Below, in pieces: positions 1 to 45,103 of a stretch of 45,103 nucleotides of DNA. Every line of letters starts with the position of its first letter. Positions within the stretch are counted from its first letter, which is position 1. The notes beneath the pieces were generated by a model. That model did no database searches, had not been told where the DNA came from, and saw only the letters and a program-made list of their open reading frames with translations. The stretch covers positions 79,314 to 124,416 of the forward strand of contig CARLBU010000004.1 in assembly GCA_949012915.1 (NCBI GenBank). Direction: 5' to 3'. The position numbers were made by a program, and so were the translations under genes. Origin of the DNA: an uncultured Lachnospiraceae bacterium. GTDB taxonomy: Bacteria; Bacillota; Clostridia; Lachnospirales; Lachnospiraceae.

Positions 1-202
1 GGAGCTTTTGCCGCTTACAGGATATGTGCATGGAGGGTGTTCTCCTATTGGGATGAAGAAAGTTTTTCCTACTGTTGTGCATTGTACGGTGCGGGAGTTT
101 GAGACGATTTTTTTTAGTGCCGGGAAGATAGGATGCCAGGTGGAAGTGGGGCTGGAGGGGCTTCGAAGGGTAATGGATTGTTTGGTGGAGGATATTGTGT
201 GA
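1..202 (+). CDS. YbaK/ProX-type aminoacyl-tRNA deacylase, 3' portion (5' end lies outside the window)
   Basis: ORF 8..202 translates to ...LTGYVHGGCSPIGMKK...; this matches the C-terminal region of the YbaK/EbsC Cys-tRNA(Pro) deacylase family. The frame is open to position 1. Confidence 0.55.
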   Translation, partial: ELLPLTGYVHGGCSPIGMKKVFPTVVHCTVREFETIFFSAGKIGCQVEVGLEGLRRVMDCLVEDIV

Positions 203-235
203 GAAAGGACATAAATAGGAGGGGGGAGGACGCAG

Positions 236-385
236 GCAGGAGAGAGGGATTCTTTGCTGGGGCCGTTTGCACTAAGGCTTCTTCGCAGCGGACACATAAG
301 GTGCTAAAGAACAGCACCTAAGTGCCGGCGGGAAGCAATACCCCTGCAAAGATTCCCTCTCTCCTGCCTGCTGTGTATTCCGACC
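236..385 (+). repeat. Family-1 palindromic repeat, copy A. A ~22-bp outer stem closes a conserved ~90-nt core, followed by a conserved tail CTGYRTATTCCGACC.
   Basis: Outer stem gcaggagagagggattctttgc pairs with gcaaagattccctctctcctgc. The core tggggccgtttgcactaaggc...gtgccggcgggaagcaataccc recurs at 980-1130, 23467-23618 and 23836-23985. The terminal hairpin GGTGCT/AGCACC shows compensatory changes relative to GGCACG/CGTGCC in the other copies. Confidence 0.8.
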
Positions 386-398
386 GGAAAGCTAGAAA

Positions 399-851
399 TT
401 ATTTGTGAATATACATTCTTGACATATGGGGTTCTCCATCTCCTTGAACCATATATAAGAATTCCCAGCCATATTTCTCATAGAAGCTGGTATGATCAGT
501 AAGTAAATAGATAGGCGTTATGGACTTGGATTTCAAATCCTCTACCACCATATTAAGCAAGTGTCCGGCTATCCCCCTACATCGGTAGTCTTTTTCTGTA
601 TAGACTGCACAGACATTAGGAACAAGATCTTTTCTATTGTGGAAGTCATTTTCAATTACACCAAGACCTCCTATTATTTTTTTCTCATCTAAGCAAAGAT
701 ACCAGCCATATTCCGTTTCGTTGTTAAGATAAGCGTTCATACATTCCAGATAAGCTTCTTTGGGAACGCCCCATTTACAATGGAACCATTCGGCTGCTGT
801 ATCTTTTATCTGTGGCTTTTGCCTTAAAGTGATATATGTGTACTTTTTCAT
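399..851 (-). CDS. GNAT-family N-acetyltransferase
   Basis: 150-aa ORF with a GNAT acetyl-CoA binding motif region (..RCRGIAGHLLN..). It lies between inverted family-1 repeats A and B. Confidence 0.75.
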   Translation of the reverse strand: MKKYTYITLRQKPQIKDTAAEWFHCKWGVPKEAYLECMNAYLNNETEYGWYLCLDEKKIIGGLGVIENDFHNRKDLVPNVCAVYTEKDYRCRGIAGHLLNMVVEDLKSKSITPIYLLTDHTSFYEKYGWEFLYMVQGDGEPHMSRMYIHK

Positions 852-979
852 ATTTTCTTTTCTCCGTTTTTGTTTTATGACTTAATTTCTTTCATTTTAC
901 TATGACTTTAAGAGCGTGGAAATTTGGTTTGTGTTCCCAATAGGGAAAATGCAGAAGGACGAATTTGAACACTTGAATT

Positions 980-1130
980 TAGGAATATACAGTATGGAGC
1001 AGAGAGGGTTTCTTTGCAGGGGTATTGCTTCCCGCCGGCACTTAGGCACGGTATTTTCGTGCCTTATGTGTCCGCTGCGAGGAAGCCTTAGTGCAAACGG
1101 CCCCAGCAAAGAAACCCTCTCTGCTTCATA
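980..1130 (-). repeat. Family-1 palindromic repeat, copy B (inverted relative to A)
   Basis: It is the reverse complement of the copy A core. Outer stem tatggagcagagagggtttctttgc pairs with gcaaagaaaccctctctgcttcata. The tail ctgtatattcc is on the inward side. Confidence 0.8.
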
Positions 1131-1156
1131 CGTCCGGTGTCTGGTTCAGCTCTATT

Positions 1157-2194
1157 TTAAAAGGTTTCTTCTACTTCTATTTGGCGGCAGCTACCTCTTA
1201 TAATAAGAGAATGTGGAACAATAATCTTTGTTGCCAGTAAATTAGGGTTTTCAATATGATTAATAAGCTGTGAAGCTGCTTCAATTCCCAGTTGGTGTGA
1301 ATTAATATCAATAGAAGTTAATTGAGGGGATGTAATCCGTGCAAACAGGGAATTATTAAAGGAAACGATAGAGAGATCCTCTGGGACAGACAAACCGCAC
1401 TGTACACAGATCCGCTTTAGTGCAACAGCTAAAATATCATCACTTGCGACAACGGCAGTAGGGCGATCTTCTCGTTTCAGCAGGGCATGGAAGAGTGGAT
1501 TCTGATCCAGAGAAAGCTGTTCTACTTCGATGCAGTAATCGGGGAAAATCGGTATTTGATGCTCCGAGAGTGCTAATTGATAACCGGCTTTGCGTTCTGC
1601 AGAAAAGAGCATATTATATTCGCTTCCGACATAGGCAATTCGTCTGTGACCTAAGCTGTATAGATATTCGGTGGCTTCTTTTCCTGCTAGAAGGTTGTCA
1701 TTATCGATATAGATGGTTTGGTTGACAAACTGCTTTGCTTTGCCAATTAAGACATAGAGCAGACCCTCATTGTAGAGGTAGTCAATAATGGCATCGTCTT
1801 GTTTGGAATAGAGGATAATATAGCCCCCCATTTGCTCATCTTTTCCTAGTGTTTGAATGGCACGCAGGATTTCTTCTTCGTCTTGTCCCGTTACAATGGT
1901 ACTGATATATTCTCTTCCGTTGCAGAATTGGCTGATTCCTCGGATTGCCTCTAAGTAGAAAGAATTTTCATAGACTTCTCTGGAGGAAGGAGGAAGAATA
2001 ATACTGATTGTCTGGGGAGATTGTCCGGTTTGTGAATTGGCGGAAATATTAGGTTCGTATCCTAATTGTGCCATCGCAAATCGGACTTTTTCTTTTGTTT
2101 CTCTGCTGATCGAAGAGTGATCTTTGCAGGTTCTGGATACAGTGGAGGGAGATACGCCTGCTAATGCAGCAACATCTCGGATTGTAACAGCCAT
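1157..2194 (-). CDS. LacI-family transcriptional regulator (likely maltose regulon repressor)
   Basis: N-terminal HTH MAVTIRDVAALAGVSPSTVSRT followed by a periplasmic-binding-like sugar-binding domain. Reads divergently from the PTS/malQ operon. Confidence 0.85.
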   Translation of the reverse strand: MAVTIRDVAALAGVSPSTVSRTCKDHSSISRETKEKVRFAMAQLGYEPNISANSQTGQSPQTISIILPPSSREVYENSFYLEAIRGISQFCNGREYISTIVTGQDEEEILRAIQTLGKDEQMGGYIILYSKQDDAIIDYLYNEGLLYVLIGKAKQFVNQTIYIDNDNLLAGKEATEYLYSLGHRRIAYVGSEYNMLFSAERKAGYQLALSEHQIPIFPDYCIEVEQLSLDQNPLFHALLKREDRPTAVVASDDILAVALKRICVQCGLSVPEDLSIVSFNNSLFARITSPQLTSIDINSHQLGIEAASQLINHIENPNLLATKIIVPHSLIIRGSCRQIEVEETF

Positions 2195-2418
2195 AATAGA
2201 TGCTCCTTTTTTGATATTTTCTGATTTATTGTAAGCTTGATTGTTTTTTGATTTATTTATAGATTATAAAAAGAAAATGGAAAAAAGTCAATCGTAAGAC
2301 GAGTTTCCTTTTCGTCATTTTTCATAAAATAGTAGGGGGATAATTATGCAATATATAGAAAATACTAAAAAGTTAGAAATTTTTATTGTAATTTTGTAGT
2401 AAATGCGGTACAGTTATG

Positions 2419-2448
2419 TTGCATAAAGTTTATGAAACTTTAGTGCAA
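2419..2448. promoter_or_regulatory. Candidate LacI-type operator palindrome: TTGCATAAAGTTT-atg-AAACTTTAGTGCAA
   Basis: Near-perfect 13-bp inverted arms containing TGCA cores, in the divergent intergenic region between the LacI regulator and the PTS gene. Further TGCAA repeats lie at 2445-2480. Confidence 0.35.
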
Positions 2449-2520
2449 ATATTTATGCAACACAATGCAATGTATTAATTTTTTTATTATTATATATCAA
2501 AATTAAGGAATGGAGGGTTT

Positions 2521-4791
2521 ATGATGAGTAACACAACAAAAGAAAAGGGCAAAATTTCAATTATTGCACCACTATCTGGAACGATTGTTGCATTGGAAGA
2601 AGTGCCCGATCCAGTGTTTTCGGAGAAAGCATTGGGAGATGGAGCTGCCATTTTGCCGGAGGACGGAAAGATTTATAGTCCTGTCAACGGAACTGTTGCA
2701 TCAATTGCTGCAACAAATCATGCATATGGGTTTCAATCGGAGGACGGGTTAGATGTCCTGGTACATGTCGGACTGGAAACGGTTGGATTAAATGGAGAGG
2801 GATTTACTCTCTATAAGAAAGAGGGGGACCTGGTAAAAGTAGGAGATTTGGTAGCAGAAGCGGATTTAGAATTGATCAAGGGGAAAAATTTGAATTTAAT
2901 TACTCCGGTGCTTTTGTGTGACGGAATGGACGGAAAGCAGATGGATGTGTGTTCCGGTAAAGTACGGGCAGGAAAGGATGCGGTATTGCTGGTAACGGAG
3001 GAAACGGCGGCTACTGTAGAAGAAAAGGAAACAGGTAGGGATGTTGTTTCGACAGAAACAAAGAGTGCAGGGCAAACGGTATCTGAAAAGAAACAGGAGA
3101 CTTCTGCTTCTAAGACGGCTTCTTCGGGGGGTTCGGAGAAGAAGGCGGGAATTAATTTTGATTTTCTGCAGAAATTGGGAAAAGTGCTGATGACGGTTAT
3201 TGCGGTAATGCCGGCAGCAGGACTGATGCTTAGCCTTGGAAAACTGATTCAGATGGGCGGGGCAGAGATTCCTTTTATTTTCACAATCGGCAGTACAATG
3301 GAGAATATCGGATGGGCGATTATTAACAATCTGCATATTTTATTTGCGGCTGCAATCGGCGGTTCTTGGGCAAAAGAACGTGCGGGAGGTGCATTTGCAG
3401 CGATTATTTCATTTATTTTGATTAACTGTATTACAGGAGCTGCTTTTGGTGTGACCAGCGGAATGTTAAATGAGTCTGGAGCAGTGGTTACTTCTCTTTT
3501 TGGACAGGAAATGCTGGTAGAAAATTATTTTACTTCTGTACTGGGGGCACCGGCTTTAAATATGGGAGTATTTGTAGGAATTATTGCCGGATTTGTAGGT
3601 GGTGTTGTCTATAATAAGTTTTATAATTTCCGTAAATTGCCGGATGCGTTATCATTTTTTAATGGGAAACGGTTTGTACCTTTAGCTGTTATTGCTTATT
3701 CTACAGGAATTTCTCTTGTTTTGGCAGTGATATGGCCGATTGTACAGACAGGAATTAATTCGTTTGGTGTATGGATTGCCAATTCTTCTTCCTCTTCTCC
3801 GGTTTTGGCACCGTTTATCTACGGAACGTTAGAGAGGCTTCTGCTGCCTTTTGGTCTGCATCATATGCTGACCATTCCGATGAATTATACTTCTTTCGGA
3901 GGAACTTATCTAATTCAGACCGGAATCAATGCGGGATCGGAAGTATTTGGACAAGATCCGCTTTGGCTGGCATGGGTAACAGATTTAATTAATTTTAAGG
4001 ATGCAGGAAATATTGCTGCTTATGAAAATTTATTGAATACGGTAACACCGGCTCGTTTTAAGGTGGGACAGATGATTGGTTCAACTGGTCTGCTTTTAGG
4101 AGTGGCACTTGCTATGTATCGGCGGGTGGATGAAGATAAGAAAAAGAATTATCGTTCTATGTTTGTTTCAACTGTGTTAGCAGTATTTTTAACCGGTGTA
4201 ACGGAGCCTTTGGAATTTATGTTTATGTTCTGTGCACTGCCGCTTTATATTGTCTATGCTGTACTGCAGGGGTGTGCGTTTGCAATGGCAGGTATTTTCG
4301 ATCTGCGGCTTCATTCTTTTGGAAACTTAGAATTTTTAACTCGTGTTCCAATGTCATTAAAAGCGGGATTAGGCGGGGATATTATTCATTTTATTATCTG
4401 CTGCGTTGCTTTCTTTGCGATTGGATATGTGATTGCTTACTTTATGATTGAAAAGTTTCAATTTGCTACGCCGGGACGTCTGGGAAATTATACAGATGAA
4501 AATGAGGAATCAGGCGGAGAGGCAGCGGCTTCTGATTCTGCGAAAAAGGGCGGACAAAACAGCCAGCCAGAGCGGATTATTGCGTTATTAGGCGGTCGGG
4601 AAAATATTATTTTAGTGGATGCTTGTATGACACGTTTAAGAGTAACGGTAAAGAATCCAGAACAGGTTGCAGATACTGCTGCATGGAAAGCAGAAGGAGC
4701 ACTGGGGTTGGTGAAAAAGGACAATGGAATTCAGGCAATCTATGGACCGAAAGCAGATGTATTAAAATCGGATATCAACGATATTCTTTAA
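2521..4791 (+). CDS. PTS glucose/maltose-family transporter; fused EIIA-EIIC-EIIB
   Basis: The N-terminal ~150 aa is an EIIA-Glc domain (..GDGAAILPEDGKIYSPVNGTV..HVGLETVGLNGEGF..). An ST/K/E-rich linker follows, then a multi-TM EIIC domain. The C-terminal EIIB carries the phospho-Cys motif ACMTRLRV. Confidence 0.85.
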   Translation: MMSNTTKEKGKISIIAPLSGTIVALEEVPDPVFSEKALGDGAAILPEDGKIYSPVNGTVASIAATNHAYGFQSEDGLDVLVHVGLETVGLNGEGFTLYKKEGDLVKVGDLVAEADLELIKGKNLNLITPVLLCDGMDGKQMDVCSGKVRAGKDAVLLVTEETAATVEEKETGRDVVSTETKSAGQTVSEKKQETSASKTASSGGSEKKAGINFDFLQKLGKVLMTVIAVMPAAGLMLSLGKLIQMGGAEIPFIFTIGSTMENIGWAIINNLHILFAAAIGGSWAKERAGGAFAAIISFILINCITGAAFGVTSGMLNESGAVVTSLFGQEMLVENYFTSVLGAPALNMGVFVGIIAGFVGGVVYNKFYNFRKLPDALSFFNGKRFVPLAVIAYSTGISLVLAVIWPIVQTGINSFGVWIANSSSSSPVLAPFIYGTLERLLLPFGLHHMLTIPMNYTSFGGTYLIQTGINAGSEVFGQDPLWLAWVTDLINFKDAGNIAAYENLLNTVTPARFKVGQMIGSTGLLLGVALAMYRRVDEDKKKNYRSMFVSTVLAVFLTGVTEPLEFMFMFCALPLYIVYAVLQGCAFAMAGIFDLRLHSFGNLEFLTRVPMSLKAGLGGDIIHFIICCVAFFAIGYVIAYFMIEKFQFATPGRLGNYTDENEESGGEAAASDSAKKGGQNSQPERIIALLGGRENIILVDACMTRLRVTVKNPEQVADTAAWKAEGALGLVKKDNGIQAIYGPKADVLKSDINDIL

Positions 4792-4846
4792 AAAATAGAA
4801 CGAGAATGGGTGATCTCGTTTAAGAAAATAGGAGGGAATAGAACAG

Positions 4847-5728
4847 ATGAAGCTGTTGACTTTAAATACACACAGTCTTCAAGAAGAGAATTATCTGCAG
4901 AAGCTCGATTTCTTTCTTTCTGTTATTCAGAAAGAAAAACCCGATTTGATCGCTTTGCAGGAAGTGAATCAGTCTCTGTCAGCACCTTTTGCAGATGCAA
5001 AGCTGCTGCAGGGCTGGGTTCCCTGCCCGGATGCCGTGCCGATTCGTCAGGATAACCATGCTGCACAGGCAGCATTTCGGCTGCATCAGGCGGGAATTCC
5101 CTGTTCTTGGACTTGGATCTCGGCAAAGATAGGATATGATATCTATGATGAGGGAATCGCCGTATTGGCTATTAATCAAAAACTAACCGAGATGGAATCT
5201 TTTTTTATCAGTGGTTGTCAGGACTATAAAAATTGGAAAACACGCCGGGTATTAGGCGTGCGGACAGAGAAGAGTGATCACTGGTTCTATACGGTTCATA
5301 TGGGCTGGTGGGAAGATGAAGAAGAACCTTTTTTGGCACAGTGGAAACGGCTGAATACTCGGCTGCAGCAGAAAGGGGAGGAATCTGTGATCTGGCTGAT
5401 GGGGGACTTTAACAGTCCGGCAGAATTTCGTGGACAGGGTTATGATTGTATCAGTGGGGATGGATGGCTGGATACTTATAATCTGGCAGGGCAAAAGGAC
5501 AGCGGGATTACAGTAGAGGGCTGTATTGATGGATGGAGAGAATTTTCTCAGGAGCAGGACAGACCGGAGGGAATGAGAATGGATGTGATTTGGTGTAATA
5601 AAGAGATGCCGATTTCGTATTCTAAGGTGCTGTTTAATGGAGAAAGAGAACCAAAGGTATCGGATCATTTTGGAGTTTTGATAGAGACAGAGGAAGAAAT
5701 CATGCAAAAGATGAAAGGAGAAAGATAG
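4847..5728 (+). CDS. Endonuclease/exonuclease/phosphatase-family protein, MapP-like (maltose-6'-phosphate phosphatase candidate)
   Basis: EEP catalytic signatures are present: LTLNTHS, ALQEVN, GDFN and SDHFGV. It sits between the PTS gene and malQ, as mapP follows malT in Enterococcus. Confidence 0.6.
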   Translation: MKLLTLNTHSLQEENYLQKLDFFLSVIQKEKPDLIALQEVNQSLSAPFADAKLLQGWVPCPDAVPIRQDNHAAQAAFRLHQAGIPCSWTWISAKIGYDIYDEGIAVLAINQKLTEMESFFISGCQDYKNWKTRRVLGVRTEKSDHWFYTVHMGWWEDEEEPFLAQWKRLNTRLQQKGEESVIWLMGDFNSPAEFRGQGYDCISGDGWLDTYNLAGQKDSGITVEGCIDGWREFSQEQDRPEGMRMDVIWCNKEMPISYSKVLFNGEREPKVSDHFGVLIETEEEIMQKMKGER

Positions 5729-7222
5729 ATGAAACGTTCAGCAGGTATTTTACTTCCCATTACCAGTTTGCCTTCCCGCTATGGGATTGGCTGTTTTTCA
5801 AAGAGTGCATATGATTTTATAGACTGGCTGAAAGAAGCCGGACAGACTTATTGGCAGATTTTGCCGCTTGGACCTACCAGTTATGGAGATTCTCCTTATC
5901 AGTCATTTTCTACTTTTGCAGGAAATCCTTATTTTATTAGTTTGGAGGCACTGATAGAGGAAGGGGTTTTGACAGAGGAGGAGTGTGAAGAGGCGGATTT
6001 TGGAAGTCAGTTAGAAGATATTGATTATGAGAAACTCTATCAAAATCGGTATCCTTTGCTTCGAAAGGCGTATGAACGCAGCAAGGTTAGTGAAAATGCG
6101 GATTATCTGCGGTTTGTAGAGGAAAATAAGTGGTGGCTTTCGGACTATGCGTTGTTTATGGCGGTTAAGGATCGGTTTGAGGGCGTAGCATGGACGCAGT
6201 GGGCAGAGGATATTCGGCTGCGTTGGGGATTTGCGATGGATTATTATCGCAGGGAGTTATATTTTGAGATAGAATTTCAGCAGTATATGCAGTTTAAGTT
6301 TTTTGAACAGTGGAGGCGGTTAAAGGCGTATGCCAATCAGAAGGGGATTGCCTTGATTGGGGATATTCCTATCTATGTGGCAATGGACAGTGCGGATACT
6401 TGGGCACATCCAGAATTGTTCCAGTTAGATGAACAGAATGTACCTTGTGCGGTAGCAGGATGTCCGCCGGATGGGTTTTCGGCAGACGGGCAGCTTTGGG
6501 GGAATCCTTTGTATCGCTGGGAGTATCATAAGCAGACTGGATATGAATGGTGGGTTTCAAGACTGGCTTATTGTTTTCGGCTGTATGATGTTGTGCGGAT
6601 TGATCATTTTCGGGGATTTGATGAGTATTATTCGATTCCTTATGGTGCGGAATCGGCGAAGATTGGGCATTGGGAAAAAGGTCCTGGGATTGAGCTGTTT
6701 CGCTGTGTAGAGCAGCGGCTTGGATGGCATGAGGTAATCGCAGAGGATTTGGGGTATGTTACGGATTCGGTGCGGCAGTTGGTTGCAGACAGTGGATTTC
6801 CGGGAATGAAGGTGTTGGAGTTTGCTTTTGATTCTAGGGATTCTGGATCGGCAAATGACTATCTGCCTCATAATTATATGGAAAATAGTGTGGCTTATAC
6901 AGGGACTCATGATAATGAGACAATCTGCGGGTGGTTTGAGTCGATTTCAAAGGCAGAGCAGCAGATGGCAAGGGAGTATCTTTGTGATCTTTATACGCCG
7001 AAGGAGTTGTTGTATAAGGCGTTTATTGCTTTGGTGATGCGAAGTAATGCAAAGACTTGTATTATTCCAATGCAGGATTATCTTGGGTATGATAATACAT
7101 GTCGGATTAATACGCCTTCTACAGTGGGGACGAACTGGAGGTGGCGTTTGACGGAAGAGGATTTGTCAAAGGAATTGCAGGAAGAGATTTTGGGTATTGC
7201 AAAGCGGTATGGGAGGATTTAA
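5729..7222 (+). CDS. malQ: 4-alpha-glucanotransferase (amylomaltase, GH77)
   Basis: 497 aa with a typical GH77 N-terminus MKRSAGILLPITSLPSRYGIG and conserved regions (..GDIPIYVA.., ..HFRGF..). Its start abuts the stop codon of the upstream gene. Confidence 0.9.
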   Translation: MKRSAGILLPITSLPSRYGIGCFSKSAYDFIDWLKEAGQTYWQILPLGPTSYGDSPYQSFSTFAGNPYFISLEALIEEGVLTEEECEEADFGSQLEDIDYEKLYQNRYPLLRKAYERSKVSENADYLRFVEENKWWLSDYALFMAVKDRFEGVAWTQWAEDIRLRWGFAMDYYRRELYFEIEFQQYMQFKFFEQWRRLKAYANQKGIALIGDIPIYVAMDSADTWAHPELFQLDEQNVPCAVAGCPPDGFSADGQLWGNPLYRWEYHKQTGYEWWVSRLAYCFRLYDVVRIDHFRGFDEYYSIPYGAESAKIGHWEKGPGIELFRCVEQRLGWHEVIAEDLGYVTDSVRQLVADSGFPGMKVLEFAFDSRDSGSANDYLPHNYMENSVAYTGTHDNETICGWFESISKAEQQMAREYLCDLYTPKELLYKAFIALVMRSNAKTCIIPMQDYLGYDNTCRINTPSTVGTNWRWRLTEEDLSKELQEEILGIAKRYGRI

Positions 7223-7250
7223 GAGGGGGAAAGAGGATTTCGGAGGGGAC

Positions 7251-7485
7251 GCCAGAGTGCATTAGGGGTACACGGTTCCGCTCTTCGGAAAGTAAGAGGC
7301 TCTAAGACTTCTGGTGTTGGGTGTATCTAACCGGACGGATCGGGGTGCAATTCGCCCGTACAGCGGGCTAAACACACCCCTTTTTTTGCCATTCGAGAAT
7401 GGCAAAAAATCCTAATGGATCGACAGAAGTCTAAGAGCCTCTAACTTTCCTACGAAGTCACCGTGTACCCCTAATGCACTCTGGC
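7251..7485. repeat. Family-2 repeat, copy 1. A ~185-nt conserved core carrying terminators, flanked by perfect 22-bp inverted arms found only in this copy.
   Basis: The core ccggacggatcggggtgcaattcgcccgtacagcgggctaaacacaccccTTTTTTTgccattcgagaatggcAAAAAAt is also present at 33288-33527. The arms cagagtgcattaggggtacacg and cgtgtacccctaatgcactctg are exact reverse complements. Confidence 0.8.
7352..7410. terminator. Tandem intrinsic terminators inside the family-2 core. The first is GGGGTG..CACCCC followed by T7 on the plus strand; the second is a bidirectional T6-GCCATTC-GAG-GAATGGC-A6 hairpin.
   Basis: A GC-rich stem is followed by a T-run, and a perfect 7-bp hairpin is symmetrically flanked by T6 and A6. 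They lie downstream of malQ. Confidence 0.65.
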
Positions 7486-7681
7486 TGTATTATGGCACAA
7501 TTTATGTTTTGTTTTTACCTTTTGTTGTTTTTTGTTATGAAATTAGATTGATTTTGGGTGTTTGCTGGATATATTTTTTTATTGGTTGGTTTATGATTTT
7601 TTTTTCTTTTCTTTTATTTTATTTATTTATTCCAGTGTTCCGTGTTTGTTATGTGTTTTTTGTTTTTATTTTAACCTCATT

Positions 7682-7828
7682 AAGGAAGTCCCCCGCTTTC
7701 GCCTTGGCGGCTTAGAAGCGGGGGACTTCCTTGTTTCAGTGGGAGTGCAGACTCCCACTGAAAAGTTGCGGTAGCAGCTATGAGGTTATGAGCAAGTAGC
7801 GAAGCAGATTGCGAATATCCGATTTGAC
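7682..7828 (+). repeat. Family-3 repeat, copy 1: an 18-bp GC-rich hairpin (AAGGAAGTCCCCCGCTTC/GAAGCGGGGGACTTCCTT) plus a 46-nt module aggttatgagcaagtagcgaagcRgattgcgaatatccgatttgac
   Basis: The hairpin and module recur at 33648-33752 and 29487-29583 with the same hairpin orientation. In the third copy the module orientation is reversed. Confidence 0.75.
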
Positions 7829-7994
7829 TAAAAGTGTAGAAAAAAGTGTTATTTGGGATGAAAAAGTGGTATAGTAGGATAAGAATAGTTTTGTTTGCAT
7901 TTATAAATTTGCGTTTGCAGAGATAGTAGAGGATAGAAAATTGGGTTTTGATAATGGGTATTATGTTGAAAGGTGTAGAGGGGGAAGTTTGCTG

Positions 7995-8687
7995 ATGGGA
8001 GAAATAGGAATGGAATGGAATCGATATAGGATTATGATAATAGAAGATGATCAGGGGATACAGGTACAGTTAAAAAATTTATTGGCCGGAAATGGATATG
8101 AAGTGGCTACGGTTGCGGATTTTTCTAAGACGATAGAGGAATTAAAGGTTTTTGCACCGCATTTGGTTCTTTTGGATATCAAACTGCCGGAGAAGAGTGG
8201 GTTTGAATTGTGTTCGCAGATTCGGGTTTTTTCGGATATGCCGATTGTATTTGTAACGAGCAGCAATACGGATATGGATGAGTTAAATAGTATTATGCTG
8301 GGGGGAGATGCATTTATTACAAAGCCTTATAATACCGCTATTTTGCTTGCGAAGATTGCTGCTTTGCTGCGGCGGGTGTATGCTTTTAAGCAGGCGGAGG
8401 TTTTTAGATGGAATGGGGCTGTTTTGTATTTAGAAAGCAGTCGGATAGAGTATCGGGGACAAAAAGCGGAATTAACGAAAAATGAGTTAAAGATTCTTTT
8501 TTATCTTTTTAAAAATGCGGGGAAGATTTGTTCTCGTAATGATATAGTGGATTTTCTTTGGGATAATCGACTCTATATAGATGATAATGCTCTTAGTGTG
8601 AATATGACTCGGATTCGTGAGAAACTGGCAGCAATCGGTTTGAAGGATTTTATTAAGACGAAGCATAGGCAGGGGTATTTGTTATGA
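7995..8687 (+). CDS. OmpR/PhoB-family response regulator (BceR-like)
   Basis: A receiver domain (IMIIEDD..LLDIKLP) plus a winged-helix DNA-binding domain. The first ATG in the ORF is at 7941; start 7995 is chosen because it follows the SD agagggggaa. Its stop overlaps the kinase start (ATGA). Confidence 0.85.
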   Translation: MGEIGMEWNRYRIMIIEDDQGIQVQLKNLLAGNGYEVATVADFSKTIEELKVFAPHLVLLDIKLPEKSGFELCSQIRVFSDMPIVFVTSSNTDMDELNSIMLGGDAFITKPYNTAILLAKIAALLRRVYAFKQAEVFRWNGAVLYLESSRIEYRGQKAELTKNELKILFYLFKNAGKICSRNDIVDFLWDNRLYIDDNALSVNMTRIREKLAAIGLKDFIKTKHRQGYLL

Positions 8688-9706
8688 ATGGAGGACAGTA
8701 TTGGAAGAATCTGCTGCCGGTTATTTTTATCAATCTTTTGGGTATGCTGGTGCTGGCTTTGTTTTTAATGGCTAATGGGAATGTTGTTTCGGTTGTTTTG
8801 TTTATTGTAGTTGTTTGGACAGTGGTTTTTATTTTTTATGTCTGTGTTCTTTATGGTATAAGAAAAAGATATTTTCGTCAGTTGTTAGAGACGGCGGAGC
8901 AGTTAGAGGAGCGGTATTTAATACCGGAGGTGATTGCTGTGCCAAAGAGAGCAGGGGAACAGGTGTTTTATCAGATTATGAAACTGGCGGAAAAGTCGAT
9001 GCTTGAAAAGATTGGTGAGGTGCAGAGGGAGCGAAAGGAGTATAAAGAATATATTGAACAGTGGATTCATGAGGTAAAAACGCCGATTACCGCAATAAAG
9101 CTGATATGTGTAAATAATCGGTTTGAGTTTACCAGGGATTTGCTGGCGGAATTGGAAAATGTAAATCGGTTTACAGAGCAGACCCTCTATTATGCCCGCA
9201 GTGAACATACAGAAAAAGATTATTTGATTCGGGAAGTTAGGCTTGGGGATATGGTACATGAGGCGATTGGGGAGAATAAATATCTTCTTCGGCAAAGCAA
9301 TATGACGGTTCTAGTGGATGAGATGGAATATTGTGTTTATACCGATAGTAAGTGGGTGCAGTTTATTTTGAATCAGATTATTAGTAATGCGGTAAAGTAT
9401 CGTACCGAGCAGCCGGTGCTGCATTTTTTTGCAGCAGAGAAAAAGGGGCAGGTGGTTTTGTATGCAGAGGATAATGGGATGGGCATATCGAAAGGGGATT
9501 TGTGCCGTATTTTTGAAAAAGGATTTACCGGGCAGAATGGGAGGAGGGTTTCTAATTCTACTGGTATGGGGCTGTATCTTTGCAGACGTCTTTGTGATAA
9601 GTTAGGAATTGGATTGGCTGTAGATTCGGAAGATTCGGAAGAAAAGGGAACTATGGTGTCCCTTTCTTTTTATAGAAATGACTTTGTGGATGGAGTGCAG
9701 AATTGA
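8684..9706 (+). CDS. Sensor histidine kinase (BceS-like intramembrane-sensing type)
   Basis: Two N-terminal TM helices with a minimal extracellular loop, an H-box HEVKTPITAIKL, and an HATPase_c domain (..DNGMGIS.., ..GTGMGLYL..). Confidence 0.85.
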   Translation: MNGGQYWKNLLPVIFINLLGMLVLALFLMANGNVVSVVLFIVVVWTVVFIFYVCVLYGIRKRYFRQLLETAEQLEERYLIPEVIAVPKRAGEQVFYQIMKLAEKSMLEKIGEVQRERKEYKEYIEQWIHEVKTPITAIKLICVNNRFEFTRDLLAELENVNRFTEQTLYYARSEHTEKDYLIREVRLGDMVHEAIGENKYLLRQSNMTVLVDEMEYCVYTDSKWVQFILNQIISNAVKYRTEQPVLHFFAAEKKGQVVLYAEDNGMGISKGDLCRIFEKGFTGQNGRRVSNSTGMGLYLCRRLCDKLGIGLAVDSEDSEEKGTMVSLSFYRNDFVDGVQN

Positions 9707-9823
9707 TCGGATGGATCGATTCTGCACTTCTTACATTTTTGTAAGAAGTGTGTAAGGAAACTTGATACCAAAATGTTTGCAGGTTCGTTATAATAAGAGC
9801 AGAAAAAAGGAAAAGGAGAGAGA

Positions 9824-10612
9824 ATGTATATGATTTTAGAGTTGGAACATATTCAAAAATATTATGGAAATAAAGGAAATCTGACAAAAGCGATTAAAGA
9901 TATTAGTTTTTCGGTGGAAGCAGGTGAATTTCTTAGTATTATGGGAGCTTCTGGTTCCGGGAAAACAACACTGCTTAATTGTATCTCTACGATTGATACG
10001 GTAAGTGCAGGTCATATCTATTTGGATGGAACAGATATAACGGAGATAAAGCCAAAGTCGCTTGCTCGGTTTCGCAGAGAAAATTTGGGTTTTGTGTTTC
10101 AAGATTTTAATTTGTTGGATACACTGACCATTTCCGAAAATATTGCATTGGCACTGACAATTAATCGGATGCCTGCAAGGATGATTGAGAAAGCTGTTTT
10201 AGAAATGGCAGAACAGTTGAATATTTGTGATATTCTTGATAAATATCCTTATCAGGTATCTGGAGGGCAGAAGCAGCGTTGTGCCTGTACCAGGGCAATG
10301 ATTCATAAGCCGAAGCTTTTGTTAGCGGATGAACCGACCGGGGCTTTGGACAGTCATTCGGCACAGATGCTGTTATCTACGATTCAAGGGATTCATAGAC
10401 AGATTGGAACAACGATTTTAATGGTGACACATGATGCTTTTACAGCTAGTTATGCTGAGCGGATTTTATTTTTGCAGGATGGGGAAATTTTTATGGAATT
10501 GTATAAAGGGAGTGACAGCAGAAGTGCCTTTTTTCAAAAGATTTTAAATGTGCTGACTATGATGGGAGGAGGAAAGAGTCATGTATGTGAAACTGGTTTT
10601 TCGAAATGCTAA
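9824..10612 (+). CDS. ABC transporter ATP-binding protein (BceA-like)
   Basis: Walker A GASGSGKTT, signature SGGQKQR and Walker B LLLADEP. Confidence 0.9.
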   Translation: MYMILELEHIQKYYGNKGNLTKAIKDISFSVEAGEFLSIMGASGSGKTTLLNCISTIDTVSAGHIYLDGTDITEIKPKSLARFRRENLGFVFQDFNLLDTLTISENIALALTINRMPARMIEKAVLEMAEQLNICDILDKYPYQVSGGQKQRCACTRAMIHKPKLLLADEPTGALDSHSAQMLLSTIQGIHRQIGTTILMVTHDAFTASYAERILFLQDGEIFMELYKGSDSRSAFFQKILNVLTMMGGGKSHVCETGFSKC

Positions 10613-12794
10613 GCGGTCGGTAAGGGATTATTTAGTTTATGTTGTAACTATGACGATATGTGTAACGCTGTTTTATTCGTTTTTGTCTATTTCCAGCAGA
10701 TATTATAAGCCGGATATTGGAAGTGAGTATGATTTTACGATGCTTAGTGACGGAATGAAAGCGGCCGTCTGTATGATTACATTGTGTTTGGCTTTTTTAA
10801 TCTGGTTTGTGAATCGATATATGCTGCAGCGGAAGCAGAAAGAGTTTGCCCTTCAGTTGATTATGGGAATGGAGCAAAAGACGGTTGCGGGGCTTTTCTT
10901 TGCGGAAACGCTGATAATGGGAATGATTTCTATCGGACTGGGAATTTTTTTTGGTGTGTTTTGTTCTCAGTTTATTACGGCAATGTTATTGACTTCTTAT
11001 GGGAAAACGTATCAGTTGGCATGGACACTGTTTCCAGATACGGTATTGCTGACGGCAGTGTTTTTTATTTTAAGTTTTTTTGCAGTGGGAAGTTTGAATA
11101 CTTATATGATTCGAAAGACGAAAATTGTTGCGATGCTTTCGGCGGATAGAGAGAATGAGCCTGAATTGAAGAAGAGCCGTTGGATTTTTGCAGTGGTGAG
11201 GATTTTCGAAGGATTTATGCTTTGGAGACTTATAACTGGGATACGGAAGGTTTGGTTTTATTATGACAGCCGTTTTGCTGTTCCTGTACAGGTTATGTTC
11301 TGGGGGAATCTTTTTTTTCCGGCTGTTACATTAGGCTGCTTTTTATTGTGGATTGTCCGAAGGAAAAAAAGAAAGGATTCTTCCTTACTTTTGGGACTGT
11401 TGGTGTGTTCGGTTTGTAATGCTTTTTTGGCAGCCAGTGTACCGGGTATAATCCATCAATATTATCTGCCGTTGGGGTCGGGGATAAAAAATCAATATCT
11501 GGTGTTTCTTTTGGCGGATCTGCTGTTTTTTATCTGTGATTTGATCTATTTGGCAAGCGGTCAGATTGCCGCATGGAAGGAAAAGTCACCGGAACATAAG
11601 TATAATGGAGAAAATTTGTTTTTTTGGGGACAGATTATTTCGAAATTAAATACCACCAGTAAGACAATGACGCTGATCAGTATTACTTTAGTACTTGCGA
11701 TTGTGATGTTTATTGCGGCACCTATTTTAACAGGTTGGGCTTCTGGATATTTGGACAGCCGTTCGATGTATGATGTGCAGATTTTTTCCAGATATAATCA
11801 GGTCTATCAAGAAGAATATTTGCCGCAGGATGACTATTTGCTGGCAAGTGATTTTTTGGGAGAGCATAGGATCGAGATTGCTTCTGATTGTACCTTTTAT
11901 CTGTATTTACCTAAGAAAGAAGAGTTTCATAATCGGAAGAAATATGAATTTCCTGCTGTGGCGATTTCTCTTAGTGATTATAATAGGATACTGACGATGT
12001 TAGGGAAAGAACCGATTTTTTTAGAGGAGAATGAATTTACAACACAGTGGAAATCCGTTGCAGCAAAGGAGGAACGGGACGATTTTCTTAGAGAACATAC
12101 CCATATCCTAACAGATGCCGGGGAATTGACGCTTTCAGAAGAGTCTTATTATCAGCATGAAATCGGACAAACGGTTTACAATTCCTATACCAATGTTTTG
12201 TATGTCTTTCCAGATTCGATTTGTGAAAGTTTGCTTCCGGTTATGCGGGATCGCTATATTCTAACAGAGAGAGGGATTTCTTATGCGGATGCTTGTAAAT
12301 TGGAAAGGGAATTTATAAAAGAATATCCCGAGCAGACAGAGAATGGCACAGCATATGGAATTCGTTTGCGTACCCTGCAGATAAATGGTACAAAGGCCAA
12401 TAATTTTGTTCTGCAGGCGGGGATGATTTATGCTGCCGTTGTGTTGATGGTAATCTGTCTTACCATACTTTCTCTGCAGCAGCTTTTGGATGCAGGGCAG
12501 TATCGCTATCGTTTTTCCGTACTTCGAAAATTGGGAGTGGAAGAGCAGAGAATCAAAAGACTTGTATTTCGGCAGTTAGGAGTGTGGTTTGGACTTCCCG
12601 TTGTTGTTGCAGTAGGGGCGGCTGTCGTTGTGCTTGTTTACTTTGTTCAGACGATATCGGCAGAAATTTCGGCATATATTGGGAGTAGGGCACTGCTGAT
12701 ACAGATAGGTGCAACTGGGGGAATTCTTATGCTGCTGCTGATTTGTTATTTTATTAGTACTTGGATTTTATTTCAGTACTCTATTAGTGAATGA
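10581..12794 (+). CDS. ABC transporter permease, FtsX family (BceB-like, large extracellular domain)
   Basis: 737 aa; the N-terminus MYVKLVFRNAKRSVRDY is typical of BceB-type permeases. It has ~10 TM segments with a long loop, and overlaps the ATPase gene. Confidence 0.85.
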   Translation: MYVKLVFRNAKRSVRDYLVYVVTMTICVTLFYSFLSISSRYYKPDIGSEYDFTMLSDGMKAAVCMITLCLAFLIWFVNRYMLQRKQKEFALQLIMGMEQKTVAGLFFAETLIMGMISIGLGIFFGVFCSQFITAMLLTSYGKTYQLAWTLFPDTVLLTAVFFILSFFAVGSLNTYMIRKTKIVAMLSADRENEPELKKSRWIFAVVRIFEGFMLWRLITGIRKVWFYYDSRFAVPVQVMFWGNLFFPAVTLGCFLLWIVRRKKRKDSSLLLGLLVCSVCNAFLAASVPGIIHQYYLPLGSGIKNQYLVFLLADLLFFICDLIYLASGQIAAWKEKSPEHKYNGENLFFWGQIISKLNTTSKTMTLISITLVLAIVMFIAAPILTGWASGYLDSRSMYDVQIFSRYNQVYQEEYLPQDDYLLASDFLGEHRIEIASDCTFYLYLPKKEEFHNRKKYEFPAVAISLSDYNRILTMLGKEPIFLEENEFTTQWKSVAAKEERDDFLREHTHILTDAGELTLSEESYYQHEIGQTVYNSYTNVLYVFPDSICESLLPVMRDRYILTERGISYADACKLEREFIKEYPEQTENGTAYGIRLRTLQINGTKANNFVLQAGMIYAAVVLMVICLTILSLQQLLDAGQYRYRFSVLRKLGVEEQRIKRLVFRQLGVWFGLPVVVAVGAAVVVLVYFVQTISAEISAYIGSRALLIQIGATGGILMLLLICYFISTWILFQYSISE

Positions 12795-12902
12795 AATAGA
12801 ATATTTGATTTGTATAATGTGTTGTAAAATACAGAAAATTTAGGAAAAAGATGAAAAATTTTCTTGAATTTTATAAGATATGATAGATATGTATAAAAAT
12901 AT

Positions 12903-12931
12903 TTGCTTTTGTTTATGCTGTTTAGTAGAAT
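12903..12931 (+). promoter_or_regulatory. Candidate sigma-A promoter TTGCTT-17-TAGAAT reading rightward into the invertible segment
   Basis: Judged from the hexamers and 17-bp spacer only. It lies just upstream of the left recombination site. Confidence 0.3.
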
Positions 12932-12960
12932 AGAAAAGGAAGATACTTTATAAAAAATAA

Positions 12961-12995
12961 AAATACAACACTTGTTAGTAAAATGTTGTATTTTT
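12961..12995. other. Left recombinase core-type site: two ~14-bp inverted arms around the 7-bp spacer GTTAGTA
   Basis: aaatacaacacttGTTAGTAaaatgttgtattttt. Its reverse complement is nearly identical to the site at 13748-13784, so the two sites are in inverted orientation. Confidence 0.6.
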
Positions 12996-13015
12996 ATATT
13001 TTTTATATCGGTGTT

Positions 13016-13044
13016 TTTATAAAATACTTTATAGCGTTTTTGAA
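13016..13044 (-). promoter_or_regulatory. Candidate outward-facing promoter on the minus strand (TTCAAA-17-TATAAA) at the left end of the invertible segment
   Basis: Read on the minus strand: TTCAAAaacgctataaagtatttTATAAA. In the present orientation it reads leftward, away from csrA-flagellin. After inversion it would read toward them. Confidence 0.3.
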
Positions 13045-13073
13045 TTTTTTTAAATTTTTTATTTTTCAAGGGA

Positions 13074-13116
13074 AATGCCGCTTATCCTCTGTCGATAAGC
13101 GGCATTTTTTTTTGTG
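13074..13116 (+). terminator. Intrinsic terminator: GCCGCTTATC-ctctgtc-GATAAGCGGC followed by T9
   Basis: A perfect 10-bp stem is followed by a 9-T run on the plus strand. It lies inside the invertible segment, between bceB and the recombinase 3' end. Confidence 0.75.
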
Positions 13117-13122
13117 ATTGGA

Positions 13123-13713
13123 TTAGAGTGTAATTTTTAAATACACTTCATCTCTTTCGTCTTGTTCAATACTTAAATATCGCTTGGTAATGCTGTAGGA
13201 GGAGTGATTGTAAAGATCCATTAAAAGGGCTGGAGGGGTTCCCTGTTTCCACGCATGATAACCGAATGTCTTCCTTAGAGAGTGGCAGCTGATATGTTGA
13301 TCCAGTCCAGATGCTTTGGCAGCAGTACAGATAATTCGGTAGGCTTGAGAACGACTGATTGGCTCATTCTTTCCTTTCTGACTTAAGAAGAGATACTGCT
13401 CTTTTTCATAGGGTTTTTCCTGGAAGGAATACGAGAGGTAGTTTTTTAGGGTGGTGCAGATAGAGCGGTTTAATGCAATCGTGCGGGATTTTCCAGTCTT
13501 TTGTTCTATTACTTCTAAATGTTTTTTCATGGTTTTAGTATGGTCATCATAGATATCGTTCCATTTTAATGTGAGAATATCGGAGATTCGCAGTGCTGTA
13601 TTTAGTCCCAATATAATCAGGGTATAGTTTCTTGGCTGAGGTTTTTGCAGCAAATAATAATTTTTAAATTGGTTCAGTGCATCTTTGCTTTTAATAGGCT
13701 GTGTTGTGCTCAT
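13123..13713 (-). CDS. Small tyrosine site-specific recombinase (catalytic domain only, FimB/FimE-sized)
   Basis: 196 aa with catalytic residues in order: R in ..LNTALRISD.., K in ..KTGKSR.., HxxR in ..HSLRKTFG.., H in ..LYNHSS.., and Y in ..ITKRYL... There is no N-terminal core-binding domain. Confidence 0.8.
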   Translation of the reverse strand: MSTTQPIKSKDALNQFKNYYLLQKPQPRNYTLIILGLNTALRISDILTLKWNDIYDDHTKTMKKHLEVIEQKTGKSRTIALNRSICTTLKNYLSYSFQEKPYEKEQYLFLSQKGKNEPISRSQAYRIICTAAKASGLDQHISCHSLRKTFGYHAWKQGTPPALLMDLYNHSSYSITKRYLSIEQDERDEVYLKITL

Positions 13714-13747
13714 GATAGATCCTCCGTTCGTTGAATTTTGCTTTCTT

Positions 13748-13784
13748 AAAAATGCAACATTTTACTAACAAATGTTGCATTTTC
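13748..13784. other. Right recombinase core-type site: aaaatgcaacattt-TACTAAC-aaatgttgcatttt
   Basis: 14-bp inverted arms flank a 7-bp asymmetric spacer. It is the inverted partner of 12961-12995, and the two bracket the recombinase gene. Confidence 0.6.
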
Positions 13785-13826
13785 ATATTGGCACAGAAGA
13801 CATGGAGAAAACAAGGAGGTTTTTAG

Positions 13827-14081
13827 ATGTTAAGACTGACTCTAAGTACAGAAGAATACCTGATGATAGGGGATAATATTAAGATTGCATTTTTAGGAGG
13901 CAGTAAAAGCCATCTTCGAATTCTGATTGATGCACCAAAGGAAGTCGGTGTAGTGAGAAGTAAAGTGATGGAACAGAACGTGCCGGAAGAAGAGAGGGGA
14001 TCTCTTCCTCAATATTATGCAGAACCGGAATTGGCAGAACGGTTTCGAAAAAAGAAATTTTCTTCGAAGGCAGGAAGCTAA
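13827..14081 (+). CDS. csrA: Carbon storage regulator CsrA
   Basis: The N-terminus MLRLTLSTEEYLMIGDNIKIAFLGG..LRILIDAPKEVGVVRSKV matches the CsrA fold consensus (MLVLTRK..IGDDI..GIDAPK). It is immediately upstream of flagellin. Confidence 0.85.
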   Translation: MLRLTLSTEEYLMIGDNIKIAFLGGSKSHLRILIDAPKEVGVVRSKVMEQNVPEEERGSLPQYYAEPELAERFRKKKFSSKAGS

Positions 14082-14345
14082 AAGAAGAAGAGAGGTTATT
14101 TATTATGGTTAATAACCGAAAGCAGTCCGCAACAATCGGGCCCAAAAGCGGGATGCGATTCGGATTATTAAATTCGGAAAGAAATCAAAAGAAATGATAT
14201 TTGGTGGAAATCCGAGATAGATTTTTTAAGAAATGAGGTAAGACTTTTCTTACCAAAGCGGCAAATGGAGTTGACCGCATAACAAAGAAACGGCAAGGGA
14301 AAAGAAAAATGATGAAACAAGCCGTATTACAAGGAGGTATATTTT

Positions 14346-15929
14346 ATGGTAGTACAACACAATCTTACAGCAATGAATTCTAATCGTATGCTAGGTATCA
14401 CAACCAAGGCTCAGGCAAAATCCACAGAAAAATTATCATCTGGTTATAAGATCAATCGTGCAGCAGACGATGCAGCAGGTTTGGCAATTTCCGAAAAAAT
14501 GAGAAAGCAGATCCGAGGACTGACACAGGCTTCTTCTAATGCACAGGACGGAATCAGTGCCGTACAGACAGCAGAAGGTGCATTGACAGAAGTACAGGAT
14601 ATGCTTCAGAGAATGAATGAATTGGCAGTAAAGGCAGCAAATGGAACGAATTCTTCTTCTGATAGAGATGCGATTCAGGCTGAGATCGATCAGTTGGTAA
14701 CAGAAATCGATCGTGTATCGGAGACAACGAAGTTTAATGAAACTTATTTGTTAAAAGGGGATGTAAATGCTGCAAAAGACACAAATTTCCAATATAAAGA
14801 AGTAGATGTGATTAGCCAAGACCTTTACTATGTAGAAGATAATACCGTTAAGACTTTATCGAAAGGGACGTTGAAAACAGCAGTTGATTCAACAAAAGTA
14901 TATTATAGTGACAGTACAGGTGCAACCTATGGAGTAGCGATTGCATCTAGTGATTCTGGTAATTTCTTAAATAATTCGGAAGCAGTTTTCACGGATAGTA
15001 CAGGTAAGTATTTGAAGAAAGTGGGAGATGAATATTATCAAGTTGCTTCTGGGGAAGCATATGATTCAACAATAACTTATTATTCTTCTAGTGCTGGAAC
15101 AGGTGATATAAAGAGCCAAGCAGTTGCAATTGCTAGTAATACTATAACTGATACTGGTGCACATTATAAGCTGAAGACAGAAGTATATGATTCAGATGGA
15201 AATAGGAAAGAGATAGGGACAGATATTGGTGCGACTGCTGCAGATATATCGAAGTATTATTCTACGCTTGCTCCTGTAAAACTTGCTGTAGATTCTGTCG
15301 CTTATTCTGACTATACAAGTAAGGGCGTAGTTCAATTTATTGATAAGGATGGTAATGAGATTGCTGCGAATGGTTTAGATAAATATATTAACAACAACGG
15401 TAAGTTAGATCCTAATGCAGAACTGTATTTAAAGACAGGAGAGGGTGCAACTGACCGTCAGTTGGCAACACAGGCTGACGTGGATAGATTGTTAAGTTAT
15501 ACAGATAAATTTGATGTAGGTGCTTTAACTTTGAATCTTCATGTAGGTGCAGATGCTACAACCAATAATCAGATTTCTCTTGATATAAAGTCTATGAGTG
15601 CTAAGGCAATTGGTGTCACTGGTTTAAAGGTAAATGGAGAAGATGATACAAATGCATTAAATGCAATTGAAACAATTAAAGCGGCATTGAATAAGGTTTC
15701 TGATCAAAGAGCTGCCCTTGGTGCTGTTCAAAACCGTTTAGAGCATACAATTAATAACTTAGATAATGTAGTGGAGAATACGACAAGTGCTGAAAGTCAA
15801 ATTCGTGATACGGATATGGCTACTGAAATGGTAAGATATGCGAATAATAATATTTTGGCTCAAGCTGGTCAATCTATGTTAGCTCAAGCAAATCAGAGCA
15901 ATCAAGGAGTTCTTTCTCTTCTTGGTTAA
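14346..15929 (+). CDS. Flagellin
   Basis: A conserved N-terminal D0/D1 region (..[24 protein letters not shown]..) and C-terminal region (..[25 protein letters not shown]) flank a long variable central domain. Confidence 0.95.
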
Positions 15930-16038
15930 TAGTAATTGTTGTAAAAAACAGATTAGATTAAATGGTATGAATATCTATAGGCGGTGCGGTTTTTACACCG
16001 CCTATTGTTATTTATTCTTTATTTTGTAGGAGTATAGT

Positions 16039-17244
16039 ATGAAGCTATTTATTTATGATTGGAATTTTATTACAAAGTATGATTTGTATAGAGCAATGCA
16101 GAAACAGGGGATTGAATATGATTTATTTAATTCAAAGTCAAATCCTAGAGTAAATTCACAAAGTAAGCAGTTTCGGGAGGATTTGGAAAAAGCCTTAGAT
16201 AATAAAAAATATGATGCAATTTTTTCTATTAATTTTTTTTTGGAGTTGGCAGAGGCAGCACATGCAAGAAATATACTTTATATTTGTTGGACATATGATA
16301 GTCCAGCCTTAGGCATAGCAAATGAAACTCATTTTTTTGACACCAATCGTATTTTTTTATTTGATTCTTCGGAATATGAGGAATTTCAGGAACATGGAGT
16401 AAAAAATATTTTTTATTATTTACCTTTGGCAGCTGATGCTAGACGTTTAAGTCGAATGAAACCTACTCCCATGGGAAGGATGAAATATCATGCAGATATT
16501 TCTTTTGTTGGGCAGCTTTATCAATCAGATATGGATAAAATGTTTCCCCTATTTGATGAATATGGTGCAGGCTATATTGCAGCACTGATTAATATACAGT
16601 TAAATGTTTATGGTACGAATTTTATTCAAGAATTAATTAATGAAAATCTTATTAAACGTCTATGCAATCAAAAAGTAACAGAAGCTTTATTGAAAAATTT
16701 GAATCATAATTTTTTTCATGATGTAGAAGAAGTAAAAAGTTGGGGATTGATTGCTTTTCTTTTAAAGGCAGTAACCAATAAAGAGAGAATACTTTTACTT
16801 ACACTATTGGCAAAATATTATCATGTAAAGTTGTTTACCATAAATAGTCCGAAACTTCCAAATGTAAAGATATGTGAACCTGTAGATTATAGATATGATA
16901 TGCCGCTTGTATTTAAGTGTAGTAAAATAAATTTAAATATTACATTGCGAAATATTCGCCGGGGTATCCCTCAGCGAGTGATTGATATTATGGGCTGTCA
17001 TGCATTAGCAATGACAAATTATCAAGAAGATTTAAATGAATATTTTAAAGACGGATAAGATCTTTTGATATATAGTTCTATGGAAGAGGCATTAGATAAG
17101 TGCAAATATTATCTAAGTCATGAAAAGGAAGCAGAAAAAATTAGACAAAACGGTTATAAAATTGTCAAAGATAAGTTTAGTTATGAACATCAATTAAATC
17201 GAATATGGGAACTCTCAGGTTTGAAAAACAAGTTATCAAAATAA
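16039..17244 (+). pseudogene. CgeB-like glycosyltransferase (DUF3880 family) interrupted by an in-frame TAA at 17056-17058. The same frame continues to 17244 and encodes the conserved C-terminus.
   Basis: Before the stop the translation is ..NEYFKDG. After it, ..DLLIYSSMEEALDKCKYYLSHEKEAEKIRQNGYKIVKDKFSYEHQLNRI aligns with the paralog's FKRDETLVYFTNPAEF..YQKLIEGHTYWHRI. The TAA sits where a Glu (GAA) is expected. Confidence 0.6.
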
Positions 17245-17267
17245 AGACAGATAAGCGAGGAATTATT

Positions 17268-18422
17268 ATGAAGCTAACATATCTTATATGGGGCTATCCT
17301 TATGATAAAGCTATTCTAAAAGCATGGAAAGAGATGGGAATTTTGGTAAATACAATTCTGCTTTCACATGAATTGATACAGAATTGGGAAGAAAAAAAGG
17401 AAATACAACAGAAAGAAAAAGTGGAATCTCTTTTGCTTTCCTTGAAAGAGCAGATTCGAGCAGCAGCGGGTGATATGGTGTTTTCTGTTAATTTTTTATC
17501 GTTTATATCGGATTTTTGCCAAAGAGAAGCCATTCCTTATTGCAGTTGGATCTTACAGCTTCCTAATTTTGATTTATATACAGCTTCTGTGCGGAATGGA
17601 TATAATTATTTTTTTGTATGTGATAGTTATTTGGTAGAAAAACTATGGCAATTAGGAATTACAAATGCCTTTTTTCTGCCTGATGCTGTAGAAGTAGATA
17701 GTGTACGAGAAATTGTGCCTATGGAAAGAGAAGTATGTTTTCTTGCAAAATGCCCAGAGGATGTTTTAAATACAAAGGAAATGTCCATTTACAGTAAAGG
17801 CTATCTAGATGCTTTTATTCATGCACAAAGGGTATTATATGGGGCATATATTCTAGAAAATGGATTATTGCTTCGGGTACAACAGGAGTTTTTAAAGGGA
17901 AATATCCTTCCAGAGAATCTTCTTTTAGAAATGCAGAAACTTTTTGTGGCAGATCGATATTTTGCACCTGTATGTACTAGAATACAGCAGCAAATATTTT
18001 TACAAAATTTTGCTTCCATTATGACAATTTATTCTAACGGAGAGTTTCCAGATTGTAATTCTAAAAAAAAGGCTTTGGTGGAAGATGAAATAGCGAGGAA
18101 GAAAATTTATGCCGGAAAAGAATTTACTTTGGTATTAGCACCTCATACTTTACATAATGGTATTCCAAGGGATACGTTGGAAGTAATAGCAGCAGGAGGT
18201 TTTCCTATTGTTGGATTTCAGAGGGATTATGCTTATTTTTTTAAGAGAGATGAAACATTAGTATATTTTACAAATCCTGCAGAGTTTTCACGTGCGATTG
18301 TACGATATGGAAATCATATAGAAGAAAGAGAACGTGTAAAGGAGGCGGCATATCAGAAACTGATAGAGGGACATACTTATTGGCATCGAATTGCTGCAAT
18401 ATTAGAGGTATGGAAAAAGTAA
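17268..18422 (+). CDS. CgeB-like glycosyltransferase family protein (flagellin-modification locus)
   Basis: A 385-aa paralog of the upstream gene, starting at MKLTYLIWGY after the SD gcgaggaa. The conserved C-terminus is ..VYFTNPAEFSRAIVRYGNHIEERERVKEAAYQKLIEGHTYWHRI. Confidence 0.65.
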   Translation: MKLTYLIWGYPYDKAILKAWKEMGILVNTILLSHELIQNWEEKKEIQQKEKVESLLLSLKEQIRAAAGDMVFSVNFLSFISDFCQREAIPYCSWILQLPNFDLYTASVRNGYNYFFVCDSYLVEKLWQLGITNAFFLPDAVEVDSVREIVPMEREVCFLAKCPEDVLNTKEMSIYSKGYLDAFIHAQRVLYGAYILENGLLLRVQQEFLKGNILPENLLLEMQKLFVADRYFAPVCTRIQQQIFLQNFASIMTIYSNGEFPDCNSKKKALVEDEIARKKIYAGKEFTLVLAPHTLHNGIPRDTLEVIAAGGFPIVGFQRDYAYFFKRDETLVYFTNPAEFSRAIVRYGNHIEERERVKEAAYQKLIEGHTYWHRIAAILEVWKK

Positions 18423-18445
18423 TAGGAAAAGTAAAGGAGAAAAAG

Positions 18446-20620
18446 ATGAATATTTATGTTTGTTCCCCGCCAAGAGTTACTACCGGGGGGGTAGAACTGC
18501 TTCAACAGCTTGTTTTTGAACTGAATAAACAGCATTTTGGAATAGCAAAATTATTGTATATAGATAATACTCCTGAAATGGGGCATCCCGTTCCAGAACA
18601 ATATGAAAAATATAAAAATCCTTTTTTGGTAAATACTTATAATGAAAAGGATGCTATTATTGTTTTGCCGGAAGTGATGGCTGTTATGGCAGAAACTCAA
18701 TTTAGAAGATGTTCTGTTATTATATGGTGGGAAAGTGTAGACAATTATTTTTTAGCAAATCCTGTTGAAAAATGGTATAGCTTTAAAAAAAATAAATCAA
18801 TATTGCATATGACACAATCCATGTATGCAAAAGATTTTTTAAAAAAAGCAGGCGTTTCTGAAGAACAGATTTTTGAGGTATCCGATTATTTGGGAGAAGA
18901 TTTTTTTACAGAAGAAGTATTGTTGGATTCTTCGAAACGTAAGTTAAATGTTCTTTATAATCCGAAAAAAGGTCTTGATTTTACAAATAAATTGATAGCA
19001 TTTTCGCCAAATCTGCATTGGATTCCAATTGCCCAAATGTCACCAGATGAGGTTTCCCATCTTATGCTGGAAAGTCGGGTATATATTGATTTTGGAAATC
19101 ATCCGGGCAAAGATCGGATGCCAAGGGAAGCAGCAATCAGCGGTTGCTGCATTGTAACAGGCAGGAATGGAAGTGCAGATTACTATGAAGATATTCCGAT
19201 TATGGATCAATATAAGTTTAAACGTACAATAGCAGATGTACCAGCAATTTGTTCCTGTATAGAACAGTTAGTAAATGAATATGATACCTATATTTCAGAT
19301 TTTGAATATTATCGTTCTTTTATTCGGGCAGAGAAATCAAAATTTGAAAAAGCAGTAAGCGATTTACTTTCTATTTTATTAGAACATAATCCATTTAGAA
19401 ATTCAGAAGAAATAAATGTCATACAAAAATTGGAAGATAGGATTCAGATTGCAGTATATGGAACAGAAAATTATAGTATAACGGCGAAAAATTTAATTGA
19501 AAATTTATATAATATGTATCTTCAGGATTTAGATCCCAATAATTATAAATTTGAAGTTACACATTTTGTTGTAGAAAAACCTTTTGTATCGATGCAAAAA
19601 GGAGTACCAGTTATAGAGTTAAAAAAGTTTGTCACTCTATATAAGGAACAAAAAGTAGCAGCAATCGTAATTCCAACTGCTGCTTATATAGGACAATCCT
19701 TTTTAATTACCGATTTGATTCAGGCAGGGGTGGATATTAATGATATCTACTGTATAGGAAGAAATTTATTAAAACAAAATCAATATGCTAAAGAAGAATT
19801 ATCACATTTACTGGTACCTTATTTAGATTGTCCCTATTTACCTTATCTGGAATATCATGTTGTAGATCATTGTAACTTAAATTGTAAAGCATGTGAGCAT
19901 TATGCTCCATTAGTAGAAAAAAAGAAAATTACCAATTATGAACAGTTTAAGAAAGATTTCTTTCAGTTAAAATCATTTATCAAAGATATTGGAATAATCA
20001 GAATTATGGGCGGGGAACCTTTATTAAATAAAGAATTAAAAAAATTTCTTCTTTTAACAAAAGAAGTTTATCCAGATTCTAAAATAGCCGTTGTAACCAA
20101 TGCTCTTTTATTAAAGCAAATGGAAGATGAACTATTTTATTTGATGAAGATAGTAAACGGTTATTTTTCTATTTCTTGGTATCCACCAATGAAGGATAAA
20201 ATAGAAGAAATCAAAGAATTTTTAAATAAAAAGGGGGTATCTTATTGGGTTTCGCCTTTAATGGAAAATTTTACAATGAAGCAGAATGTTTCGGGAGATA
20301 ATGATAAAACAGAACAATTTTTCCGATGCCTACAGGCTCACTATCATAATTTATATGAGGGAAAAATAGCGGCGTGCTTTCTGCCGTTTGTAACCCCTTA
20401 TTTTAATCAAACCTTTCAAAAAGCAATTCCATGTGACGGTGCGGTTGATTTATATCAGCCGAATCTGACACTCTGTCAGATAAAACAAGCCTTACTAACT
20501 CCAATGAACCGCTGCAGATATTGTTCACCGCCTGTTTCTGTTGCCTGGCAGCAAGCCAATCCAAACTTTCCGAAACTAGAGGACTGGATTATAGAGAGAA
20601 AAGCAGAGTATTCCAAATAA
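18446..20620 (+). CDS. Multidomain enzyme: N-terminal GT-B-like glycosyltransferase region, a Rossmann-like middle region, and a C-terminal radical SAM domain
   Basis: Starts MNIYVCSPP after the SD aaaggag. The GT-like motif is ..SRVYIDFGNHPGKDRMPREAAISGCCIVTG... The radical SAM CxxxCxxC motif is DHCNLNCKACEH, followed by ..IMGGEPLLN.. and a Cys-rich C-terminus. Confidence 0.65.
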   Translation: MNIYVCSPPRVTTGGVELLQQLVFELNKQHFGIAKLLYIDNTPEMGHPVPEQYEKYKNPFLVNTYNEKDAIIVLPEVMAVMAETQFRRCSVIIWWESVDNYFLANPVEKWYSFKKNKSILHMTQSMYAKDFLKKAGVSEEQIFEVSDYLGEDFFTEEVLLDSSKRKLNVLYNPKKGLDFTNKLIAFSPNLHWIPIAQMSPDEVSHLMLESRVYIDFGNHPGKDRMPREAAISGCCIVTGRNGSADYYEDIPIMDQYKFKRTIADVPAICSCIEQLVNEYDTYISDFEYYRSFIRAEKSKFEKAVSDLLSILLEHNPFRNSEEINVIQKLEDRIQIAVYGTENYSITAKNLIENLYNMYLQDLDPNNYKFEVTHFVVEKPFVSMQKGVPVIELKKFVTLYKEQKVAAIVIPTAAYIGQSFLITDLIQAGVDINDIYCIGRNLLKQNQYAKEELSHLLVPYLDCPYLPYLEYHVVDHCNLNCKACEHYAPLVEKKKITNYEQFKKDFFQLKSFIKDIGIIRIMGGEPLLNKELKKFLLLTKEVYPDSKIAVVTNALLLKQMEDELFYLMKIVNGYFSISWYPPMKDKIEEIKEFLNKKGVSYWVSPLMENFTMKQNVSGDNDKTEQFFRCLQAHYHNLYEGKIAACFLPFVTPYFNQTFQKAIPCDGAVDLYQPNLTLCQIKQALLTPMNRCRYCSPPVSVAWQQANPNFPKLEDWIIERKAEYSK

Positions 20621-20627
20621 AAAAATT

Positions 20628-20656
20628 GACAAAGCCTTTTTCCTATGTTATACTTT
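20628..20656 (+). promoter_or_regulatory. Sigma-A-type promoter TTGACA-17-TATACT upstream of rpsO
   Basis: Consensus hexamers and spacer, ~95 nt upstream of the rpsO start. Confidence 0.5.
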
Positions 20657-20752
20657 TAACTGTTGTGATATTTTAACCTTTACTCAGGATATGGCTGCTC
20701 CAACCTGTGCTTAGTAGAGGGGATAAGAAAATTTTAGGAGGAATACTGAATT

Positions 20753-21019
20753 ATGATTTCAAAGGAAAAGAAAGCCGAATTAATTGCAACTTATGGAAGA
20801 ACACCAAATGATACAGGTTCTCCAGAGGTACAGATTGCCATTTTAACATTTCGAATCAATGAATTAACCGAACATTTAAAGAACAATCCAAAGGATCATC
20901 ATTCCAGACGCGGATTATTACAGATGGTTGGACAGAGACGTGGATTATTGGACTATTTAAAAAAGACAAATCTGGATGGTTATCGTGCATTAATTGAAAA
21001 GTTAGGAATCAGAAAGTAA
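20753..21019 (+). CDS. rpsO: 30S ribosomal protein S15
   Basis: 88 aa (..[30 protein letters not shown]..). Confidence 0.95.
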
Positions 21020-21322
21020 GAAAAGCGGCGGCATGCAGGATTCTGGGTGTCTGTCGTTTTATGGGGCGGAGTAATCCGCCCTATATTTGTGAAAGAAAAT
21101 TGGAAAAGAAAATTAGGAAAAAACAAAAGACTCCCAAAGGAAAAAAGTTAGCCGAGACCACTGAAAAGGACAGAAAAAAGAAATAAAGAAATAAACAAAT
21201 AAACATCTAATAAGAAATAACGAAATAGTCCTATTTTCTGTATTTTTCAGTAGTTTCGGAACTCTCCGGCGGGACAGACAGATTAGAAAATTAAGAAAAT
21301 AAGATTCCGCAGACAGCGGAGA

Positions 21323-23419
21323 ATGGAGGAAACGATGTATAAAAGTTTTGAGATGGAATTAGCTGGAAGGACGCTGCGGGTAGACATAGGACGTGTAGCA
21401 GCTCAGGCGAATGGTGCTGCATTTATGCACTATGGAGATACCACAGTATTATCTACAGCAACTGCATCCGAAAAACCAAGAGAGGGAATTGATTTTTTCC
21501 CGCTTAGTGTAGAATATGAAGAAAAATTATATGCAGTAGGAAAAATTCCAGGAGGTTTTAATCGAAGAGAGGGAAAAGCATCCGAAAATGCAATTCTAAC
21601 CTCCCGTGTAATTGACCGTCCTATGCGTCCATTATTTCCAAAAGATTATAGAAATGATGTAACAATCAACAATATGGTTATGTCGGTTGATCCAGAGTGC
21701 AGCCCGGAATTAACGGCTATGTTAGGTTCTGCTATTGCAGTAGCGATTTCCGATATTCCGTTTGACGGTCCATGTGCAACTACACAGGTTGGATTAATTG
21801 ACGGAAAATTTGTGCTCAATCCAAATGCAGAACAAAACACTATTTCCGATTTAAAATTAACGGTTGCTTCCACCAGAGAAAAAGTCATTATGATAGAGGC
21901 AGGAGCCAATGAAGTACCAGAAGCACAGATGATAGAGGCCATTTATACTGCCCATGCAGTCAATCAGCAAGTGATTGCATTTATTGACAGCATTGTAGCA
22001 GAGTGTGGAAAAGCAAAACATGAATATACCAGTTGTGCCATACCAGAAGAATTATTCACTGCCATTAAAGAAATTGTACCCCCGGAAGAAATGGAAAAAG
22101 TCATGTTTGCAGAACAAAAACAGGTCAGAGAAGAGCGAATCCGCTTGTTAAAAGACAACCTGTTGGAAACATTTGCAGAAAAAGAAGAATGGCTTCCTCT
22201 GATAGATGAAGCAGTCTATCAATATGAAAAAAAGACTGTTCGAAAGATGATTTTAAAAGATCAAAAACGTCCAGACGGCAGAGAAATCACCCAGATTCGT
22301 CCGCTTGCTGCAGAAATAGATATTATTCCAAGAGTACATGGTTCTGCTATGTTTACCAGAGGACAGACCCAGATCTGCAATGTATGTACTTTAGCACCAC
22401 TTTCTGAAGCACAGAAACTAGACGGGTTAGATGTCAATGAAACCTCCAAACGCTATATGCATCACTACAATTTCCCGTCCTATTCCGTAGGAGAGACAAA
22501 AGTCTCCAGAGGTCCGGGACGAAGAGAAATCGGACATGGTGCACTTGCTGAACGGGCTTTAGTACCAGTACTTCCTTCTGAAGAAGAATTCCCATATGCG
22601 ATTCGTACTGTTTCGGAGACATTTGAATCCAATGGTTCTACTTCTATGGCATCCACCTGTGCTTCTTGTATGTCCCTTATGGCAGCAGGCGTGCCAATCA
22701 AAAAAATGGTAGCCGGCATTTCCTGCGGATTGGTAACAGGCGAAACAGATGAAGAATATCTTTTATTAACAGATATTCAGGGGCTAGAAGACTTTTTCGG
22801 CGATATGGACTTTAAAGTAACTGGTACAGATGCTGGAATAACCGCAATCCAAATGGACATTAAAATACATGGTCTGACAAGAGAGATTGTAGAGGGAGCG
22901 ATTGCACGCTGCCGAGAAGCAAGGTTATATATTATGGAGCATTGTATGAAACCTGCGATTGCAGAACCCCGCAAAGAGGTAGGGATATATGCACCGAAAA
23001 TTATACAGGTTATGATTGATCCGGCTAAAATAGGAGATGTAGTCGGACCAAAGGGAAAAACCATCAATGCGATTATTACAGAAACCGATGTAAAAATTGA
23101 TATTACAGATGAGGGAGCTGTTTCTGTCTGCGGAACGGATCGGGCGAAGATGGAAAAAGCAGTAGAATATATCCAGATGATTGCTTCGGATTTTGAAGAA
23201 GGAAAGTATTATACCGGGAAAGTAATCAGCATTAAGGAATTCGGAGCCTTTTTAGAGTTTGCCCCTGGAAAAGAAGGAATGGTGCATATTTCTAAGATTT
23301 CTAAGGAACGGATTGAACATGTGGAAGATGTGCTTACTTTGGGAGATATTGTAAAGGTAGTTTGCCTTGGGAAGGATAAGATGGGGCGAATTAGTTTTAG
23401 TATAAAGGATGTTCGGTAG
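21323..23419 (+). CDS. pnp: Polynucleotide phosphorylase (polyribonucleotide nucleotidyltransferase)
   Basis: 698 aa with two RNase PH domains plus KH and S1 domains (..GKTINAIITETD.., ..GKVISIKEFGAFLEF..). Conserved rpsO-pnp synteny. Confidence 0.95.
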   Translation: MEETMYKSFEMELAGRTLRVDIGRVAAQANGAAFMHYGDTTVLSTATASEKPREGIDFFPLSVEYEEKLYAVGKIPGGFNRREGKASENAILTSRVIDRPMRPLFPKDYRNDVTINNMVMSVDPECSPELTAMLGSAIAVAISDIPFDGPCATTQVGLIDGKFVLNPNAEQNTISDLKLTVASTREKVIMIEAGANEVPEAQMIEAIYTAHAVNQQVIAFIDSIVAECGKAKHEYTSCAIPEELFTAIKEIVPPEEMEKVMFAEQKQVREERIRLLKDNLLETFAEKEEWLPLIDEAVYQYEKKTVRKMILKDQKRPDGREITQIRPLAAEIDIIPRVHGSAMFTRGQTQICNVCTLAPLSEAQKLDGLDVNETSKRYMHHYNFPSYSVGETKVSRGPGRREIGHGALAERALVPVLPSEEEFPYAIRTVSETFESNGSTSMASTCASCMSLMAAGVPIKKMVAGISCGLVTGETDEEYLLLTDIQGLEDFFGDMDFKVTGTDAGITAIQMDIKIHGLTREIVEGAIARCREARLYIMEHCMKPAIAEPRKEVGIYAPKIIQVMIDPAKIGDVVGPKGKTINAIITETDVKIDITDEGAVSVCGTDRAKMEKAVEYIQMIASDFEEGKYYTGKVISIKEFGAFLEFAPGKEGMVHISKISKERIEHVEDVLTLGDIVKVVCLGKDKMGRISFSIKDVR

Positions 23420-23466
23420 AGAAGGGCAAGATGGTTGCATAGGAAGGTAGTTTCGGGGCGGACGTA

Positions 23467-23618
23467 GGTATGGAAAGGGAAATTCCCTGCTGGGGCCGTT
23501 TGCACTAAGGCTTTCTCGCAGCGGACACATAAGGCACGAAAGTACCGTGCCTAAGTGCCGGCGGAAAGCAATACCCCTGCAGAGAATTCCCTTTCCATAC
23601 CTACTGTATATACCGACC
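23467..23618 (+). repeat. Family-1 palindromic repeat, copy C
   Basis: Outer stem ggtatggaaagggaaattccctgc pairs with gcagagaattccctttccatacc. Core is conserved. Tail is tactgtatataccgacc. Confidence 0.8.
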
Positions 23619-23712
23619 TGTTGGCAGATAAATCCTGTTTTGATTTTGTATTCTTAATAAACGGTGAATAGATATAGAGTAGAGATATGCTTATGCTATT
23701 GATTTGATATTA

Positions 23713-23760
23713 AAAAAAACGTTTTAAATTAGAAAATAAAAAAACGTTTTAAATTAGAAA
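23713..23760. repeat. Direct tandem repeat, 2 x ~23 bp (aaaaaacgttttaaattagaaaa)
   Basis: Two adjacent identical units inside the AT-rich segment bounded by family-1 copies C and D. Confidence 0.7.
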
Positions 23761-23835
23761 AGAATATTAAGGCGAATCGTTTAGTTGAAAATATGGATAA
23801 ATTTTATACAGCAGAGATGGTGCAAAATGAATAGG

Positions 23836-23985
23836 AAGGAACAGACAGCTTGTATCGAAGGAGGTTTCTTTGCAGGGGTATTGCTTCCCGCCGGCACTTA
23901 GGCACGGTATTTTCGTGCCTTATGTGTCCGCTGCGAGGAAGCCTTAGTGCAAACGGCCCCAGCAAAGAAACCTCCTTCGATACAG
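23836..23985 (-). repeat. Family-1 palindromic repeat, copy D (inverted relative to C)
   Basis: Outer stem ctgtatcgaaggaggtttctttgc pairs with gcaaagaaacctccttcgatacag, a perfect 24 bp. Core is conserved. The tail faces inward. Confidence 0.8.
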
Positions 23986-24298
23986 GCGTACGGGATAGCT
24001 ATAAATACAATAGGAATAAATATACAAAAAATAGACAGTAAATTTAACCAAACAGGATTTGTAGATTTTTCCTTTTTTGGCACTTATTTTATAAAAATTT
24101 TAGCAGTTTTAAACACTTATAAATCCTGTTAAATTTTATTTTTATGGATTTATTGGTGTTTTTTTCTATATTTTCAAGAAAAAAATGGGTTATTTTATTT
24201 GCTTTTATCAAAAGATGTCAACTTATGACTTGCATTAATTTTTATTTTGGATTATAGTTAGATAAAGTACAGTATATCAATGGAAAGAGAGGACGTTC

Positions 24299-25621
24299 AT
24301 GGAATTAGCAACATTTAAGGGCGGAATTCATCCGGCAGAGGGAAAAGAGTTATCGAAAGATAAACCCATGCGGGAATTGAAGCCAGGAAAAGAATTAGTT
24401 TATCCGGTATCGCAGCATATCGGTGCACCTGCTGTTCCTAATGTAGCAGTAGGGGATTTGGTGCAGGCAGGGCAGAAGATTGCTGAAGCAGGGGGATTTA
24501 TATCGGCACCGGTAGTCGCTTCGGTATCCGGTAAGGTAAAGAAAATTGAAAATCGGGTTTTGGCAAATGGAAATACGGCACTTTGTATTGTAATAGAAAA
24601 TGATGAACAATATACAAAGGCACCAGGAGTAGGCGAAAAACGGGATTATCGAAAACTTTCAAAAGAACAGATTCGAGGAATTGTAAAAGAAGCCGGGATT
24701 GTCGGACTTGGCGGTGCCGGGTTTCCTACCAATGTAAAACTTACTCCAAAAGATGACAATAAAATTGATTTTGTCATTATCAATGGAGCAGAATGTGAAC
24801 CTTATCTTACTTCGGATTACCGGATGCTTTTAGAACAGCCGGAGCGGGTAATAGAAGGATTAAAAGTAGAACTGCAGCTTTTTGAACGGGCACAAGGTAT
24901 TATTGCGATTGAAAATAATAAGCCTGATGCGATTGCAAAGATCGAAAAATTGGTAGCACAGGAATCTAGAATTAAGGTATGTCCGCTGCAGACAAAGTAT
25001 CCTCAAGGCGGGGAGCGTTTTTTAATTTATGCGGTAACCGGGCGTAAGATTAATTCTTCTATGCTTCCGGCTGATGCAGGCTGTGTCGTCAGCAATGTGG
25101 ATACAGCAGCAGCCATTCAGATGGCAGTATGTGAATCAACTCCTTTAATGAGAAGAATTATTACGGTAACAGGAAATGCAGTAAAAGACCCTCAGAATTT
25201 TATTGTGCCAACCGGAATCTGCTATCAGGAACTTTTGGATGCAGCAGGAGGACTGACTTGTGAGCCGGAAAAAATTATTAACGGCGGCCCGATGATGGGA
25301 AAGGCAATGTTTCGGCTGGATGTGCCAGTGACAAAGAATTCTACTGCACTGCTTGCTTTGACAAAGGATGAAGTTTCTGCTATGGAACCAAGTGCCTGCA
25401 TCCGCTGCGGACGCTGTGTTTCTGTCTGTCCAGGGCATATCGTGCCTCAGATGCTTTATGATGTGGCAGTACACGGAGAAGCGGAGCAGTTTGAAAAGTT
25501 AAATGGAATGGAATGTTGTGAATGTGGAAGCTGTACCTTTGTATGCCCTGCCAAAAGAAACTTGACGCAGGCATTTGCACAGATGCGTGCCACTGTAATG
25601 GCAAATCGTAAGAAGAAATAG
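24299..25621 (+). CDS. rnfC: Rnf electron-transport complex subunit C
   Basis: MELATFKGGIHPAEGKELS.. with C-terminal 2x[4Fe-4S] motifs CIRCGRCVSVCP and CECGSCTFVCP. Confidence 0.9.
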   Translation: MELATFKGGIHPAEGKELSKDKPMRELKPGKELVYPVSQHIGAPAVPNVAVGDLVQAGQKIAEAGGFISAPVVASVSGKVKKIENRVLANGNTALCIVIENDEQYTKAPGVGEKRDYRKLSKEQIRGIVKEAGIVGLGGAGFPTNVKLTPKDDNKIDFVIINGAECEPYLTSDYRMLLEQPERVIEGLKVELQLFERAQGIIAIENNKPDAIAKIEKLVAQESRIKVCPLQTKYPQGGERFLIYAVTGRKINSSMLPADAGCVVSNVDTAAAIQMAVCESTPLMRRIITVTGNAVKDPQNFIVPTGICYQELLDAAGGLTCEPEKIINGGPMMGKAMFRLDVPVTKNSTALLALTKDEVSAMEPSACIRCGRCVSVCPGHIVPQMLYDVAVHGEAEQFEKLNGMECCECGSCTFVCPAKRNLTQAFAQMRATVMANRKKK

Positions 25622-26575
25622 ATGGAGGAGACCTTTATGAGTCAGATGTTAAATGTATCTTGTGCACCTCATGTCAGAAGCAAGGATACAACACATAGTA
25701 TTATGTTTGATGTGGCGATTGCGTTACTTCCGACCACTGCCTTTGGTATTTTTCATTTTGGATATCGGGCTTTGATTATTATGCTGGTGTCAATTGCAGC
25801 ATGTGTCGGAACGGAATATCTCTATCAGAGGGGAATGAAACAAAAGATTACAATAGAGGACGGCAGTGCATTAGTAACGGGAATGTTACTGGGATTAAAT
25901 CTTTCTGTGGAAGTGCCTTGGTGGATTCCTTTAATTGGCGGAGTATTTGCTATTTTAGTAGTAAAGCAGCTCTTTGGAGGATTGGGACAGAACTTTATGA
26001 ATCCGGCACTTGCAGCACGTTGTTTTTTGCTGATCTCTTTTGCCGGAAGAATGACACGGTTTTCCTGTGACGGAGTTTCCGGTGCAACGCCGCTTGCTCT
26101 GTTAAAGAATGGAGAATCCGTCAATGTGATGGATATGTTTTTTGGATTTATCGGAGGTACGATTGGGGAAGTTTCTGCACTGGCTGTTTTAATCGGTGCT
26201 GCTTATCTGGTGTGGAAAAAAGTGATTAGTCTGCGGATTCCTTTGGTTTATATTGGAACATTTGCTTTGTTTGCAGTAATATTTGGCGGGCATGGCTTGG
26301 ATCTTTCTTATTTGGGTGCACAGTTATTCGGCGGCGGGCTGATGCTGGGAGCATTTTTTATGGCAACTGATTATGTGACCAGTCCGATTACACCAAACGG
26401 ACAGATTGTATTTGGGGTAATGCTGGGTATTTTAACTGGAATTTTCCGTATCTTTGGTGCTTCTGCAGAAGGTGTTTCTTATGCGATTATTTTCTGCAAT
26501 ATGCTGGTGCCATTGATTGAGCGTGTCACCTTGCCGGCTGCATTTGGAAAGGAGAAGACAGGAAATGGAAAATAA
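25622..26575 (+). CDS. rnfD: Rnf complex subunit D
   Basis: A polytopic NqrB/RnfD-family membrane protein (..GLGQNFMNPALAARCFL..). Position in the operon. Confidence 0.9.
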   Translation: MEETFMSQMLNVSCAPHVRSKDTTHSIMFDVAIALLPTTAFGIFHFGYRALIIMLVSIAACVGTEYLYQRGMKQKITIEDGSALVTGMLLGLNLSVEVPWWIPLIGGVFAILVVKQLFGGLGQNFMNPALAARCFLLISFAGRMTRFSCDGVSGATPLALLKNGESVNVMDMFFGFIGGTIGEVSALAVLIGAAYLVWKKVISLRIPLVYIGTFALFAVIFGGHGLDLSYLGAQLFGGGLMLGAFFMATDYVTSPITPNGQIVFGVMLGILTGIFRIFGASAEGVSYAIIFCNMLVPLIERVTLPAAFGKEKTGNGK

Positions 26576-27191
26576 GAAAAAAGATACAATGATAAAAGAT
26601 GCTCTGATTCTCTGTACCATTACATTGATTGCAGGACTTTTGCTGGGAGTTATTTATGATATGACAAAAGATCCGATTGCACAGCGGAAAGTGATAGAAA
26701 AGCAAAATACATACCGCTCTGTTTATCAGACGGCAGCAGAGTTTGAAGAATCAGCAGAATTGGCAGAAAAAGTATTGGCTTGTTCCAATGATTGGAATAC
26801 AAACGGAAGCGAGTTTGGTAAGGTGGTTGTCAATGAGGCACTGTATGCAAAGGATGAATCCGGTGCTGTTGTCGGCTATATTGTTTCTGCTACTTCAAGA
26901 GAAGGATACGGAGGCGATATTCAAGTAGCAATGGGAATCCGCTTAGACGGACATATTGAAGGGGTTTCCATTTTAGATATGAATGAGACAGTCGGACTTG
27001 GTGCAAGGGCAAAGGAACCTGCTTTTTTATCTCAATATATGGATAAAACCGTAGATCGGTTTTTAGTGACAACAACTGGGGCAACAGCAGAGAATGAAAT
27101 TGATGCAATGACAAGTTCTACGATTACTTCAAAAGCAGTGACCAATGCTGTTAATGCCGCTCTTGCCTTTGCTTCTGATTATGCGGAATAA
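26565..27191 (+). CDS. rnfG: Rnf complex subunit G (FMN-binding)
   Basis: Start set at MENKKKDTMIKDALIL after the SD aggagaag; the ORF-track ORF begins at 26517 inside rnfD. An FMN-bind-type domain with a single TM anchor (..SSTITSKAVTNAV..). Confidence 0.85.
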   Translation: MENKKKDTMIKDALILCTITLIAGLLLGVIYDMTKDPIAQRKVIEKQNTYRSVYQTAAEFEESAELAEKVLACSNDWNTNGSEFGKVVVNEALYAKDESGAVVGYIVSATSREGYGGDIQVAMGIRLDGHIEGVSILDMNETVGLGARAKEPAFLSQYMDKTVDRFLVTTTGATAENEIDAMTSSTITSKAVTNAVNAALAFASDYAE

Positions 27192-27321
27192 AAAACATCA
27201 AAGTATTAAAGCATCAAAGCATTGAAATATCAAAATATCAAAATATCGTGTAAAGTTAAGATTTTATAAATTAGAAGAAATTAGAAGAATAACATAAAAA
27301 TATTAGGGAAAGAGGAACAAA

Positions 27322-28029
27322 ATGAATCAATATATCGAACGTATTTATAACGGGATTATAAAAGAAAATCCTACTTTTGTTCTAATGCTTGGTATGTGTC
27401 CGACCTTGGCAGTAACCACCTCGGCAATGAATGGGCTTGGAATGGGGCTTTCTACTACAGTTGTGCTGATTTTATCCAATATGATTATTTCTATGCTTCG
27501 GAAGGTGATTCCAGATAAGGTAAGAATTCCGGCATTTATTGTAATTGTAGCTTCGTTTGTTACAATGCTGGAATTGATTATGGAAGCCTATATCTATTCA
27601 CTTTATCAGGCACTTGGAATTTATATTTCTTTAATTGTAGTAAATTGTATTATCTTGGGACGTGCAGAAGCGTATGCCTATAAAAATCCAGTGCTTCTTT
27701 CTGCCTGTGACGGAATCGGCATGGGACTGGGATTTACGGTTGGGCTTACTTTTATCGGTGCATTTCGGGAATGGATCGGTTCTGGTACGATCTTTGGTGC
27801 AGCTCTTACACCGGCTTCGTATGAACCAGTCAGTATTTTTATTATGGCACCTGGGGCATTTTTTGTACTTGCAGCATTAACTGCACTTCAAAATAAACTA
27901 AAATTAAAATCCGCTACCAATCAAAAGGGAACTGAAATTTCCTGCGGCGGAAATTGTGCAGCGTGTTCTGGAAATACCTGCCGGGCAAATCATGAAAAGA
28001 TTGAGAACCAGAAGGAAAATAGAAAATAA
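27322..28029 (+). CDS. rnfE: Rnf complex subunit E, with an unusual Cys-rich C-terminal tail
   Basis: RnfE/NqrD-family core (..MLGMCPTLAVTTSA..). The ~40-aa tail contains CGGNCAACSGNTC. Confidence 0.85.
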   Translation: MNQYIERIYNGIIKENPTFVLMLGMCPTLAVTTSAMNGLGMGLSTTVVLILSNMIISMLRKVIPDKVRIPAFIVIVASFVTMLELIMEAYIYSLYQALGIYISLIVVNCIILGRAEAYAYKNPVLLSACDGIGMGLGFTVGLTFIGAFREWIGSGTIFGAALTPASYEPVSIFIMAPGAFFVLAALTALQNKLKLKSATNQKGTEISCGGNCAACSGNTCRANHEKIENQKENRK

Positions 28030-28049
28030 AAAGAAAGGCGGAAAGCAGG

Positions 28050-28625
28050 ATGAAAGAATTACTGATTATTTTAATTAGTGCGGCACTGGTAAATAACGTT
28101 GTTCTCAGTCAGTTCTTAGGGCTTTGTCCTTTTTTGGGTGTTTCGAAAAAGGTAGATACTTCTATAGGAATGGGTGCAGCAGTTATCTTTGTTATTACAA
28201 TTGCTTCGGCTGTTACCAGTGTGATTTATACACAGGTGTTACAGCGGTTTCAATTAGAGTATCTGCAGACGATTGTATTTATTTTGGTGATTGCAGCGTT
28301 GGTGCAGTTTGTAGAAATTGTATTAAAGAAGGTAATGCCTGGGCTTTATCAGGCACTTGGCGTTTATCTGCCTTTGATTACAACAAACTGTGCGGTATTG
28401 GGAATTGCAATTATTAATGTACAGAAAGAATATGGCATTTTCAAAAGTATTATCAATGGTTTTGGTACGGCAGCAGGTTTTACAATAGCAATTGTAATTC
28501 TTGCCGGTATACGAGAGAGAAACGAGCACAACGATGTGCCGAAAGCATTTCAGGGTTCACCGATTCTTTTAATTACAGCCGGACTGATGGCAATGGCTTT
28601 TGTTGGATTTTCGGGTGTATTATAA
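28050..28625 (+). CDS. rnfA: Rnf complex subunit A
   Basis: RnfA/NqrE family (..NNVVLSQFLGLCPFLGVSKK..). Confidence 0.9.
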   Translation: MKELLIILISAALVNNVVLSQFLGLCPFLGVSKKVDTSIGMGAAVIFVITIASAVTSVIYTQVLQRFQLEYLQTIVFILVIAALVQFVEIVLKKVMPGLYQALGVYLPLITTNCAVLGIAIINVQKEYGIFKSIINGFGTAAGFTIAIVILAGIRERNEHNDVPKAFQGSPILLITAGLMAMAFVGFSGVL

Positions 28626-28643
28626 GAGAGGAGGATGGCAGGT

Positions 28644-29426
28644 ATGAATATTATAATTGCTACTGCGGTGGTCGGTATAACGGGATTGATTATCGGACTG
28701 GTATTGGGAATTGCCAATAAAAAGTTCGAAGTAGAAGTAGATGAAAGAGAAATTGCTGTGCGTGGATTTCTCCCTGGAAATAACTGTGGTGGCTGTGGTT
28801 ACGCCGGATGTGATGGACTGGCAGCTGCGATTGTAAAAGGCGAAGCTCCGGTAAACGGATGTCCGGTAGGAGGAGCCTCTGTAGCAGAACAGATCAGTGG
28901 TGTTATGGGGATTAGTGCCGGAGACAGTGAAAAACAAGTGGCTTTTGTAAAGTGTGTCGGAACTTGCGATAAAACGGAAAGAAAGTATCATTACTATGGG
29001 ATTCCAGACTGTAAGGAAGCGGTAATGGCTCCTGGACGCGGAGAGAAAGCATGTGCATTTGGATGCTTAGGATATGGATCTTGTGTAACGGCATGTCAGT
29101 TTGATGCGATTCATGTAGTAGATGGGGTAGCCGTAGTCGATAAAGAAAAATGCGTAGCTTGCGGAAAGTGCGTAGCAGCCTGTCCGAAACAGTTAATTGA
29201 ACTGGTACCTTATTCAGCAAAACATCTGGTACAGTGCTCTTCAAAAGAAAAAGGAAAAGCGGTAAAAGAGGCTTGCTCCGTAGGCTGTATCGGCTGTATG
29301 CTTTGTACAAAACAATGTGAAAGCGGTGCCATTACTGTAACACAGAATATCGCTCATATTGATTATGAGAAATGTACGAATTGCGGAAAATGTGCAGAAA
29401 AATGTCCAGTTAAGATTATATCTTAA
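28644..29426 (+). CDS. rnfB: Rnf complex subunit B (polyferredoxin)
   Basis: An N-terminal TM segment, then CGGCGYAGCDG and several CxxCxxCxxxCP ferredoxin motifs. The second ATG (MNIII..) has better SD spacing than the first. Confidence 0.9.
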   Translation: MNIIIATAVVGITGLIIGLVLGIANKKFEVEVDEREIAVRGFLPGNNCGGCGYAGCDGLAAAIVKGEAPVNGCPVGGASVAEQISGVMGISAGDSEKQVAFVKCVGTCDKTERKYHYYGIPDCKEAVMAPGRGEKACAFGCLGYGSCVTACQFDAIHVVDGVAVVDKEKCVACGKCVAACPKQLIELVPYSAKHLVQCSSKEKGKAVKEACSVGCIGCMLCTKQCESGAITVTQNIAHIDYEKCTNCGKCAEKCPVKIIS

Positions 29427-29486
29427 AAAGAGGATGTCTTACATTAGAAAAGACAAGGAATTTGATAAAAAGCCGTTTTTTAGTCA

Positions 29487-29583
29487 AAGGAAGTCCCCCC
29501 GCTGCTTTCTGGCTTAGAAGGGGGACTTCTTTGATAGGGTCAAATCGGATATTCGCAATCCGTTTTGTTACTTGCTCATAACC
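29487..29583. repeat. Family-3 repeat, copy 3: a GC-rich hairpin plus the module in inverted orientation
   Basis: aaggaagtccccccgctgctttctggcttagaagggggacttctttg is followed by gtcaaatcggatattcgcaatccgttttgttacttgctcataacct, which is the reverse complement of the module seen at 7782-7828. It lies downstream of rnfB. Confidence 0.7.
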
Positions 29584-29698
29584 TATACTGAAATCGAATG
29601 GGATATCGGTTCTAAATTTTTTTATACTTAGAATCGGCATCCTATTTTATTTAAAAACCTACTTTGAATCAGATTATTAGTAATAAGGAGAAAAGAAT

Positions 29699-30583
29699 AT
29701 GCAAAACAAACAATATGGTGAGAAATTGGCGACTGGAGGAATATTAGTGGCTTTAGCTTTTATTTTTAGCTATTTAGAGTCTCTGTTTCCTGTGCTTATC
29801 CCTATACCCGGAATAAAACTTGGATTGGCAAATCTGGTTACAGTAATTGCTCTCTATACAATAGGAGAAAAAGCCGCTTTTTTTATTTCTATTCTTCGGA
29901 TCTTACTGAGCGGTTTTGCATTTAGCGGGATATTTCCTATGATTTATGGGTTATCTGGAGGAATCCTTAGTTTTTTAGGAATGGTTTTTTTAAAGCAAAA
30001 AAAATGCTGCAGCCTATATGGCATTAGTATGGCAGGAGGAGCACTGCACAATATCGGACAGATAGGAATAGCAGCCATTGTACTAAAAAGCAGCAGTATT
30101 TTTACTTATTTGGGAATTTTGCTGCCCGCAGGTGTTCTGACAGGAGGAGTCATTGGAGTAATTGCTTCTAAGGTTTTGCAAAGTTTAAAAGGGCAGCACA
30201 ATCAGCAAAAGATAGGGATATTAGACGGAACAATAGGGCTTGGCTTTGTCTTAATAGGAGGACTGGTACTTGGCGGAGTCGAACTTGCAAAGAGAGAGGG
30301 AGAGGGTGTTATAGTTTATAAAGATGCATCTTTTTATCAAGAATATCCGCTTTCTCAGGACGGGGTTTATCGGCTCGATTGGGGAAATGGAAACTATACG
30401 ATATTAACAATACAGAATAAAACAGCCTTTATCAGTGAATCCTCTTGTCCCGATTTACTCTGTGTAAAAGAACGGGCAATCTCTAGAACACAAGAAAGAA
30501 TCGTTTGTCTGCCTAATCGAGTAGAAGTTTTTATTTCTACTGCAAAAGAAGGGGAAAATGGACTAGATGCAATAGTGGAATAA
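29699..30583 (+). CDS. Gx-transporter-family (Hpre_diP_synt_I-like) membrane protein fused to a C-terminal NusG_II (DUF1312) domain
   Basis: The N-terminus has ~5 TM helices (..GGILVALAFIFSYLESLFP..). The C-terminus (..DGVYRLDWGNGNYTILTIQNKTAFISESSCPDLLCVKERAISRTQERIVCLPNRVEVFI..) has the NusG domain-II-like pattern. Confidence 0.55.
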   Translation: MQNKQYGEKLATGGILVALAFIFSYLESLFPVLIPIPGIKLGLANLVTVIALYTIGEKAAFFISILRILLSGFAFSGIFPMIYGLSGGILSFLGMVFLKQKKCCSLYGISMAGGALHNIGQIGIAAIVLKSSSIFTYLGILLPAGVLTGGVIGVIASKVLQSLKGQHNQQKIGILDGTIGLGFVLIGGLVLGGVELAKREGEGVIVYKDASFYQEYPLSQDGVYRLDWGNGNYTILTIQNKTAFISESSCPDLLCVKERAISRTQERIVCLPNRVEVFISTAKEGENGLDAIVE

Positions 30584-30656
30584 AAAAAGCTTGCTATTTA
30601 AAAAAAATAGGTATAAAGTGGTGAAGAATGATACAGACGAAAGAAGGACAAACGAG

Positions 30657-31982
30657 ATGAAAGATTTAACAGAGGGAAAACCGCTTTATGTATTGTGGAA
30701 TTTTTCAATACCAATGTTTATCAGTGTAATTTTTCAGCAGCTTTATAATATTGCGGACAGCGTAATTGCTGGAAAATTTGCAGGAGAGGATGCACTGGCA
30801 GCAGTAGGAGCTTCCTATCCCATTACGATGATCTTTATGGCGATTGCTATTGGAAGCAATATTGGATGTGCCGTTGTCATTTCTCAGCTATATGGAGCAA
30901 AGCAGTATGGAATGATGAAAACCGCCATCTTTACCACTTTAGTTGCTTCAGCAGGTTTATCTATATTGTTAATGGGAGCAGGTTTGATGGGGACACGCAG
31001 TTTAATGGAGATGATCCGCACACCAAGCAATATTTTTGAAGAGGGTGCCGTCTATCTTAGAATTTACATTGCTGGATTTTTATTTTTATATCTTTATAAT
31101 GTAGGAACTGGTATTTTTACTTCTCTTGGAGATTCTAAAACACCGCTTTACTTTTTAATCGGCTCTTCCCTTGGAAATATTGTACTAGATTATCTATTTG
31201 TTGCTGTTTTTCAATGGGGCGTACCCGGAGTAGCTTGGGCAACTTTTTTAGCACAGGGAATTGCCTGTGTATTTGCCCTATGGACATTGAATAAAAAAAT
31301 AAGAAACATTCACGGAGAAGGAACGGTACTGTTTTCATGGAATATGTTAAAAAAAATTGGTGCCATTGCGGTTCCAAGTATTTTACAGCAGAGTTTTGTT
31401 TCGATTGGAAATATTTTTATTCAAAGTTTGATTAATGGATTTGGATCTTCTGTAATAGCTGGCTATTCTGCTGCTATTAAATTAAATACATTTGCGATTA
31501 CCAGTTTTACTACATTGGGAAATGGAATTTCTAGTTTTACGGCACAAAATCTTGGGGCGGGAAAATTAAAACGAATAAAAGAAGGACTGCGTGCGGGAAT
31601 GGGGATCGGTGTGTTGGCGGCACTGCCTTTTCTGGTTTGTTTTTTTGGATTTGGAGGGCAGATGATGGGGCTTTTTTTAAAGGATGAAAGTGCACAGGCG
31701 ATGAAAACAGGTGTGGAGTTTTTGCGGATTGTCTCTCCTTTTTATCTGGTAATTTCTATTAAATTAGCGGCTGACGGAGTACTTCGGGGAACCGGACAGA
31801 TGCGGATGTTTATGTTGTCTACTTTTACAGATTTGATTCTTCGGGTGATTCTCGCTTATCTGTTTGCTTATCTTGGCGGAGTAACGGCAGTATGGCTGTC
31901 TTGGCCGATTGGGTGGACAATTGCTATGGTGCTTTCTGGAGGATTTGCTTGGAAAGTAATTCGAGAATATTCTTTTTTATAA
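30657..31982 (+). CDS. MATE-family efflux transporter
   Basis: 12 TM; the typical MATE N-terminus is MKDLTEGKPLYVLWNFSIPMFISVIFQQLYNIADSVIAGKF. The first ATG in the ORF is at 30591; start 30657 is chosen because it gives the typical MATE N-terminus. Confidence 0.85.
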   Translation: MKDLTEGKPLYVLWNFSIPMFISVIFQQLYNIADSVIAGKFAGEDALAAVGASYPITMIFMAIAIGSNIGCAVVISQLYGAKQYGMMKTAIFTTLVASAGLSILLMGAGLMGTRSLMEMIRTPSNIFEEGAVYLRIYIAGFLFLYLYNVGTGIFTSLGDSKTPLYFLIGSSLGNIVLDYLFVAVFQWGVPGVAWATFLAQGIACVFALWTLNKKIRNIHGEGTVLFSWNMLKKIGAIAVPSILQQSFVSIGNIFIQSLINGFGSSVIAGYSAAIKLNTFAITSFTTLGNGISSFTAQNLGAGKLKRIKEGLRAGMGIGVLAALPFLVCFFGFGGQMMGLFLKDESAQAMKTGVEFLRIVSPFYLVISIKLAADGVLRGTGQMRMFMLSTFTDLILRVILAYLFAYLGGVTAVWLSWPIGWTIAMVLSGGFAWKVIREYSFL

Positions 31983-32010
31983 TAAAATTAAAAAATTTTT
32001 AGTTTTAAGA

Positions 32011-32038
32011 TTGACATATTGTAAAAATTAGGTATACT
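32011..32038 (+). promoter_or_regulatory. Sigma-A-type promoter TTGACA-16-TATACT for the antiporter leader
   Basis: Consensus hexamers about 225 nt upstream of the antiporter start codon. Confidence 0.5.
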
Positions 32039-32047
32039 TAAGATAGT

Positions 32048-32175
32048 TGAAAGGGAGTAGTTATCATTGTACAGTCAACATCCCCCGATTTGTTATCGTG
32101 GCTGTACAACTTTCTGAGAGATAGAAAGGGACAAGACTTTTGGCATATTATATGCAAAAGTTTTGTCCCTTTTTG
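32048..32175 (+). ncRNA. Structured 5' leader ending in an intrinsic terminator. Candidate metal-sensing riboswitch, possibly yybP-ykoY-like.
   Basis: AAAGGGAGTAG at the leader 5' end resembles the conserved GGGGAGUAG motif of the yybP-ykoY riboswitch, as far as I recall it. A P1-like stem TTGTACAG...CTGTACAA is present. The terminator GGGACAAGACTTTTG-loop-CAAAAGTTTTGTCCC plus TTTTTG lies at 32128-32175, followed by a cation antiporter gene. Confidence 0.35.
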
Positions 32176-32262
32176 TGGTTGCAGAATAATCGCTGCTTTC
32201 ATAACACAAAATAGGAATAGTAAATCTGGTAAAAATTCAAAGGAAAAAAGGAGGAAGAAAAA

Positions 32263-33201
32263 ATGGAAGTATTATTGCAGATGGGATTGTTGGTATTGGG
32301 ATTTGTAATGTTAATTAAAGGGGCTGACTGGTTTGTAGACGGGGTATCTGGAATTGCGGAGAAATTCGGAATTCCGCAGTTAGTAATTGGGCTTACGATT
32401 GTAGCGATGGGAACAAGTGCACCGGAGGCGGCAGTTAGTATTACCGCAGCTATGAAGGGAAATGCCGGAATTACAATTGGAAATGTGGTAGGAAGCAATA
32501 TTATGAATGTATTAGTGATTCTTGGAATTACTTCTGTTATTACAGCAATTGCGGTGCAGAAATCTACGATTCGGATTGAACTGCCTTTTATGATTGGAGT
32601 TTCGGCTGTACTTTTGGTCTGCGGAATGAGCGGAGGTATGATTACCCGTGTGGAAGGGGTTTTGCTTTGGGGATTTTTTCTTGTCTATCTTGGATATTTG
32701 TTTCAGGCTGCAAAGCAGGGAATGGCAGAGCAGGAGTCAGAAGAAGAAAAACAGGAGCGGATGGGGAAGCTGCTTCTTACCGGTTTGATTGGAATGGTGC
32801 TGATTATTGTGGGGAGTGATGTGACAGTGGATGCGGCTAATCGGCTTGCAGCTATTTTTGGAATGAGTGAGCGGTTAATTGGGCTTACGATTGTGGCTTT
32901 TGGAACTTCACTTCCAGAATTGGTTACTTCGGTGATTGCGGCACGGAAGGGAAAGGCAGATATTGCAGTTGGAAATATTGTGGGGAGCAATATTTTTAAT
33001 ATTTTATTTGTAGTCGGGACTACGGCTTTGATTGTACCAGTGCCGTTTGCTTTGGAATTTTTGGTGGATGGCGTTGTTGCTATATTGGCTGGGATTTTGC
33101 TTTGGGTGTGTGTATTTCGAAAAATGCGGCTGGAGCGGTTTGGAGGAGTAGTGATGTTAGTTGGATATTTGGTTTATTTTGGGTATTTGCTGGTGAAATA
33201 G
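32263..33201 (+). CDS. Ca2+/Na+ antiporter (CaCA / YrbG family)
   Basis: Two alpha-repeat motifs, GTSAPEAAVS and GTSLPELVTS, in ~10 TM helices. Confidence 0.85.
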   Translation: MEVLLQMGLLVLGFVMLIKGADWFVDGVSGIAEKFGIPQLVIGLTIVAMGTSAPEAAVSITAAMKGNAGITIGNVVGSNIMNVLVILGITSVITAIAVQKSTIRIELPFMIGVSAVLLVCGMSGGMITRVEGVLLWGFFLVYLGYLFQAAKQGMAEQESEEEKQERMGKLLLTGLIGMVLIIVGSDVTVDAANRLAAIFGMSERLIGLTIVAFGTSLPELVTSVIAARKGKADIAVGNIVGSNIFNILFVVGTTALIVPVPFALEFLVDGVVAILAGILLWVCVFRKMRLERFGGVVMLVGYLVYFGYLLVK

Positions 33202-33287
33202 GGGACATGTTGAAAGGGAGGGGAGCGGAGAGGAAGTTTTATGTTTTATGGCTGGAATAAAGAGTGGGGTGTGTCAAGACGGACGCT

Positions 33288-33527
33288 AGAGTTGGGAAGC
33301 AATATCTTTCTGTTGTTCCGCTCTACGGAAAGTAAGAAAATCTAAGGCTTCTGCATTTACCTGTATCCAACCGGACGGACCGGGGTGCAATTCGCCCGTA
33401 CAACGGGCTAAACACACCCCTTTTTTTGCCATTCGAGAATGGCAAAAAATCCTAGAGATCGACAGAAGCCTAAGATTTTCTAACTTTCCTCCGAAGTCAC
33501 AACAGAAAGATATTGCTTCCCAACTCT
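33288..33527. repeat. Family-2 repeat, copy 2. Same terminator-bearing core as copy 1, with different, perfectly inverted 29-bp arms.
   Basis: Arms agagttgggaagcaatatctttctgtt and aacagaaagatattgcttcccaactct are exact reverse complements and unrelated to the copy-1 arms. The core is >90% identical to 7275-7465. Confidence 0.8.
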
Positions 33528-33647
33528 GGCTGTTTTCTGCTGCTTGTAATATTTTGTATCTTGCCTGTTCCTCCTGTGCTTTTTGCTGGCAGGGGCAGAG
33601 GCAGTGGGGCATAAAATAGTTGAAACCGCCGAACCTCGGCACAATGG

Positions 33648-33752
33648 TCTGGCGGCTTAGAAGCGGGGACTTCCTTGATGAGGTTATGAGCAAGTAGCGA
33701 AGCGGATTGCGAATATCCGATTTGACTTTCGTATCTTTCCGTATTCGCAATC
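33648..33752 (+). repeat. Family-3 repeat, copy 2 (3' half of the hairpin only, plus the module and a downstream hairpin)
   Basis: tggcggcttagaagcggggacttccttg-atg-aggttatgagcaagtagcgaagcggattgcgaatatccgatttgac, followed by ..tattcgcaatc, which pairs with gattgcgaata. Confidence 0.7.
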
Positions 33753-33813
33753 TTGTTTTATTTCCGTAAACAGGGCAATGTACCCATTCAAATCATTCTA
33801 TACCAATATCCCT

Positions 33814-34416
33814 CTAATTTTCTAAACTTTTAAAAAAGTTTACGGCAAGTAAACCTATCATGCAGACAAATATTCCCGTTGGGAGTAATACAAGAAAAAC
33901 GGCATTGCTAAATTTATCAAACAATATTCCGTAAACCATTTGCCCTAACGGTTGGGCACACATAGAAATAGTAGCGATATATGCCATCACTTTTCCCGTT
34001 AAATGGTTAGGGGTTCTTTGCTGTATCATAGAGAGAGCAAAAATAGAAAAAATGCAAGCGGCAATCTGCATACCACAAAACGAAATAATATTGACAATGT
34101 ATCGTGTAATTGCTGTTGTTGGAAGAAGAAAAATAATGCCCGCCGGAAAAAGAAATACTCCAAGAACAACAACTACGATTGATAGTTTTCCGGGTTTCAT
34201 TTTCTCTGTTAATAGTCCGGCTGCAATGCTCCCAATGATTGCAGCTAATCCCAACGCACTTTCTACAAAACCATAATATTCAGCATTTAAGCTCAGTACA
34301 TTCCGCACAATATAAGGCAGACTTACTATAGCTGTTCCCATTACAAAAAAACTAACCGATGTGCTTAAAAGCAACATTTTTAAAATACAGGACTGTTCTT
34401 TGCCTATAAATCGCAT
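33814..34416 (-). CDS. MFS-like membrane protein, 6-TM C-terminal half. The upstream frame stays open ~255 nt with no ATG/GTG/TTG start.
   Basis: A 200-aa, 6-TM ORF. The same frame continues upstream through another TM-like stretch (..LYAGVLCFFVTAVFECFI..) to a TGA near 34670 without an in-frame start codon. It may be a truncated or decayed transporter gene. Confidence 0.4.
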   Translation of the reverse strand: MRFIGKEQSCILKMLLLSTSVSFFVMGTAIVSLPYIVRNVLSLNAEYYGFVESALGLAAIIGSIAAGLLTEKMKPGKLSIVVVVLGVFLFPAGIIFLLPTTAITRYIVNIISFCGMQIAACIFSIFALSMIQQRTPNHLTGKVMAYIATISMCAQPLGQMVYGILFDKFSNAVFLVLLPTGIFVCMIGLLAVNFFKSLEN

Positions 34417-34800
34417 ACTTGTTAGAAAATCACTTTTGATAATGGATAAAAGACCTTTACTGTTATCTATTGGTATGTATTCCAGCTTAATAAAACATTC
34501 AAATACCGCCGTAACAAAAAAGCATAAAACTCCTGCATACAGATATGAATTTGCGTTATTTGATACAATCGTCTTGCACAGAAAATCAGAAAAAGGGCAG
34601 AAATAAAGGCTTTCGGTACAGTCAAGTGTACAGATGCCTTTATTCGATTTTAGAGGATGTGTGAAATATCAAAGTTGGCAAAGAATAGTTGCACCCTTCC
34701 GATTTCGCTTTGTACCCTCTATTGAGAGGCAAAATCAAAAAGTATAAATTGGCATAAAAAAGAAATCCTGTTGGTTCTGAAAAATAGAATCAACGGGATT

Positions 34801-35103
34801 TTACATTGTTTTCATAAGGTCGAGCAGAAGTCTTTTCTGTTCATCGGTCAGCGGATTCCATCTGGAAAACAGGATGCGCTGCTCATCGGTCATTTGCATC
34901 GGTTCATCCCCTTCAGCAAAAAACTGCACCAAGGTTATGCCAAATGCCCTGCAGACCGATTCCAGAGTAGGAAGCGTTGGCGCATTATTTCTGTTGAACA
35001 TATTTGTAACCGTGGAGTGGGAGAGGTTTGCCTCTTTTGCCAAGCGGTAATCTGTCCAGCCCCTTTCCTCCATCAACTCCTTAATGCGTTTCTGCACATC
35101 CAT
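34801..35103 (-). CDS. XRE-family HTH transcriptional regulator
   Basis: Begins MDVQKRIKELMEERGWTDYRLAKEANLSHSTVTNMFNR.. (HTH_3) after the SD aggtga. The ORF is open to 35196, but the internal start has the SD. Confidence 0.7.
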   Translation of the reverse strand: MDVQKRIKELMEERGWTDYRLAKEANLSHSTVTNMFNRNNAPTLPTLESVCRAFGITLVQFFAEGDEPMQMTDEQRILFSRWNPLTDEQKRLLLDLMKTM

Positions 35104-35257
35104 TTCTATCACCTGCCAATCTGTAACTATTATAATTCCCAAAAGGGTGCTATAATAGTCACGATTGGTAGATAGGAAATCCCCCAAAAAGGACATACCG
35201 AATTATAGTTTGGTAGCCATTTGGGGAAGATATTCATATCTGAGGAGGCAGAAAGTT

Positions 35258-35503
35258 ATGGAAGAACATATTTTTGAGCGTTTTGCCCGTGAACGTGGGA
35301 TTACAGTTGAAGAAATGAGGGCGATTATTTCGGCACGGATAGAGCGGGGCTGGAATGACCCCGACCCGGAGAAACGGATGCAATGGAGAAAAATCCCATG
35401 TATCGGGGAAATTCCGACACCGGATGAGTGGCTGAAATATGCTGTAGAAAGATTGAAAGGGGAAGGGAGGGAAGATTTATTGCGTTGGTATCCAAATCTT
35501 TAA
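35258..35503 (+). CDS. Small hypothetical protein (81 aa), divergent from the XRE regulator
   Basis: A strong SD gaggagg sits 7 nt upstream of MEEHIFERFARERGITVEEMRA... No family recognised. The ORF-track ORF begins at 35165. Confidence 0.45.
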   Translation: MEEHIFERFARERGITVEEMRAIISARIERGWNDPDPEKRMQWRKIPCIGEIPTPDEWLKYAVERLKGEGREDLLRWYPNL

Positions 35504-35862
35504 TGCGTCTTTAATTCTGTTGCTTCAAATGATACTTTCGGCATGGCCGCCGGAGCGTTTTCTTCTGCCGTGGCTTCCTGCTCTGCTGCGGCTTTCGCTG
35601 CCGCTTTGGCCACGACCTTCTTGGCCCGTGTCATTTTTGTTCTCGGCTCCGGGAATACCTCCGGCAGTACGCCCTGCGCATAGCTGATTTCAAAAGTGAT
35701 TTTGCCGTCCTCCGGTACGTTGAAATGAAAGTCCAGCATTTCCACCTCTTTGAGCATATCCGGCAGGTCAATGTTCTTGTACCGTTTTACTTCCTGTCCC
35801 TCTACCATAAGGCATACCGGAACCGCGTCCCTCAATTTTGCTGTGATTTTTCCTGTCTTCAT
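35500..35862 (-). CDS. Hypothetical protein with a Lys/Ala-rich C-terminal tail
   Basis: Begins MKTGKITAKLRDAVPV.. after the SD aaaggtgg. The C-terminus is ..KMTRAKKVVAKAAAKAAAEQEATAEENAPAAMPK... The ORF is open to 36027. Confidence 0.45.
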   Translation of the reverse strand: MKTGKITAKLRDAVPVCLMVEGQEVKRYKNIDLPDMLKEVEMLDFHFNVPEDGKITFEISYAQGVLPEVFPEPRTKMTRAKKVVAKAAAKAAAEQEATAEENAPAAMPKVSFEATELKTH

Positions 35863-36057
35863 AATGTTTTCCACCTTTCGTTTTGTTTGTGTTTTTGTAC
35901 TGGCTGCTTGCCTTGTGAGTGACAGCTTACACATTTTCGGTGGAAAGACAAGGCTTTTTCTGAAGAAATTGTTGTTTTTACTGTTGCAAACATTAAGAAA
36001 ATTAGCGCGACAGGTCGGGAGCAGCATAAAAATTTACAAATATGTAATATCCTTAGA

Positions 36058-36086
36058 CTTGACATGATATGGCGAACGTGATAATA
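36058..36086 (+). promoter_or_regulatory. Sigma-A-type promoter TTGACA-17-TAATAT upstream of the MarR gene
   Basis: Consensus hexamers. A palindrome TTACAaatatGTAA lies just upstream and may be an operator. Confidence 0.45.
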
Positions 36087-36127
36087 TAGTCTTGATTTCG
36101 GACTGTATGAAGAAAGGATAAATTCTT

Positions 36128-36568
36128 ATGATGAAAGAAATTGAAAATGATGTTGAGCAATTTTCAAACGAATGGCAAAGCATTACCATGACGTATAGTG
36201 ACTTTGCGCGTTCTATTGGGATTTCCTATACCAGCCTCCAGATTTTGAGATATATAACGCATACTCCTAACTGTACTCAAAAAAGCATTTGTGAAATGTC
36301 TTTTTTACCTAAACAAACAGTTAATACAATTATTACTGGATTTTACAAAAAAGGCTTTATTGAATTGCGGGAAATACCAGAAGATCGCAGAACAAAAATA
36401 ATCCATTTGACAGAAAAAGGACAGGAATATATGGATACTTTTTCACCGCACATAAAAGAGGCCGAGTATGAGGCTATGCAGGCTCTTTCTAAAGAGCAAC
36501 GCACGATTCTGATCGAAAGCATCCGGCTATATGGCAAAATTTTTCGTGAAAAAATTTTTAGTCATTGA
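36128..36568 (+). CDS. MarR-family transcriptional regulator
   Basis: A winged-HTH MarR pattern (..LQILRYITHTPNCTQKSICEMSFLPKQTVNTIITGFYKKGFIELREIPEDRRTKIIHLTEKG..). Confidence 0.85.
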   Translation: MMKEIENDVEQFSNEWQSITMTYSDFARSIGISYTSLQILRYITHTPNCTQKSICEMSFLPKQTVNTIITGFYKKGFIELREIPEDRRTKIIHLTEKGQEYMDTFSPHIKEAEYEAMQALSKEQRTILIESIRLYGKIFREKIFSH

Positions 36569-36733
36569 GATTGAGAAGGTCAGTAATCAGATTCCGGTGC
36601 ATTATGCAGATTTATTATAAGTAAATAGTCCGTAAACAGTACGATATGAAAAACGGATTAAATGAAACGAAAGAAGTTTTTGTAAGATGTCCAAAGTTTA
36701 ATGCGTTTTGAAAAGAAAGGAAGAAAATGCTTA

Positions 36734-38125
36734 ATGTCTGAGGAAGCATCTATAACGAACCCGCTTGGGACGGAAAAAATTGAAAAACTGATGATTCGTT
36801 ATGCGATTCCCAGCATCATTTCTTTTGTTGTAAATTCTCTTTATAACATGGTTGATCAGATTTTTATCGGCCAGGGAGTGGGGTATCTTGGGAATGCGGC
36901 AACAAACGTTATTATGCCGCTGACAACGATCATGTTAGCTATCGGGCTTTTGATCGGAGACGGTGCTGCAGCGTTTATGAGCTTGAATTTGGGGCAGGGA
37001 AACAGGGAAGCGGCAGCCCGGAGCGTAGGGAATATGATTTCACTTACGATATTTGCCGGGATTATATCTCTTATATTTTTTGAAGTGTTTCTCCGTCCCC
37101 TTTCTTCCCTGTTTGGGGCAACGGAATCTATTATGCCTTATGCGCTGGATTACGGGAAAATAATTGTTCTTGGCTTCCCGTTTTTTGCGGTGAATATTTC
37201 TTTTGCCAGCATGATCCGTGCGGATGGCAGGCCAAATGAGACGATGGTCGGTCTGCTGATTGGCTGTGTTACAAATATGATCCTTGATCCTTTATTTATT
37301 TTTGTATTCCATTGGGGTGTTCAGGGGGCGGCCTGGGCTACGATCATCGGGCAGTTCCTGAATACGGTATACTTTGTGTTTTGCATTTTTCGGTTTCAGA
37401 CATTTAAACTGAAAATAAAGTTCCTGTGTCCAGATATACGGATCAGCCGTAAGATCATAACGCTTGGTTTTTCCAGTTTTATCACACAGATAGCTGCGGT
37501 TTTCGTCATTGGCGTTATGAATAACCTGCTGGTAAACTATGGCAGACAGTCAAGGTATGGTTCGGATATACCGCTGGCCACCTTTGGCATTACAATGAAA
37601 GTCTGTCAGTTGGCGTTTGGAGTTGCTCTTGGAATTGCTACCAGTGTCCAGCCGCTGCTTGGGTATAATTATGGGAGCGGTCAATTTGACCGGGTGAAAA
37701 AAACATTTCGTATAACGATGGCAGTAAGCATATTCATTATGTGCATTGCATTGGTGGTATTCCAGATATTCCCGGAAAACATTATCAGGCTTTTTGGCCA
37801 GGAATCAGAGTTATATATGGAATTTGCCGTGCTGTCATTCCGGATTTTCCTGCTGGCGTGTTTTCTCCAGCCTGTGCCCTCTGTCGCCGGGATATTTTTT
37901 CAGTCCATCGGCAGGCCGTTTTTATCGGCAGCCTGCTCCATGTCACGGCAGATCGTATTTATGATCCCGGCAATGCTTTTTCTTGGAGATTGCTTCGGGA
38001 TTGAAGGTATTTTATGGGCCGGGCCGGTTGCGGATACATTTTCGACTTTGGTTTCGTGTATGCTTTTAGGCTTATTTTGGGAAAAAACTTTTAGAAAAGG
38101 AGAAGTAGATTATGGAACAGATTAA
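36734..38125 (+). CDS. MATE-family efflux transporter
   Basis: 12-TM MATE protein (..IRYAIPSIISFVVNSLYNMVDQIFIGQGVG..). The first ATG in the ORF is at 36701; start 36734 is chosen because it follows the SD aaaggaag. Confidence 0.85.
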   Translation: MSEEASITNPLGTEKIEKLMIRYAIPSIISFVVNSLYNMVDQIFIGQGVGYLGNAATNVIMPLTTIMLAIGLLIGDGAAAFMSLNLGQGNREAAARSVGNMISLTIFAGIISLIFFEVFLRPLSSLFGATESIMPYALDYGKIIVLGFPFFAVNISFASMIRADGRPNETMVGLLIGCVTNMILDPLFIFVFHWGVQGAAWATIIGQFLNTVYFVFCIFRFQTFKLKIKFLCPDIRISRKIITLGFSSFITQIAAVFVIGVMNNLLVNYGRQSRYGSDIPLATFGITMKVCQLAFGVALGIATSVQPLLGYNYGSGQFDRVKKTFRITMAVSIFIMCIALVVFQIFPENIIRLFGQESELYMEFAVLSFRIFLLACFLQPVPSVAGIFFQSIGRPFLSAACSMSRQIVFMIPAMLFLGDCFGIEGILWAGPVADTFSTLVSCMLLGLFWEKTFRKGEVDYGTD

Positions 38126-39227
38126 AAAGAGTTTTGGTTTTGGATGTATGCGTCTCCCAATGAAGGGCGGGGAGGTCGATACGGTGGAGTTTTCCCGGAT
38201 GGTGGATACCTTTCTGGAAAACGGGTTCAATTATTTTGATACTGCACACGGCTATCTTGAAGGGAAAAGTGAGGCGGCATTAAAGTCTTGTCTTACCAGC
38301 CGTTATCCCCGTGACCGGTATATTCTGACAAATAAGCTGACCAATTTTTACTTTAAGGAGCAGGAGGATATACGCCCGTTCTTTGAGAGCCAGCTAAAGC
38401 TATGCGGAGTGGACTATTTTGATATTTATCTTATGCACGCACAGGGGGCGGATAACTTTGCCTATTTCAAAAAGCGCCGTGCTTATGAGACTGCGCTGGA
38501 ACTGATGGAGGAAGGAAAATTCCGGCATTTTGGGATTTCATTCCATGACAGGGCGGAGGTTCTGGAACAGATACTGACGGAATATCCGCAGATCGAAGTG
38601 GTACAGATACAGTTTAATTATGTGGATTACGATGATCCGGCGGTAGAGAGCCGCAAATGCTATGAGGTCTGCCGGAAATTTGGCAAGCCGGTGATCGTCA
38701 TGGAGCCGGTCAAGGGAGGAAACCTTGTCAATTTGCCGGAGAATGCGAAGGCTGTCCTGGAGGAATTGCACGGGGGAAGCTTTGCCAGCTATGCGATCCG
38801 GTTTGCCGCTGGCTTTGAGGGGATCATGATGGTTCTCTCCGGTATGAGCGATATGGAGCAGATGCAGGACAATATCAGTTACATGAAAGACTTTCAGCCT
38901 TTATCGGATAAGGAACTGGCTGCAGTAGGCCGGGTGCAGGAGATTTTCAGCTCCATGAATCTGATTCCCTGTACGGCTTGCCGCTATTGCGTGGAGGGGT
39001 GTCCGAAAAAGATTTCCATTCCTGACCTGTTTGCTGTCATGAACAGCAAACAGATTTATCACGACTGGAACGCTGATTATTATTATAACGCAGTACATAC
39101 CGGCGGCGGGAAAGGGAAGGCTTCGGAATGTATGAAATGTGGAAAATGTGAGAAAGCCTGTCCGCAGCATCTGCATATCCGGGAATTGCTTGTGGATGTG
39201 GCAAAGGAATTTGAAAAACAGCCATAA
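38112..39227 (+). CDS. Aldo/keto reductase with a C-terminal 4Fe-4S ferredoxin domain
   Basis: The AKR N-terminus is MEQIKKSFGFGCMRLP.. and the C-terminus has ..CTACRYCVEGCP.. and ..CMKCGKCEKACP... Confidence 0.8.
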   Translation: MEQIKKSFGFGCMRLPMKGGEVDTVEFSRMVDTFLENGFNYFDTAHGYLEGKSEAALKSCLTSRYPRDRYILTNKLTNFYFKEQEDIRPFFESQLKLCGVDYFDIYLMHAQGADNFAYFKKRRAYETALELMEEGKFRHFGISFHDRAEVLEQILTEYPQIEVVQIQFNYVDYDDPAVESRKCYEVCRKFGKPVIVMEPVKGGNLVNLPENAKAVLEELHGGSFASYAIRFAAGFEGIMMVLSGMSDMEQMQDNISYMKDFQPLSDKELAAVGRVQEIFSSMNLIPCTACRYCVEGCPKKISIPDLFAVMNSKQIYHDWNADYYYNAVHTGGGKGKASECMKCGKCEKACPQHLHIRELLVDVAKEFEKQP

Positions 39228-39239
39228 GAGGAAGGTGTA

Positions 39240-40412
39240 TTGATGAAAGATTTTATTTTTGAAAATGCTACAAAGGTGTTTTTCGGGAAAGGGTGTGTAA
39301 AGGAATACCTGAGCTGCCTGATAAAAGAGTATGGCGATACGGTCATGCTGGCATATGGCGGCGGCTCTATCAAACGGAACGGCATTTATGACGAGGTAAT
39401 GGCAGTCCTGAAAGCGGCGGGAAAGAATATCGTTGAGTTTCCGGGCATTATGGCAAATCCCACTTATGCGAAGGTGCTGGAAGGCGCAAAGCTGGCAAAA
39501 GAAAACAATGTGGGACTGATCCTCGGTGTCGGCGGCGGTTCTGTTATGGACTGCTGTAAGGCGGTATCCATCGCCGCCCGGTATCAGGGAGATGTGTGGG
39601 CGGATTTCTTCGCACGTCCCGGTATCTTTGATTTTGAACCGCTGGCTCTCGGCGTGGTTGTCACGGTGGCGGGAACCGGGAGCGAGTGCAACGGCGGAGC
39701 CGTCATTACCAACGAAGAACTGAAAATAAAAACGGGGCGTGATTATCCGAAATGCAATCCGGGATTTGCCCTGCTTGACCCGGCTTATACTTACAGCGTC
39801 CCTAAATTCCAGATGGCATCCGGCAGCTTTGACATCCTTTCGCATATCATGGAAATTTATTTCAGCGAGCCGGATGAGGATAATGTTTCCGATGACATTG
39901 CCGAAGCGCTTATGCGGAATGTGATTCGTAACCTGCGGGCTGCTATCAAAAACCCGGAAGACTATACGGCCAGAAGTAACCTTATGTGGGATGCGACAAT
40001 GGCGGAAAACCGGATCATCAAGCTGGGAAAGCGGACGGATTTTCAGTGTCACCAGATGGAACACCAGCTCGGAGCTTATACAGACTGCAATCATGGTGCA
40101 GGGCTGGCGGTACTGCACTCGGTCTATTACCGCCATATTTTCAAGGATGGACTGGCAAAGTTTAAGCGGTTTGCCGAGAATGTATGGGGAATTTCTGCGG
40201 AAGGAAAGACGGATGAGGAAGCTGCCCGTGCCGGTATCAATGCGCTGGAAGATTTTATTTTGGAGATTGGCTTGCCTGTGACTTTGCGTGAATTGGGTGT
40301 GGACGAAAGTACCGATTTGAAAGCGATTGCGGATTCCTGTGCTATCACCCCAGGCAGCTATAAGAAGCTGACCCATGAAGAAATACTTGGGATTTTCAAA
40401 GAATGTTTTTGA
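39240..40412 (+). CDS. Iron-containing (group III) alcohol dehydrogenase
   Basis: Fe-ADH motifs: ..GGGSVMDCCKAVS.. and ..HQMEHQLGAYTDCNHGAGLAV... Confidence 0.9.
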   Translation: MMKDFIFENATKVFFGKGCVKEYLSCLIKEYGDTVMLAYGGGSIKRNGIYDEVMAVLKAAGKNIVEFPGIMANPTYAKVLEGAKLAKENNVGLILGVGGGSVMDCCKAVSIAARYQGDVWADFFARPGIFDFEPLALGVVVTVAGTGSECNGGAVITNEELKIKTGRDYPKCNPGFALLDPAYTYSVPKFQMASGSFDILSHIMEIYFSEPDEDNVSDDIAEALMRNVIRNLRAAIKNPEDYTARSNLMWDATMAENRIIKLGKRTDFQCHQMEHQLGAYTDCNHGAGLAVLHSVYYRHIFKDGLAKFKRFAENVWGISAEGKTDEEAARAGINALEDFILEIGLPVTLRELGVDESTDLKAIADSCAITPGSYKKLTHEEILGIFKECF

Positions 40413-40423
40413 TTTAGGAGAAA

Positions 40424-41137
40424 ATGAATATGAGAAAAGTAATTACTGTTTTATTGAGCATATTACTTGTATCCAGCCTTGCGGCCTGTGGCGATAACCA
40501 GCAGGCAGGAGGCTCTGCTTCGGAGCCTTCTTCGGAATTGGCAGGCGAAACTCTGCCAGAACCGGAAGCAGATTTGCAGACTTCCGAAACACCTTCCGAC
40601 AGCCTGGCAGAGAATGAAAATAATACGAATGATACTGGCGTGGAAAGTATGGGTGGAAAAACACTGATTGTTTATTATTCAGCTTCCGGGAATACGGAGG
40701 AAGTTGCAAATCATATTGCTTCTGTGACGGGCGGAGATTTGTTTGAGATTGTACCGGCAGAAATTTATTCAGACGCAGACCTTGACTGGACGGATAAGGA
40801 CAGCCGCGTTTCCAGAGAGCATGATAATGAGGATGAAAGGAATGTCCCGCTTGTATCAGATACGGTGGATAATTGGAATGAGTACGACACAGTTTTTATC
40901 GGCTTTCCGATCTGGTGGAGAGCTGCGGCATGGCCTGTGGATGGTTTTATAAAAGCGAATGACTTCTCCGGAAAGACGGTGATTCCTTTCTGTACTTCTT
41001 CAAGCTCTGATCTGGGAGAAAGTGGTGCTTTGCTGGAAGAAATGGCCGGGACAGGAGAATGGCTGGAAGGTGAACGGTTCCGGTCAGGAGCTTCTGAGGA
41101 AACAGTCCGCTCTTGGGTTGAAGGGCTTGGATTATAA
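40424..41137 (+). CDS. Lipoprotein with a flavodoxin-like domain
   Basis: Signal peptide with lipobox LAAC, then a low-complexity acidic linker, then a flavodoxin_4-like region (..LIVYYSASGNTEEVA.. and ..FIGFPIWW..). Confidence 0.75.
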   Translation: MNMRKVITVLLSILLVSSLAACGDNQQAGGSASEPSSELAGETLPEPEADLQTSETPSDSLAENENNTNDTGVESMGGKTLIVYYSASGNTEEVANHIASVTGGDLFEIVPAEIYSDADLDWTDKDSRVSREHDNEDERNVPLVSDTVDNWNEYDTVFIGFPIWWRAAAWPVDGFIKANDFSGKTVIPFCTSSSSDLGESGALLEEMAGTGEWLEGERFRSGASEETVRSWVEGLGL

Positions 41138-41166
41138 AAATTCCAAATAAATGGGAGAAAAAACAG

Positions 41167-42000
41167 ATGGAAAAGGAAGTCATGATTTTAACCGGCGCAG
41201 GGCAGATTGGCATGGCGATTGCCCGGCGGATGGGTTATGGAAAGAAAATTATACTTGGAGACAAGAAGACGGAAAATGCGCAGGCTGTCGCTAAGATTAT
41301 GAATGAAGCCGGTTTTGATGTGCTGCCGATGGAGATGGACTTATCTTCCAGAGATTCCATCCTGAATTTGATTGCAGAGGCAAAGAAGGCTGGCCGTATC
41401 ACTATGCTGGTGAATGCTGCCGGTGTTTCGCCAAGTCAGGCTCCTGTTGAGGAGATTTTGAAAGCTGACCTGTATGGTACGGCAGTGCTTTTAGAAGAAG
41501 TGGGAAAAATCATTGCTCCCGGAGGCGTGGGTGTTACAATTTCCAGCCAGTCCGGACACCGTATGGAACAACTGTCTCCGGGGGCGGATGAGCAGCTTGC
41601 CTGCACGCCGCCAGAGGAACTGCTTTCATTGGAAATATTGCAGCCGGAAAATATCCGTGATACGCTTCATGCTTACCAGATGGCGAAACGCTGTAATGAA
41701 AAGTGCGTGATGGCAGAGGCTGTTAAATGGGGAAAACGGAACGCCCGTATCAATGCGATTGTGCCCGGAATTATTGTAACGCCGCTGGCATTGGATGAAT
41801 TTAATGGCCCGCACGGAGATTTTTATAAGAATATGTTTGCAAACTCTCCTGCCGGTCGTCCGGGAACGGCAGATGAAGTAGCAAATGTCGCAGAGCTTTT
41901 ATTGAGTGACAAAGGCACTTTTATTACCGGTTCTACGTTTTTAATTGACGGTGGTGCGACTTCCAACTATTTCTATGGCTCGCCCCTGTCTGCAAAATAA
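41167..42000 (+). CDS. SDR-family oxidoreductase
   Basis: ..ILTGAGQIGMAIA.. glycine motif and ..NAAG... Confidence 0.8.
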   Translation: MEKEVMILTGAGQIGMAIARRMGYGKKIILGDKKTENAQAVAKIMNEAGFDVLPMEMDLSSRDSILNLIAEAKKAGRITMLVNAAGVSPSQAPVEEILKADLYGTAVLLEEVGKIIAPGGVGVTISSQSGHRMEQLSPGADEQLACTPPEELLSLEILQPENIRDTLHAYQMAKRCNEKCVMAEAVKWGKRNARINAIVPGIIVTPLALDEFNGPHGDFYKNMFANSPAGRPGTADEVANVAELLLSDKGTFITGSTFLIDGGATSNYFYGSPLSAK

Positions 42001-42028
42001 TATAAAAATTGATAGGAGGATTTTATTT

Positions 42029-42835
42029 ATGAGTACAATTTTTATCACAGGTTCATCGTCAGGGATTGGAAAGGAAACGGCAAAGCTGTTTGCGGAAAAA
42101 GGCTGGACAGTGATCGCTACAATGCGCACGCCTGAGAAAGAAAAGGAGCTGACTTCTTATGAAAATGTGAAGCTGTATCCATTGGATATTACCAAACCAG
42201 AACAGATCGAGGAAACCGTTTCCGCTGTTCTTGCAGATCATGAGGTGGATGTTCTGTTTAACAACGCCGGTTATGGGATGAAGGCCCGATTCGAGGATAT
42301 GACGGAAGAAATGATGTGGAAATCCATAAACACAAATCTTCTCGGTATGGTGAGGGTAACGCAGAAATTTATTCCGTATTTCAAAGCGAAAAGATCGGGC
42401 ATCATTTTAACGACCACCTCACTTGCAGGGGAAATGGGGCTGATACTTGACGGGGTTTATGCCGCCGATAAGTGGGCTGTTACCGGCCTGTGTGAAATGC
42501 TTTACAGCGAACTTGCACCTTTTGGGATTCAGGTTAAGACGCTTGTGCCGGGTGTGGTCAAAACCAGATTTGTTATGGAGCAGATCCCCAATGAAGGCTA
42601 TGAGGAAATGGTAAAAAATCAGGTTCAGTTGTTGATCCCGGACATGGAGCAGGTGGAAGATGCGTCTGAAGCCGCACAGGATGCCTATACGGCTGTAACC
42701 GATGGGGATAAAGACCGTATGTGCTATGTTACGGGCAAGCGGGCGAAAGAGCTTTACGCGAAACGTCAGGAAATGGGCGGGGAAGGATTCCGCCGCTATG
42801 TAAGAAATGCGTTGATGCAAAAAGAGGAGAAATAA
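42029..42835 (+). CDS. SDR-family oxidoreductase
   Basis: Begins MSTIFITGSSSGIGKETAK.. after the SD aggagga, with ..NNAGYG... The ORF-track ORF begins at 41945. Confidence 0.8.
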   Translation: MSTIFITGSSSGIGKETAKLFAEKGWTVIATMRTPEKEKELTSYENVKLYPLDITKPEQIEETVSAVLADHEVDVLFNNAGYGMKARFEDMTEEMMWKSINTNLLGMVRVTQKFIPYFKAKRSGIILTTTSLAGEMGLILDGVYAADKWAVTGLCEMLYSELAPFGIQVKTLVPGVVKTRFVMEQIPNEGYEEMVKNQVQLLIPDMEQVEDASEAAQDAYTAVTDGDKDRMCYVTGKRAKELYAKRQEMGGEGFRRYVRNALMQKEEK

Positions 42836-42838
42836 TAA

Positions 42839-43954
42839 ATGAAAAGGAATCGAATTGTATTATTAGTGCTATTGCTTGTTTTTACAGCAGTTGTGGCTGG
42901 CTGTGCAAATACAGGTGGGCAGCAGGCAGCATCTGAAACGCCGTCAAAGACAGACGCCTCCGGGGAAGATATACATATTGAGGGAACCAGTCCGTCAGAT
43001 GTTTCGGAGGATAGCGCCGTCATTGTTACAAATGGAGGCTCTGAGATTAGGCTTTCTTCTCTTGAATATTATGTAGAAAGTGAAGATGCACCCGTGGTCT
43101 ATTATCTTTCCGATATTACGCCGGAGGCTATGGTGGAAATTTATCATGCGCTTGAATGGGTTCCTACGGGCAAGGTGGCTGTAAAACTTTCCACCGGGGA
43201 GCCGCCGGCCTCCAACTATCTCCGCCCGGAGCTGATCGCGGATCTGGTACAGCTTGTGGATGGCACGATTGTAGAGTGCAACACGGCTTACGGCGGTTCC
43301 CGCTCGGAGACGGCCATGCACTATCAGGTGGCGGAAGATCATGGATTTACGGATATTGCCGCTGTGCAGATCCAGGATGAAAACGGTTCTATGACATTGC
43401 CGGTGGAAGGAGGAACGGTGCTTTCCGAAAACTATGTGGGAGCAGCCTTTGCGGATTATGACAGCTACCTTGTCTTGTCGCACTTTAAGGGACATTCAAT
43501 GGCAGGGTTTGGCGGAGCGATCAAAAACATTTCTATCGGACTTGGCTCTGCGGAAGGCAAGTGCTGGATACATACCGGAGGTACAAGCCGTATCAGTTTT
43601 TGGGGAGGCAGACAGGATGCTTTCTGTGAAGCTATGGGGGATGCCGGGAAATCCGTATCTGATTATCTTGGGAATGGGGAGTGCATTGTTTATATCAATG
43701 TGATGAACAGACTTTCCATTGACTGTGACTGCAGCGGCAATCCTGAGGAGCCTGATATGCACGATATTGGAATTTTAGCGTCTGTTGATCCGGTGGCTCT
43801 GGACCAGGCTTGTATTGATCTGGTCTGGAACTCTGAGGGAAACAGGCCGTTTATTAAGCATGTGGAAAGCAGAAACGGACTGCACACTCTTGAAAACGCG
43901 GAAACCATCGGTCTTGGGAACCGGAGCTATCGTTTAGTGGATCTGGATGATTGA
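42839..43954 (+). CDS. Lipoprotein with a DUF362-like domain
   Basis: Signal peptide with lipobox VAGC. The C-terminal region ..LSHFKGHSMAGFGGAIKNISIG.. resembles DUF362. Confidence 0.6.
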   Translation: MKRNRIVLLVLLLVFTAVVAGCANTGGQQAASETPSKTDASGEDIHIEGTSPSDVSEDSAVIVTNGGSEIRLSSLEYYVESEDAPVVYYLSDITPEAMVEIYHALEWVPTGKVAVKLSTGEPPASNYLRPELIADLVQLVDGTIVECNTAYGGSRSETAMHYQVAEDHGFTDIAAVQIQDENGSMTLPVEGGTVLSENYVGAAFADYDSYLVLSHFKGHSMAGFGGAIKNISIGLGSAEGKCWIHTGGTSRISFWGGRQDAFCEAMGDAGKSVSDYLGNGECIVYINVMNRLSIDCDCSGNPEEPDMHDIGILASVDPVALDQACIDLVWNSEGNRPFIKHVESRNGLHTLENAETIGLGNRSYRLVDLDD

Positions 43955-43998
43955 AAAGTGTGGACGTGCTCTGATCCCTAAAATGGAGGTGGTGAGGA

Positions 43999-44901
43999 TT
44001 GCTGGAAATACTACATAGAGAGATTATTTACCTTTGGTACTATTTTGATGTTCAGTTTCGGCAGATATTTGGGTACTGGGTATTGGGCATGGTGCTTGGC
44101 TCGGCGGTTTCCGTATTTTTGAAAGACCATATCCACAATACTTTCCGCAGACTTGGAGAAAAAAAGCTGGGCATATTTGGCGTTGTTATTGCCAGCTTGC
44201 TGGGAATTGCCTCTCCTTTGTGTATGTATGGCACTATCCCGATTGCCGCTTCTTTTTCAAAAAGCGGGATCAAGGATGACTGGCTGGCAGCCTTTATGGT
44301 GAGCAGTATTTTACTGAATCCGCAGCTTATCGTTTATAGTGCGGCTTTGGGAAGCACGGCTCTTGTAATACGGATCGTCACTTGCTTCTTCTGTGGTATT
44401 CTGGCCGGTTTTGTTGTACGCCTGTTTTATAAGGAGAAAGCATTTTTCAGGTTTGATGGATTTGAAGAACCAAAGAGTAGGGATACAGATCCGAATTTGC
44501 TGCTGCGGTTTTTGAAAAATCTTGTGCGGAATATCAGGGCGACAGGCTTATATTTCTTGATAGGAATCGCTCTTTCCGCTCTTTTTCAAAGATATGTGCC
44601 TGCAGATGCTCTGACGGCTGTGTTTGGCGGAAATGAGGCATTTGGCGTTCTGATGGCGGCTACCATAGGTGTGCCTCTTTATGCCTGTGGAGGTGGGACA
44701 ATCCCGCTTTTGCAGCAGTGGCTTTATGATGGGATGAGCATGGGGAGTGCGGCGGCGTTTATGATCACAGGCCCGGCTACAAAGATTACAAATTTAGGCG
44801 CTTTGAAGATTGTATTAGGTATGAAAAGGTTTTTGATGTATTTCATTTTTGTTATGCTTTTTGCCTTTACAGTTGGTATTTTTATAAATATAATTTTTTA
44901 A
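43999..44901 (+). CDS. Permease, DUF318/ArsP-like (two-CxxC-type) membrane protein
   Basis: A multi-TM protein with ..SPLCMYGTIP.. and ..YACGGGTIP.. motifs. Confidence 0.65.
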   Translation: MLEILHREIIYLWYYFDVQFRQIFGYWVLGMVLGSAVSVFLKDHIHNTFRRLGEKKLGIFGVVIASLLGIASPLCMYGTIPIAASFSKSGIKDDWLAAFMVSSILLNPQLIVYSAALGSTALVIRIVTCFFCGILAGFVVRLFYKEKAFFRFDGFEEPKSRDTDPNLLLRFLKNLVRNIRATGLYFLIGIALSALFQRYVPADALTAVFGGNEAFGVLMAATIGVPLYACGGGTIPLLQQWLYDGMSMGSAAAFMITGPATKITNLGALKIVLGMKRFLMYFIFVMLFAFTVGIFINIIF

Positions 44902-45103
44902 TTTGCAGGGCAAGCCCATCTTGCCAGAAAGGTCAATCTGCCTTGTGTGGATTGGCCTTTTTACATTGTATAGTCGAAAATTGTCAAGAAATGGCAATAA
45001 ATTTTTTGAGAAATTTTCAAAAACCTTTCCGGTTTGCCATGCCGAGATGTGGTGTTAGTATATAATTGTGGACAGAAAAAGTTGAACAACCTATACTATT
45101 AAG

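Follow-up and report, generated by a model that had tools for sequence, protein, structure and literature searches.

A family of hairpin repeats in the intergenic DNA of gut Lachnospiraceae

Four hairpin repeats at the locus

The stretch of DNA analysed in this work, 45,103 nucleotides from an uncultured Lachnospiraceae bacterium (the window), contains four copies of a long palindromic repeat that we call family 1, and two copies of a second repeat, family 2. The features are as follows.

228..399, minus strand: copy A (repeat finder, base-by-base check, covariance-model scan, folding)
399..851, minus strand: GNAT acetyltransferase gene between copies A and B, given as context and not as a demonstrated part of the element (Pfam)
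964..1135, plus strand: copy B (repeat finder, base-by-base check, covariance-model scan, folding)
1037..1106, plus strand: inner module of copy B, common to the whole superfamily (superfamily alignment and covariance model)
7247..7488, plus strand: family-2 repeat with an unrelated core of ~190 nt (repeat finder, shell check)
23460..23632, minus strand: copy C (repeat finder, base-by-base check, covariance-model scan)
23823..23991, plus strand: copy D (repeat finder, base-by-base check, covariance-model scan, folding)
33281..33533, plus strand: second family-2 copy (repeat finder, shell check)

An initial annotation, made from the letters of the window, had recognized four family-1 copies. 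A covariance-model scan without filters, covering the whole window, finds these and no others. It had also described A and B as inverted with their tails facing inward, which is correct and holds for C and D likewise. According to the repeat finder the inverted arms of A and B (228-381/982-1135) span 154 nt and those of C and D (23483-23622/23830-23969) 140 nt, both at 86% complementarity, and copies A, B and D each contain 31-nt self-complementary stems (94% complementary). Each copy is a unit of ~170 bp in which a near-perfect stem encloses an almost invariant core. The general anatomy described earlier, a long hairpin with a core and a tail, stands, with revised dimensions: the outer stem has 26-31 bp rather than 22-25, the core ~105 nt rather than ~90, and the tail, with the consensus CTGTnTATTCC, is longer, extending ~20 nt further.

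Read on the plus strand, copy A begins with GGACG (228-232) and continues with the stem (232-262/341-371), CTGT (371-374) and a tail to ~399; it lies between the end of a YbaK-like gene (stop codon at ~201-203) and the stop codon of the GNAT gene. Copy B consists of a tail (964-988), ACAG (989-992), the stem (992-1022/1101-1131) around a core at ~1023-1100, and CGTCC (1131-1135), with the stop codon of a LacI-family gene (1157-2194, minus strand) 21 nt beyond its end. Copy C starts 41 nt past the PNPase stop codon; GGACG (23460-23464) opens a hairpin that runs up to CTGT (23604-23607), followed by a tail to ~23632. Copy D comprises a tail, ACAG (23845-23848), the stem (23848-23878/23957-23987) and CGTAC (23987-23991), and rnfC lies ~300 nt downstream. 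The inner module is made up, in order, of CGCCGGCACTTAG, a 7-bp hairpin with the loop GTNYTTT, CTTATGTGTCCGCTGCG, and a mini-hairpin of 2 bp whose loop is of GNRA type (GT[GCAA]AC).

Family size and distribution

Do these copies belong to a genuine repeat family, as the initial annotation proposed? Genome and metagenome searches bear this out with dozens of intergenic copies in gut Lachnospiraceae: at least 30 loci in the Lachnospiraceae MAG MGBC128194 (many located at contig ends), five loci in a second MAG and 42 in a metagenome scan. A covariance-model search, which had also been proposed, gave 108 matches in 85 sequences. There is a wider superfamily in gut metagenomes, whose members have a core module of ~70 nt in common.

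The family is apparently uncatalogued. At the gathering threshold Rfam 15 returns nothing in the window and nothing at the elements of 14 related loci, while relaxed E-values yield only microRNA-precursor hairpin noise over copy A and nothing over the elements of 12 further loci; on these searches (the window and 26 loci) we rejected a known RNA family. Plasmid and phage collections show no similarity by blastn and viral contigs no exact match to a conserved 19-mer, so an origin from plasmids, phages or viruses (oriT, sso and similar) was rejected too. The complement strand, a hairpin and then TAAGTGCC, resembles MOBQ nick regions over 7 nt only, a likeness that we dropped. No account of such an element, or of interspersed repeats in Lachnospiraceae, came up in literature searches.

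The abundance of the family has practical consequences. Lachnospiraceae are a dominant bacterial family of the gut, and the repeats are abundant enough to break metagenomic assemblies, with many MAG contigs ending within copies. They can also create chimeric contigs, and they generate spurious open reading frames, as had been suggested; ORF 916-1203, which spans copy B, is such a frame. Looking for further frames of this kind over the repeat yielded a single protein.

Structure and covariation

As RNA, the complete hairpins A, B and D fold on both strands with -84 to -92 kcal/mol (z -10 to -12), and none of 200 shuffles folds as well. DNA folding is equally good for both strands, with ~-50 kcal/mol for B and D (z ~-10 to -12). 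The earlier claim that pairing is kept by compensatory substitution is upheld, far above the controls: 98.3% of cells are paired in family 1, compared with 81% after shuffling and 41-48% when partners are slid, double changes are found in 34 of 55 pairs, and in the superfamily core 99.3% and 98.9% of cells are paired. The example offered for it, GGTGCT/AGCACC in copy A against GGCACG/CGTGCC in B-D, is correct.

The stem sequence varies freely, whereas the core is nearly invariant, unpaired bases included. Of its terminal inverted repeats, family 1 conserves only the 5-nt tips GGACG/CGTCC and a few inner stem pairs, and the ~20 bp between them are free to vary; the stem arms have a position-specific, purine-rich consensus from which they differ mainly by transitions. 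Of 108 copies, 105 have a GNRA loop in the mini-hairpin, with seven variants among them, and the loop bases GU..UUU are conserved as well. A GNRA-type loop is a hallmark of RNA, though it is stable in DNA too.

The initial annotation had taken this behaviour to be that of structured RNAs or of transcribed palindromes of the ERIC, Correia or RPE type. The second half of this assignment, the transcribed-palindrome class, is right; an RNA basis for the pairing was not established. Compensation is almost wholly Watson-Crick, with ~1% wobble pairs, and template switching can give long DNA palindromes matched changes. Mismatches in the core are equally rare in both forms (15 G-U and 17 A-C in 103 copies), so neither strand is favoured there. 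The copies also lack promoters, as described below.

Orientation of the copies and a second family

In all 21 close pairs the copies are inverted in the same geometry, with their GGACG ends outward. Solitary copies, which are as common as pairs, are polar too: between co-directional genes the GGACG end is toward the upstream gene in 21 of 24 cases (21 against 3). Relative to the flanking genes, the strand with the GNRA loop is in most cases the antisense one, and the mRNA usually carries its complement. GC skew does not separate polarity linked to replication from polarity linked to transcription, as the skew is very strong and closely follows gene direction. Both family-2 copies in the window have the order GGACG, C, variable arm, partner arm, G and CTGT, and family-2 pairs have their GGACG ends outward in three of three cases. 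One GGACG...CTGT shell is thus found with two unrelated cores, those of family 1 and family 2. The outward ends of close pairs, the polarity of solitary copies and the second family with its common shell are new here.

The spacers of the pairs are mutually unrelated, and most are 40-190 nt of AT-rich DNA, with some of up to 1 kb. Those that bear a gene hold the GNAT gene, a metallophosphoesterase (locus L023) or a small Cys/Gly-rich ORF (locus L022). Within pairs the inverted cores are ~95% identical over 105 nt, while the partners' stems are barely more alike than those of random copies (0.53 against 0.47). We therefore rejected recent local inverted duplication as the source of the pairs.

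Such inverted, near-identical cores around promoter-sized spacers might be invertible DNA switches in which recombination between the cores flips the spacer. A crossover in the cores would mix the stem arms, however, and the two arms within each copy still match in all 13 family-1 pairs; many copies are solitary, and the sole chimeric copy (L094), which connects different genomic neighbourhoods, could be a misassembly. We regard a switch as scarcely tenable.

The gene boxed in by A and B does encode a GNAT acetyltransferase, as the initial annotation stated (Pfam E 2e-10), and a promoter-like site lies on its strand at 922-894. Pfam gives generic GNAT domains only, and the suggestion of a possible antibiotic-modifying enzyme found no support: no resistance family reaches its cut-off, the best NCBIfam match being ArsN2 with 20.9 bits against a cut-off of 125.

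A bolder proposal was that A, the GNAT gene and B form a mobile cassette, i.e. a foldback or MITE-bounded transposon whose two ends are the inverted pair, with cargo between them. The constant pair geometry, with GGACG tips outward like terminal inverted repeats, the genes in some spacers and the absence of the whole A-GNAT-B segment from the syntenic site in a relative (L092) are in line with this. Homologues of the GNAT gene with ~80% identity, however, are widespread in unrelated contexts without flanking copies (three other contexts), and the exact gene has a single genomic context in all 16 contigs that carry it. The same YbaK-LacI site in other relatives holds other genes without such repeats, so that the absence in L092 shows a variable site and not a moving cassette; no target duplication was visible in this comparison, which the initial annotation had suggested. 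One "cargo" would be porB, within the por operon. The spacers are unrelated and mostly short, the partner stems hardly alike and solitary copies common, and ends plus cargo were found neither at more than one site nor polymorphic as a unit. The cassette is therefore unsupported, and we consider a transposon of this type very improbable.

Gain and loss of copies

The presence of copies differs between species and copies decay by deletion. In the gap between HisS and DUF445, L092 has a copy where two relatives have 22 nt. Deletion remnants retain the outer ends of the element, and the "empty" site in L014 is a deletion product, as it retains the element's own conserved tip. The single indel junction has a 6-nt repeat, AAAAAC, and fits deletion better. 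No target-site duplication is visible at family-1 copies and no clean empty site could be defined among the loci compared; the ERZ777011 subfamily, with TAGG...CCTA ends, is the only one where TA might be duplicated. The idea that stem arms are spacer-like or were taken from the target site was rejected in view of the purine-rich consensus, the predominance of transitions and the L014 deletion product.

We found no transposase or other recurrent neighbour gene in 730 kb around the copies, where clusters of flanking ORFs represent housekeeping families, and no Y1-type motif in the six-frame translation of the same 730 kb; on these grounds an associated transposase was rejected for the DNA covered. 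Among 101 loci there is no autonomous relative that encodes a transposase, and no copy is split by an inserted gene.

Transcription context

Copies start 2-40 nt past stop codons, where no other terminator-like hairpin was found, and some are located inside the por operon. In three lineages a pair follows the T-box terminator and precedes the ATG of ileS. No promoters of the copies' own are associated with them: the tail has no consensus match and there is no excess of promoter-like sites pointing into copies, which is why a promoter in the tail was rejected. The por operon, the position at ileS and the lack of promoters make it plausible that copies are co-transcribed with neighbouring genes. 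No U-tract follows the hairpin, which continues with CTGTnTATTCC or CGTCC depending on the sense, and a scan gives weak internal sites only; the family-1 hairpins are thus not classical intrinsic (Rho-independent) terminators.

Could the copies be cis-acting structured RNAs in mRNAs, e.g. 3'-end or intercistronic stabilizers, RNase III sites or protein-binding leader elements, that are selected at each locus, with mobility being secondary? The core is nearly invariant, unpaired bases included, beside stems and flanks that are saturated with changes; if the copies are old enough for their stems to be saturated, such a core calls for selection on every copy or for gene conversion, which favours per-locus function over a purely selfish repeat. 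Orthologous copies in L013 and L014 keep their pairing through 4-5 double changes with no half-steps, the ileS pair is conserved in three lineages, the hairpins past stop codons stand alone there, the GNRA-type loop is strictly kept, and GU..UUU is conserved. Set against this, mRNAs normally contain the complement of the strand with the GNRA loop, a U-tract is missing, and wobble pairs that are this rare, and strand-symmetric in the core, are unusual for RNA helices under selection. Truncated remnants show that copies are lost without obvious harm, and Rfam has no match. We take this possibility seriously, although we lean against it.

A related idea is a small trans-acting or self-processing RNA gene read in the ACAG-to-CGTCC sense, the polarity of copies then being fixed because that sense would be harmful within host mRNAs. 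The GNRA loops lie on this strand, it is the more stable strand in 32 of 42 copies, and in this sense the outer stem of family 1 has more G-U than A-C mismatches (~32 against 9, hand count from pair tables). Furthermore, transcription initiated in the spacer of tails-inward pairs would give this sense for both copies. The wobble asymmetry vanishes in the core and in whole-element folds, though, so that wobble pairs give no consistent choice of strand. The tail has no conserved promoter, and a copy in the ACAG-to-CGTCC sense, 22-28 nt upstream of the ileS start codon, indicates that this sense is tolerated in an essential mRNA. Such an RNA gene appears quite improbable to us.

Interpretation

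The explanation that we favour, with roughly even confidence, is that family 1 is an interspersed non-coding hairpin repeat of the REP/BIME, MITE, BOX and ERIC class that has spread between the genes of some gut Lachnospiraceae and related Clostridia. Each unit consists of a shell (GGACG, a 26-31 bp stem of free sequence, CTGT and the tail) and a cargo, the conserved asymmetric core. We infer that a trans-acting enzyme of the host or the element would recognize the unit during copying as a folded single strand, shell together with module, from which a conserved module and a stem that needs only to pair would follow. Copies settle directly past stop codons, within operons and in leaders, their GGACG end toward incoming transcription, and a co-transcribed copy would form a very stable hairpin in the mRNA.

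Several observations run counter to this interspersed-repeat explanation: the blank search for a transposase, recurrent neighbour, target-site duplication or clean empty site, the near-invariance of the core if the stems are indeed old enough to be saturated, and the strictness of the GNRA loop. It also leaves unexplained that the GNRA strand is mostly antisense to flanking genes.

With hairpins of -85 to -90 kcal/mol directly past stop codons, in operons and, at ileS, in an essential gene's leader, the family probably shapes mRNA processing and stability in its carriers. The cross-genus module, the shell common to unrelated cores and the strict outward polarity are unpredicted by standard MITE or REP models, and in combination point to a putative protein partner that could be found. 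More speculatively, the shell could be the handle of an undescribed hairpin-specific mobilization or processing system in gut Clostridia that carries different cores, the ~70-nt module a new functional RNA or ssDNA with a dedicated protein partner, and the ileS-leader pair a working regulatory instance; we rate this fuller picture as unlikely.

Comparison with known systems

Like family 1, REP, BIME and REPIN elements with their RAYT (TnpA-REP) transposases are intergenic, multi-copy palindromes recognized as hairpins, often in inverted doublets, at 3' ends and between operon genes, with short conserved bases at the hairpin foot and compensatory changes. The inverted doublets are matched by our 21 close pairs, but the spacers here are unconserved and reach 1 kb, unlike those of REPINs. 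REPs measure 20-40 nt and REPINs ~100 nt, with a conserved 5' tetranucleotide GTAG, and a single-copy Y1 (HUH) RAYT gene is itself flanked by repeats. The units here are larger, at 150-250 nt (150-190 nt in family 1), their 26-31 bp stem encloses a conserved core that is large and asymmetric, the hairpin foot carries GGACG/CTGT, and no RAYT-like gene was seen in the 730 kb around copies. Background on the REP and RAYT systems can be found in PMC5581495 and PMC6006769.

The attC sites of integrons are imperfect palindromes of 57-141 nt beside gene cassettes, recognized by structure and with short conserved motifs at the stem foot. They resemble family 1 in placing structure over sequence and in these foot motifs. 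Arrays of attC have uniform orientation, R''/R' boxes (GTTRRRY), a nearby integrase and a variable central part, whereas here the pairs are inverted, the foot motif is different, the centre is conserved and no integrase lies beside the window copies.

Conservation in a classical MITE lies in the termini. The terminal inverted repeats of family 1 are not conserved beyond the 5-nt tips and the inner stem pairs, and the stem beside the tip is the most variable part, which counts against the explanation that we favour. Correia elements of Neisseria (CREE/NEMIS) are 100-155 bp long with inverted ends of ~26 bp, and are co-transcribed as RNA hairpins that are RNase III substrates and alter mRNA stability. 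Family 1 is similar in repeat length, in its inverted ends and, plausibly, in co-transcription with neighbours. Correia ends, however, are conserved among copies and accompanied by a TA duplication, and the interior has no conserved structured module; here the stem is variable and the interior conserved.

BOX, RUP and SPRITE of Streptococcus pneumoniae, bcr1 of the Bacillus cereus group and ERIC of enterobacteria, at ~100-200 bp, lie in transcribed intergenic DNA and form stable predicted RNA hairpins for which compensatory changes have been reported. To our knowledge none of them has a shell common to unrelated cores, pairs with strictly outward ends or a ~70-nt cross-genus module. Although family 1 has no sequence similarity to them and no Rfam match, it is like them in length, intergenic placement, stable predicted hairpins and compensatory changes.

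Structure and distribution of the repeat family

The window contains two families of hairpin repeats, a third short repeat and a GNAT acetyltransferase gene:

228-399 (-), family 1, copy A
399-851 (-), GNAT acetyltransferase gene
964-1135 (+), family 1, copy B
7247-7488 and 33281-33533, family 2, two copies
7780-7829, 33678-33727 and 29539-29584 (inverted), third repeat
23460-23632 (-), family 1, copy C
23823-23991 (+), family 1, copy D

A repeat finder recovered the four family-1 copies and, within A, B and D, 31-nt stems that are 94% self-complementary, and the tip coordinates of all copies were verified base by base. RNA folds of the complete hairpins (A, B and D) reach -84 to -92 kcal/mol (z -10 to -12), a value that no shuffled sequence equalled, while the DNA folds of B and D lie near -50 kcal/mol, with similar z and both strands alike. 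When the entire window was scanned, unfiltered, with a covariance model of the conserved core, A to D were the only credible matches. The description in the initial annotation holds up with three minor adjustments: the stem measures 26-31 bp, the core that does not vary spans ~105 nt, and the tail extends further than had been proposed. A weak match at 11934-12040 (-) (15.4 bits, rough E 0.001), within the coding region 10581-12794, is most likely noise.

In the orientation of copy B (B-sense) an element reads tail, ACAG, arm, core, arm', CGTCC. Its complement (A-sense) reads GGACG, arm, core complement, arm', CTGT, tail. The four copies align as diverged stems with long invariant blocks between them.

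Beyond the window, a core 19-mer matched 36 stretches in a species-representative genome set, 30 of them in MGBC128194, an uncultured Lachnospiraceae MAG, and five in another Lachnospiraceae MAG; the single match in Sphingopyxis is due to chance, with no element there. Since the repeat runs off the end of several MGBC128194 contigs, our count understates the copy number of this genome. MAG contig ends often fell within the repeat (loci L002, L005, L007, L011, L015, L016, L029 and L034). A looser pattern found 42 metagenome stretches from more distant relatives, which retain only an inner module of ~70 nt: CGCCGGCACTTAG, a 7-bp hairpin with loop GTNYTTT, CTTATGTGTCCGCTGCG and a 2-bp mini-hairpin. 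With R1, the core covariance model, 108 copies were identified in 85 sequences. Searches of viral contigs, plasmids and phages gave no hits. The elements match no Rfam 15 family, and the literature searched holds no description of one. This is a real repeat family, found catalogued nowhere in the sources searched.

Compensatory changes and the RNA question

Pairing is kept while the sequence changes, as the initial annotation had claimed. In the family-1 alignment both-sided changes occur in 413 cells, against 119 in shuffles.

Pairing in three alignments (the 103-copy alignment was fitted to the structure, and its figures carry the usual caveat)
42 full-length family-1 copies, 55-pair consensus: paired cells 98.3%; shuffled 81%; slid 41-48%; double changes in 34/55 pairs
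32 diverse superfamily members, core only: paired cells 99.3%; shuffled 85%; slid 23-54%; double changes in 9/18 pairs
103 distinct model-aligned copies: paired cells 98.9%; shuffled 86%; slid 21-53%; double changes in 14/18 pairs

Variation is greatest in the outer stem, where the 5' arm shares no more than a loose purine-rich consensus; the core scarcely varies. The helix adjoining the module covaries across subfamilies (GCTTCC/GGAAGC, AAAAACG/CGTTTTT, GACCGC/GCGGTC, CATTTCC/GGAAATG). Orthologous copies in two MAGs (L013 and L014), with flanks of 84-90% identity, differ by 4-5 fully compensated pairs and have almost identical cores.

Does this reflect selection on an RNA? Three observations count towards the B-sense strand: its mini-hairpin loop is a GNRA in 105 of 108 copies, in seven variants; the family-1 outer stem holds ~32 G-U against 9 A-C cells (a hand count from pair tables); and it is the more stable strand in 32 of 42 copies. 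Other results tell against reading it simply as RNA: G-U and A-C are equally rare in the core (15 and 17 of 1,698 cells), wobbles make up only ~1% of pairs, whole-element folds have no strand asymmetry, and promoters are neither conserved in the tail nor enriched around the copies. GNRA-type loops such as GCGAAAGC are unusually stable in DNA as well. Furthermore, template switching can give long DNA quasi-palindromes matched changes in one step, so covariation here is no proof of selection on RNA. Of the RNA-like behaviour first proposed, the maintained pairing survives, and it need not reflect an RNA. A mainly RNA-level function at each locus seems to us rather unlikely.

Paired copies and polarity

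Close pairs always run A-sense then B-sense, with tails inward and GGACG tips outward. This geometry holds for 13/13 family-1 pairs, and for 21/21 when model-detected copies are included; within 2 kb only one pair departs from it, a direct pair with 1.5 kb between the copies. Spacers range from 38 to ~1,000 nt and are mutually unrelated, three of them holding a gene. Partner stems are barely more alike than those of random copies (0.53 vs 0.47), so the pairs are not recent local duplications. In every pair each copy's own arms match, which argues against inversion by crossover within cores. The spacer at L020 (5364-5754) consists of some seven 57-nt units in tandem that resemble the element tail (…CAGCCGAAACGTTGTTTTGCAGATTTTGAC…); shorter tail or tip duplications occur at L017, L021, L026, L032 and L033.

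Family 2 has an unrelated core of ~190 nt in the same frame (GGACG, C, variable arm ... arm', G, CTGT). The MAGs that carry family 1 also have multiple copies of family 2, and GGACG again points outward in all three of its close pairs (L004, L021, L092). It therefore seems that the frame, not the core, sets the polarity rules.

Of 24 solitary copies between co-directional genes, 21 have the GGACG tip towards the upstream gene (heuristic ORF calls; binomial p ~3e-4). Solitary copies often start 2-40 nt past the stop codon. Replication- and transcription-linked polarity are inseparable here because GC skew is very strong and tracks gene direction (+0.22 over the window, reaching 0.3-0.4 in MGBC128194 contigs; window and loci L001-L036).

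The third repeat is 46-50 nt long (91-98% identity), and each family-2 copy has one of its copies ~150-300 nt downstream. The one at 7780-7829 is beside a strong G+C-rich hairpin at ~7686-7733 (GGAAGTCCCCCGC...GCGGGGGACTTCC). Elsewhere, 43-nt inverted repeats at 12954-12996 and 13747-13789 (88% complementary, each palindromic, A/T-flanked) bracket a lone ORF at 13123-13713 (-) and look like paired bidirectional terminators.

Gain, loss and genomic context

To the initial annotation, A-GNAT-B looked like a foldback or MITE-bounded mobile cassette carrying a possible antibiotic-modifying gene. The GNAT is real but generic, and reached no curated resistance family. Contigs encoding exactly this GNAT share the window's context (16/16). 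Homologues of 75-86% identity number at least 8,000 candidates among the matches listed; the three examined lie in unrelated contexts without flanking copies. With the unrelated spacers and non-duplicate partners added, all that still speaks for the cassette model is the pair geometry and a single inter-species indel. That indel came to light on comparing gene order around the YbaK-like gene with that of relatives.

The YbaK-LacI site in the window species and relatives
Window species, 203-1157: GNAT with A and B
L092 (YbaK 75% identical), 5468-5533: only 64 nt, ordinary terminator
L088, 5447-7291: D12 methyltransferase and unknown ORF, without these repeats
L090, 5468-7526: 5'-nucleotidase/LysM protein, without these repeats

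The proposed comparison of orthologous loci did yield a site lacking A-GNAT-B, in L092, but other repeat-free genes occupy it in L088 and L090; this site is a hot spot for gene content. Conversely, the HisS-DUF445 interval holds a repeat copy in L092 and 22 nt in the window species and L088. Repeat presence thus differs between species. Four truncated remnants retain outer tips, which fits decay by deletion. A chimeric copy at L094 (2435-2621, compared with L092) has mismatched stem arms and joins different gene neighbourhoods, through either recombination at the repeat or misassembly. With the contig ends, it shows that the repeat either disrupts assembly, through breaks or wrong joins, or causes genuine rearrangements.

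A copy separates porA from porB. Three related lineages have an ileS leader made up, in order, of T-box and terminator, A-sense copy, spacer, more diverged B-sense copy and ileS ATG:

L062, 4091-4824 (-), ileS leader pair; likewise L051, L061, L070 and L086

The T-box scores E ~1e-10, below the Rfam threshold. In L062 the spacer is ~85-90 nt. From the second copy to the ATG is 22-28 nt in two lineages and ~90 nt in L070. Because the two copies are complementary to each other, they could fold in two alternative ways.

Comparison with known elements

We regard a structure-recognised mobile DNA repeat, co-transcribed with its surroundings, as having about an even chance of being the right reading; apart from an RNA-level function at each locus, which comes next, the other readings take small shares. 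The family belongs most naturally among the interspersed hairpin elements of the REP/BIME, MITE, BOX and ERIC class. It does not pass the specific tests for REPs and classical MITEs: termini are variable and the core conserved, no transposase-like or other recurrent neighbour gene was found near copies, and no target duplication is visible among relatives whose divergence is too high for reading one. What is unusual for this class is a core module found across genera, a shell common to unrelated cores and a strict ends-outward rule.

Follow-up and report, generated by a model that had tools for sequence, protein, structure and literature searches.

A dispersed palindromic repeat of mouse-gut Lachnospiraceae with a hypervariable stem that probably evolves by templated copying between its arms

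The stretch of DNA that we analyzed (the window, 45,103 nt in full) is part of mouse-gut Lachnospiraceae MAGs and carries two copies of a long palindromic element. Copy 1 lies 29 nt past the stop codon of the gene for 4-alpha-glucanotransferase (malQ) and upstream of the genes for a response regulator of the OmpR type and the kinase that belongs to it. Copy 2 is flanked by a Na/Ca exchanger gene on one side and a convergent MFS gene on the other. No tRNA or tmRNA gene was detected in the window. The parts of copy 1, the position of copy 2 and the Rfam matches to both are as follows.

7237..7250, + strand: left conserved flank ATTTCGGAGGGGAC, family consensus ..cC.aaGaGGAC (positional profile)
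7251..7257, + strand: left half of the outer clamp, GCCAGAG, pairing with 7479-7485 (GCYRGAG in essentially all of 130 copies)
7258..7276, + strand: hypervariable left arm segment, pairing perfectly with 7460-7478 (column identity 0.3-0.5)
7277..7286, + strand: left side of an asymmetric internal loop, TCCGCTCTTC, conserved in sequence and non-complementary to 7451-7459
7287..7313, + strand: left half of the inner stem, with helices of 7, 9 and 9 bp and unpaired A7294 and A7304 between them (folds, RNAalifold compensatory changes)
7314..7341, + strand: junction of 15 variable nt followed by conserved AACCGGACGGATC, with ACGGAT at 7335-7340 (column identities)
7342..7387, + strand only: core hairpin A, GGGGTG..GCCCG-loop-CGGGC..CACCCC plus T7, terminator-like (95-100% identity across copies, unpaired bases included)
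7382..7409, + strand: core hairpin B, T6-GCCATTCGAGAATGGC-A6, with a 12-bp stem (folds, covarying lengths of the T and A runs)
7410..7423, + strand: junction TCCTAATGGATCGA, with ATGGAT at 7415-7420 (moderate conservation)
7424..7450, + strand: right half of the inner stem, with unpaired A7433 and A7443 (fold, RNAalifold)
7451..7459, + strand: right side of the asymmetric internal loop, TACGAAGTC, in the family CCGAAGTC (column identities, RNAalifold)
7460..7478, + strand: hypervariable right arm segment, unique in the window (inverted-repeat search, census)
7479..7485, + strand: right half of the outer clamp, CTCTGGC (arm census)
7486..7511, + strand: right conserved flank of the 26-nt-arm type, TGTATTATGGCACAATTTATGTTTTG, family TGTATTGTyCCACAATyTACGTTT (positional profile)
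7280..7457, − strand: match to the full model (1-168) of RF01731 TwoAYGGAY, 66.7 bits, E 7.3e-11, gathering score 43
33285..33530, + strand: copy 2, 32-nt-arm type, core between arms (inverted repeat; variable arm unique in the window)
33320..33496, − strand: RF01731 TwoAYGGAY match in copy 2, 68.8 bits, E 1.8e-11

Read from outside to inside, the element begins with a clamp of 7 bp, conserved as GCYRGAG/CTCYRGC. Next come a Watson-Crick duplex that is hypervariable in sequence but fixed in length, giving arms of 26 or 32 nt, and an asymmetric internal loop that is conserved (TTCCGCTCT / CCGAAGTCAC). Conserved unpaired A residues then separate three short helices, and a near-invariant core of two hairpins lies innermost. 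The unpaired A residues form A·A 1x1 mismatches in the inner stem, 120 of which were counted across 80 copies. Hairpin A has GGGGTG at 7342-7347, CACCCC at 7375-7380 and the T7 run at 7381-7387. The second AYGGAY word (7415-7420) is degenerate in many copies. Conservation begins approximately 12 nt to the left of the arm in positional profiles of 37 copies with 26-nt arms and 56 copies with 32-nt arms, and the ends of the element are asymmetric, running into variable tandem repeats.

An inverted-repeat search of the window identified the arms of copy 1 (7251-7276 and 7460-7485) as a perfect inverted repeat of 26 nt each, spaced by 183 nt, rather than the 22 bp given in the original prediction. 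The arms of copy 2 (33285-33316 and 33499-33530) are 32 nt long and contain a perfect run of 29 nt, which corresponds to the 29-bp arms described before, and a single T·G at arm position 3. The interiors of the two copies are 90% identical over 140 nt and 81% identical over another 57 nt, which agrees with the shared core previously proposed for them. The predicted fold of the 248-nt region has a free energy of -143 kcal/mol for the + strand RNA, -146 for the − strand RNA and -83 for the DNA, with z scores against shuffles of -15.1, -15.2 and -16.2, respectively. These predictions indicate that the foldback at copy 1 is real and well beyond chance.

The arms had also been described as lying outside the element and as unrelated between the two copies. 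However, both copies carry conserved sequence beyond the arms (left side, GGACGCYAGAGT; right side, ACTCTGGCTGT), which places the arms inside the element. Furthermore, the arms share their outer 7-8 bp and an inner TGT/ACA, so that only their middle 15-21 bp differ. Neither variable arm has another occurrence in the window, allowing up to 3 mismatches.

We collected the family with an exact 21-mer from the core, scanned over genome contigs, and recovered at least 119 loci and at least 148 matches. At least 105 of the loci come from the Lachnospiraceae MAG MGBC128194 and at least 14 from a second MAG. The element is therefore a dispersed palindromic repeat of 230-250 bp with more than 100 copies in at least one mouse-gut Lachnospiraceae genome. 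The plasmid and phage collections gave no match, and neither did the core match any viral contig. A search of the literature on this repeat in Lachnospiraceae returned nothing relevant. Among 130 copies with measured arms, the arm length was 32 nt in 58, 26 nt in 37, 33 nt in 7 and 25 nt in 6, and the clamp GCYRGAG...CTCYRGC bounds the arms in essentially all of them. Copy 1 is a typical member with 26-nt arms and copy 2 a typical member with 32-nt arms. Perfect arms were found in 28 of the 130 copies (22%), whereas 44 had one mismatch and 31 had two, so that 78% of the copies are imperfect. Nor are the arms always unique, as arm types recur with other cores. For example, the arms of two copies at unrelated loci of another genome, MGBC128194 (L065 and L096), differ from those of copy 1 at 10% of the 15 variable positions compared. 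Recurring arms and a majority of imperfect copies are the two outcomes that the original prediction had named as refuting it. Of the options offered in the original prediction, subfamilies with distinct terminal repeats come closest to these observations, in the form of the 26-nt-arm and 32-nt-arm types.

The two other options were that the core inserts and duplicates the flanking DNA in inverted orientation or that it enters the center of a pre-existing long palindrome. The middles of the arms of the two window copies, unalike and each unique in the window, would be consistent with such insertions. Yet family-conserved sequence encloses the variable segment on both sides, the length of the arms is fixed at 26 or 32 nt, related arm subfamilies recur across loci and genomes, and most copies are imperfect. 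The bracketing of the variable segment, the quantized arm length and the near-identical arms at unrelated loci exclude flank duplication and palindrome insertion alike, and we regard both as scarcely tenable.

The variable duplex combines sequence divergence with pairing. Watson-Crick pairs account for 3187 of the 3356 arm pairs (95%), with three to four pair types at many columns, and the inner helices are likewise almost exclusively Watson-Crick. Among the mismatches in the arms, 46 would be G·U wobbles if the RNA were read from the + strand, 76 if it were read from the − strand, and 47 are of other types; G·U wobbles thus amount to roughly 1-2% of the arm pairs on either strand. A consensus fold of 43 copies (RNAalifold) contains 83 pairs, and double compensatory changes are seen at 39 of these. 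Pairwise identity per column is 0.3-0.5 in the middle of the arms versus 0.95-0.99 in the core hairpins, unpaired bases included. The strand symmetry of the mismatches differs from what RNA-level selection usually leaves. Furthermore, a strict Watson-Crick stem on both strands argues for a process at the DNA level, and annotators should not assume a small RNA. Selection on pairing, at the level of RNA or DNA, could give the same covariation and is compatible with template switching between the arms. The quantized arm length and the invariant core indicate that selection acts on the element, which limits a neutral model to the variable duplex.

No near-identical copies were found among those compared, and the distance between cores (approximately 0.12) is independent of the distance between arms (r = 0.15-0.35). 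It follows that the copies are old and keep their pairing in place, so that perfect arms cannot reflect youth. These observations bear on the possibility that the element is a MITE-like non-autonomous transposon whose arms are the terminal inverted repeats of subfamilies, perfect through recent insertion. The repeat does resemble a MITE in being small, non-coding, intergenic and present in high copy number, with a conserved terminal clamp and conserved flanks. It also shows no orientation bias relative to genes and, in relatives that are 84-90% identical, is missing behind both malQ and the Na/Ca exchanger gene. However, these relatives have other gene neighbors around the MalQ and Na/Ca-exchanger orthologues, so that their differing synteny offers no clean empty site. 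In addition, core divergence is the same for copies with identical or unrelated arms, the variable part is internal with both arm ends conserved, and the plasmid, phage and viral collections gave no match to the family. Nor was a multi-copy transposase found in the 760 kb around the copies, among 874 ORFs in the 119 loci. We therefore consider a MITE quite improbable.

Similar considerations apply to other families of bacterial repeats. Like REP/BIME, REPIN, ERIC, Correia, RUP and bcr1 elements, the repeat is short, non-coding, intergenic, high-copy and hairpin-forming (PMC3184786). Interspersed palindromic repeats and MITEs often sit in mosaics with repeats of other kinds, and terminators or promoters occur in some of them (PMC3184786). 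In REP and MITE families, however, the terminal repeats are conserved, REP units being 20-40 nt long and associated with a RAYT transposase. In the present repeat, by contrast, the stem is hypervariable in its middle, with a fixed length, and conservation resides in a nearly invariant core of approximately 180 nt. Unlike those families, the copies are all old. The ORFs of the 119 loci yielded neither a multi-copy transposase nor a RAYT-like multi-copy gene, and no target duplication could be discerned at the element ends, which run into variable tandem repeats. The integron attC site is another point of comparison, because it conserves structure with a variable stem sequence and has conserved outer boxes and unpaired bases that a protein reads on folded single-stranded DNA. 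The repeat differs from attC in its greater length (235-250 nt), its GCCAGAG...CTCTGGC ends in place of a GTTRRRY/RYYYAAC box, and the absence of a cassette array or integrase. Furthermore, its copies are dispersed beside housekeeping genes such as malQ.

The core had been interpreted as a pair of transcription terminators. The GGGGTG..CACCCC-T7 hairpin is present as predicted (7342-7387) and is terminator-like on the + strand only, where a G+C-rich basal stem precedes T7 as in intrinsic terminators. The second proposed structure, a bidirectional T6-hairpin-A6 terminator, exists as a sequence (7382-7409), but its T and A tracts are the wrong way round: on either strand, hairpin B begins with its T run and ends with its A run, and the two runs pair together. 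It is therefore an extended 12-bp stem and not a bidirectional terminator. Consistent with this pairing, the lengths of the runs covary, the T-run being always one longer than the A-run across copies (T7/A6, T6/A5, T5/A4). A simple terminator scan called neither hairpin. The repeats are intergenic and occur in either orientation relative to genes, with the left neighbor sharing the orientation of the element in 49 cases and having the opposite one in 58. A separate count of 61 copies by joint class gave 20 tandem co-oriented, 19 tandem anti-oriented, 8 convergent and 14 divergent arrangements. This random orientation indicates that the element cannot be accounted for simply as the terminator of a gene or as part of a 5' UTR, and we rejected terminator function selected at gene ends for lack of an orientation bias. 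The invariance of the internal-loop bases also sets the element apart from intrinsic terminators.

At gathering thresholds and with default filters, a search of Rfam gave no hit in the window. With laxer filters, both window copies matched the full RF01731 (TwoAYGGAY) model above the threshold of 43 bits, on the strand opposite the terminator. Two copies in another genome (L053) matched it as well (64.5 and 70.8 bits), again opposite the terminator strand. A longer variant with an inserted hairpin was not matched. TwoAYGGAY was named for the AYGGAY sequence in both terminal loops (Weinberg et al. 2010, PMC2864571), which are AUGGAU in canonical members (PMC2864571). Weinberg also described very long P1 stems, e.g., of 24 bp with only 2 mismatches (PMC2864571), and tandem G·A pairs have been remarked in the TwoAYGGAY stem (PMC4333381). 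The repeat shares the architecture of a long P1 stem with few mismatches that closes two adjacent hairpins, which is apparent in the folds and in the 39 covarying pairs of the consensus, and has covariance scores of 64-71 bits against the threshold of 43. It also shares the distribution of TwoAYGGAY in Clostridiales and gut metagenomes and its presence in several copies per genome; in the original alignment, one Psychromonas genome contributed five copies whose flanks are alike.

The differences from TwoAYGGAY are also substantial. The terminal loops on the Rfam strand are UCUCGA-like and CUGUA-like and lack AYGGAY, and the loop positions of RF01731 align to unrelated inserts of 7 nt. The two AYGGAY words of copy 1 (7335-7340 and 7415-7420) are instead on the strand opposite the Rfam match and within the junctions. 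Because its loops do not have AYGGAY, we treat the repeat as a structural relative or variant of TwoAYGGAY and not as a bona fide member. Moreover, P1 reaches approximately 30 bp past the TwoAYGGAY model and includes the conserved asymmetric internal loop, and a copy number above 100 per genome is unlike TwoAYGGAY. On the − strand, the internal loop is GA-rich (GACUUCGUA / GAAGAGCGGAA), with no specific tandem-GA geometry assignable. None of four 11-12-mers from the core was present in the supplementary alignments of Weinberg, which are gapped and shortened and make this absence uninformative.

This likeness raises the question of whether the repeat encodes, on its − strand, a small RNA of the TwoAYGGAY class, with P1 kept paired by purifying selection on the RNA through compensatory substitutions and with template switching as an incidental process. 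The four copies scored against RF01731 gave 64.5-70.8 bits, always opposite the terminator strand, although a generic long-stem structure can supply much of the model score. The stem resembles the very long P1 stems of Weinberg, the purine-rich conserved internal loop of the − strand fits the remark on tandem G·A pairs, but the eponymous AYGGAY loops are missing. The − strand has no internal terminator, and inspection by eye of the right flank of the 26-nt-arm type revealed a TGnCATAAT sequence approximately 7 nt before the arm on this strand, yet a promoter scan of the − strand made no call. Core conservation that extends to unpaired bases also favors an RNA gene. However, more than 100 small-RNA genes per genome would be unusual. 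Furthermore, if the RNA were read from the − strand, G·U would be as rare as A·C (76 versus 46 of 3356 arm pairs), unlike in stems selected as RNA. An RNA gene is thus possible as the function of the element but explains the Watson-Crick-only pattern less well. On balance, we judge it unlikely that selection on a small RNA keeps the stem paired, while still giving this idea some weight.

Comparisons between strains suggest a process at the DNA level. A sister strain (L136, ERZ13657768) carries a MalQ protein that is 99% identical to that of the window, on a 121-kb contig with 47x coverage. The 718-nt intergenic region of this strain is nearly identical to that of the window except for one tract, where window positions 7277-7294 (TCCGCTCTTCGGAAAGTA) are replaced by GAC-TTCGTAGGAAAGTT. 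The new tract is the exact reverse complement of the right side of the same copy, including its copy-specific TAC, and differs from the window by 6 substitutions and 1 deletion in 19 nt, each of which creates complementarity. As a result, the left side of the internal loop (7277..7286) is lost, its right side (7451..7459) being the template, and the inverted repeat measures 62 nt at 98% identity in the sister strain versus 26 nt, perfect, in the window. Changes that cluster in one arm, each of them bringing it into exact complementarity with the other arm, while the remainder of the locus stays as it was, are the signature of a quasipalindrome template switch (PMC8794818, PMC5941160), and the sequence of L136 thus reads as one templated conversion between arms. 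A de Bruijn graph artefact is an unlikely source of this tract, as it would need a strand switch back over only 9 shared bases.

We also identified a second, independent conversion of the same kind, with a different tract end, in another genome (L045, MGBC128194). The multi-nucleotide conversions therefore number 2 in approximately 128 copies (plus the strain comparisons), both from right to left and both observed in metagenome assemblies. A metagenome scan for further converted copies gave zero hits in a collection where the core is present in only 6 contigs. A third candidate (L148) was rejected as a fold-back artefact at a contig end, and two chimeric copies (L143 and L145) were considered untrustworthy because their contigs have approximately 2.5x coverage. 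Smaller changes were also observed between strains. In three strains (L152, L153 and L155), the left arm of copy 1 carries a G->A with no compensating change, and in copy 2 of the window a C->T restores a pair that is C·A in three sister strains. The occurrence of uncompensated and compensated changes at the strain level indicates that arm perfection is a transient state within one species. Furthermore, the multi-nucleotide conversion from arm to arm seen between strains bears out the view, expressed in the original prediction, that perfect arms need more than gradual compensatory drift, although through another mechanism than those suggested there.

A model of quasipalindrome template-switch mutation has reportedly been put forward by Ripley. 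Template switching makes and maintains hairpins (PMC8794818; mechanism also PMC5941160). As in the quasipalindrome events described elsewhere (PMC8794818, PMC5941160, PMC8604942), clustered changes in one arm yield an exact complement in a single event, and the arms of the inverted repeat are homogenized. Quasipalindrome switching is, however, a mutational mechanism and not an element family. Here, it appears to be recurrent across a whole repeat family and to account for the covariation of the family.

The interpretation that we favor, with a probability of roughly 0.65, is that of a dispersed palindromic repeat with a TwoAYGGAY-like architecture whose variable stem evolves by templated copying from arm to arm. 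The copy-specific perfect arms are a hypervariable duplex in the middle of the closing stem. One arm would occasionally be copied anew from the other as DNA, so that complementarity persists while the sequence drifts. The likely route would be a switch of template inside the hairpin during replication, known as quasipalindrome correction. Any mismatch would then be either erased or fixed in both arms, which would make the stem Watson-Crick on both strands and prevent G·U intermediates from accumulating. Support for this interpretation comes from the family membership of the arms, their covariation, the lack of a G·U bias, the in-situ changes between strains, and one clean conversion with a second elsewhere. 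From this evidence, we infer that the stem is shaped mainly by template switching and not by selection on its own. Selection probably maintains the conserved clamp, asymmetric loop and core, most likely because a protein recognizes them at a constrained spacing. These three parts, together with the unpaired A residues and the length of the stem, are constant, presumably through selection for a binding partner or through gene conversion between copies. The quantized stem length and free sequence adjoining an invariant core also provide a handle for finding this partner.

A bolder possibility is that the element is the substrate of undescribed hairpin-specific machinery, such as a single-stranded DNA transposase or recombinase or an RNA-processing system, that recognizes the core and the asymmetric loop. 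The duplex, perfectly Watson-Crick yet free in sequence and fixed at 19 or 25 bp, would then serve as a molecular ruler or be regenerated, self-templated, at each processing. We find this improbable; if true, TwoAYGGAY-type motifs would represent a new class of mobile or self-maintaining DNA hairpin elements.

Templated copying between arms has implications beyond this locus. TwoAYGGAY has been an orphan motif since 2010, and a close structural relative is now seen as a high-copy dispersed repeat. The strain comparison provides a clean natural case, in a bacterial repeat family, of template switching that appears to create and maintain a long hairpin. Furthermore, covariation throughout a family can arise without selection at the RNA level, a caveat for covariation-based RNA discovery.

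Candidate coding and guide functions were also considered. Small ORFs were rejected as coding, namely one of 21 codons in the core, on the − strand (MAKKGVCLARCTGELHPDPSG), and short ones on the + strand that start in the arm, because variants in the length of the A and T runs and the hypervariability of the arms break them. Likewise, we rejected the arms as guides or spacers, as they have no exact match in viral contigs and none elsewhere in the window (up to 3 mismatches). The repeat breaks assemblies, generates spurious gene calls and may seed chimeric contigs or rearrangements; many of its copies are located at the ends of contigs.

Among the matches listed, close pairs of the main element (a dispersed hairpin repeat of ~235 nt with arms of 26 or 32 nt) were spaced 58–616 bp apart and all were convergent, with the right flanks facing inward; the majority combined a copy of the 26-nt-arm type with one of the 32-nt-arm type. 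The following loci from other genomes or strains, among others, carry such pairs:

L002, L017, L018, L024, L031, L035, L053, L074, L078, L082, L114, L115: close convergent pairs of the main element

Because the spacers between paired copies are homologous in some loci (L036, L077, L018, and L102), sequence comparison suggests that paired copies form a composite unit of ~700 bp.

Copy 1 (7251–7485) is followed on its right side by a T-rich, strand-asymmetric tract of low complexity (7486–7670), in which TRF identified 6.8 units of ATTTT and 3.3 units of TTTGTTT. Tandem repeats of 35–62 nt occupy the equivalent position in another genome (L002, L055, L078, L053, L041, and L017) and re-use the flank motif TTCCACAATcTAC.

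We also identified by repeat comparison within the window a second structured repeat family, separate from the main element:

7672–7832: second repeat family
33620–33727: second repeat family
29539–29584, inverted: second repeat family

Folding of 7672–7832 predicted three hairpins enclosed by a closing helix (AACCTCAT/ATGAGGTT), with a free energy of -88 kcal/mol and a z-score of -9.7. The 3′ 50 nt of this repeat recur three times within the window, and the likeness to the Rfam model Clostridiales-1 is weak (17–18 bits against a threshold of 48). In the metagenome-assembled genome MGBC128194, many main-element copies have a member of this second family as their neighbour. An ORF of 154 amino acids spans copy 2 of the main element and the adjoining repeat (33286–33750, - strand) and has been called as a gene in public assemblies (L141, 3524–3988). 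The ORF has no Pfam match and is probably spurious.

A longer variant of the main element (~325 nt) carries an insertion of ~75 nt within core hairpin A, one of the two inner hairpins, and the other (hairpin B) has an AUGGAA-type loop on the terminator-sense strand:

L008, L009, L019, L020, L025, L049, L061, L064, L069, L080, L093, L097: loci with the ~325-nt variant

In Rfam searches, the TwoAYGGAY model did not match this variant. For the main element itself, default gathering-mode filters recovered neither copy from the whole window, and a lax search of 281 nt (7230–7510) missed copy 1, which scored 66.7 bits when the lax search used 801 nt. Only 2 of ~16 copies passed the filters in a 60-kb search. 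Standard annotation will under-call the family.

Chimeric copies at L143 (3291–3816) and L145 join left and right halves from different copies, and the gene downstream of L143 also differs. A fold-back extension is present at a contig end in L148. All three loci are on contigs with ~2.5x coverage, and their rearrangements reflect either recombination between copies or misassembly induced by the repeats.

In relatives whose MalQ is 90% identical (L127–L129), rpsO and pnp come immediately after malQ, whereas in the window ~14 kb (7223–21322) separate malQ from pnp (at 21323). This interval contains a two-component system and ABC genes, among others, and the breaks in synteny fall at repeat-bearing intergenic regions.

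Another repeat, family 1, has units of ~140–155 nt, each with its own 31-nt hairpin. Comparison within the window located four copies:

228–381: family 1 repeat
982–1135: family 1 repeat
23483–23622: family 1 repeat
23830–23969: family 1 repeat

Each is paired with another in inverted orientation, and a GNAT acetyltransferase gene lies between the members of one of the two pairs.

Follow-up and report, generated by a model that had tools for sequence, protein, structure and literature searches.

A dispersed, modular family of structured repeats in gut Lachnospiraceae includes a relative of a Clostridiales-1 hairpin

Gut Lachnospiraceae harbour a large, unannotated family of short repeats that are modular and structured, and family 3, a mosaic repeat found in three copies in the window (the whole 45-kb stretch of DNA that we analysed), represents one lineage of it. 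Each of the three copies combines a module, M, with some material of a hairpin, H. We hold with moderate confidence that family 3 is a non-autonomous, mobile-like structured repeat and an architectural variant related to Clostridiales-1 (RF01699).

Module M is 46 nt long (AGGTTATGAGCAAGTAGCGAAGCRGATTGCGAATATCCGATTTGAC). Its 22-mer core (GATTGCGAATATCCGATTTGAC) and its 16-mer head (AGGTTATGAGCAAGTA) each occur exactly three times in the window, while shuffled controls gave expectations of 0.00 and 0.03 matches, respectively. The three sites reported in the preliminary description are real, with M and H material at each. The parts of the three copies are listed below; R1 denotes a covariance model that is described further on.

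7670-7829, plus strand: family-3 copy 1, a complete unit of the 162-nt class (here 156-160 nt), preceded by TTT, running from AACC to GATTTGAC and followed by T; its termini equal the consensus of 70 full copies elsewhere
7672-7680, plus strand: 5' arm of stem P1 of copy 1 (TAACCTCAT), pairing in the fold with 7780-7788
7682-7732, plus strand: hairpin H of copy 1, complete, with 18-bp arms AAGGAAGTCCCCCGCTT/GAAGCGGGGGACTTCCTT
7733-7779, plus strand: insert S of copy 1, 47 nt, with hairpins S1 (7734-7763) and S2 (7764-7779), from BLAST unit annotation and the fold
7780-7788, plus strand: 3' arm of stem P1 of copy 1 (ATGAGGTTA), from the fold, overlapping the 5' arm of the outer stem of M
7783-7828, plus strand: module M of copy 1, hairpin GGTTAT-GA-GCAA...TTGC-GA-ATATCC with tail GATTTGAC (R1 19.6 bits, E 0.014)
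29483-29538, minus strand: H-type unit after M in copy 3, made of CCTATC, a hairpin (29486-29532) and a TTTGAC end
29539-29584, minus strand: module M of copy 3, 93% identical to the consensus (R1 25.3 bits, E 6.8e-4)
33650-33676, plus strand: remnant of hairpin H in copy 2, the 3' 27 nt only, in a 5'-truncated unit with unrelated sequence on its left
33681-33726, plus strand: module M of copy 2, 100% identical to the consensus from mouse-gut MAGs (R1 26.1 bits, E 4.5e-4)
33742-33752, minus strand: inverted-M remnant of 11 nt (TATTCGCAATC), downstream of copy 2

In its fold, copy 1 (7669-7830) forms a three-way junction, with M after it, at -86.8 kcal/mol (z = -10.8 relative to shuffled sequences). 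Two of its parts, the 47-nt insert S with its two small hairpins and the outer stem P1, had been omitted from the earlier description. Since the 3' arm of P1 overlaps the 5' arm of the outer stem of M, the P1 and M-outer pairings are alternatives. As had been described, copy 2 lacks the 5' half of H, of which the 3' 27 nt alone are left. In copy 3, M had been taken to be inverted relative to the hairpin; instead, M is followed by the H-type unit, all on the minus strand, in a standard arrangement, and the same order recurs at four loci elsewhere (L031, L037, L079 and L114). The H-type hairpin of copy 3 is diverged and shorter than hairpin H of copy 1. It is in copies 1 and 2 that a part is flipped, namely the H loop when set against the consensus from other genomes, and in copy 1 the hairpin is also without the consensus TGGGTT bulge. 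A partial pairing of the module with nearby sequence (gattgcgaata / tattcgcaatc) had also been proposed. It holds at copy 2, where the partner proves to be the 11-nt inverted-M remnant at 33742-33752. Inverted M/m2 pairs are present at other loci too, for example at L092.

The three copies of the window are fixed in the species and partly degenerate. Copies 1 and 2 are carried by all strains of the window's species with 99.7-100% identity. No pair of a filled and an empty strain was found, all strains of the species carrying the elements. The element at the rnfB site (copy 3) is likewise present in the same species. In the window, 272 nt that include copy 3 separate rnfB from the gene after it, against about 25-33 nt in relatives with 84-85% RnfB identity; relatives in the range of 84-92% RnfB identity are too diverged to set the exact boundaries of the element.

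Outside the window, the exact 22-mer of M was found in at least 118 stretches (one genome per species), and nearly all matches listed lie in three uncultured MAGs. MGBC128194 and MGBC136627, both mouse-gut Lachnospiraceae, have at least 77 and at least 34 exact copies, respectively, and SRR15730550_bin.21 has at least 13. Many of the matches are about 30 nt from contig ends, as expected because the repeat breaks assemblies. A looser pattern of M matched at least 120 metagenome stretches, mainly from human gut, with diverged relatives that fall into several subfamilies. For both sets, the neighbourhoods around matches were 8-kb tiles. Carrier genomes have tens to more than 100 copies each of the repeat family. 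The expansions are genome-specific: the 21 full copies in MGBC136627 all belong to the 162-nt class and 10 of them are identical, while the 41 full copies in MGBC128194 are all distinct. No exact match to family 3 was found in viral contigs or in plasmids. The human-faecal 'phage' contigs with relatives are unverified and unannotated, and were used solely as a source of diverged homologues.

Among 70 full units, 18 were 116 nt long (H and M) and 35 were 162 nt long (H, S and M); the rest had near or intermediate sizes. The termini of the full units are fixed (5'-TTTAACC...CCGATTTGAC-3', then T) and the flanks are unique. Neither a target-site duplication nor an overall terminal inverted repeat was found at the 70 full copies. 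Immediately to the left, the three bases before AACC are T in 95%, 78% and 79% of cases at positions -1 to -3. A full unit consists, in order, of a TTTAACC start, a P1 stem closing a junction with H and, where present, S1 and S2, then M, and finally a ...TTGAC end. No ORF lies inside the unit, and no tRNA or tmRNA was found. M, H and shorter forms also occur solo, in tandem and in other orders. A solo M fits into tight gaps: at L098 it lies between a stop codon, 20 nt before its start, and an ORF, 8 nt past its end. A solo H is a palindrome of about 80 nt with the loop in either orientation. The view of family 3 as a mosaic repeat is upheld by these forms, in which parts stand alone, in varied orders and with both loop orientations.

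The modules differ in what is conserved. M is nearly invariant across the mouse- and human-gut lineages, whereas P1, both parts of H, S1 and S2 differ in sequence among relatives and keep their complementarity. For P1, the arm pairs in relatives are AACCTCAT/ATGAGGTT, AACCGAAT/ATTCGGTT, AACCAAAT/ATTTGGTT and GAACGCAG/CTGCGTTC. Among eight divergent representatives, whose stem arms were entered into the census by hand, 41 double-sided pair changes were counted, and on the M strand there were 15 G.U against 1 A.C pairs (p = 5e-4). Because the 41 changes are compensatory and G.U exceeds A.C on this strand, we conclude that it is the M strand that folds, whether as RNA or single-stranded DNA, and neither the duplex nor the bottom strand. 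Within genomes, new stem mismatches had no clear strand bias (G.U 40 vs. A.C 28), in a count whose register is partly imperfect. Apparent fixed G.U pairs in the within-genome count are an artefact of the MFE fold, which mis-registers the inner H stem. A 4-bp helix might also form between the termini (UUAA/UUGA; UGAA/UUUA in another subfamily); it is too weak to claim. The strength of conservation of the whole element can be seen in the comparison of L006 with L086, from two species: their orthologous flanking proteins share 65% identity and their intergenic DNA is unalignable, yet 159 of the 162 positions of the element are the same. In comparisons between species, loci were alignable within the element only.

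The sole recurrent Rfam candidate for family 3 was Clostridiales-1, a motif of gut Clostridiales that is multi-copy, has no consistent gene neighbour or known function, and was judged a probable RNA by its discoverers; in the original alignment, many copies are on NZ_ABOU02 contigs (Weinberg et al. 2010, PMC2864571). The matches were always below threshold, with 17-25 bits against a gathering score of 48: 17.3 bits in the window (7708-7855), 24.8 at L042, 21.9 at L002 and 20.3 at L092. In the cmscan alignment, the P4 and P1 columns of RF01699 are unmatched. Aligned with hairpin P3 from the Weinberg supplement, nearly every base of M matches, including the same conserved internal-loop bases. 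In the P3 example from NZ_AAVO02000012, the sequence is AUAU GAGAAA G UAGC GA[..16 nt..]A GC GGA UUUCGA AUA. The conserved GA/GA internal loop and the GAGNNN...NNNCGA stem of P3 are present in M, the change in the stem from GAGAAA/UUUCGA in P3 to GAGCAA/UUGCGA in M is compensatory, and the tail of M, CGAUUU, corresponds to the start of P4. The covariance model R1 was built from the 21 P3 segments of the 2010 alignment only, and the whole window was scanned with filters off. The top three hits of R1 in the 45 kb were exactly the three M sites, with 26.1, 25.3 and 19.6 bits; the next hit had 15 bits. Since R1, derived from P3 only, puts the three M sites at the top of its ranking, M is homologous to hairpin P3 of Clostridiales-1. 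M is P3 without its distal stem-loop, which explains the weak matches to RF01699. Further matches, to ohsC, Ref55, Spy779816, RAGATH-25, CRISPR-DR4 and miRNA families, were generic hairpin matches below the Rfam threshold and were rejected.

The whole family-3 element, however, is not a Clostridiales-1 RNA, because P4 and an enclosing P1 are absent and another domain stands before M. Like Clostridiales-1, family 3 is multi-copy, occurs in gut Clostridiales and has no consistent gene neighbour. In contrast to Clostridiales-1, it has no P4 hairpin and no P1 that encloses P2-P3-P4, and it ends 8 nt past the M hairpin; M is preceded by a domain in which family 3's own P1 closes H, S1 and S2; and, being modular, family 3 also comes as solo M, solo H and tandem forms.

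When M copies were placed among genes of the same direction, M was on the gene strand in 36 cases and on the opposite strand in 10 (78%, p = 1.6e-4). Convergent (15) and divergent (11) regions also hold M copies. For 78 of 183 non-redundant copies, an RBS and the start of a long ORF follow within 200 nt downstream on the same strand; for 26 of the 183, they follow within 40 nt. The sequence after H is GTTTCAG... or GATGAGG.... No recurrent or multi-copy protein was found near copies among the 612 ORFs of the 118 genome loci, and no recurrent protein within 2.5 kb of M among the 731 ORFs of the 120 metagenome loci. Likewise, no RAYT-type or other transposase was found near copies at the 118 and 120 loci, nor in the window. 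An ORF of 150 aa between family-1 repeats had been considered as a Y1 transposase; it is a GNAT acetyltransferase. Gene callers place spurious ORFs over the repeats, for example at 33286-33750.

Several known types of element were compared with family 3 and rejected. An intrinsic terminator does not fit: H has no U-tract, and a scan of 7200-8000 gave no terminator-like site, in agreement with the initial view that the hairpin is not a terminator. A general role as an outward promoter starting from the terminal TTGAC is at odds with the many copies in which the RBS is too close for a -10 box to fit. For an integron attC site, the left end resembles RYYYAAC and the right end is not its complement. 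A classical MITE is excluded by the ends TTTAACC.../...GATTTGAC, which are not inverted copies of each other, and by the lack of a direct repeat flanking the 70 copies; inverted arms within family 3 are those of the H sub-unit only.

REP/BIME elements of Proteobacteria and BOX elements of Streptococcus pneumoniae are short, hairpin-forming, high-copy intergenic repeats whose modules are combined in varied order and orientation; they have no coding capacity and are co-transcribed with neighbouring genes. To our knowledge, family 3 has no sequence relation to either. Like REP/BIME, it consists of short palindromic units in high copy number, is intergenic, and forms mosaics in both orientations. 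As for differences from REP/BIME and BOX, no transposase was found near copies of family 3 (118 and 120 loci), M alone among its modules keeps its sequence in distant hosts, the others being conserved in structure only, and its copies are strongly strand-polar. A second resemblance is to IS200/IS605-derived (PATE-like) elements, with which family 3 shares the absence of TIR and TSD, hairpins near both ends, strand-specific folding, a short conserved motif at the left junction and an orientation bias. The ends of IS200/IS605 elements usually bear similar hairpins, whereas the H and M hairpins of family 3 are unrelated to each other. Furthermore, the left flank is T-rich rather than a defined tetra- or pentanucleotide target, and the 238 loci yielded neither a tnpA nor a tnpB gene with matching ends.

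We infer the mobility of family 3 from its distribution. It would behave as a non-autonomous mobile repeat of the REP/BIME/BOX kind, copied most likely in trans by a host- or IS-encoded enzyme that recognises the folded single strand. In this model, sequence-specific recognition would fall to M, and insertion would occur just after a short T run. The element may then persist as passive cargo in host transcripts, in the form of a very stable structure that is not a terminator. The T run in the left flank had suggested bottom-strand retroposition, which is disfavoured because the folded strand is the top strand.

Two of the three copies lie near another repeat of the window, family 2. We identified family 2 as the TwoAYGGAY RNA (RF01731), with 66.7 bits against a gathering score of 43 (E 6.8e-11; 7280-7457, minus strand). 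This match came in E-value mode and was lost on a shorter stretch; a scan of the window in Rfam gathering mode gave nothing, as its default filters missed even this match. No match of RF01731 to family 3 itself was found. The parts concerned are as follows.

7251-7485, minus strand: family 2, copy 1, with a long basal stem, outside family 3 (RF01731; fold -145.8 kcal/mol)
7486-7669, plus strand: spacer from family 2 to family 3 at copy 1, variable, low-complexity, 62% T, with no match at other loci
33285-33530, minus strand: family 2, copy 2, of TwoAYGGAY type, 88-92% identical to copy 1 (157 bits with R2)

R2 is a covariance model of 30 family-2 copies; in a control, it recovers both window copies and diverged ones. 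Each of the two family-2 copies of the window has family 3 at a distance of about 200-350 nt, with side and orientation the same in both cases; the shared order had been noted. The polarity extends to MGBC128194, the source of all family-2 hits among the genome loci. M copies with family 2 within 600 nt upstream had the same orientation in 9/9 cases, and those with family 2 downstream were in the opposite orientation in 5/5. In this genome, the side of family 2 on which family 3 lies was constant (11 cases vs. 0), and independent loci with a single copy of family 2 agreed in side and orientation in 5/5. All 10 family-2 doublets are face to face, that is, divergent in the Rfam orientation, and family 3 lies between the members in five of them. 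At other loci, what lies on that side of family 2 is a tandem array or low-complexity DNA.

In Pseudomonas, TwoAYGGAY elements are multi-copy, occur mainly as divergent doublets and have repeats at defined positions alongside; no repeat association was reported for Bacillota in that study (10.64898/2026.09.22.753630). Our loci are similar in that 10/10 doublets are divergent and that family 3, tandem arrays or low-complexity DNA lie on one and the same side. They differ in the repeats, which here are units related to Clostridiales-1 and not REPs or GMTBT 5-mers, and in that the association is facultative and seen in two genomes only.

The preliminary description had gone further and proposed that family 2, a variable pyrimidine-rich spacer and family 3 form one composite that moves or functions as a unit. 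The constant polarity wherever the two co-occur in MGBC128194 (9/9 upstream cases, side 11 vs. 0, 5/10 doublets) would fit such a composite, as would the repeats held at fixed positions by TwoAYGGAY in Pseudomonas (10.64898/2026.09.22.753630). However, among M copies with enough upstream sequence, 66 of 75 (88%) have no family 2 within 600 nt; neither the loci of MGBC136627 (at least 34 family-3 copies) nor those of SRR15730550_bin.21 (at least 13) gave a family-2 hit; and in 100 human-gut loci with family-3 relatives no family-2-type element was found by BLAST or by R2. Conversely, half of the family-2 copies with full flanks have no family 3 nearby. The spacers are unrelated from locus to locus. 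In the window, the middle is strongly T-rich at copy 1 only (62% T, 68% pyrimidine) and has 55% pyrimidine at copy 2. As a general rule, the composite is thus largely refuted, and we regard it as very improbable. The adjacency of the two families is real and polar, yet secondary and facultative. Plausibly, insertion of family 3 after T runs would make a favoured landing zone of the flank of family 2 that is rich in T. Of the two findings that the preliminary description had named as counting against its proposal, one was made, as family 3 occurs mostly without family 2, and the other was not: rather than simple terminator-like hairpins that vary freely, the copies have fixed ends and a conserved structure. 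A reading of the copies as plain terminators or attenuators at gene ends, or as chance similarities, is consistent with the position of copies 1 and 2 downstream of genes and with the GC-rich hairpin. With no U-tract and no terminator-like site, three occurrences where shuffles give 0.00-0.03, and hundreds of near-identical copies in other genomes, this explanation has next to no probability.

A more serious alternative to the mobile repeat is that family 3 is a functional structured RNA domain, a new architecture in a Clostridiales-1 superfamily, which lies in mRNA leaders or intercistronic regions or is processed out of them. Such an RNA would act through the invariant M, for example by protein binding at the tandem G.A internal loops, and would possibly use the mutually exclusive P1 and M-outer pairings; its multiplicity would then be regulon-like use rather than selfish spread. 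The 41 compensatory changes, the ratio of G.U to A.C on the M strand (15 vs. 1), an M that is nearly invariant in both mouse and human gut and homologous to a motif regarded as a probable RNA, the sense-strand bias (36:10), the 26/183 copies that end no more than 40 nt before an RBS and start codon, and an element far more conserved than its surroundings all argue for it. Nevertheless, conservation stops abruptly at both ends of the element, with no conserved promoter or terminator. The neighbouring genes are unrelated, all contexts occur, including antisense, convergent and divergent ones, and truncated, rearranged and tandem copies are frequent. Mismatches within genomes have no clear strand bias (G.U 40 vs. 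A.C 28, with the register partly imperfect), and patchy presence with genome-specific bursts is typical of mobile DNA. We consider this alternative possible, at a rather low probability. Still less probable, and in our view unlikely, is an abundant class of gut structured RNAs, sister to Clostridiales-1, that unites binding by M, a switch between P1 and the M-outer stem, and a functional pairing with TwoAYGGAY as with the REP arrays of Pseudomonas. Against the mobile repeat itself, no mobilising enzyme was found in the 8-kb tiles, and no filled/empty pair at strain level. Covariation, the invariant M, the sense-strand bias and the placement upstream of an RBS fit a functional RNA equally well, and the two readings are not mutually exclusive.

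At a practical level, family-3 repeats break metagenome assemblies and draw spurious ORF calls. The nearly invariant 46-nt M can be used as bait for a binding or mobilising protein. For TwoAYGGAY, the loci described here indicate that in Bacillota, too, it gathers repeats on one defined side, which extends the 2026 observation in Pseudomonas, with a link that is facultative. Clostridiales-1 was described in 2010 (PMC2864571) and has been an orphan since. One of its hairpins now falls within a much larger, modular and dispersed family, apparently a mobile one, that is common in mouse and human gut Lachnospiraceae. Thus, the motif is to be read as part of a repeat system, and not as a single sRNA gene.

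The dispersed element that neighbours the modular hairpin repeat (family 3) in the window, here termed family 2, was identified as TwoAYGGAY RNA by a match to RF01731 of 66.7 bits. Copies were assigned to this RNA at the following places in the window and in loci of the genome MGBC128194:

7251-7485, minus strand, window: TwoAYGGAY RNA
33285-33530, minus strand, window: TwoAYGGAY RNA
L008, L022, L032, L034, L038, L039, L067, L071, L079 and L112: TwoAYGGAY RNA

In MGBC128194, a mouse-gut Lachnospiraceae genome, all doublets of the element (10/10) were arranged face to face, that is, divergently in the orientation of the Rfam hit. The AYGGAY hexamers themselves (ACGGAT, ATGGAT) are located on the strand opposite to that hit. 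The basal stem is about 60 bp long, and its outer part varies from copy to copy while complementarity is kept.

The flank of TwoAYGGAY that faces family 3 often carries either low-complexity DNA or arrays of tandem repeats that are specific to the locus, with a unit length of about 35–65 nt, as at these positions:

L039:7366-7872
L049:~1-775
L043:4726-5000
L080:5206-5500
L112:1558-1914

At family-3 copy 1, the two families are separated by a 184-nt low-complexity tract (7486-7669; 62% T, 6% C), for which no counterpart was found in the other loci. Family-3-type units can themselves be tandem: the metagenome contig L222 (700-1100) has three, head to tail, with a period of 162 nt. At copy 2, a convergent ORF (33814-34416, minus strand) was matched by no more than the C-terminal half of the MFS_1 profile, and strain L125 has a 491-aa ORF in this position. 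The 154-aa ORF called across families 2 and 3 (33286-33750, minus strand) is almost certainly spurious. At the site of copy 3, a relative with 92% RnfB identity has a different repeat after rnfB (CCACGCCGGACGCATGAATC, twice; L121:6767-6843, L122:3020-3107), and both contigs end at this repeat site.

The window holds further repeats, among them family 1, with elements of about 150 nt and no match in Rfam:

228-385: family 1
981-1137: family 1
23472-23620: family 1
23830-23993: family 1

These elements contain 31-bp stems, with covariation between copies. A gene for a GNAT acetyltransferase (399-851) lies inside one inverted pair, and a second inverted pair encloses a 207-nt spacer; between the two downstream copies, a 25-nt A/T-rich unit (AAAAAAACGTTTTAAATTAGAAAAK) is tandemly duplicated (23713-23762). 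Family 1 is also present at MGBC128194 loci L011, L087, L064 and L002. A separate 25-nt repeat, TAYTTTGAATCAGATTATTAGTAAT, occurs at 9364-9388 and 29660-29684 (copies 96% identical), the latter immediately 5' of the RBS that precedes the gene at 29699. Finally, 43-nt inverted repeats (12954-12996, 13747-13789) enclose the following gene:

13123-13713, minus strand: tyrosine recombinase of the Phage_integrase family, 196 aa

The whole, 12954-13789, resembles a small unit of an invertible or IS-like kind.

Follow-up and report, generated by a model that had tools for sequence, protein, structure and literature searches.

Does a segment of about 0.8 kb decide whether the flagellin gene beside it is expressed? 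The question is raised by a locus in a 45,103-nt stretch of the genome of an uncultured Lachnospiraceae bacterium (the window), where a recombinase gene lies between two sites immediately upstream of a csrA–flagellin gene pair. Lachnospiraceae flagellins are major targets of mucosal immunity, through TLR5 sensing, anti-flagellin IgA and the CBir1-type seroreactivity of Crohn's disease, and the control of which flagellin is displayed by gut commensals, if any, is to our knowledge poorly understood. An earlier note on this DNA had proposed an invertible flagellar switch with its own tyrosine recombinase and an outward promoter that would drive csrA–flagellin once inverted. Comparative evidence supports this proposal, and the segment is very likely a self-contained DNA-inversion (phase-variation) switch for the flagellin cassette.

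Table 1. Features of the candidate switch and its target genes (positions in the window)
Feature	Position	Strand	Description or basis
Inverted repeat, left copy	12954-12996		43 nt
Left (distal) core site	12960-12994		14-7-14: AAAATACAACACTT GTTAGTA AAATGTTGTATTTT
Left site, family-conserved core	12963-12991		29 nt
Left site, central heptamer	12974-12980		Presumed crossover region
Putative sigma-28/SigD-type promoter	13005-13031	-	TAAAGTATTTTATAAAAACACCGATAT; consensus and family conservation
Promoter -10 box	13011-13005	-	CCGATAT
Promoter -35 box	13031-13024	-	TAAAGTAT
Predicted intrinsic terminator	13073-13116	+	14-bp stem, 7-nt loop, T9 run; hairpin fold
Tyrosine recombinase	13123-13713	-	196 aa, catalytic domain only; PF00589 match
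Recombinase RBS	13725-13720	-	GGAGGA
Inverted repeat, right copy	13747-13789		43 nt
Right (proximal) core site	13749-13783		14-7-14: AAAATGCAACATTT TACTAAC AAATGTTGCATTTT
Right site, central heptamer	13763-13769		
csrA paralogue	13827-14081	+	84 aa, first gene of controlled unit; PF02599, E 1.3e-16
Flagellin	14346-15929	+	527 aa, presumed phase-variable product; Flagellin_N and Flagellin_C domains

The two copies of the inverted repeat are 88% complementary, differing at 5/43 positions, and the site within each copy is a 14-7-14 palindrome in its own right. The left and right spacers are exact reverse complements, and the sites are therefore mutually inverted. Inverted arms, of which 11 nt per arm are conserved in the family of related loci described below, thus flank an asymmetric 7-nt overlap that is identical in the two partners, the layout of a recombinase core site. 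The family consensus (ATRCAACAYTT-N7-AARTGTTGYAT, with up to 2 mismatches) has only these two matches in the 45-kb window, and none of 100 shuffles gave a match at the same tolerance, so the pair is not a product of chance. Several related loci have the arm variant of the left site, ACAAC...GTTGT, at their promoter-side site as well. Repeat and palindrome analysis thus bears out the two mutually inverted 35-bp sites, with ∼14-bp arms around a 7-bp TACTAAC spacer, that had been described earlier; only their exact positions had to be moved, by 1 nt.

The enzyme encoded between the sites matches the Phage_integrase family (PF00589) over residues 14-182 (E 7.9e-32, 110.8 bits against a cut-off of 27.1). 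All of 80 homologues (52-86% identity) have R42, K72, H144-x-x-R147, H170 and Y179 unchanged, confirming the full R-K-HxxR-H-Y set attributed to a 196-aa tyrosine recombinase within the segment. PF00589 was the only recombinase-family domain found, which sets the protein apart from the Hin/Gin/Cin serine invertases. By NCBIfam it is Xer-like and distantly FimB/FimE-like, under every family cut-off: the best model overall is XerA-like, the 'tyrosine-type DNA invertase' models match distantly (E 5e-16), and the scores for the FimB/FimE-type models (NF007370/NF007371) are 58.9 bits against 221 and 54.3 against 222. The recombinase start codon is only 35 nt from the right site, and, read inward from either end, the central heptamers resemble TGTATAA. 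These heptamers hint at a -10 box, but a recombinase promoter within the core spacer is too weak a candidate to claim.

At the opposite end of the segment lies a near-consensus sigma-28 promoter element, whose layout (TAAAGTAT-N11-CCGATAT) fits, with correct spacing, the consensus TAAA(GTTT)-N15-(G)CCGATAT/A quoted for bacteria and for Lachnospiraceae (PMC3720852). It reads leftward through the left site and out of the segment, away from csrA–flagellin. No other match to TAAA-N14-16-CCGATAW occurs on either strand of the 45 kb (the spacing here is N15). With a position weight matrix built from 49 other loci, the window being left out, the element scores 35.0 bits, above the family median, and the runner-up in the window 9.5. 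Positions that the search did not impose, such as G5, T6, T8 and T9, are also conserved in the family; on conservation and the consensus match, the promoter is probably active and sigma-28-dependent. For the flagellin, by contrast with this single outward promoter, no sigma-28-type promoter was found upstream of either gene (+ strand 13700-14345, best score 2.9 bits), and the scan called no sigma-70-like site on the + strand of 13784-14345. An outward promoter at the left end had been predicted before, and its presence and direction hold, although not its assignment to a sigma-70-like TTCAAA-17-TATAAA as the key element. That motif is present on the minus strand (13044-13016), but it was rejected as the conserved promoter, since its -10 box coincides with spacer sequence of the overlapping sigma-28/SigD-type element that is not conserved.

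The genes next to the right site are those expected from the earlier note, a csrA paralogue followed by a flagellin gene. The score of the CsrA paralogue is under the NCBIfam CsrA equivalog cut-off. GGA motifs are found in the flagellin leader, both at the Shine-Dalgarno sequence and within the loop of a predicted hairpin; known RNA families were not found in the region.

These elements suggest a simple mechanism. The recombinase would bind the two core sites through their 11-14-bp arms and exchange strands within the identical asymmetric 7-bp centres; as these centres face in opposite directions, the outcome would be inversion of the ∼0.8-kb segment. The sole outward sigma-28 (FliA/SigD) promoter adjoins the site far from the recombinase start, and in the window orientation it would fire leftward, toward the 3' end of a convergent ABC-permease gene. 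Since this promoter points away and csrA–flagellin has no sigma-28 promoter of its own, the window would represent the OFF state. After inversion the promoter would stand ∼90 nt upstream of the csrA start and csrA–flagellin would be transcribed (ON), presumably only when the flagellar sigma factor is active. Catalysis by this particular enzyme and the predicted expression outcome are probable on these grounds, and switching presumably continues in this species.

The same anatomy recurs across related Lachnospiraceae. When related genomes were searched for the sites, as the earlier note had recommended, paired GCAAC-N15-GTTGC sites were found in 66 of 80 related loci, 63 of the 66 pairs enclosing the recombinase. 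The shared order is site, recombinase, outward sigma-28 promoter, site, beside csrA–flagellin. The strict promoter motif lies inside the segment on the recombinase strand in 50 related loci, in the same place and direction, and almost all of these motifs point outward and end 19-23 nt before the distal site. Across 47 loci in the OFF state, no alternative sigma-28 promoter was found between the proximal site and the flagellin start (best score ≤7.7 bits, against 21.7-33.3 for the true promoters).

Conservation across the family is seen in the arms of the sites; the central 7 nt vary between loci but agree within a locus. Among 62 loci there are 39 distinct heptamers, with partners matching at 6.98 of 7 positions and non-partners at 3.07. 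Within single genomes, too, the cassettes have different heptamers in 5 of 6 multi-copy cases examined. Nearly every related locus has a csrA–flagellin pair next to the switch, whereas the far flank varies. A second target conserved on that side, as in a two-way toggle, was considered and rejected, the genes there being heterogeneous and of housekeeping types; they are convergent in 27 loci and co-directional in 17. A second flagellin occurs in few loci, and two divergent flagellin genes surround one switch in L071, L067 and L052. Cultured carriers include Acetatifactor aquisgranensis DSM 110981 (locus L045), with two cassettes, and Roseburia sp. AM59-24XD (L052).

Both orientations of the segment are found at orthologous loci. 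The metagenome contigs L150 and L134 are co-linear with the A. aquisgranensis isolate, with flanks 97.7-99.6% identical, and the 683-nt segment between the flanks is inverted and 98.4-98.5% identical. Opposite orientations were likewise seen in L059 and L069 (flanks 94% identical), in L072 and L045 (97%), and in L172 and L126, where both flanks are present. In the junction alignments of ON and OFF orthologues, the flank, outer arm and spacer are fixed, and the inner arm and segment interior swap reciprocally. This places the exchange point inside the core, with the outer arm and spacer on one side of it and the inner arm on the other. As the repeats are at most 43 nt, shorter than sequencing reads, an arbitrary orientation introduced by assembly is unlikely.

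The ratio of OFF to ON across assemblies is about 135:10 (47:3 in the genome set and 88:6 in the metagenome set), and the ON examples come mostly from metagenome-assembled genomes or metagenome contigs. An excess of OFF this strong would look alike for rarely used and for decaying switches. For a second species, an exact-protein look-up gave OFF in all 10 places, and for another family member it gave a degenerate single-site arrangement. On this sequence comparison, then, both orientations occur at sister cassettes, and the window's own species has one orientation in the contigs displayed: all 6 with an identical recombinase (21 were read, near-identical places being collapsed) are in the window orientation, and a species-specific junction 28-mer had 0 matches in the metagenome contig collection. 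Examples of material in which this species is present are ERZ13404103, ERZ12802808 and GCA_948762045.1.

The single orientation within the species could mean that a formerly working inverton no longer flips here, the flagellin cassette being permanently silent or otherwise expressed. The mismatches between the two sites would fit such a fossil, as would the existence of degenerate relatives: L209 has a single site and no promoter, L072 has mismatched spacers, and several loci lack a site pair. However, a consensus assembly reports the majority orientation only, related loci with paired sites often show the A-for-G arm variant, and the central heptamers are identical. The recombinase reading frame is intact with all catalytic residues kept, csrA and flagellin are intact, and the promoter outscores the typical family member, so that loss of function is unlikely. 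A still lower probability attaches to the idea that the sites mark the two termini of an IS-like or integrative element inserted by chance beside flagellin, which is extremely improbable. Terminal inverted repeats with an internal recombinase gene, and a very large protein family (at least 6020 clusters at E ≤ 1e-20), are what such an element would show, but there is one copy with two sites only in 45 kb, no direct-repeat target duplication flanks the sites, and the enzyme is a tyrosine recombinase rather than a transposase. In related genomes, moreover, the segment is almost always beside csrA–flagellin rather than at unrelated loci, its heptamers are locus-specific, and orthologous loci differ by inversion and not by presence or absence. 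The earlier note had held that a common IS-like insertion would argue against a dedicated switch; the constant association with csrA–flagellin and the single copy in the window speak against such an insertion.

A different reading starts from the terminator. The hairpin (13073-13107, followed by T9, + strand) has a ΔG of −24.3 kcal/mol (z −4.9); the terminator is strong and, being strictly one-way, would be functional only for rightward transcription. As now oriented, it may prevent transcripts of the upstream ABC-transporter operon from running on into the recombinase (antisense) and csrA–flagellin. An external promoter on the left, either at 12903-12931 or that of the ABC-transporter operon, could then drive csrA–flagellin, with the orientation of the terminator as the gate, and indeed no terminator was called between the end of the permease gene (12794) and the left site. 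We consider this quite unlikely. No hairpin is present between the recombinase stop and the promoter in 56 of the 63 other related segments scanned, yet the architecture is conserved; and because the far flank differs between species, a conserved external promoter cannot exist. The candidate at 12903-12931 that had been put forward (TTGCTT-17-TAGAAT) is present as a weak match that fails the scan criteria, and promoter inversion does not need it. The terminator described earlier is thus strong and would block rightward transcription, but it is not part of the family design. Given its absence from most relatives, it is a lineage-specific insulator and was rejected as a general switching principle. 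In this lineage, read-through control may be an auxiliary layer on the inversion switch, with the one-way terminator also shielding csrA–flagellin from upstream transcription when OFF.

As a putative inverting promoter segment, the locus resembles the Salmonella H segment (hin-hixL/hixR, fljBA) in its internal recombinase gene, its outward end promoter for a flagellin operon and its size of about 1 kb. The Salmonella flagellin is co-transcribed with a post-transcriptional flagellin regulator, fljA, whose counterpart here is csrA, although the regulator gene here precedes the flagellin gene and there follows it. Hin belongs to the serine invertases and depends on Fis and an enhancer, whereas the present system uses a tyrosine recombinase; its sites have 11-14-bp arms around a 7-bp overlap, unlike hix, and most loci would turn a single cassette on or off rather than alternate two flagellins. 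The comparison with the H segment made in the earlier note, in which the recombinase gene also lies inside the invertible segment (PMC5903667), therefore holds for architecture only, the enzyme class being different, as that note had said.

Small catalytic-domain-only tyrosine recombinases of ∼200 aa that invert the promoter of a surface appendage are familiar from E. coli fimS (FimB/FimE) and Proteus (MrpI). In fimS, the inverted element (314 bp, with 9-bp repeats and a sigma-70 promoter) does not include the genes for FimB and FimE; here, in contrast, the gene is inside the element, the core sites are fully palindromic and the promoter is of sigma-28 type. Tyrosine-recombinase-mediated flagellar phase variation in a gut member of the Clostridia is represented by the Cdi4 switch of Clostridioides difficile, which is 154 bp long with 21-bp repeats (AAGTTRCTATWTTACAAAAAA), contains no promoter, and is served by RecV, encoded elsewhere and acting on several switches (PMC5386303); RecV was studied there with a two-plasmid assay in E. 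coli. Cdi4 acts after transcription initiation, in the flgB-operon leader, and thus controls the whole regulon including sigD (PMC5386303). The present segment, in contrast, has its own promoter and recombinase and would target a late-class flagellin cassette only; it differs from RecV-type switches in repeat sequence, content, target and recombinase location. References on the Bacteroides invertible promoters (Mpi; Tsr-type tyrosine recombinases), some of which have an adjacent tyrosine recombinase, are given in PMC11602134. These are likewise gut-commensal promoter invertons for surface structures in many copies per genome, but the phylum, promoter type, recombinases and targets (capsules and fimbriae) differ, and the recombinase there is outside the inverted DNA. 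The genetic link between a CsrA-family protein and flagellin recalls Bacillus subtilis, in which translation of flagellin (hag) is under CsrA control. CsrA inhibits flagellin expression in that species (as cited in PMC3720852). The protein here, unlike B. subtilis CsrA, is a cassette-linked paralogue scoring below the equivalog cut-off and putatively co-transcribed from an invertible promoter, and the window contains no fliW. No published description of this switch was found in the full-text literature searched, although subscription-only papers and supplementary inverton catalogues could still hold one.

A much broader scheme can be put forward tentatively, and we regard it as doubtful: a family-wide, cassette-autonomous system of flagellin antigenic variation in the Lachnospiraceae. 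A sigma-28 promoter inverton, a CsrA paralogue and usually a recombinase would belong to each flagellin cassette individually, and most cassettes would be silent in the gut. Their different heptamers would allow each cassette to invert on its own, with the order of the chromosome left intact. The co-transcribed CsrA paralogue would be FljA-like and would repress the mRNAs of the remaining flagellins, leaving a single type to be made at any one time, and L071, L067 and L052 would be true two-phase toggles.

Silent flagellin genes without a recognisable promoter have been noted (PMC3720852). A reversible, heritable DNA switch beside single flagellin genes, mostly OFF in assemblies, is a candidate and testable mechanism for such genes, for motility heterogeneity and for immune evasion. 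It would be a convergent tyrosine-recombinase counterpart of the Salmonella Hin segment, and its compact 29-35-bp site with a freely variable 7-bp overlap may serve as a source of orthogonal inversion modules. Because the state of the switch is directly legible in metagenomic reads, correlations with host inflammation or IgA coating could be sought.

The two recombination sites of the window (Table) lie within a 43-nt inverted repeat (12954-12996 and 13747-13789) that is 88% complementary. Because their central heptamers are asymmetric and exact reverse complements of each other, the sites have polarity and are mutually inverted. The 14-7-14 pair with a TACTAAC spacer reported in the earlier note was recovered. 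A site consensus derived from related loci, ATRCAACAYTT-N7-AARTGTTGYAT, matched the 45-kb window only at these two sites when up to two mismatches were allowed, and gave zero matches in shuffled window sequence.

Features of the switch segment and its surroundings (window coordinates)
Feature	Position	Strand	Remarks
Response regulator, histidine kinase, ABC ATPase, 737-aa FtsX-type permease	7941-12794		Left of segment; permease ends at 12794
Left site	12960-12994		AAAATACAACACTT GTTAGTA AAATGTTGTATTTT; palindrome, 14-nt arms, 7-nt centre
Sigma-28 promoter	13031-13005	minus	TAAAGTATTTTATAAAAACACCGATAT; fits flagellar sigma-factor consensus
Terminator, hairpin + T9	13073-13116	plus	dG -24.3 kcal/mol, z -4.9
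Tyrosine recombinase, 196-aa ORF	13123-13713	minus	Catalytic-domain match, E 7.9e-32
Recombinase RBS	13725-13720	minus	
Right site	13749-13783		AAAATGCAACATTT TACTAAC AAATGTTGCATTTT; palindrome, 14-nt arms, 7-nt centre
csrA homologue	13827-14081		Right of segment
Flagellin, 527 aa	14346-15929		Right of segment, after csrA
DUF3880/glycosyltransferase genes, then radical-SAM gene			Right of flagellin

The recombinase that the earlier note placed inside the segment has a clear catalytic-domain match and keeps R42, K72, H144, R147, H170 and Y179, which are invariant in 80/80 related proteins. Its start codon is only 35 nt, RBS included, away from the right site, so its promoter must overlap that site or be outside it; read inward, the heptamers at both segment ends are TGTATAA-like and could act as a -10 box for the recombinase, although we do not claim this. 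The strong terminator described previously is present, but it is missing from most related segments and is best read as a local insulator.

The earlier note also placed a candidate outward promoter at the left end, pointing away from csrA-flagellin. Location and direction were borne out, but the decisive element is of the sigma-28 type, for which the consensus is TAAA-N15-CCGATAT in general and TAAA-N16-17-MCGATAa in Butyrivibrio (PMC3720852). It was the sole match to TAAA-N14-16-CCGATAW on either window strand. The promoter, 10 nt inward of the left site, is read outward across that site, and thus faces away from csrA-flagellin in the present orientation (OFF; the opposite is ON). No comparable sigma-28 element was present from the right site to the flagellin start codon (best matrix score 2.9 bits versus 35.0 for the segment promoter), and a sigma-70 scan of the same strand gave zero calls.

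A recombinase-based scan of species-representative genomes gave 80 related loci (52-86% identity), nearly all from Lachnospiraceae, including Roseburia, Agathobacter and Acetatifactor. The database name of the protein is only 'tyrosine-type recombinase/integrase', and its family comprises 6020 or more clusters at 90% identity. When the best inverted repeat around each recombinase was sought without bias, most loci gave sites of the window's kind, and a pattern search with an unconstrained centre gave, as a rule, exactly two GCAAC-N15-GTTGC palindromes, one on each side of the recombinase gene. Site pairs with reverse-complementary centres were present in 66 of the 80 loci, and 63 of these 66 pairs enclosed the recombinase; a pair was defined by at most one centre mismatch, and the pairing was equally seen in listings without a centre constraint. 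csrA-flagellin is directly outside one site in nearly every locus, and the far flank is unrelated from species to species.

Family-wide, the site arms are conserved (ATGCAACAyTT / AArTGTTGCAT). Among 62 loci there are 39 versions of the central heptamer, yet the two ends of any one locus share theirs, agreement being 6.98/7 positions for partner sites versus 3.07/7 for non-partner sites. Strand exchange by tyrosine recombinases needs homology in the overlap region, and a heptamer that varies between loci and is matched within each is the pattern expected from that need.

In 50 of the 80 loci the segment contains a strict sigma-28 motif, which follows the recombinase gene on the same strand; nearly always it points outward and ends 19-23 nt from the distal site. 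Promoter positions outside the search pattern are conserved too (e.g. TAAAGTATT). The window's interval from the -10 box to the distal site (16 nt) is 3-4 nt shorter than the 19-23 nt of its relatives. In most relatives a conserved TGTAA and an A-run follow the -10 box at a distance of about 7-11 nt and may mark the region where transcription starts; the window has no TGTAA in this interval.

Most related loci (genome or metagenome, designated by L-numbers) share the window's arrangement: genome loci with a complete motif set numbered 47 OFF and 3 ON, plus L072. L012, L055, L059 and L072 are ON; their promoter is directed at csrA-flagellin, and its -10 box stands 88-111 nt ahead of the csrA start. 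A metagenome contig scan for a promoter with an adjacent site, by which either orientation is detectable, gave 112 loci: 88 OFF, 6 ON and 18 without an orientation call. The stretch from proximal site to flagellin start had no sigma-28-like promoter in any of the 47 OFF genome loci (at most 7.7 bits versus 21.7-33.3 for true promoters), and so, as far as sequence can show, the flagellin genes depend on the invertible one.

Orthologous loci differ by inversion of the segment in L059 versus L069 (flanks 94% identical), L072 versus the second cassette of L045 (97% flank identity) and L172 versus L126 (both flanks present). At the junctions of such pairs the flank, outer arm and heptamer are constant, the inner arm and interior are reciprocally swapped, and arm polymorphisms linked to a flank remain with it. 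The strongest case sets metagenome contigs L150 and L134 against a cultured isolate, Acetatifactor aquisgranensis DSM 110981 (L045): the loci are co-linear, with both flanks 97.7-99.6% identical and the 683-nt segment inverted at 98.4-98.5% identity. Arbitrary orientation during assembly seems an unlikely source of inverted loci, as the repeats are shorter than sequencing reads.

For the source species itself, the inversion that the earlier note proposed was not found: all six contigs listed with an identical recombinase (6 of 21) have the window orientation and identical sites, and the species-specific junction had zero matches in the metagenome collection. That the switch is locked in this species is therefore a live, if minor, alternative. 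However, every component (recombinase, sites, promoter, csrA, flagellin) is intact, and other loci have, at their promoter-side site, the A-for-G arm variant seen in the window's left site. We regard a DNA-inversion switch in the OFF state as real and well supported.

In the proposed mechanism, strand exchange within the 7-bp centres, carried out by the recombinase, would flip the segment. In the ON state the sigma-28 promoter would stand ∼90 nt upstream of csrA and drive csrA-flagellin as a late flagellar-class transcript. In the OFF state, that of the window, it would be aimed at the convergent permease gene, and the terminator would halt transcripts that run on from the upstream operon, or that otherwise enter from the left, thereby shielding csrA-flagellin and preventing antisense transcription across the recombinase gene. 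By analogy with Bacillus subtilis, CsrA probably modulates flagellin translation; the flagellin leader has GGA motifs both at its Shine-Dalgarno sequence and in the loop of a predicted hairpin. The permease is the last gene of a module resembling a BceRS/BceAB-type peptide-antibiotic sensing and detoxification unit, and antisense RNA to its 3' end could arise from the OFF-state promoter. Beyond flagellin, the window's DUF3880/glycosyltransferase ORF (16039-17058) has 339 aa; it is split (339 + 59 aa) in contig L004 and is a single 401-aa gene in strains L002, L005 and L006, a difference that probably reflects a frameshift in this putative flagellin-glycosylation gene.

Several relatives carry variant switches. 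In L071 (3919-4677), L067 (156-934) and L052 (∼3840-4760; outer arms degenerate at both sites) a unit of recombinase, sigma-28 promoter and site lies between two divergent flagellin genes, and csrA is lacking; long inverted repeats (84 to >430 nt) span the leaders of these genes and the 5' parts of their coding sequences. From this layout, inversion would shift a single promoter between the flagellins, a true two-phase toggle. An Agathobacter-like minimal version (L061, 3748-3931; L094 and 58 other metagenome loci) is a 133-166-bp inverton with only the sigma-28 promoter, heptamer CTTAGAG, and a recombinase adjacent or none nearby; 59/59 metagenome contigs are OFF and the GTDB MAG locus L061 is ON. 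Where a small inverton adjoins a recombinase gene (L092, L102, L143, L152, L170, L190), the OFF promoter aims into that gene ∼70 nt downstream, suggesting that an active flagellar sigma factor could increase expression of the recombinase, hence switching, specifically in OFF cells. Segments of 1.8-2.5 kb (L053, 4542-5651; L079, 4817-5797; L088, 2037-nt segment) have an extra gene between recombinase and promoter; by eye, we take the L053 protein (369 aa) to resemble a choloylglycine (bile-salt) hydrolase and the L079 protein (326 aa) a putative Rpn/YhgA-like transposase. The heptamers of L072 are unequal (TTGGAAA at 3627-3651 versus TATGGAA at 4346-4370), and its OFF orthologue in L045 has a perfect pair; L072 may be locked ON through spacer mutation, or the mismatch may be a MAG sequencing error. 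In L209-L218, 10 contigs of one species with an identical layout, the recombinase is followed by a single site, ACAACGTTTTGGTACAAAGTGTTGT, and a 601-aa flagellin. A partner site, csrA and any recognisable sigma-28 motif are lacking, and the locus looks like a descendant of the switch that has degenerated or become fixed.

The switch brings no new principle, and is a new variation on a known kind of device. Closest in function and layout is the Salmonella Hin segment, likewise with the recombinase inside and an outward promoter for the flagellin operon, but enzyme class, sites and accessory requirements differ. FimB/FimE are similar in size and fold, but the recombinase falls below their family cut-offs and its gene lies inside the inverted DNA rather than beside it. 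The Clostridioides difficile flagellar switch differs in being promoterless, acting in the flgB leader, and having unrelated repeats and a trans-acting recombinase. Full-text literature searches did not turn up any account of a flagellin inverton in Lachnospiraceae; some of the small variants may be listed, uncharacterised, in generic inverton catalogues. Some Roseburia/Eubacterium flagellin genes are without an identifiable promoter (PMC3720852), and an invertible promoter would explain them if our reading of the switch holds. Because the switch is widespread among dominant gut commensals and tied to an immunodominant antigen, it merits experimental follow-up.

Follow-up and report, generated by a model that had tools for sequence, protein, structure and literature searches.

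A glycosyltransferase (GT) gene adjoining a flagellin gene in an uncultured Lachnospiraceae bacterium is interrupted at codon 340 by a single in-frame TAA. By far the best explanation is a very recent clonal nonsense mutation in a 401-amino-acid (aa) GT-B enzyme, giving a truncated and probably inactive product and, as the expected consequence, an altered or missing flagellin glycan. The gene lies in a stretch of 45,103 nucleotides, referred to here as the window, and all positions are counted from its first base. Strains that are otherwise identical over several kilobases carry CAA (Gln) at the same codon, and the TAA allele was recovered from several sequencing runs.

The interrupted gene and its intact alleles

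The gene and its parts are arranged as follows.

16039 to 17058, plus strand: truncated GT open reading frame (ORF) of 339 aa with an ATG start and a premature TAA, containing an N-terminal DUF3880/YkvP_N region and most of Glyco_trans_1_2
17056 to 17058, plus strand: premature ochre stop, CAA (Gln340) to TAA, with T17056 derived from C; the intact alleles (L008 to L014) have CAA
17059 to 17244, plus strand: 3' remainder of the gene, cut off by the stop, with 61 sense codons and the natural TAA of the family
17065 to 17244, plus strand: possible restart ORF of 59 aa, beginning at a TTG 6 bases past the stop and called as a gene in public annotations

The sequence, the ORF list and the translation agree that the ORF ends in ...NEYFKDG, followed by TAA at 17056 to 17058. 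Beyond this stop come 61 further sense codons in the same frame (DLLIYSSMEEALDK...KNKLSK), as far as a second TAA at 17242 to 17244, or 62 codons if the final stop is included; the 61-codon stretch reads DLLIYSSMEEALDKCKYYLSHEKEAEKIRQNGYKIVKDKFSYEHQLNRIWELSGLKNKLSK. With codon 340 filled in, the resulting 401-aa protein matches PF12996 (DUF3880/YkvP_N) at residues 83 to 161 (E value of 4e-18; 65.7 bits against a cutoff of 25.2) and PF13524 (Glyco_trans_1_2) at residues 272 to 389 (E value of 4e-23; 82.4 bits against a cutoff of 25). Codon 340 falls inside the Glyco_trans_1_2 match, and domain homology spans it in the same frame. A BLASTP comparison with the paralogous GT encoded immediately downstream (17268 to 18422; 20% identity, E value of 9e-13) pairs FKDGxDLLIY with FKRDETLVYF. 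Sequence, translation and Pfam matches bear out the first-pass annotation in describing an ORF broken by one in-frame TAA, with the frame continuing into the C terminus of the family, and the alignment with the paralogue that it had drawn was reproduced. The interruption is far beyond chance, because full-length 401-aa orthologues with 99 to 100% identity exist and the bases past the stop match those of the intact allele.

To place the stop among relatives, a protein collection was searched at an E value of ≤1e-10, returning 1,291 homologues, essentially all of which are approximately 395 to 410 aa long; 115 orthologues and the paralogue were used for the alignment (116 sequences). All 115 aligned orthologues keep the tail and end at reference positions 395 to 401, with none lacking it or ending near residue 339. 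Codon 340 is accordingly not the natural end of the gene, as orthologues run past it with the same tail in every case. The column itself is variable (K in 66, R in 27, E in 10, Q in 5 and D in 4 of the 116 sequences). The first-pass annotation had taken the stop to replace a conserved Glu through a single G-to-T change (GAA to TAA); the Glu that it saw belongs to the distant, 20%-identical paralogue. In every intact allele, including those of more distant conspecifics (approximately 99% identical), codon 340 is CAA, making the ancestral residue Gln and the change a C-to-T transition. With CAA in the intact alleles and mostly K or R in the column, ancestry from Glu (GAA) was rejected.

The 90% protein cluster that holds the window product includes three intact 401-aa proteins (P0001, P0124 and P0127) alongside the exact 339-aa product (P0121), together with 59-aa (P0122) and 54-aa entries that are gene-caller fragments of the orphaned tail. 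P0124 is the conceptual protein of the window once residue 340 is read as Gln. Its coding sequence is present on four Logan contigs, from runs SRR27010433, SRR9052927, DRR775640 and SRR22017155, which align with the window over 7,607, 3,273, 2,569 and 1,680 bases, respectively, and whose sole difference from it is C rather than T at 17056; the comparison over 7,607 bp (L011) contains that one difference. The DNA past the stop is base-for-base identical between the window and the intact allele. Comparison with orthologues, a check that had been proposed at first pass, found a sense codon at the site both in near-isogenic strains and in other relatives, and the stop and its ancestry are directly supported by these alleles. 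A 41-mer that covers the stop and allows either pyrimidine at 17056 had no exact match among GTDB species representatives, the representative of this species being either absent from that set or different at the site.

Recurrence of the TAA allele and other readings of the stop

The whole 1,206-bp gene with TAA, 100% identical to that of the window, was found in ENA assemblies of ERR3199646 and ERR3199684, in Logan assemblies of ERR3199589, ERR3199684 and SRR20488358, and in the NCBI MAGs GCA_948806775.1, GCA_949064275.1 and GCA_948762045.1. The exact 339-aa product is encoded on 15 public contigs, some of which are reassemblies of the same runs (ENA and Logan each assembled ERR3199684). An accession block shared by three of the TAA runs points to a probable common project, and these runs may also be the source of the MAGs; independent support for the allele amounts to at least four runs, probably from two projects, rather than 15 observations. 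The TAA contigs differ from the window by only 0 to 3 bases over up to 13 kb and therefore represent a single clone. A literature search on the sample run accessions returned no papers.

A recent nonsense mutation was the first of three options offered at first pass, the others being a sequencing error and programmed readthrough, and it is the one favored by the CAA-bearing sister strains and by the presence of TAA in several runs and MAGs. Were the T an error of sequencing or assembly, position 17056 would really be C and the gene would be intact. A single-base difference is typical of errors, and isogenic contigs with C exist, but independent assemblies (ENA, Logan and NCBI MAGs) of at least four runs all have the T and are 100% identical over the gene, and the context of this base, GGA-C/TAA-GAT, contains no homopolymer. 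Since TAA recurs in at least four runs and three MAGs, the allele is independent of any single assembly, and an error at this base is extremely improbable. Programmed readthrough or codon reassignment, in which TAA would be decoded and the full-length enzyme made, could draw on the open and perfectly conserved downstream frame; that preservation, however, is explained by the youth of the mutation, as the TAA and CAA alleles are alike at every other base. Among bacterial stop codons UAA is generally the least leaky, and in the window TAA is the ordinary terminator, ending 26 of the 38 long ORFs, including those of flagellin and rpsO. The stop is not conserved at codon 340 across relatives, where K, R, E or Q is found; the sister strains and all other species have a sense codon, leaving no conserved recoding site. 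RNA folding of 121 nucleotides from just before the stop revealed no structure above background (minimum free energy of -12.4 kcal/mol against -13.0 ± 2.8 for shuffled sequences; z = 0.22), and no tRNA gene, and thus no suppressor tRNA, was found within the 45-kb window to which the search was confined. Faced with the CAA codon of the isogenic strains, the routine use of TAA and the lack of structure past the stop, the readthrough option is scarcely credible.

The first-pass annotation had also raised the idea of a phase-off gene; read as reversible phase variation, the stop would be the OFF state of a high-frequency switch. Surface glycosylation genes are often phase variable, and CAA and TAA states do both occur on an identical background. 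Against this, the change is a single transition in a nonrepetitive context, a point substitution outside any repeat tract that involves neither a slippage tract nor an inversion; the poly-T runs of the gene show no length variation in 14 alleles (0 gaps), each sample contig presents one state, with the Logan contigs unbroken through the site, and the inverted repeats found 2.3 kb upstream flank a recombinase gene rather than the GT gene. Reversible phase variation is accordingly given next to no weight. A functional split enzyme, in which termination would be followed by reinitiation at the TTG at 17065 and fragments of 339 and 59 aa would assemble into an at least partly active GT, appears very unlikely. 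Bacterial ribosomes are known to reinitiate at start codons close to a stop, and the 59-aa TTG ORF, which gene callers annotate, covers almost the entire lost tail. However, the TTG is preceded only by a weak Shine-Dalgarno-like GGA approximately 10 nucleotides upstream, where the real and neighboring genes have AGGAG or GAGGA; residues 340 to 342, including part of the strand at 342 to 345, would be missing from both fragments; none of the 115 orthologues is naturally split at codon 340; and the arrangement arose by one recent mutation, without sign of later adaptation.

Predicted fold, lost tail and flagellin cassette

The intact allele was modeled with AlphaFold2 from the 116-sequence alignment, giving a mean pLDDT of 94.4 and a pTM of 0.93. 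In this model residues 340 to 401 form a strand (342 to 345) and three helices (348 to 359, 362 to 379 and 382 to 393), with a pLDDT of approximately 98 to 99 up to residue 390 that falls only for the last residues. Using Foldseek against the PDB, matches were obtained to retaining GT-B enzymes of the GT4 type at a probability of 1.00, with 8 to 12% identity and TM scores of approximately 0.55 to 0.6 over both Rossmann-like domains; the top matches were MshA (3c48/3c4q), PglA (8dqd), HepE (4xsu), GlgM, TreT and BshA (3mbo/5d01). A profile search of PDB sequences found no solved relative. The predicted structure is that of a two-domain, GT4-like GT-B fold with C-terminal helices, resembling MshA, PglA, HepE and BshA, and the strand and helices that the stop removes belong to that fold. 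The nucleotide-sugar-binding domain of GT-B enzymes is completed by their C-terminal helices, which fold back over the region between the two domains. The window GT differs from the GT4 enzymes in its low identity to them (8 to 12%) and in that the canonical glutamates of the EX7E motif are not evident by eye; an alignment by eye, rather than a residue-level structural one, places R304, P311, R313 and D316 in this region, without two evident Glu residues.

Conservation in the lost tail equals or exceeds that elsewhere in the protein (mean majority-residue fraction of 0.69 versus 0.63), with 11 of 55 columns conserved at ≥90% and Tyr358 invariant. Loss of function is likely, because all orthologues keep this tail and the truncation takes away a core strand and helices; the 339-aa product is, from structure and conservation, most likely misfolded or inactive. 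It is improbable, at a slim chance, that the 339-aa protein instead keeps enough activity for the allele to be neutral or hypomorphic rather than a knockout. Two observations would fit retained activity: the conserved residues that correspond to the GT4 donor-binding motif region (R304, P311, R313, D316 and Q329) all precede the stop, and several samples have come to carry the allele. What is missing, however, is a core beta-strand and three helices modeled at very high confidence, together with the invariant Tyr358 and ten more columns conserved at ≥90%, and no homologue ends near residue 339.

The genes that surround the interrupted GT form a cassette with the following elements.

13827 to 14081, plus strand: csrA, directly upstream of the flagellin gene
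14346 to 15929, plus strand: flagellin gene, 527 aa, with Flagellin_N and Flagellin_C; presumed GT substrate
15986 to 16001, plus strand: terminator-like hairpin in the gap between the flagellin and GT genes, a consensus match only
17268 to 18422, plus strand: intact paralogous GT, 384 aa, with DUF3880 and Glyco_trans_1_2, 20% identical to the interrupted GT
18446 to 20620, plus strand: intact gene that closes the cassette, encoding a 724-aa protein whose C-terminal part is a radical SAM domain

The GT gene starts 110 bp past the flagellin gene. Every close orthologous locus, all from other Lachnospiraceae species (L015 to L025), has the order tyrosine recombinase-csrA-flagellin-GT-GT(-radical SAM protein), and the GT pair is conserved in each. 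Flagellin lies directly upstream of the GT in L015 to L029 and is also found beside many more distant members of the family. Strains of the species are 98 to 100% identical in the flanks, but in some of them (L095 and L097) the GT and the variable domain of flagellin drop jointly to 60 to 80% identity; these strains encode a 529-aa flagellin and a 409-aa GT. The variable domain and the GT are exchanged between strains as a unit, and synteny and covariation with flagellin support a role for the enzyme in flagellin modification. Of the first-pass label of a CgeB-like flagellin-modification GT, the GT assignment stands, both Pfam domains exceeding their gathering thresholds; the CgeB part is a name taken from Pfam and from JGI relatives, and the flagellin part is a probable role suggested by synteny. 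NCBIfam has no model for either GT, and a promoter scan gave 20 matches against 19.8 expected, which is chance level. Literature searches for a DUF3880-family member shown to glycosylate flagellin, for CgeB together with flagellin, and for flagellin glycosylation in Lachnospiraceae returned no relevant result.

On the best explanation, a recent nonsense mutation, a spontaneous C-to-T transition at 17056 converted CAA (Gln) to TAA in a single clone of an uncultured species of Lachnospiraceae, and ordinary termination at the ochre codon yields the 339-aa product. Without the last beta-strand (342 to 345) and the three C-terminal helices (348 to 393) of the nucleotide-sugar-binding domain, this product is most likely misfolded or inactive. 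The lineage would thereby lose the first of two nonredundant GTs in the csrA-flagellin-GT-GT-(radical SAM) cassette, leaving its other genes untouched. Substitution by the intact paralogue seems unlikely, because the two GTs are only 20% identical and are conserved as a pair. The expected outcome, were flagellin indeed the substrate, would be a missing or altered flagellin glycan in the TAA lineage, with the allele having spread clonally to several samples.

Related systems, further disruptions and the upstream recombinase

The kind of event is already familiar, namely, a strain-specific nonsense pseudogene at a locus for surface antigen modification, of which this is a fresh instance. Point mutation inactivation of glycosylation island genes occurs in pathogens. 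The likeness to strain-specific nonsense pseudogenes in surface structure and flagellin glycosylation loci lies in the single-base stop in a conserved enzyme gene with an intact sister allele, in the undecayed downstream frame, and in the linkage of a hypervariable cassette to a surface antigen; the present case differs in that the host is an uncultured gut commensal of the Lachnospiraceae and the flagellin role of the enzyme family is putative. The PF13524/PF12996 family is itself catalogued, and both intact and truncated products are already present in public databases. The CgeB and YkvP spore surface GTs of Bacillus subtilis have the same PF13524 and PF12996 domains, and JGI relatives are named "spore maturation protein CgeB," a likeness by domains and names; unlike those enzymes, the window GT is encoded beside flagellin and not among spore coat or crust genes. 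Maf (DUF115/MAF_flag10), FlmG (TPR and GT) and CD0240 (GT2) of Clostridioides difficile are similar in being GTs that adjoin flagellin within a modification cassette. At an E value of ≤0.01, Pfam found only PF13524 and PF12996 in the window GT and no MAF_flag10, TPR or GT2 domain, and the enzyme is of a different family from the Maf, FlmG and GT2 flagellin glycosyltransferases. In Clostridium acetobutylicum, CA_C2193 (DUF3880 and GT) is listed in a sugar modification neighborhood with a Maf-like protein (PMC4000134). Flagellins of Lachnospiraceae are described in one report as immunodominant antigens in Crohn's disease (PMC10441350).

Taken alone, the stop is minor, being an ordinary strain-level nonsense allele in an uncharacterized GT. 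The CAA and TAA strains do constitute a natural isogenic pair, one base apart across at least 7.6 kb, which could serve to ask whether DUF3880-type GT-B enzymes glycosylate Lachnospiraceae flagellins. For annotation the case is a caution: the gene is better marked as a pseudogene, or as disrupted in particular strains, than entered as two genes.

Further disruptions were identified in the same region. The flagellin gene carries R89* (AGA to TGA) in L010/L100, the adjacent recombinase gene has a nonsense change in L003, and the GT orthologue of another lineage is frameshifted (L101, a single assembly). With Q340* of the GT, this makes three nonsense changes among the few conspecific contigs examined. 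Inside the window clone there are approximately five point differences, two of which, in the GT and the recombinase, are nonsense; the proportion is suggestive of selection for loss of function, from numbers that are far too small for a test. A tentative reading, which we consider doubtful, is that the Gln340 stop reflects selection and not neutral decay, as one of several knockouts selected independently in a flagellin cassette that is hypervariable and exposed to the host. If it were true, pressure from phages or from the immune system (IgA or TLR5) would have driven the alteration or loss of the flagellar glycan in this lineage, and the neighboring inverton that bears the recombinase would represent a reversible control layer.

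That recombinase gene lies upstream of csrA, with an inverted repeat on either side.

12954 to 12996, no strand: left arm of the inverted repeat, 43 nucleotides, a 13-7-13 palindromic site
13123 to 13713, minus strand: tyrosine recombinase, 196 aa, catalytic domain only, of a FimB/FimE-like size
13747 to 13789, no strand: right arm of the same repeat, in the gap that separates the recombinase gene from csrA

In long contigs of the species, no inversion of the recombinase segment was found, all being in one orientation, and a literature search on invertible flagellin or recombinase loci in Lachnospiraceae surfaced only a C. difficile paper. The 43-nucleotide arms that flank the recombinase gene are 88% complementary, each forming a lox-like 13-7-13 palindrome. 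Their 7-nucleotide spacers, GTTAGTA and TACTAAC, are reverse complements of each other, the configuration expected of sites that recombine by inversion. The recombinase has subthreshold matches to FimB/FimE-type "tyrosine-type DNA invertase" models along nearly all of its length. Comparable inverted repeat pairs flank the orthologous recombinase at the same position in L015, L018, L019, L021 and L025, and in L019 to L021 the recombinase gene is oppositely oriented relative to csrA-flagellin. The recombinase and its repeats may constitute a self-encoded putative inverton that controls csrA-flagellin, and this putative element deserves more interest than the stop codon.

Recombinase gene and inverted repeat upstream of the flagellin gene

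A tyrosine recombinase gene is located directly upstream of csrA and the flagellin gene in the window, with the 43-nt arms of an inverted repeat (IR) on either side of it.

12954-12996, IR arm
13123..13713, minus strand, tyrosine recombinase gene (196 aa)
13747-13789, IR arm

The encoded protein consists of the catalytic domain only and is of a size similar to that of FimB and FimE. Both arms were found to be lox-like 13-7-13 sites, the spacers of which are reverse complements of each other. Together, the recombinase and flanking IR form a putative self-encoded inverton that may control the flagellin. All long contigs of the window's species carried the recombinase segment in a single orientation. 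The position of the IR pair was kept in five other Lachnospiraceae species, and at the orthologous loci L019 to L021 the orientation of the recombinase relative to csrA was opposite to that in the window.

Positions of the IR pair at orthologous loci in other Lachnospiraceae species
L015, 2869-2903 and 3648-3682
L018, 3042-3073 and 3772-3803
L019, 1363-1395 and 2192-2224
L021, 2827-2859 and 3655-3687
L025, 3030-3060 and 3812-3842

At a further orthologous locus, L017 (one species, a MAG from water-deer colon), a single contig carries two tandem copies of the recombinase-csrA-flagellin module (3141-5909 and 9669-12202), which suggests that the three genes duplicate together as a unit. Neither recombinase copy was found to be flanked by an IR of 16 nt or longer.

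Other disruptions at the locus

Contig L003 (ERR3199684), from the lineage with the TAA allele of the first glycosyltransferase (GT), carries an additional T-to-A change at the equivalent of window position 13491 that truncates the recombinase, the called product being 74 rather than 196 aa. In a strain of the window's species whose GT is intact (L010, the same as L100), the flagellin gene (L010 4308-5891) harbors a nonsense mutation, R89* (AGA to TGA), at codon 89, corresponding to window position 14610. The mutation, found in one assembly only (ERZ27298413), divides the gene into 88 and 438 aa. In another lineage, a GT ortholog with 58% identity (L101, 460-1591) is split by a frameshift into 254 and 110 aa. 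This frameshift adjoins A-runs and, as it was found in only one assembly, may be an indel error.

Composition and exchange of the cassette

The final gene of the cassette (window 18380..20620, probable start 18446) encodes a 724-aa protein with a radical SAM domain in its C-terminal third; the N-terminal ~460 residues matched no Pfam or NCBIfam model. A radical SAM enzyme within a flagellin-GT cassette is unusual.

Compared with window positions 14623-16717, contigs L095 and L097 carry a different allele, with 60 to 80% identity, in place of both the first GT and the variable domain of the flagellin; the flagellin encoded there has 529 aa and the GT 409 aa. These contigs belong to the window's species, with flanks sharing 98 to 100% identity and an identical recombinase protein. 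The flagellin-GT cassette appears to be exchanged as one unit.

What the first reader, a model, noticed from the sequence alone, without database searches (positions are those of the whole stretch)
18446..20620. Three-part enzyme in the flagellin-modification cluster: GT-B-like domain, Rossmann-like middle domain and radical SAM domain in one 724-aa polypeptide
It lies directly after flagellin and two CgeB-like glycosyltransferases.

- The N-terminal ~330 aa look like a GT-B glycosyltransferase (..SRVYIDFGNHPGKDRMPREAAISGCCIVTG..).
- The last ~280 aa carry a canonical radical SAM CxxxCxxC motif (CNLNCKAC) plus ..IMGGEPLLN.. and several further Cys that could hold an auxiliary cluster.

I am not aware that a glycosyltransferase fused to radical SAM chemistry is a described architecture. 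In a flagellin glycosylation island it points to a sugar that is modified (C-methylation, epimerisation or dehydration) and transferred by one protein.
Basis: partly seen in the sequence, partly recalled or inferred. Interest (0 to 1): 0.6.

Follow-up and report, generated by a model that had tools for sequence, protein, structure and literature searches.

The report
Glycosyltransferase fused to radical-SAM sugar enzyme
The last gene of a small flagellin-glycosylation island in a gut or rumen Lachnospiraceae bacterium encodes one 724-residue protein joining a sugar-transferring enzyme to a radical enzyme whose only close structural relative oxidises a sugar alcohol in spectinomycin biosynthesis; this joined design appears undescribed, is rare in databases, and suggests flagellin sugars are attached and radically re-tailored by one protein.

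Summary
ORF 18446-20620 is real (724 aa, good Shine-Dalgarno). It recurs on dozens of independent contigs, and all parts are under purifying selection.

This radical SAM family sits next to CgeB-like glycosyltransferases in 35 of 47 loci. It has fused independently to three different glycosyltransferase families.

Most likely the protein transfers a sugar onto the flagellin glycan and epimerises or oxidises a sugar carbinol. C-methylation is unlikely.

The three-part fusion is rare: one 50%-identity cluster among 1.84 billion representatives. It is also unstable, with deletions, an in-frame stop and poly-G frameshift alleles.

The window's allele has Tyr where the family has a near-invariant Cys. 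That Cys aligns with the residue I recall toggling epimerase versus dehydrogenase activity in HygY and SpeY. All function is inferred.

The parts
13827..14081 (+). csrA, the first gene of the conserved csrA-fliC-GT-GT-fusion module
   Evidence: NCBIfam CsrA E 4.7e-10, below the curated cutoff. Pfam CsrA is on record for the syntenic genes in L001 and L002.
14346..15929 (+). Flagellin (527 aa), the presumed glycosylation target
   Evidence: Pfam Flagellin_N 4.7e-43 and Flagellin_C 7.2e-27.
16039..17259 (+). First CgeB-like glycosyltransferase (DUF3880 + Glyco_trans_1_2). In this window it is cut short by an in-frame TAA at 17056-17058.
   Evidence: Pfam. tblastn of the 409-aa L002 orthologue aligns residues 1-406 in one frame across the stop, and L002 has Lys at that codon.
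17205..18422 (+). Second CgeB-like glycosyltransferase, ending 23 nt before the fusion gene
   Evidence: Pfam Glyco_trans_1_2 2.8e-12 and DUF3880 3.7e-08.
18435..18439 (+). Shine-Dalgarno AGGAG for the fusion gene
   Evidence: Sequence read directly.
18446..20620 (+). The whole fusion gene, 724 codons plus stop
   Evidence: Identical or near-identical proteins occur on dozens of contigs, for example MCX4268050.1.
18446..19387 (+). GT-B (GT4-like) glycosyltransferase domain, aa 1-314. Family signatures: GG14-15, WWxSVDN 94-100, NPKKG 172-176, YxDFGNHPGKDRxPREAAxxGC 213-234.
19439..19771 (+). Rossmann-like domain (about aa 332-442), the native N-terminal domain of the stand-alone radical SAM family
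19823..20305 (+). Radical SAM core (about aa 460-620) with CxxxCxxC at aa 476-483 (nt 19871-19894) and GGEP at aa 522-525
   Evidence: Pfam PF04055. C476, C480 and C483 are invariant in the family.
20228..20237 (+). A5G5 homopolymer run inside the radical SAM core. The orthologous A6G7 run in the P0002 cluster exists as G6, G7 and G8 alleles.
20306..20593 (+). Twitch (abbreviated SPASM) domain, aa 621-716. It has four invariant Cys (628, 644, 690, 693) and the C-x10-G-x4-C hairpin motif.
20342..20344 (+). Codon 633, Tyr in this window. The family has Cys here in 145 of 154 members, and the position aligns with SpeY Ser183.
20626..20654 (+). Near-consensus sigma-70 promoter (TTGACA-17-TATACT with an extended TG) for rpsO. 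It marks the fusion gene as the last gene of the island.
   Evidence: This is a consensus match only.

Best explanation
The protein is a bifunctional tailoring enzyme of the flagellin O-glycan.

- **GT-B domain (fold shown; activity inferred):** the N-terminal GT4-like domain takes a sugar from a nucleotide sugar and adds it to flagellin or to its growing glycan, alongside the two CgeB-like glycosyltransferases encoded just upstream.
- **Radical SAM unit (fold and motifs shown; chemistry inferred by analogy with SpeY, HygY and BtrN):** this is a Rossmann-like domain plus a twitch radical SAM. It would reductively cleave SAM at the CxxxCxxC [4Fe-4S] cluster. The 5'-deoxyadenosyl radical would abstract the hydrogen from a secondary carbinol carbon of a glycosidically bound sugar.
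- **Two possible outcomes (inferred):** the substrate radical is either quenched from the opposite face by an active-site Cys, giving an epimer as in HygY, or oxidised through the auxiliary [4Fe-4S] cluster to a keto-sugar as in SpeY and BtrN.
- **This allele (inferred):** most family members keep the candidate hydrogen-donor Cys and are predicted epimerases. The allele in this window has Tyr633 instead. That predicts a keto-sugar (dehydrogenase) outcome or an impaired enzyme.

Fusing the two activities would couple attachment of a common sugar to its in-situ conversion into an unusual one. This would explain why the island has no nucleotide-sugar biosynthesis genes.
For: **GT-B domain**
- Donor-site-type residues are invariant: K175 in NPKKG and E228 in PREA. 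E228 aligns to the second Glu of the EX7E motif of 8xsg.

**Radical SAM unit**
- Pfam passes its threshold.
- Four invariant auxiliary Cys are present.

**Coupling to glycosyl transfer**
- The stand-alone family lies within 10 kb of a CgeB-like GT in 35 of 47 loci, usually under 150 bp away, and within 10 kb of flagellin in 21 of 47 (examples).
- The same family is independently fused to GT2 (P0272, on 4 contigs) and to a classical GT4 (P0406).
- In L019 an N-domain-family gene overlaps the end of the radical SAM gene.

**Module conservation**
- fliC-GT-GT-fusion is conserved while the flanks differ.
- All domains are under purifying selection, dN/dS 0.09-0.38.

**Switch residue**
- Family Cys633 falls in the column of SpeY Ser183. 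More distant SpeY relatives carry Cys there.
- The title of Besandre et al. 2021, seen, states that one Cys mutation turns the epimerase HygY into a dehydrogenase.
Against: - No activity, substrate or glycan is known for any member of either family.
- The GT-B domain hits no Pfam or NCBIfam glycosyltransferase model. It has Pro where the first Glu of EX7E would be.
- Identity to SpeY is only about 20%, so substrate and regiochemistry cannot be transferred.
- Eleven of 47 family loci have neither flagellin nor a CgeB-like GT nearby. These are mainly Selenomonadaceae, for example between divIVA and ylmH in S. ruminantium.
- The radical SAM part is dispensable in close relatives: deleted in P0004 and P0005, interrupted by a stop in L094, and frameshifted in some P0002-cluster alleles.
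- This window's island carries both C633Y and a nonsense codon in the first GT, so the system may be partly inactive here.
- The link between Ser183 and the epimerase/dehydrogenase switch rests on my recollection of Zhang et al., JACS 2022, which I could not retrieve.
Confidence: 0.5

Rival explanations
1. Same two activities, opposite order. The Rossmann-like domain binds a nucleotide sugar, the radical SAM unit epimerises or oxidises it while still nucleotide-bound, and the product is handed to the fused GT-B as its donor (substrate channelling).
For: The middle domain resembles small Rossmann-like domains of nucleotide-sugar enzymes, namely 3nkl (UDP-D-quinovosamine 4-dehydrogenase fragment) and the PglB acetyltransferase N-domain. 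Fusion of a donor-making enzyme to the transferase that uses it is a common logic. Some stand-alone members sit beside nucleotide-sugar genes: UDP-galactopyranose mutase in L008 and IspD/ADH in L005.
Confidence: 0.15
2. The radical SAM unit modifies the flagellin polypeptide (for example residue epimerisation, a thioether, or Ser/Cys oxidation as in anSME and RiPP maturases). The GT-B domain acts separately.
Confidence: 0.1
3. In this lineage only the GT-B (+ Rossmann-like) part matters. The radical SAM part is a decaying passenger, and the window's allele is already non-functional.
For: Loss of the radical SAM core twice (P0004 nested inside the fused clade, and P0005), an in-frame TAG in L094, G6 and G8 frameshift alleles, and replacement of the near-invariant Cys633 by Tyr or Arg. 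There is also a nonsense codon in the neighbouring GT of this window.
Against: dN/dS of the core and twitch regions is as low as or lower than that of the GT-B domain (0.09-0.28). All cluster ligands and the GGEP motif are intact in the window. In L094, L096 and L097 the downstream frame is otherwise intact, which fits recent or reversible switching better than long decay.
Confidence: 0.15
4. The module glycosylates something other than flagellin (cell-wall polysaccharide, S-layer or spore surface), and the flagellin adjacency is incidental.
For: CgeB and YkvP are spore-surface proteins in Bacillus (family name only). Some family loci are glycan clusters without flagellin within 10 kb: L005 with LicD, IspD and ADH, and L098. 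Flagellin is seen in only 21 of 47 loci.
Against: The order fliC-GT-GT-fusion is kept in five diverged lineages with different flanks. Stand-alone members sit inside full flagellar filament clusters, fliW-csrA-flaG-fliD-fliS-flagellin. My flagellin HMM was built from Lachnospiraceae sequences and may undercount.
Confidence: 0.08

Closest known systems
SpeY, twitch radical SAM dehydrogenase of spectinomycin biosynthesis (PDB 7wzv, 7wzx, 7x0b)
   Different: Only 20-21% identity. SpeY is a 302-aa single-unit actinomycete antibiotic enzyme with no Rossmann-like N-domain and no GT. It has Ser183 where this family has Cys and the window has Tyr. The loop is three residues longer in SpeY.
HygY, twitch radical SAM epimerase of hygromycin B biosynthesis (related: NeoN)
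   Same: The predicted chemistry for most of the family is radical epimerisation of a sugar carbinol with a Cys hydrogen donor. The paper title states that a single Cys mutation converts HygY to a dehydrogenase. The family's fifth Cys aligns with that switch position as mapped through SpeY Ser183.
   Different: The HygY sequence and structure were not available here, so the comparison is indirect. The context differs: an aminoglycoside pathway against a flagellin glycan island.
BtrN, 2-deoxy-scyllo-inosamine dehydrogenase (PDB 4m7s, 4m7t)
   Different: Much weaker match than SpeY, with no accessory domains.
GT4-type GT-B glycosyltransferases, closest the Actinobacillus minor NM305 glucosyltransferase (PDB 8xsh, 8xsg)
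   Different: 18% identity. No hit to the Pfam GT4 models. The first EX7E Glu is replaced within the family-specific HPGKDR motif. The family occurs alone (~310-345 aa), with a ~100-130-aa tail, or fused to GT2, DUF4422, Glyco_tranf_2_5, Glyco_trans_1_2, TPR or HAD modules.
Phase-variable flagellin-glycosylation genes of Campylobacter (poly-G contingency loci)
   Same: A G-tract inside a flagellin-island tailoring gene exists as G6, G7 and G8 alleles, with the downstream frame otherwise intact. Uncharacterised MoaA/NifB/PqqE/SkfB-type radical SAM genes with poly-G tracts are listed in Campylobacter phasomes.
   Different: Within-population switching is not shown here, and homopolymer sequencing error is not excluded. 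The window's own tract is only A5G5.
Class B (cobalamin-dependent) radical SAM C-methyltransferases such as GenK, Fom3 and TsrM
   Same: A Rossmann-like domain sits N-terminal to a radical SAM core.

Membership tests
GT-B fold glycosyltransferase (GT4-like) | Two Rossmann-like beta/alpha/beta domains with a C-terminal helix crossing back | tested here: met
GT-B fold glycosyltransferase (GT4-like) | Donor-binding signature (EX7E, plus Lys/Arg for the diphosphate) | tested here: inconclusive
   E228 and K175 are invariant. E228 aligns to the second Glu of 8xsg. The first Glu position is Pro220 within the invariant HPGKDR motif.
GT-B fold glycosyltransferase (GT4-like) | Match to curated GT4 sequence models (PF00534, PF13692, PF13439 and similar) | tested here: not met
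   No Pfam or NCBIfam hit for aa 1-460 even at E <= 1. The sequence profile against PDB gives only E 0.26 to 8xsg.
GT-B fold glycosyltransferase (GT4-like) | Glycosyl transfer from a nucleotide sugar | not testable with these tools
   Needs an enzyme assay.
Radical SAM superfamily | CxxxCxxC cluster motif, GGE SAM-binding motif, and PF04055 above the gathering score | tested here: met
   C476, C480, C483 and G522-G523-E524 are invariant. PF04055 scores 35.7 bits against a cutoff of 29.5.
Twitch radical SAM sugar dehydrogenase/epimerase (SpeY, HygY, BtrN type) | Abbreviated SPASM (twitch) domain with Cys ligands for one auxiliary [4Fe-4S] cluster | tested here: met
   C628-x10-G-x4-C644 ... C690-x2-C693. 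C644, C690 and C693 are Cys in every aligned member and C628 in all but one. Cluster occupancy itself is not testable here.
Twitch radical SAM sugar dehydrogenase/epimerase (SpeY, HygY, BtrN type) | Overall structural similarity to characterised members | tested here: met
Twitch radical SAM sugar dehydrogenase/epimerase (SpeY, HygY, BtrN type) | Residue opposite SAM C5' that decides the outcome (Cys gives epimerase; Ser or none gives dehydrogenase) | tested here: inconclusive
   The column of SpeY Ser183 holds Cys in 145 of 154 family members, Tyr in the window and Arg in most of the P0002 cluster. The functional meaning rests on recalled literature and on a sequence alignment containing a 3-residue indel.
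Twitch radical SAM sugar dehydrogenase/epimerase (SpeY, HygY, BtrN type) | H-atom abstraction from a sugar carbinol carbon | not testable with these tools
   Needs anaerobic enzymology with labelled substrates.
NCBIfam N_Twi_rSAM (NF033640) and MoaA, viperin, BlsE equivalogs | Score above the curated cutoff | tested here: not met
   39.3 against 170 bits for NF033640, 43.6 against 284 for MoaA, and all others far below their cutoffs.
Cobalamin-dependent (class B) radical SAM methyltransferase | N-terminal cobalamin-binding domain (PF02310) | tested here: not met
   No Pfam hit in nine middle-domain sequences at E <= 10. Weak fold scores to TsrM and Mmp10.
Flagellin glycosylation island | Glycosyltransferase genes co-located and co-oriented with a flagellin gene, conserved across relatives | tested here: met
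   The window and L001, L002-4, L010, L093. Stand-alone family members lie in filament clusters L011-L013.
Flagellin glycosylation island | Flagellin actually carries a glycan that depends on these genes | not testable with these tools
   Needs glycoproteomics.

The most novel reading that the evidence does not exclude
Gut and rumen Lachnospiraceae and Selenomonadaceae have a previously unrecognised family of twitch radical SAM enzymes that re-tailor sugars already attached to flagellin, by radical epimerisation or oxidation. In this lineage the enzyme is welded to the glycosyltransferase that places the sugar. The outcome is switched between epimer, keto-sugar and off by natural alleles: Cys/Tyr/Arg at the hydrogen-donor position, G6/G7/G8 frameshifts, and stop or deletion at the domain boundary. 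This would give a hypervariable flagellin glycan without any dedicated nucleotide-sugar pathway.
Probability: 0.25. Interest if true: 0.8.

Novelty: new variant of a known kind. Interest (0 to 1): 0.6.

Why it matters
Radical SAM sugar epimerases and dehydrogenases are so far known from aminoglycoside antibiotic pathways. I am not aware of one characterised in a protein-glycosylation system.

A family of several hundred sequence clusters is tied to glycosyltransferases and flagellin genes in abundant gut and rumen Firmicutes. It has been fused three separate times to glycosyltransferases. This would extend that chemistry to post-transfer tailoring of protein-linked glycans.

It would also explain how flagellin islands without nucleotide-sugar genes could still make unusual sugars.

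Lachnospiraceae flagellins are major immune antigens of the gut microbiota. Switchable glycan chemistry on them would therefore be relevant to host recognition.

The natural Cys/Tyr/Arg alleles provide a ready-made test of the epimerase-dehydrogenase switch proposed for HygY and SpeY.

Tried and rejected
- **Frameshift or assembly artefact joining two genes:** rejected. The reading frame is conserved in independent assemblies and under purifying selection.
- **C-methyltransferase (class B) reading of the Rossmann-like + rSAM arrangement:** rejected. No cobalamin-domain signal was found.
- **Dehydratase (DesII, AprD4), decarboxylase (BlsE) or sulfur-swap (AbmM) types:** much weaker structural matches than SpeY.
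- **Sequence-only identification of the N-domain:** failed. Pfam, NCBIfam and the PDB profile gave at best E 0.26. Only structure prediction resolved it.
- **Literature searches:** searches for 7WZV, SpeY and flagellin + radical SAM found nothing useful. The HygY and SpeY papers are not held, so their details are cited from memory and from a title in a reference list.
- **Close fused relatives in GTDB species representatives:** none found. The best hit was 47% identical and all were unfused.
- **Tails of ordinary N-domain proteins as homologues of the middle domain:** only weak support (hhalign probability 76% over 54 columns).
Full report
**1. The observation**

The ORF at 18446-20620 (+) is real. 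It has 724 codons from an ATG preceded by AGGAG at 18435-18439.

The surrounding gene order is as follows:
- a 196-aa integrase fragment on the minus strand
- csrA
- flagellin
- two DUF3880/Glyco_trans_1_2 (CgeB-like) glycosyltransferases
- this gene
- rpsO, pnp and an Rnf operon

A near-consensus sigma-70 promoter for rpsO begins 6 nt after the stop, so the gene closes the island. The three glycosylation genes have 30-33% G+C against 37-42% in the flanks.

**2. The fusion is genuine**

The same reading frame occurs at 99%, 77% and 68% identity (P0001, P0002, P0003). These come from independent ENA, NCBI and Logan assemblies with the same upstream genes. The exact 724-aa protein is MCX4268050.1, named 'radical SAM protein [Lachnospiraceae bacterium]', and its cluster members are seen on dozens of contigs.

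Nei-Gojobori dN/dS against three diverged fused genes is 0.17-0.23 for the GT-B part, 0.20-0.38 for the middle domain, 0.09-0.18 for the radical SAM core and 0.09-0.28 for the C-terminal domain. A frameshift or chimeric-assembly origin is excluded.

**3. N-terminal part**

No Pfam or NCBIfam model matches aa 1-460. More than 100 database proteins share only aa 1-310. In them the domain stands alone, carries a 100-130-aa tail, or is fused to GT2, Glyco_tranf_2_5, DUF4422, Glyco_trans_1_2, TPR, HAD or methyltransferase modules.

Invariant residues sit in GT4-like positions: GG14-15, K175 in NPKKG, and E228 in DFGNHPGKDRxPREA. E228 aligns with the second Glu of EX7E in 8xsg, while the first Glu position is Pro.

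So this is a GT-B fold of a divergent GT4-like family without a model. The fold is shown; the activity is inferred.

**4. C-terminal 400 residues are one unit**

A search with aa 318-724 finds at least 300 clusters of stand-alone ~380-aa proteins covering 94% of it, from Lachnospiraceae and Selenomonadaceae. The 'middle' domain is therefore the native N-terminal domain of this radical SAM family.

The model has pLDDT 93.9 and pTM 0.91. It shows a beta-alpha Rossmann-like domain (about aa 332-442), a radical SAM partial barrel and a C-terminal hairpin/helix domain.

For the Rossmann-like domain:
- Homoserine dehydrogenase, Gfo/Idh/MocA, Rex and the PglB N-domain follow.
- It has no Pfam match and no glycine-rich dinucleotide loop.

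For the radical SAM unit:
- PF04055 is passed.
- C476, C480, C483 and GGEP are invariant.
- C644, C690 and C693 are Cys in every aligned family member and C628 in all but one, in a C-x10-G-x4-C ... CxxC pattern typical of a twitch domain.

**5. Closest known enzyme**

SpeY, which the PDB titles 'a Twitch Radical SAM Dehydrogenase', is the top hit by three methods:

| Method | SpeY | Runner-up |
|---|---|---|
| Sequence profile against PDB | E 5.4e-13 | MoaA, E 3.8e-09 |
| Single sequence against PDB | E 3.1e-7 | no other hit |
| Foldseek | E 4e-15, TM 0.73 | BtrN, E 1.4e-5 |

From my own knowledge, SpeY oxidises the C2' alcohol of tetrahydrospectinomycin. BtrN oxidises 2-deoxy-scyllo-inosamine. 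The SpeY homologue HygY epimerises a sugar carbon in hygromycin B. These are all sugar or cyclitol carbinol chemistry.

**6. Functional coupling to glycosyl transfer**

I scanned one genome per species with the family profile and obtained 79 loci, none fused and the best only 47% identical. Fifty-eight carry a full-length family member, and 47 of those have at least 10 kb of total flank. Counts within 10 kb of the radical SAM gene were:

| Feature | Loci (of 47) |
|---|---|
| CgeB-like GT (mostly within 150 bp) | 35 |
| Flagellin gene | 21 |
| Separate N-domain-family gene | 3 |
| None of these (mostly Selenomonadaceae) | 11 |

- In L019 the separate N-domain gene overlaps the radical SAM gene's end.
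- Among the loci with none, the S. ruminantium gene lies between divIVA and ylmH.
- Examples L011-L013 place the gene directly after a flagellin gene, inside a fliW-csrA-flaG-fliD-fliS filament cluster full of glycosyltransferases.

An exhaustive HMMER pass over 1.84 billion 50%-identity representatives found only one representative covering aa 1-724. It also found two further, independent fusions of the same radical SAM family:
- P0272: rSAM followed by a GT2 domain, seen on four contigs in a GT-rich island.
- P0406: rSAM followed by a classical GT4.

Three fusions to three unrelated glycosyltransferase families are strong Rosetta-stone evidence that the radical SAM enzyme works with glycosyl transfer.

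**7. Instability of the fusion**

- **P0006:** keeps only the first half of the GT-B domain, plus the rSAM unit.
- **P0004, P0005 and P0007:** these 452-454-aa proteins keep the GT-B and the Rossmann-like domain and all end within about six aligned residues of one another, at query residues 461-464.
- **Secondary loss:** P0004 is nested inside the fused clade (72% identical to the query, against 65% for the fused P0003), so its truncation is secondary. Its gene and that of P0005 are followed by unrelated genes.
- **In-frame stop:** in L094 (P0007) the boundary is a single in-frame TAG. The radical SAM frame continues intact after it and is 63% identical to the query.
- **Frameshift alleles:** within the P0002 cluster an A6G7 run inside the core exists as G7 (726 aa), G8 (621 aa) and G6 (607 aa). 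The downstream frame is otherwise intact. This is either phase variation or homopolymer error. The window has A5G5 at 20228-20237.

Why three lineages end at the same boundary is unexplained. Selection for a stable GT-B + Rossmann protein, or recombination, are possibilities.

**8. A candidate outcome switch**

The family has a fifth Cys at query position 633, present in 145 of 154 members. Native 302-aa SpeY/SpcY homologues have C24xxxCxxC, C175, Ser183 immediately before HTVYDG, and C194. More distant SpeY relatives have Cys in that column. MAFFT places the family's Cys633 there too.

I recall from Zhang et al. (JACS 2022) that Ser183 faces the substrate carbon and that S183C turns SpeY into an epimerase. 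The mirror result for HygY is stated in a paper title I could see. I could not retrieve either paper.

If the mapping holds, most of the family are epimerases. The position is polymorphic within species:
- Cys or Tyr in the query's 90% cluster. The window has Tyr, at codon 20342-20344.
- Arg with a rewritten loop, or Cys, in the P0002 cluster.

The window's allele is thus predicted to give a keto-sugar or to be impaired. The alignment crosses a 3-residue indel, so I rate the mapping at about 65%.

**9. State of the island in this window**

The first CgeB-like GT has an in-frame TAA at 17056-17058 where the orthologue has Lys. Homology continues in frame to about 17259. Together with C633Y, this suggests the glycan made by this strain differs from that of its relatives, or that the system is partly off.

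**10. Verdict**

The architecture is confirmed, and I found no description of it in the searchable literature. The best-supported mechanism is a glycosyltransferase coupled to a SpeY/HygY-type radical sugar epimerase or dehydrogenase acting on the flagellin glycan, at confidence about 0.5.

It is a new variant of known kinds (a GT4-like GT-B and a twitch radical SAM sugar enzyme) in a new biological setting. Every functional step beyond fold and motifs is inferred.

Noticed in passing
L002 9774-9800, L096 3274-3300, L097 2014-2040; window 20228-20237: A homopolymer run inside the radical SAM core is A6G7 in full-length alleles, G8 in a 621-aa allele and G6 in a 607-aa allele. The downstream twitch-domain frame is intact in each. 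The window has A5G5 in frame. This is possible phase variation of the radical SAM activity, or homopolymer sequencing error.
   Followed up: partly
window 20342-20344 (codon 633): Tyr stands in place of a Cys conserved in 145 of 154 family members. The site is polymorphic (Cys or Tyr) within the query's own 90%-identity cluster, and Arg or Cys in the sister cluster. It aligns with SpeY Ser183.
   Followed up: partly
window 17056-17058 (within 16039-17259): The first CgeB-like glycosyltransferase carries an in-frame TAA where the L002 orthologue has Lys, and the rest of the gene continues in frame. In L003 the same gene is also split (228 + 158 aa). The annotated start of the second GT (17205) probably lies too far upstream, since orthologues are 386 aa.
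   Followed up: partly
L094 3916-3918; ends of P0004, P0005 and P0007: Three diverged relatives end within about six aligned residues of one another, at the boundary between the Rossmann-like domain and the radical SAM core. In L094 this is a single in-frame TAG followed by an intact, well-conserved radical SAM frame whose first possible start would lack the first cluster Cys. Why the same boundary recurs is unexplained.
   Followed up: partly
window 18446-20617 against L002 8001-10178: Synonymous divergence is mosaic. dS is about 0.8 in the GT-B and radical SAM core segments but about 0.2 in the Rossmann-like and twitch segments. This suggests recombination between alleles within the gene.
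   Followed up: no
L098 2635-4791, L099 2564-4720 (P0272); P0406: There are independent fusions of the same radical SAM family to a GT2 domain (718 aa, on four contigs, in a GT-D/methyltransferase/GT2 island) and to a classical GT4 domain pair.
   Followed up: partly
L072 9995-11155 (Selenomonas ruminantium HD4) and other Selenomonadaceae loci: Stand-alone family members here are not near flagellin or CgeB-like genes. In S. ruminantium the gene lies between divIVA and ylmH. In L019 an N-domain-family GT-B gene overlaps the radical SAM gene's 3' end, giving a split arrangement in the reverse order to the fusion.
   Followed up: partly
window 13123-13713 (-) and 16000-20600: A 196-aa phage-integrase catalytic-domain fragment sits just upstream of csrA-fliC and is also present in L002. 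The GT-GT-fusion segment has 30-33% G+C against 37-42% in the flanks. Both are consistent with a mobile or exchangeable glycosylation island.
   Followed up: no
C-terminal tails of ordinary N-domain family proteins (e.g. P0021, P0026): The 100-130-aa tails after the GT-B domain in many family members show weak profile-profile similarity (hhalign probability 76%, 54 columns) to the second half of the Rossmann-like domain of the radical SAM family. This hints at a shared accessory domain.
   Followed up: partly
window 20626-20654: A near-consensus extended -10 sigma-70 promoter (TTGACA-17-TATACT, 11 of 12 matches) lies immediately after the fusion gene's stop, presumably for rpsO-pnp.
   Followed up: no
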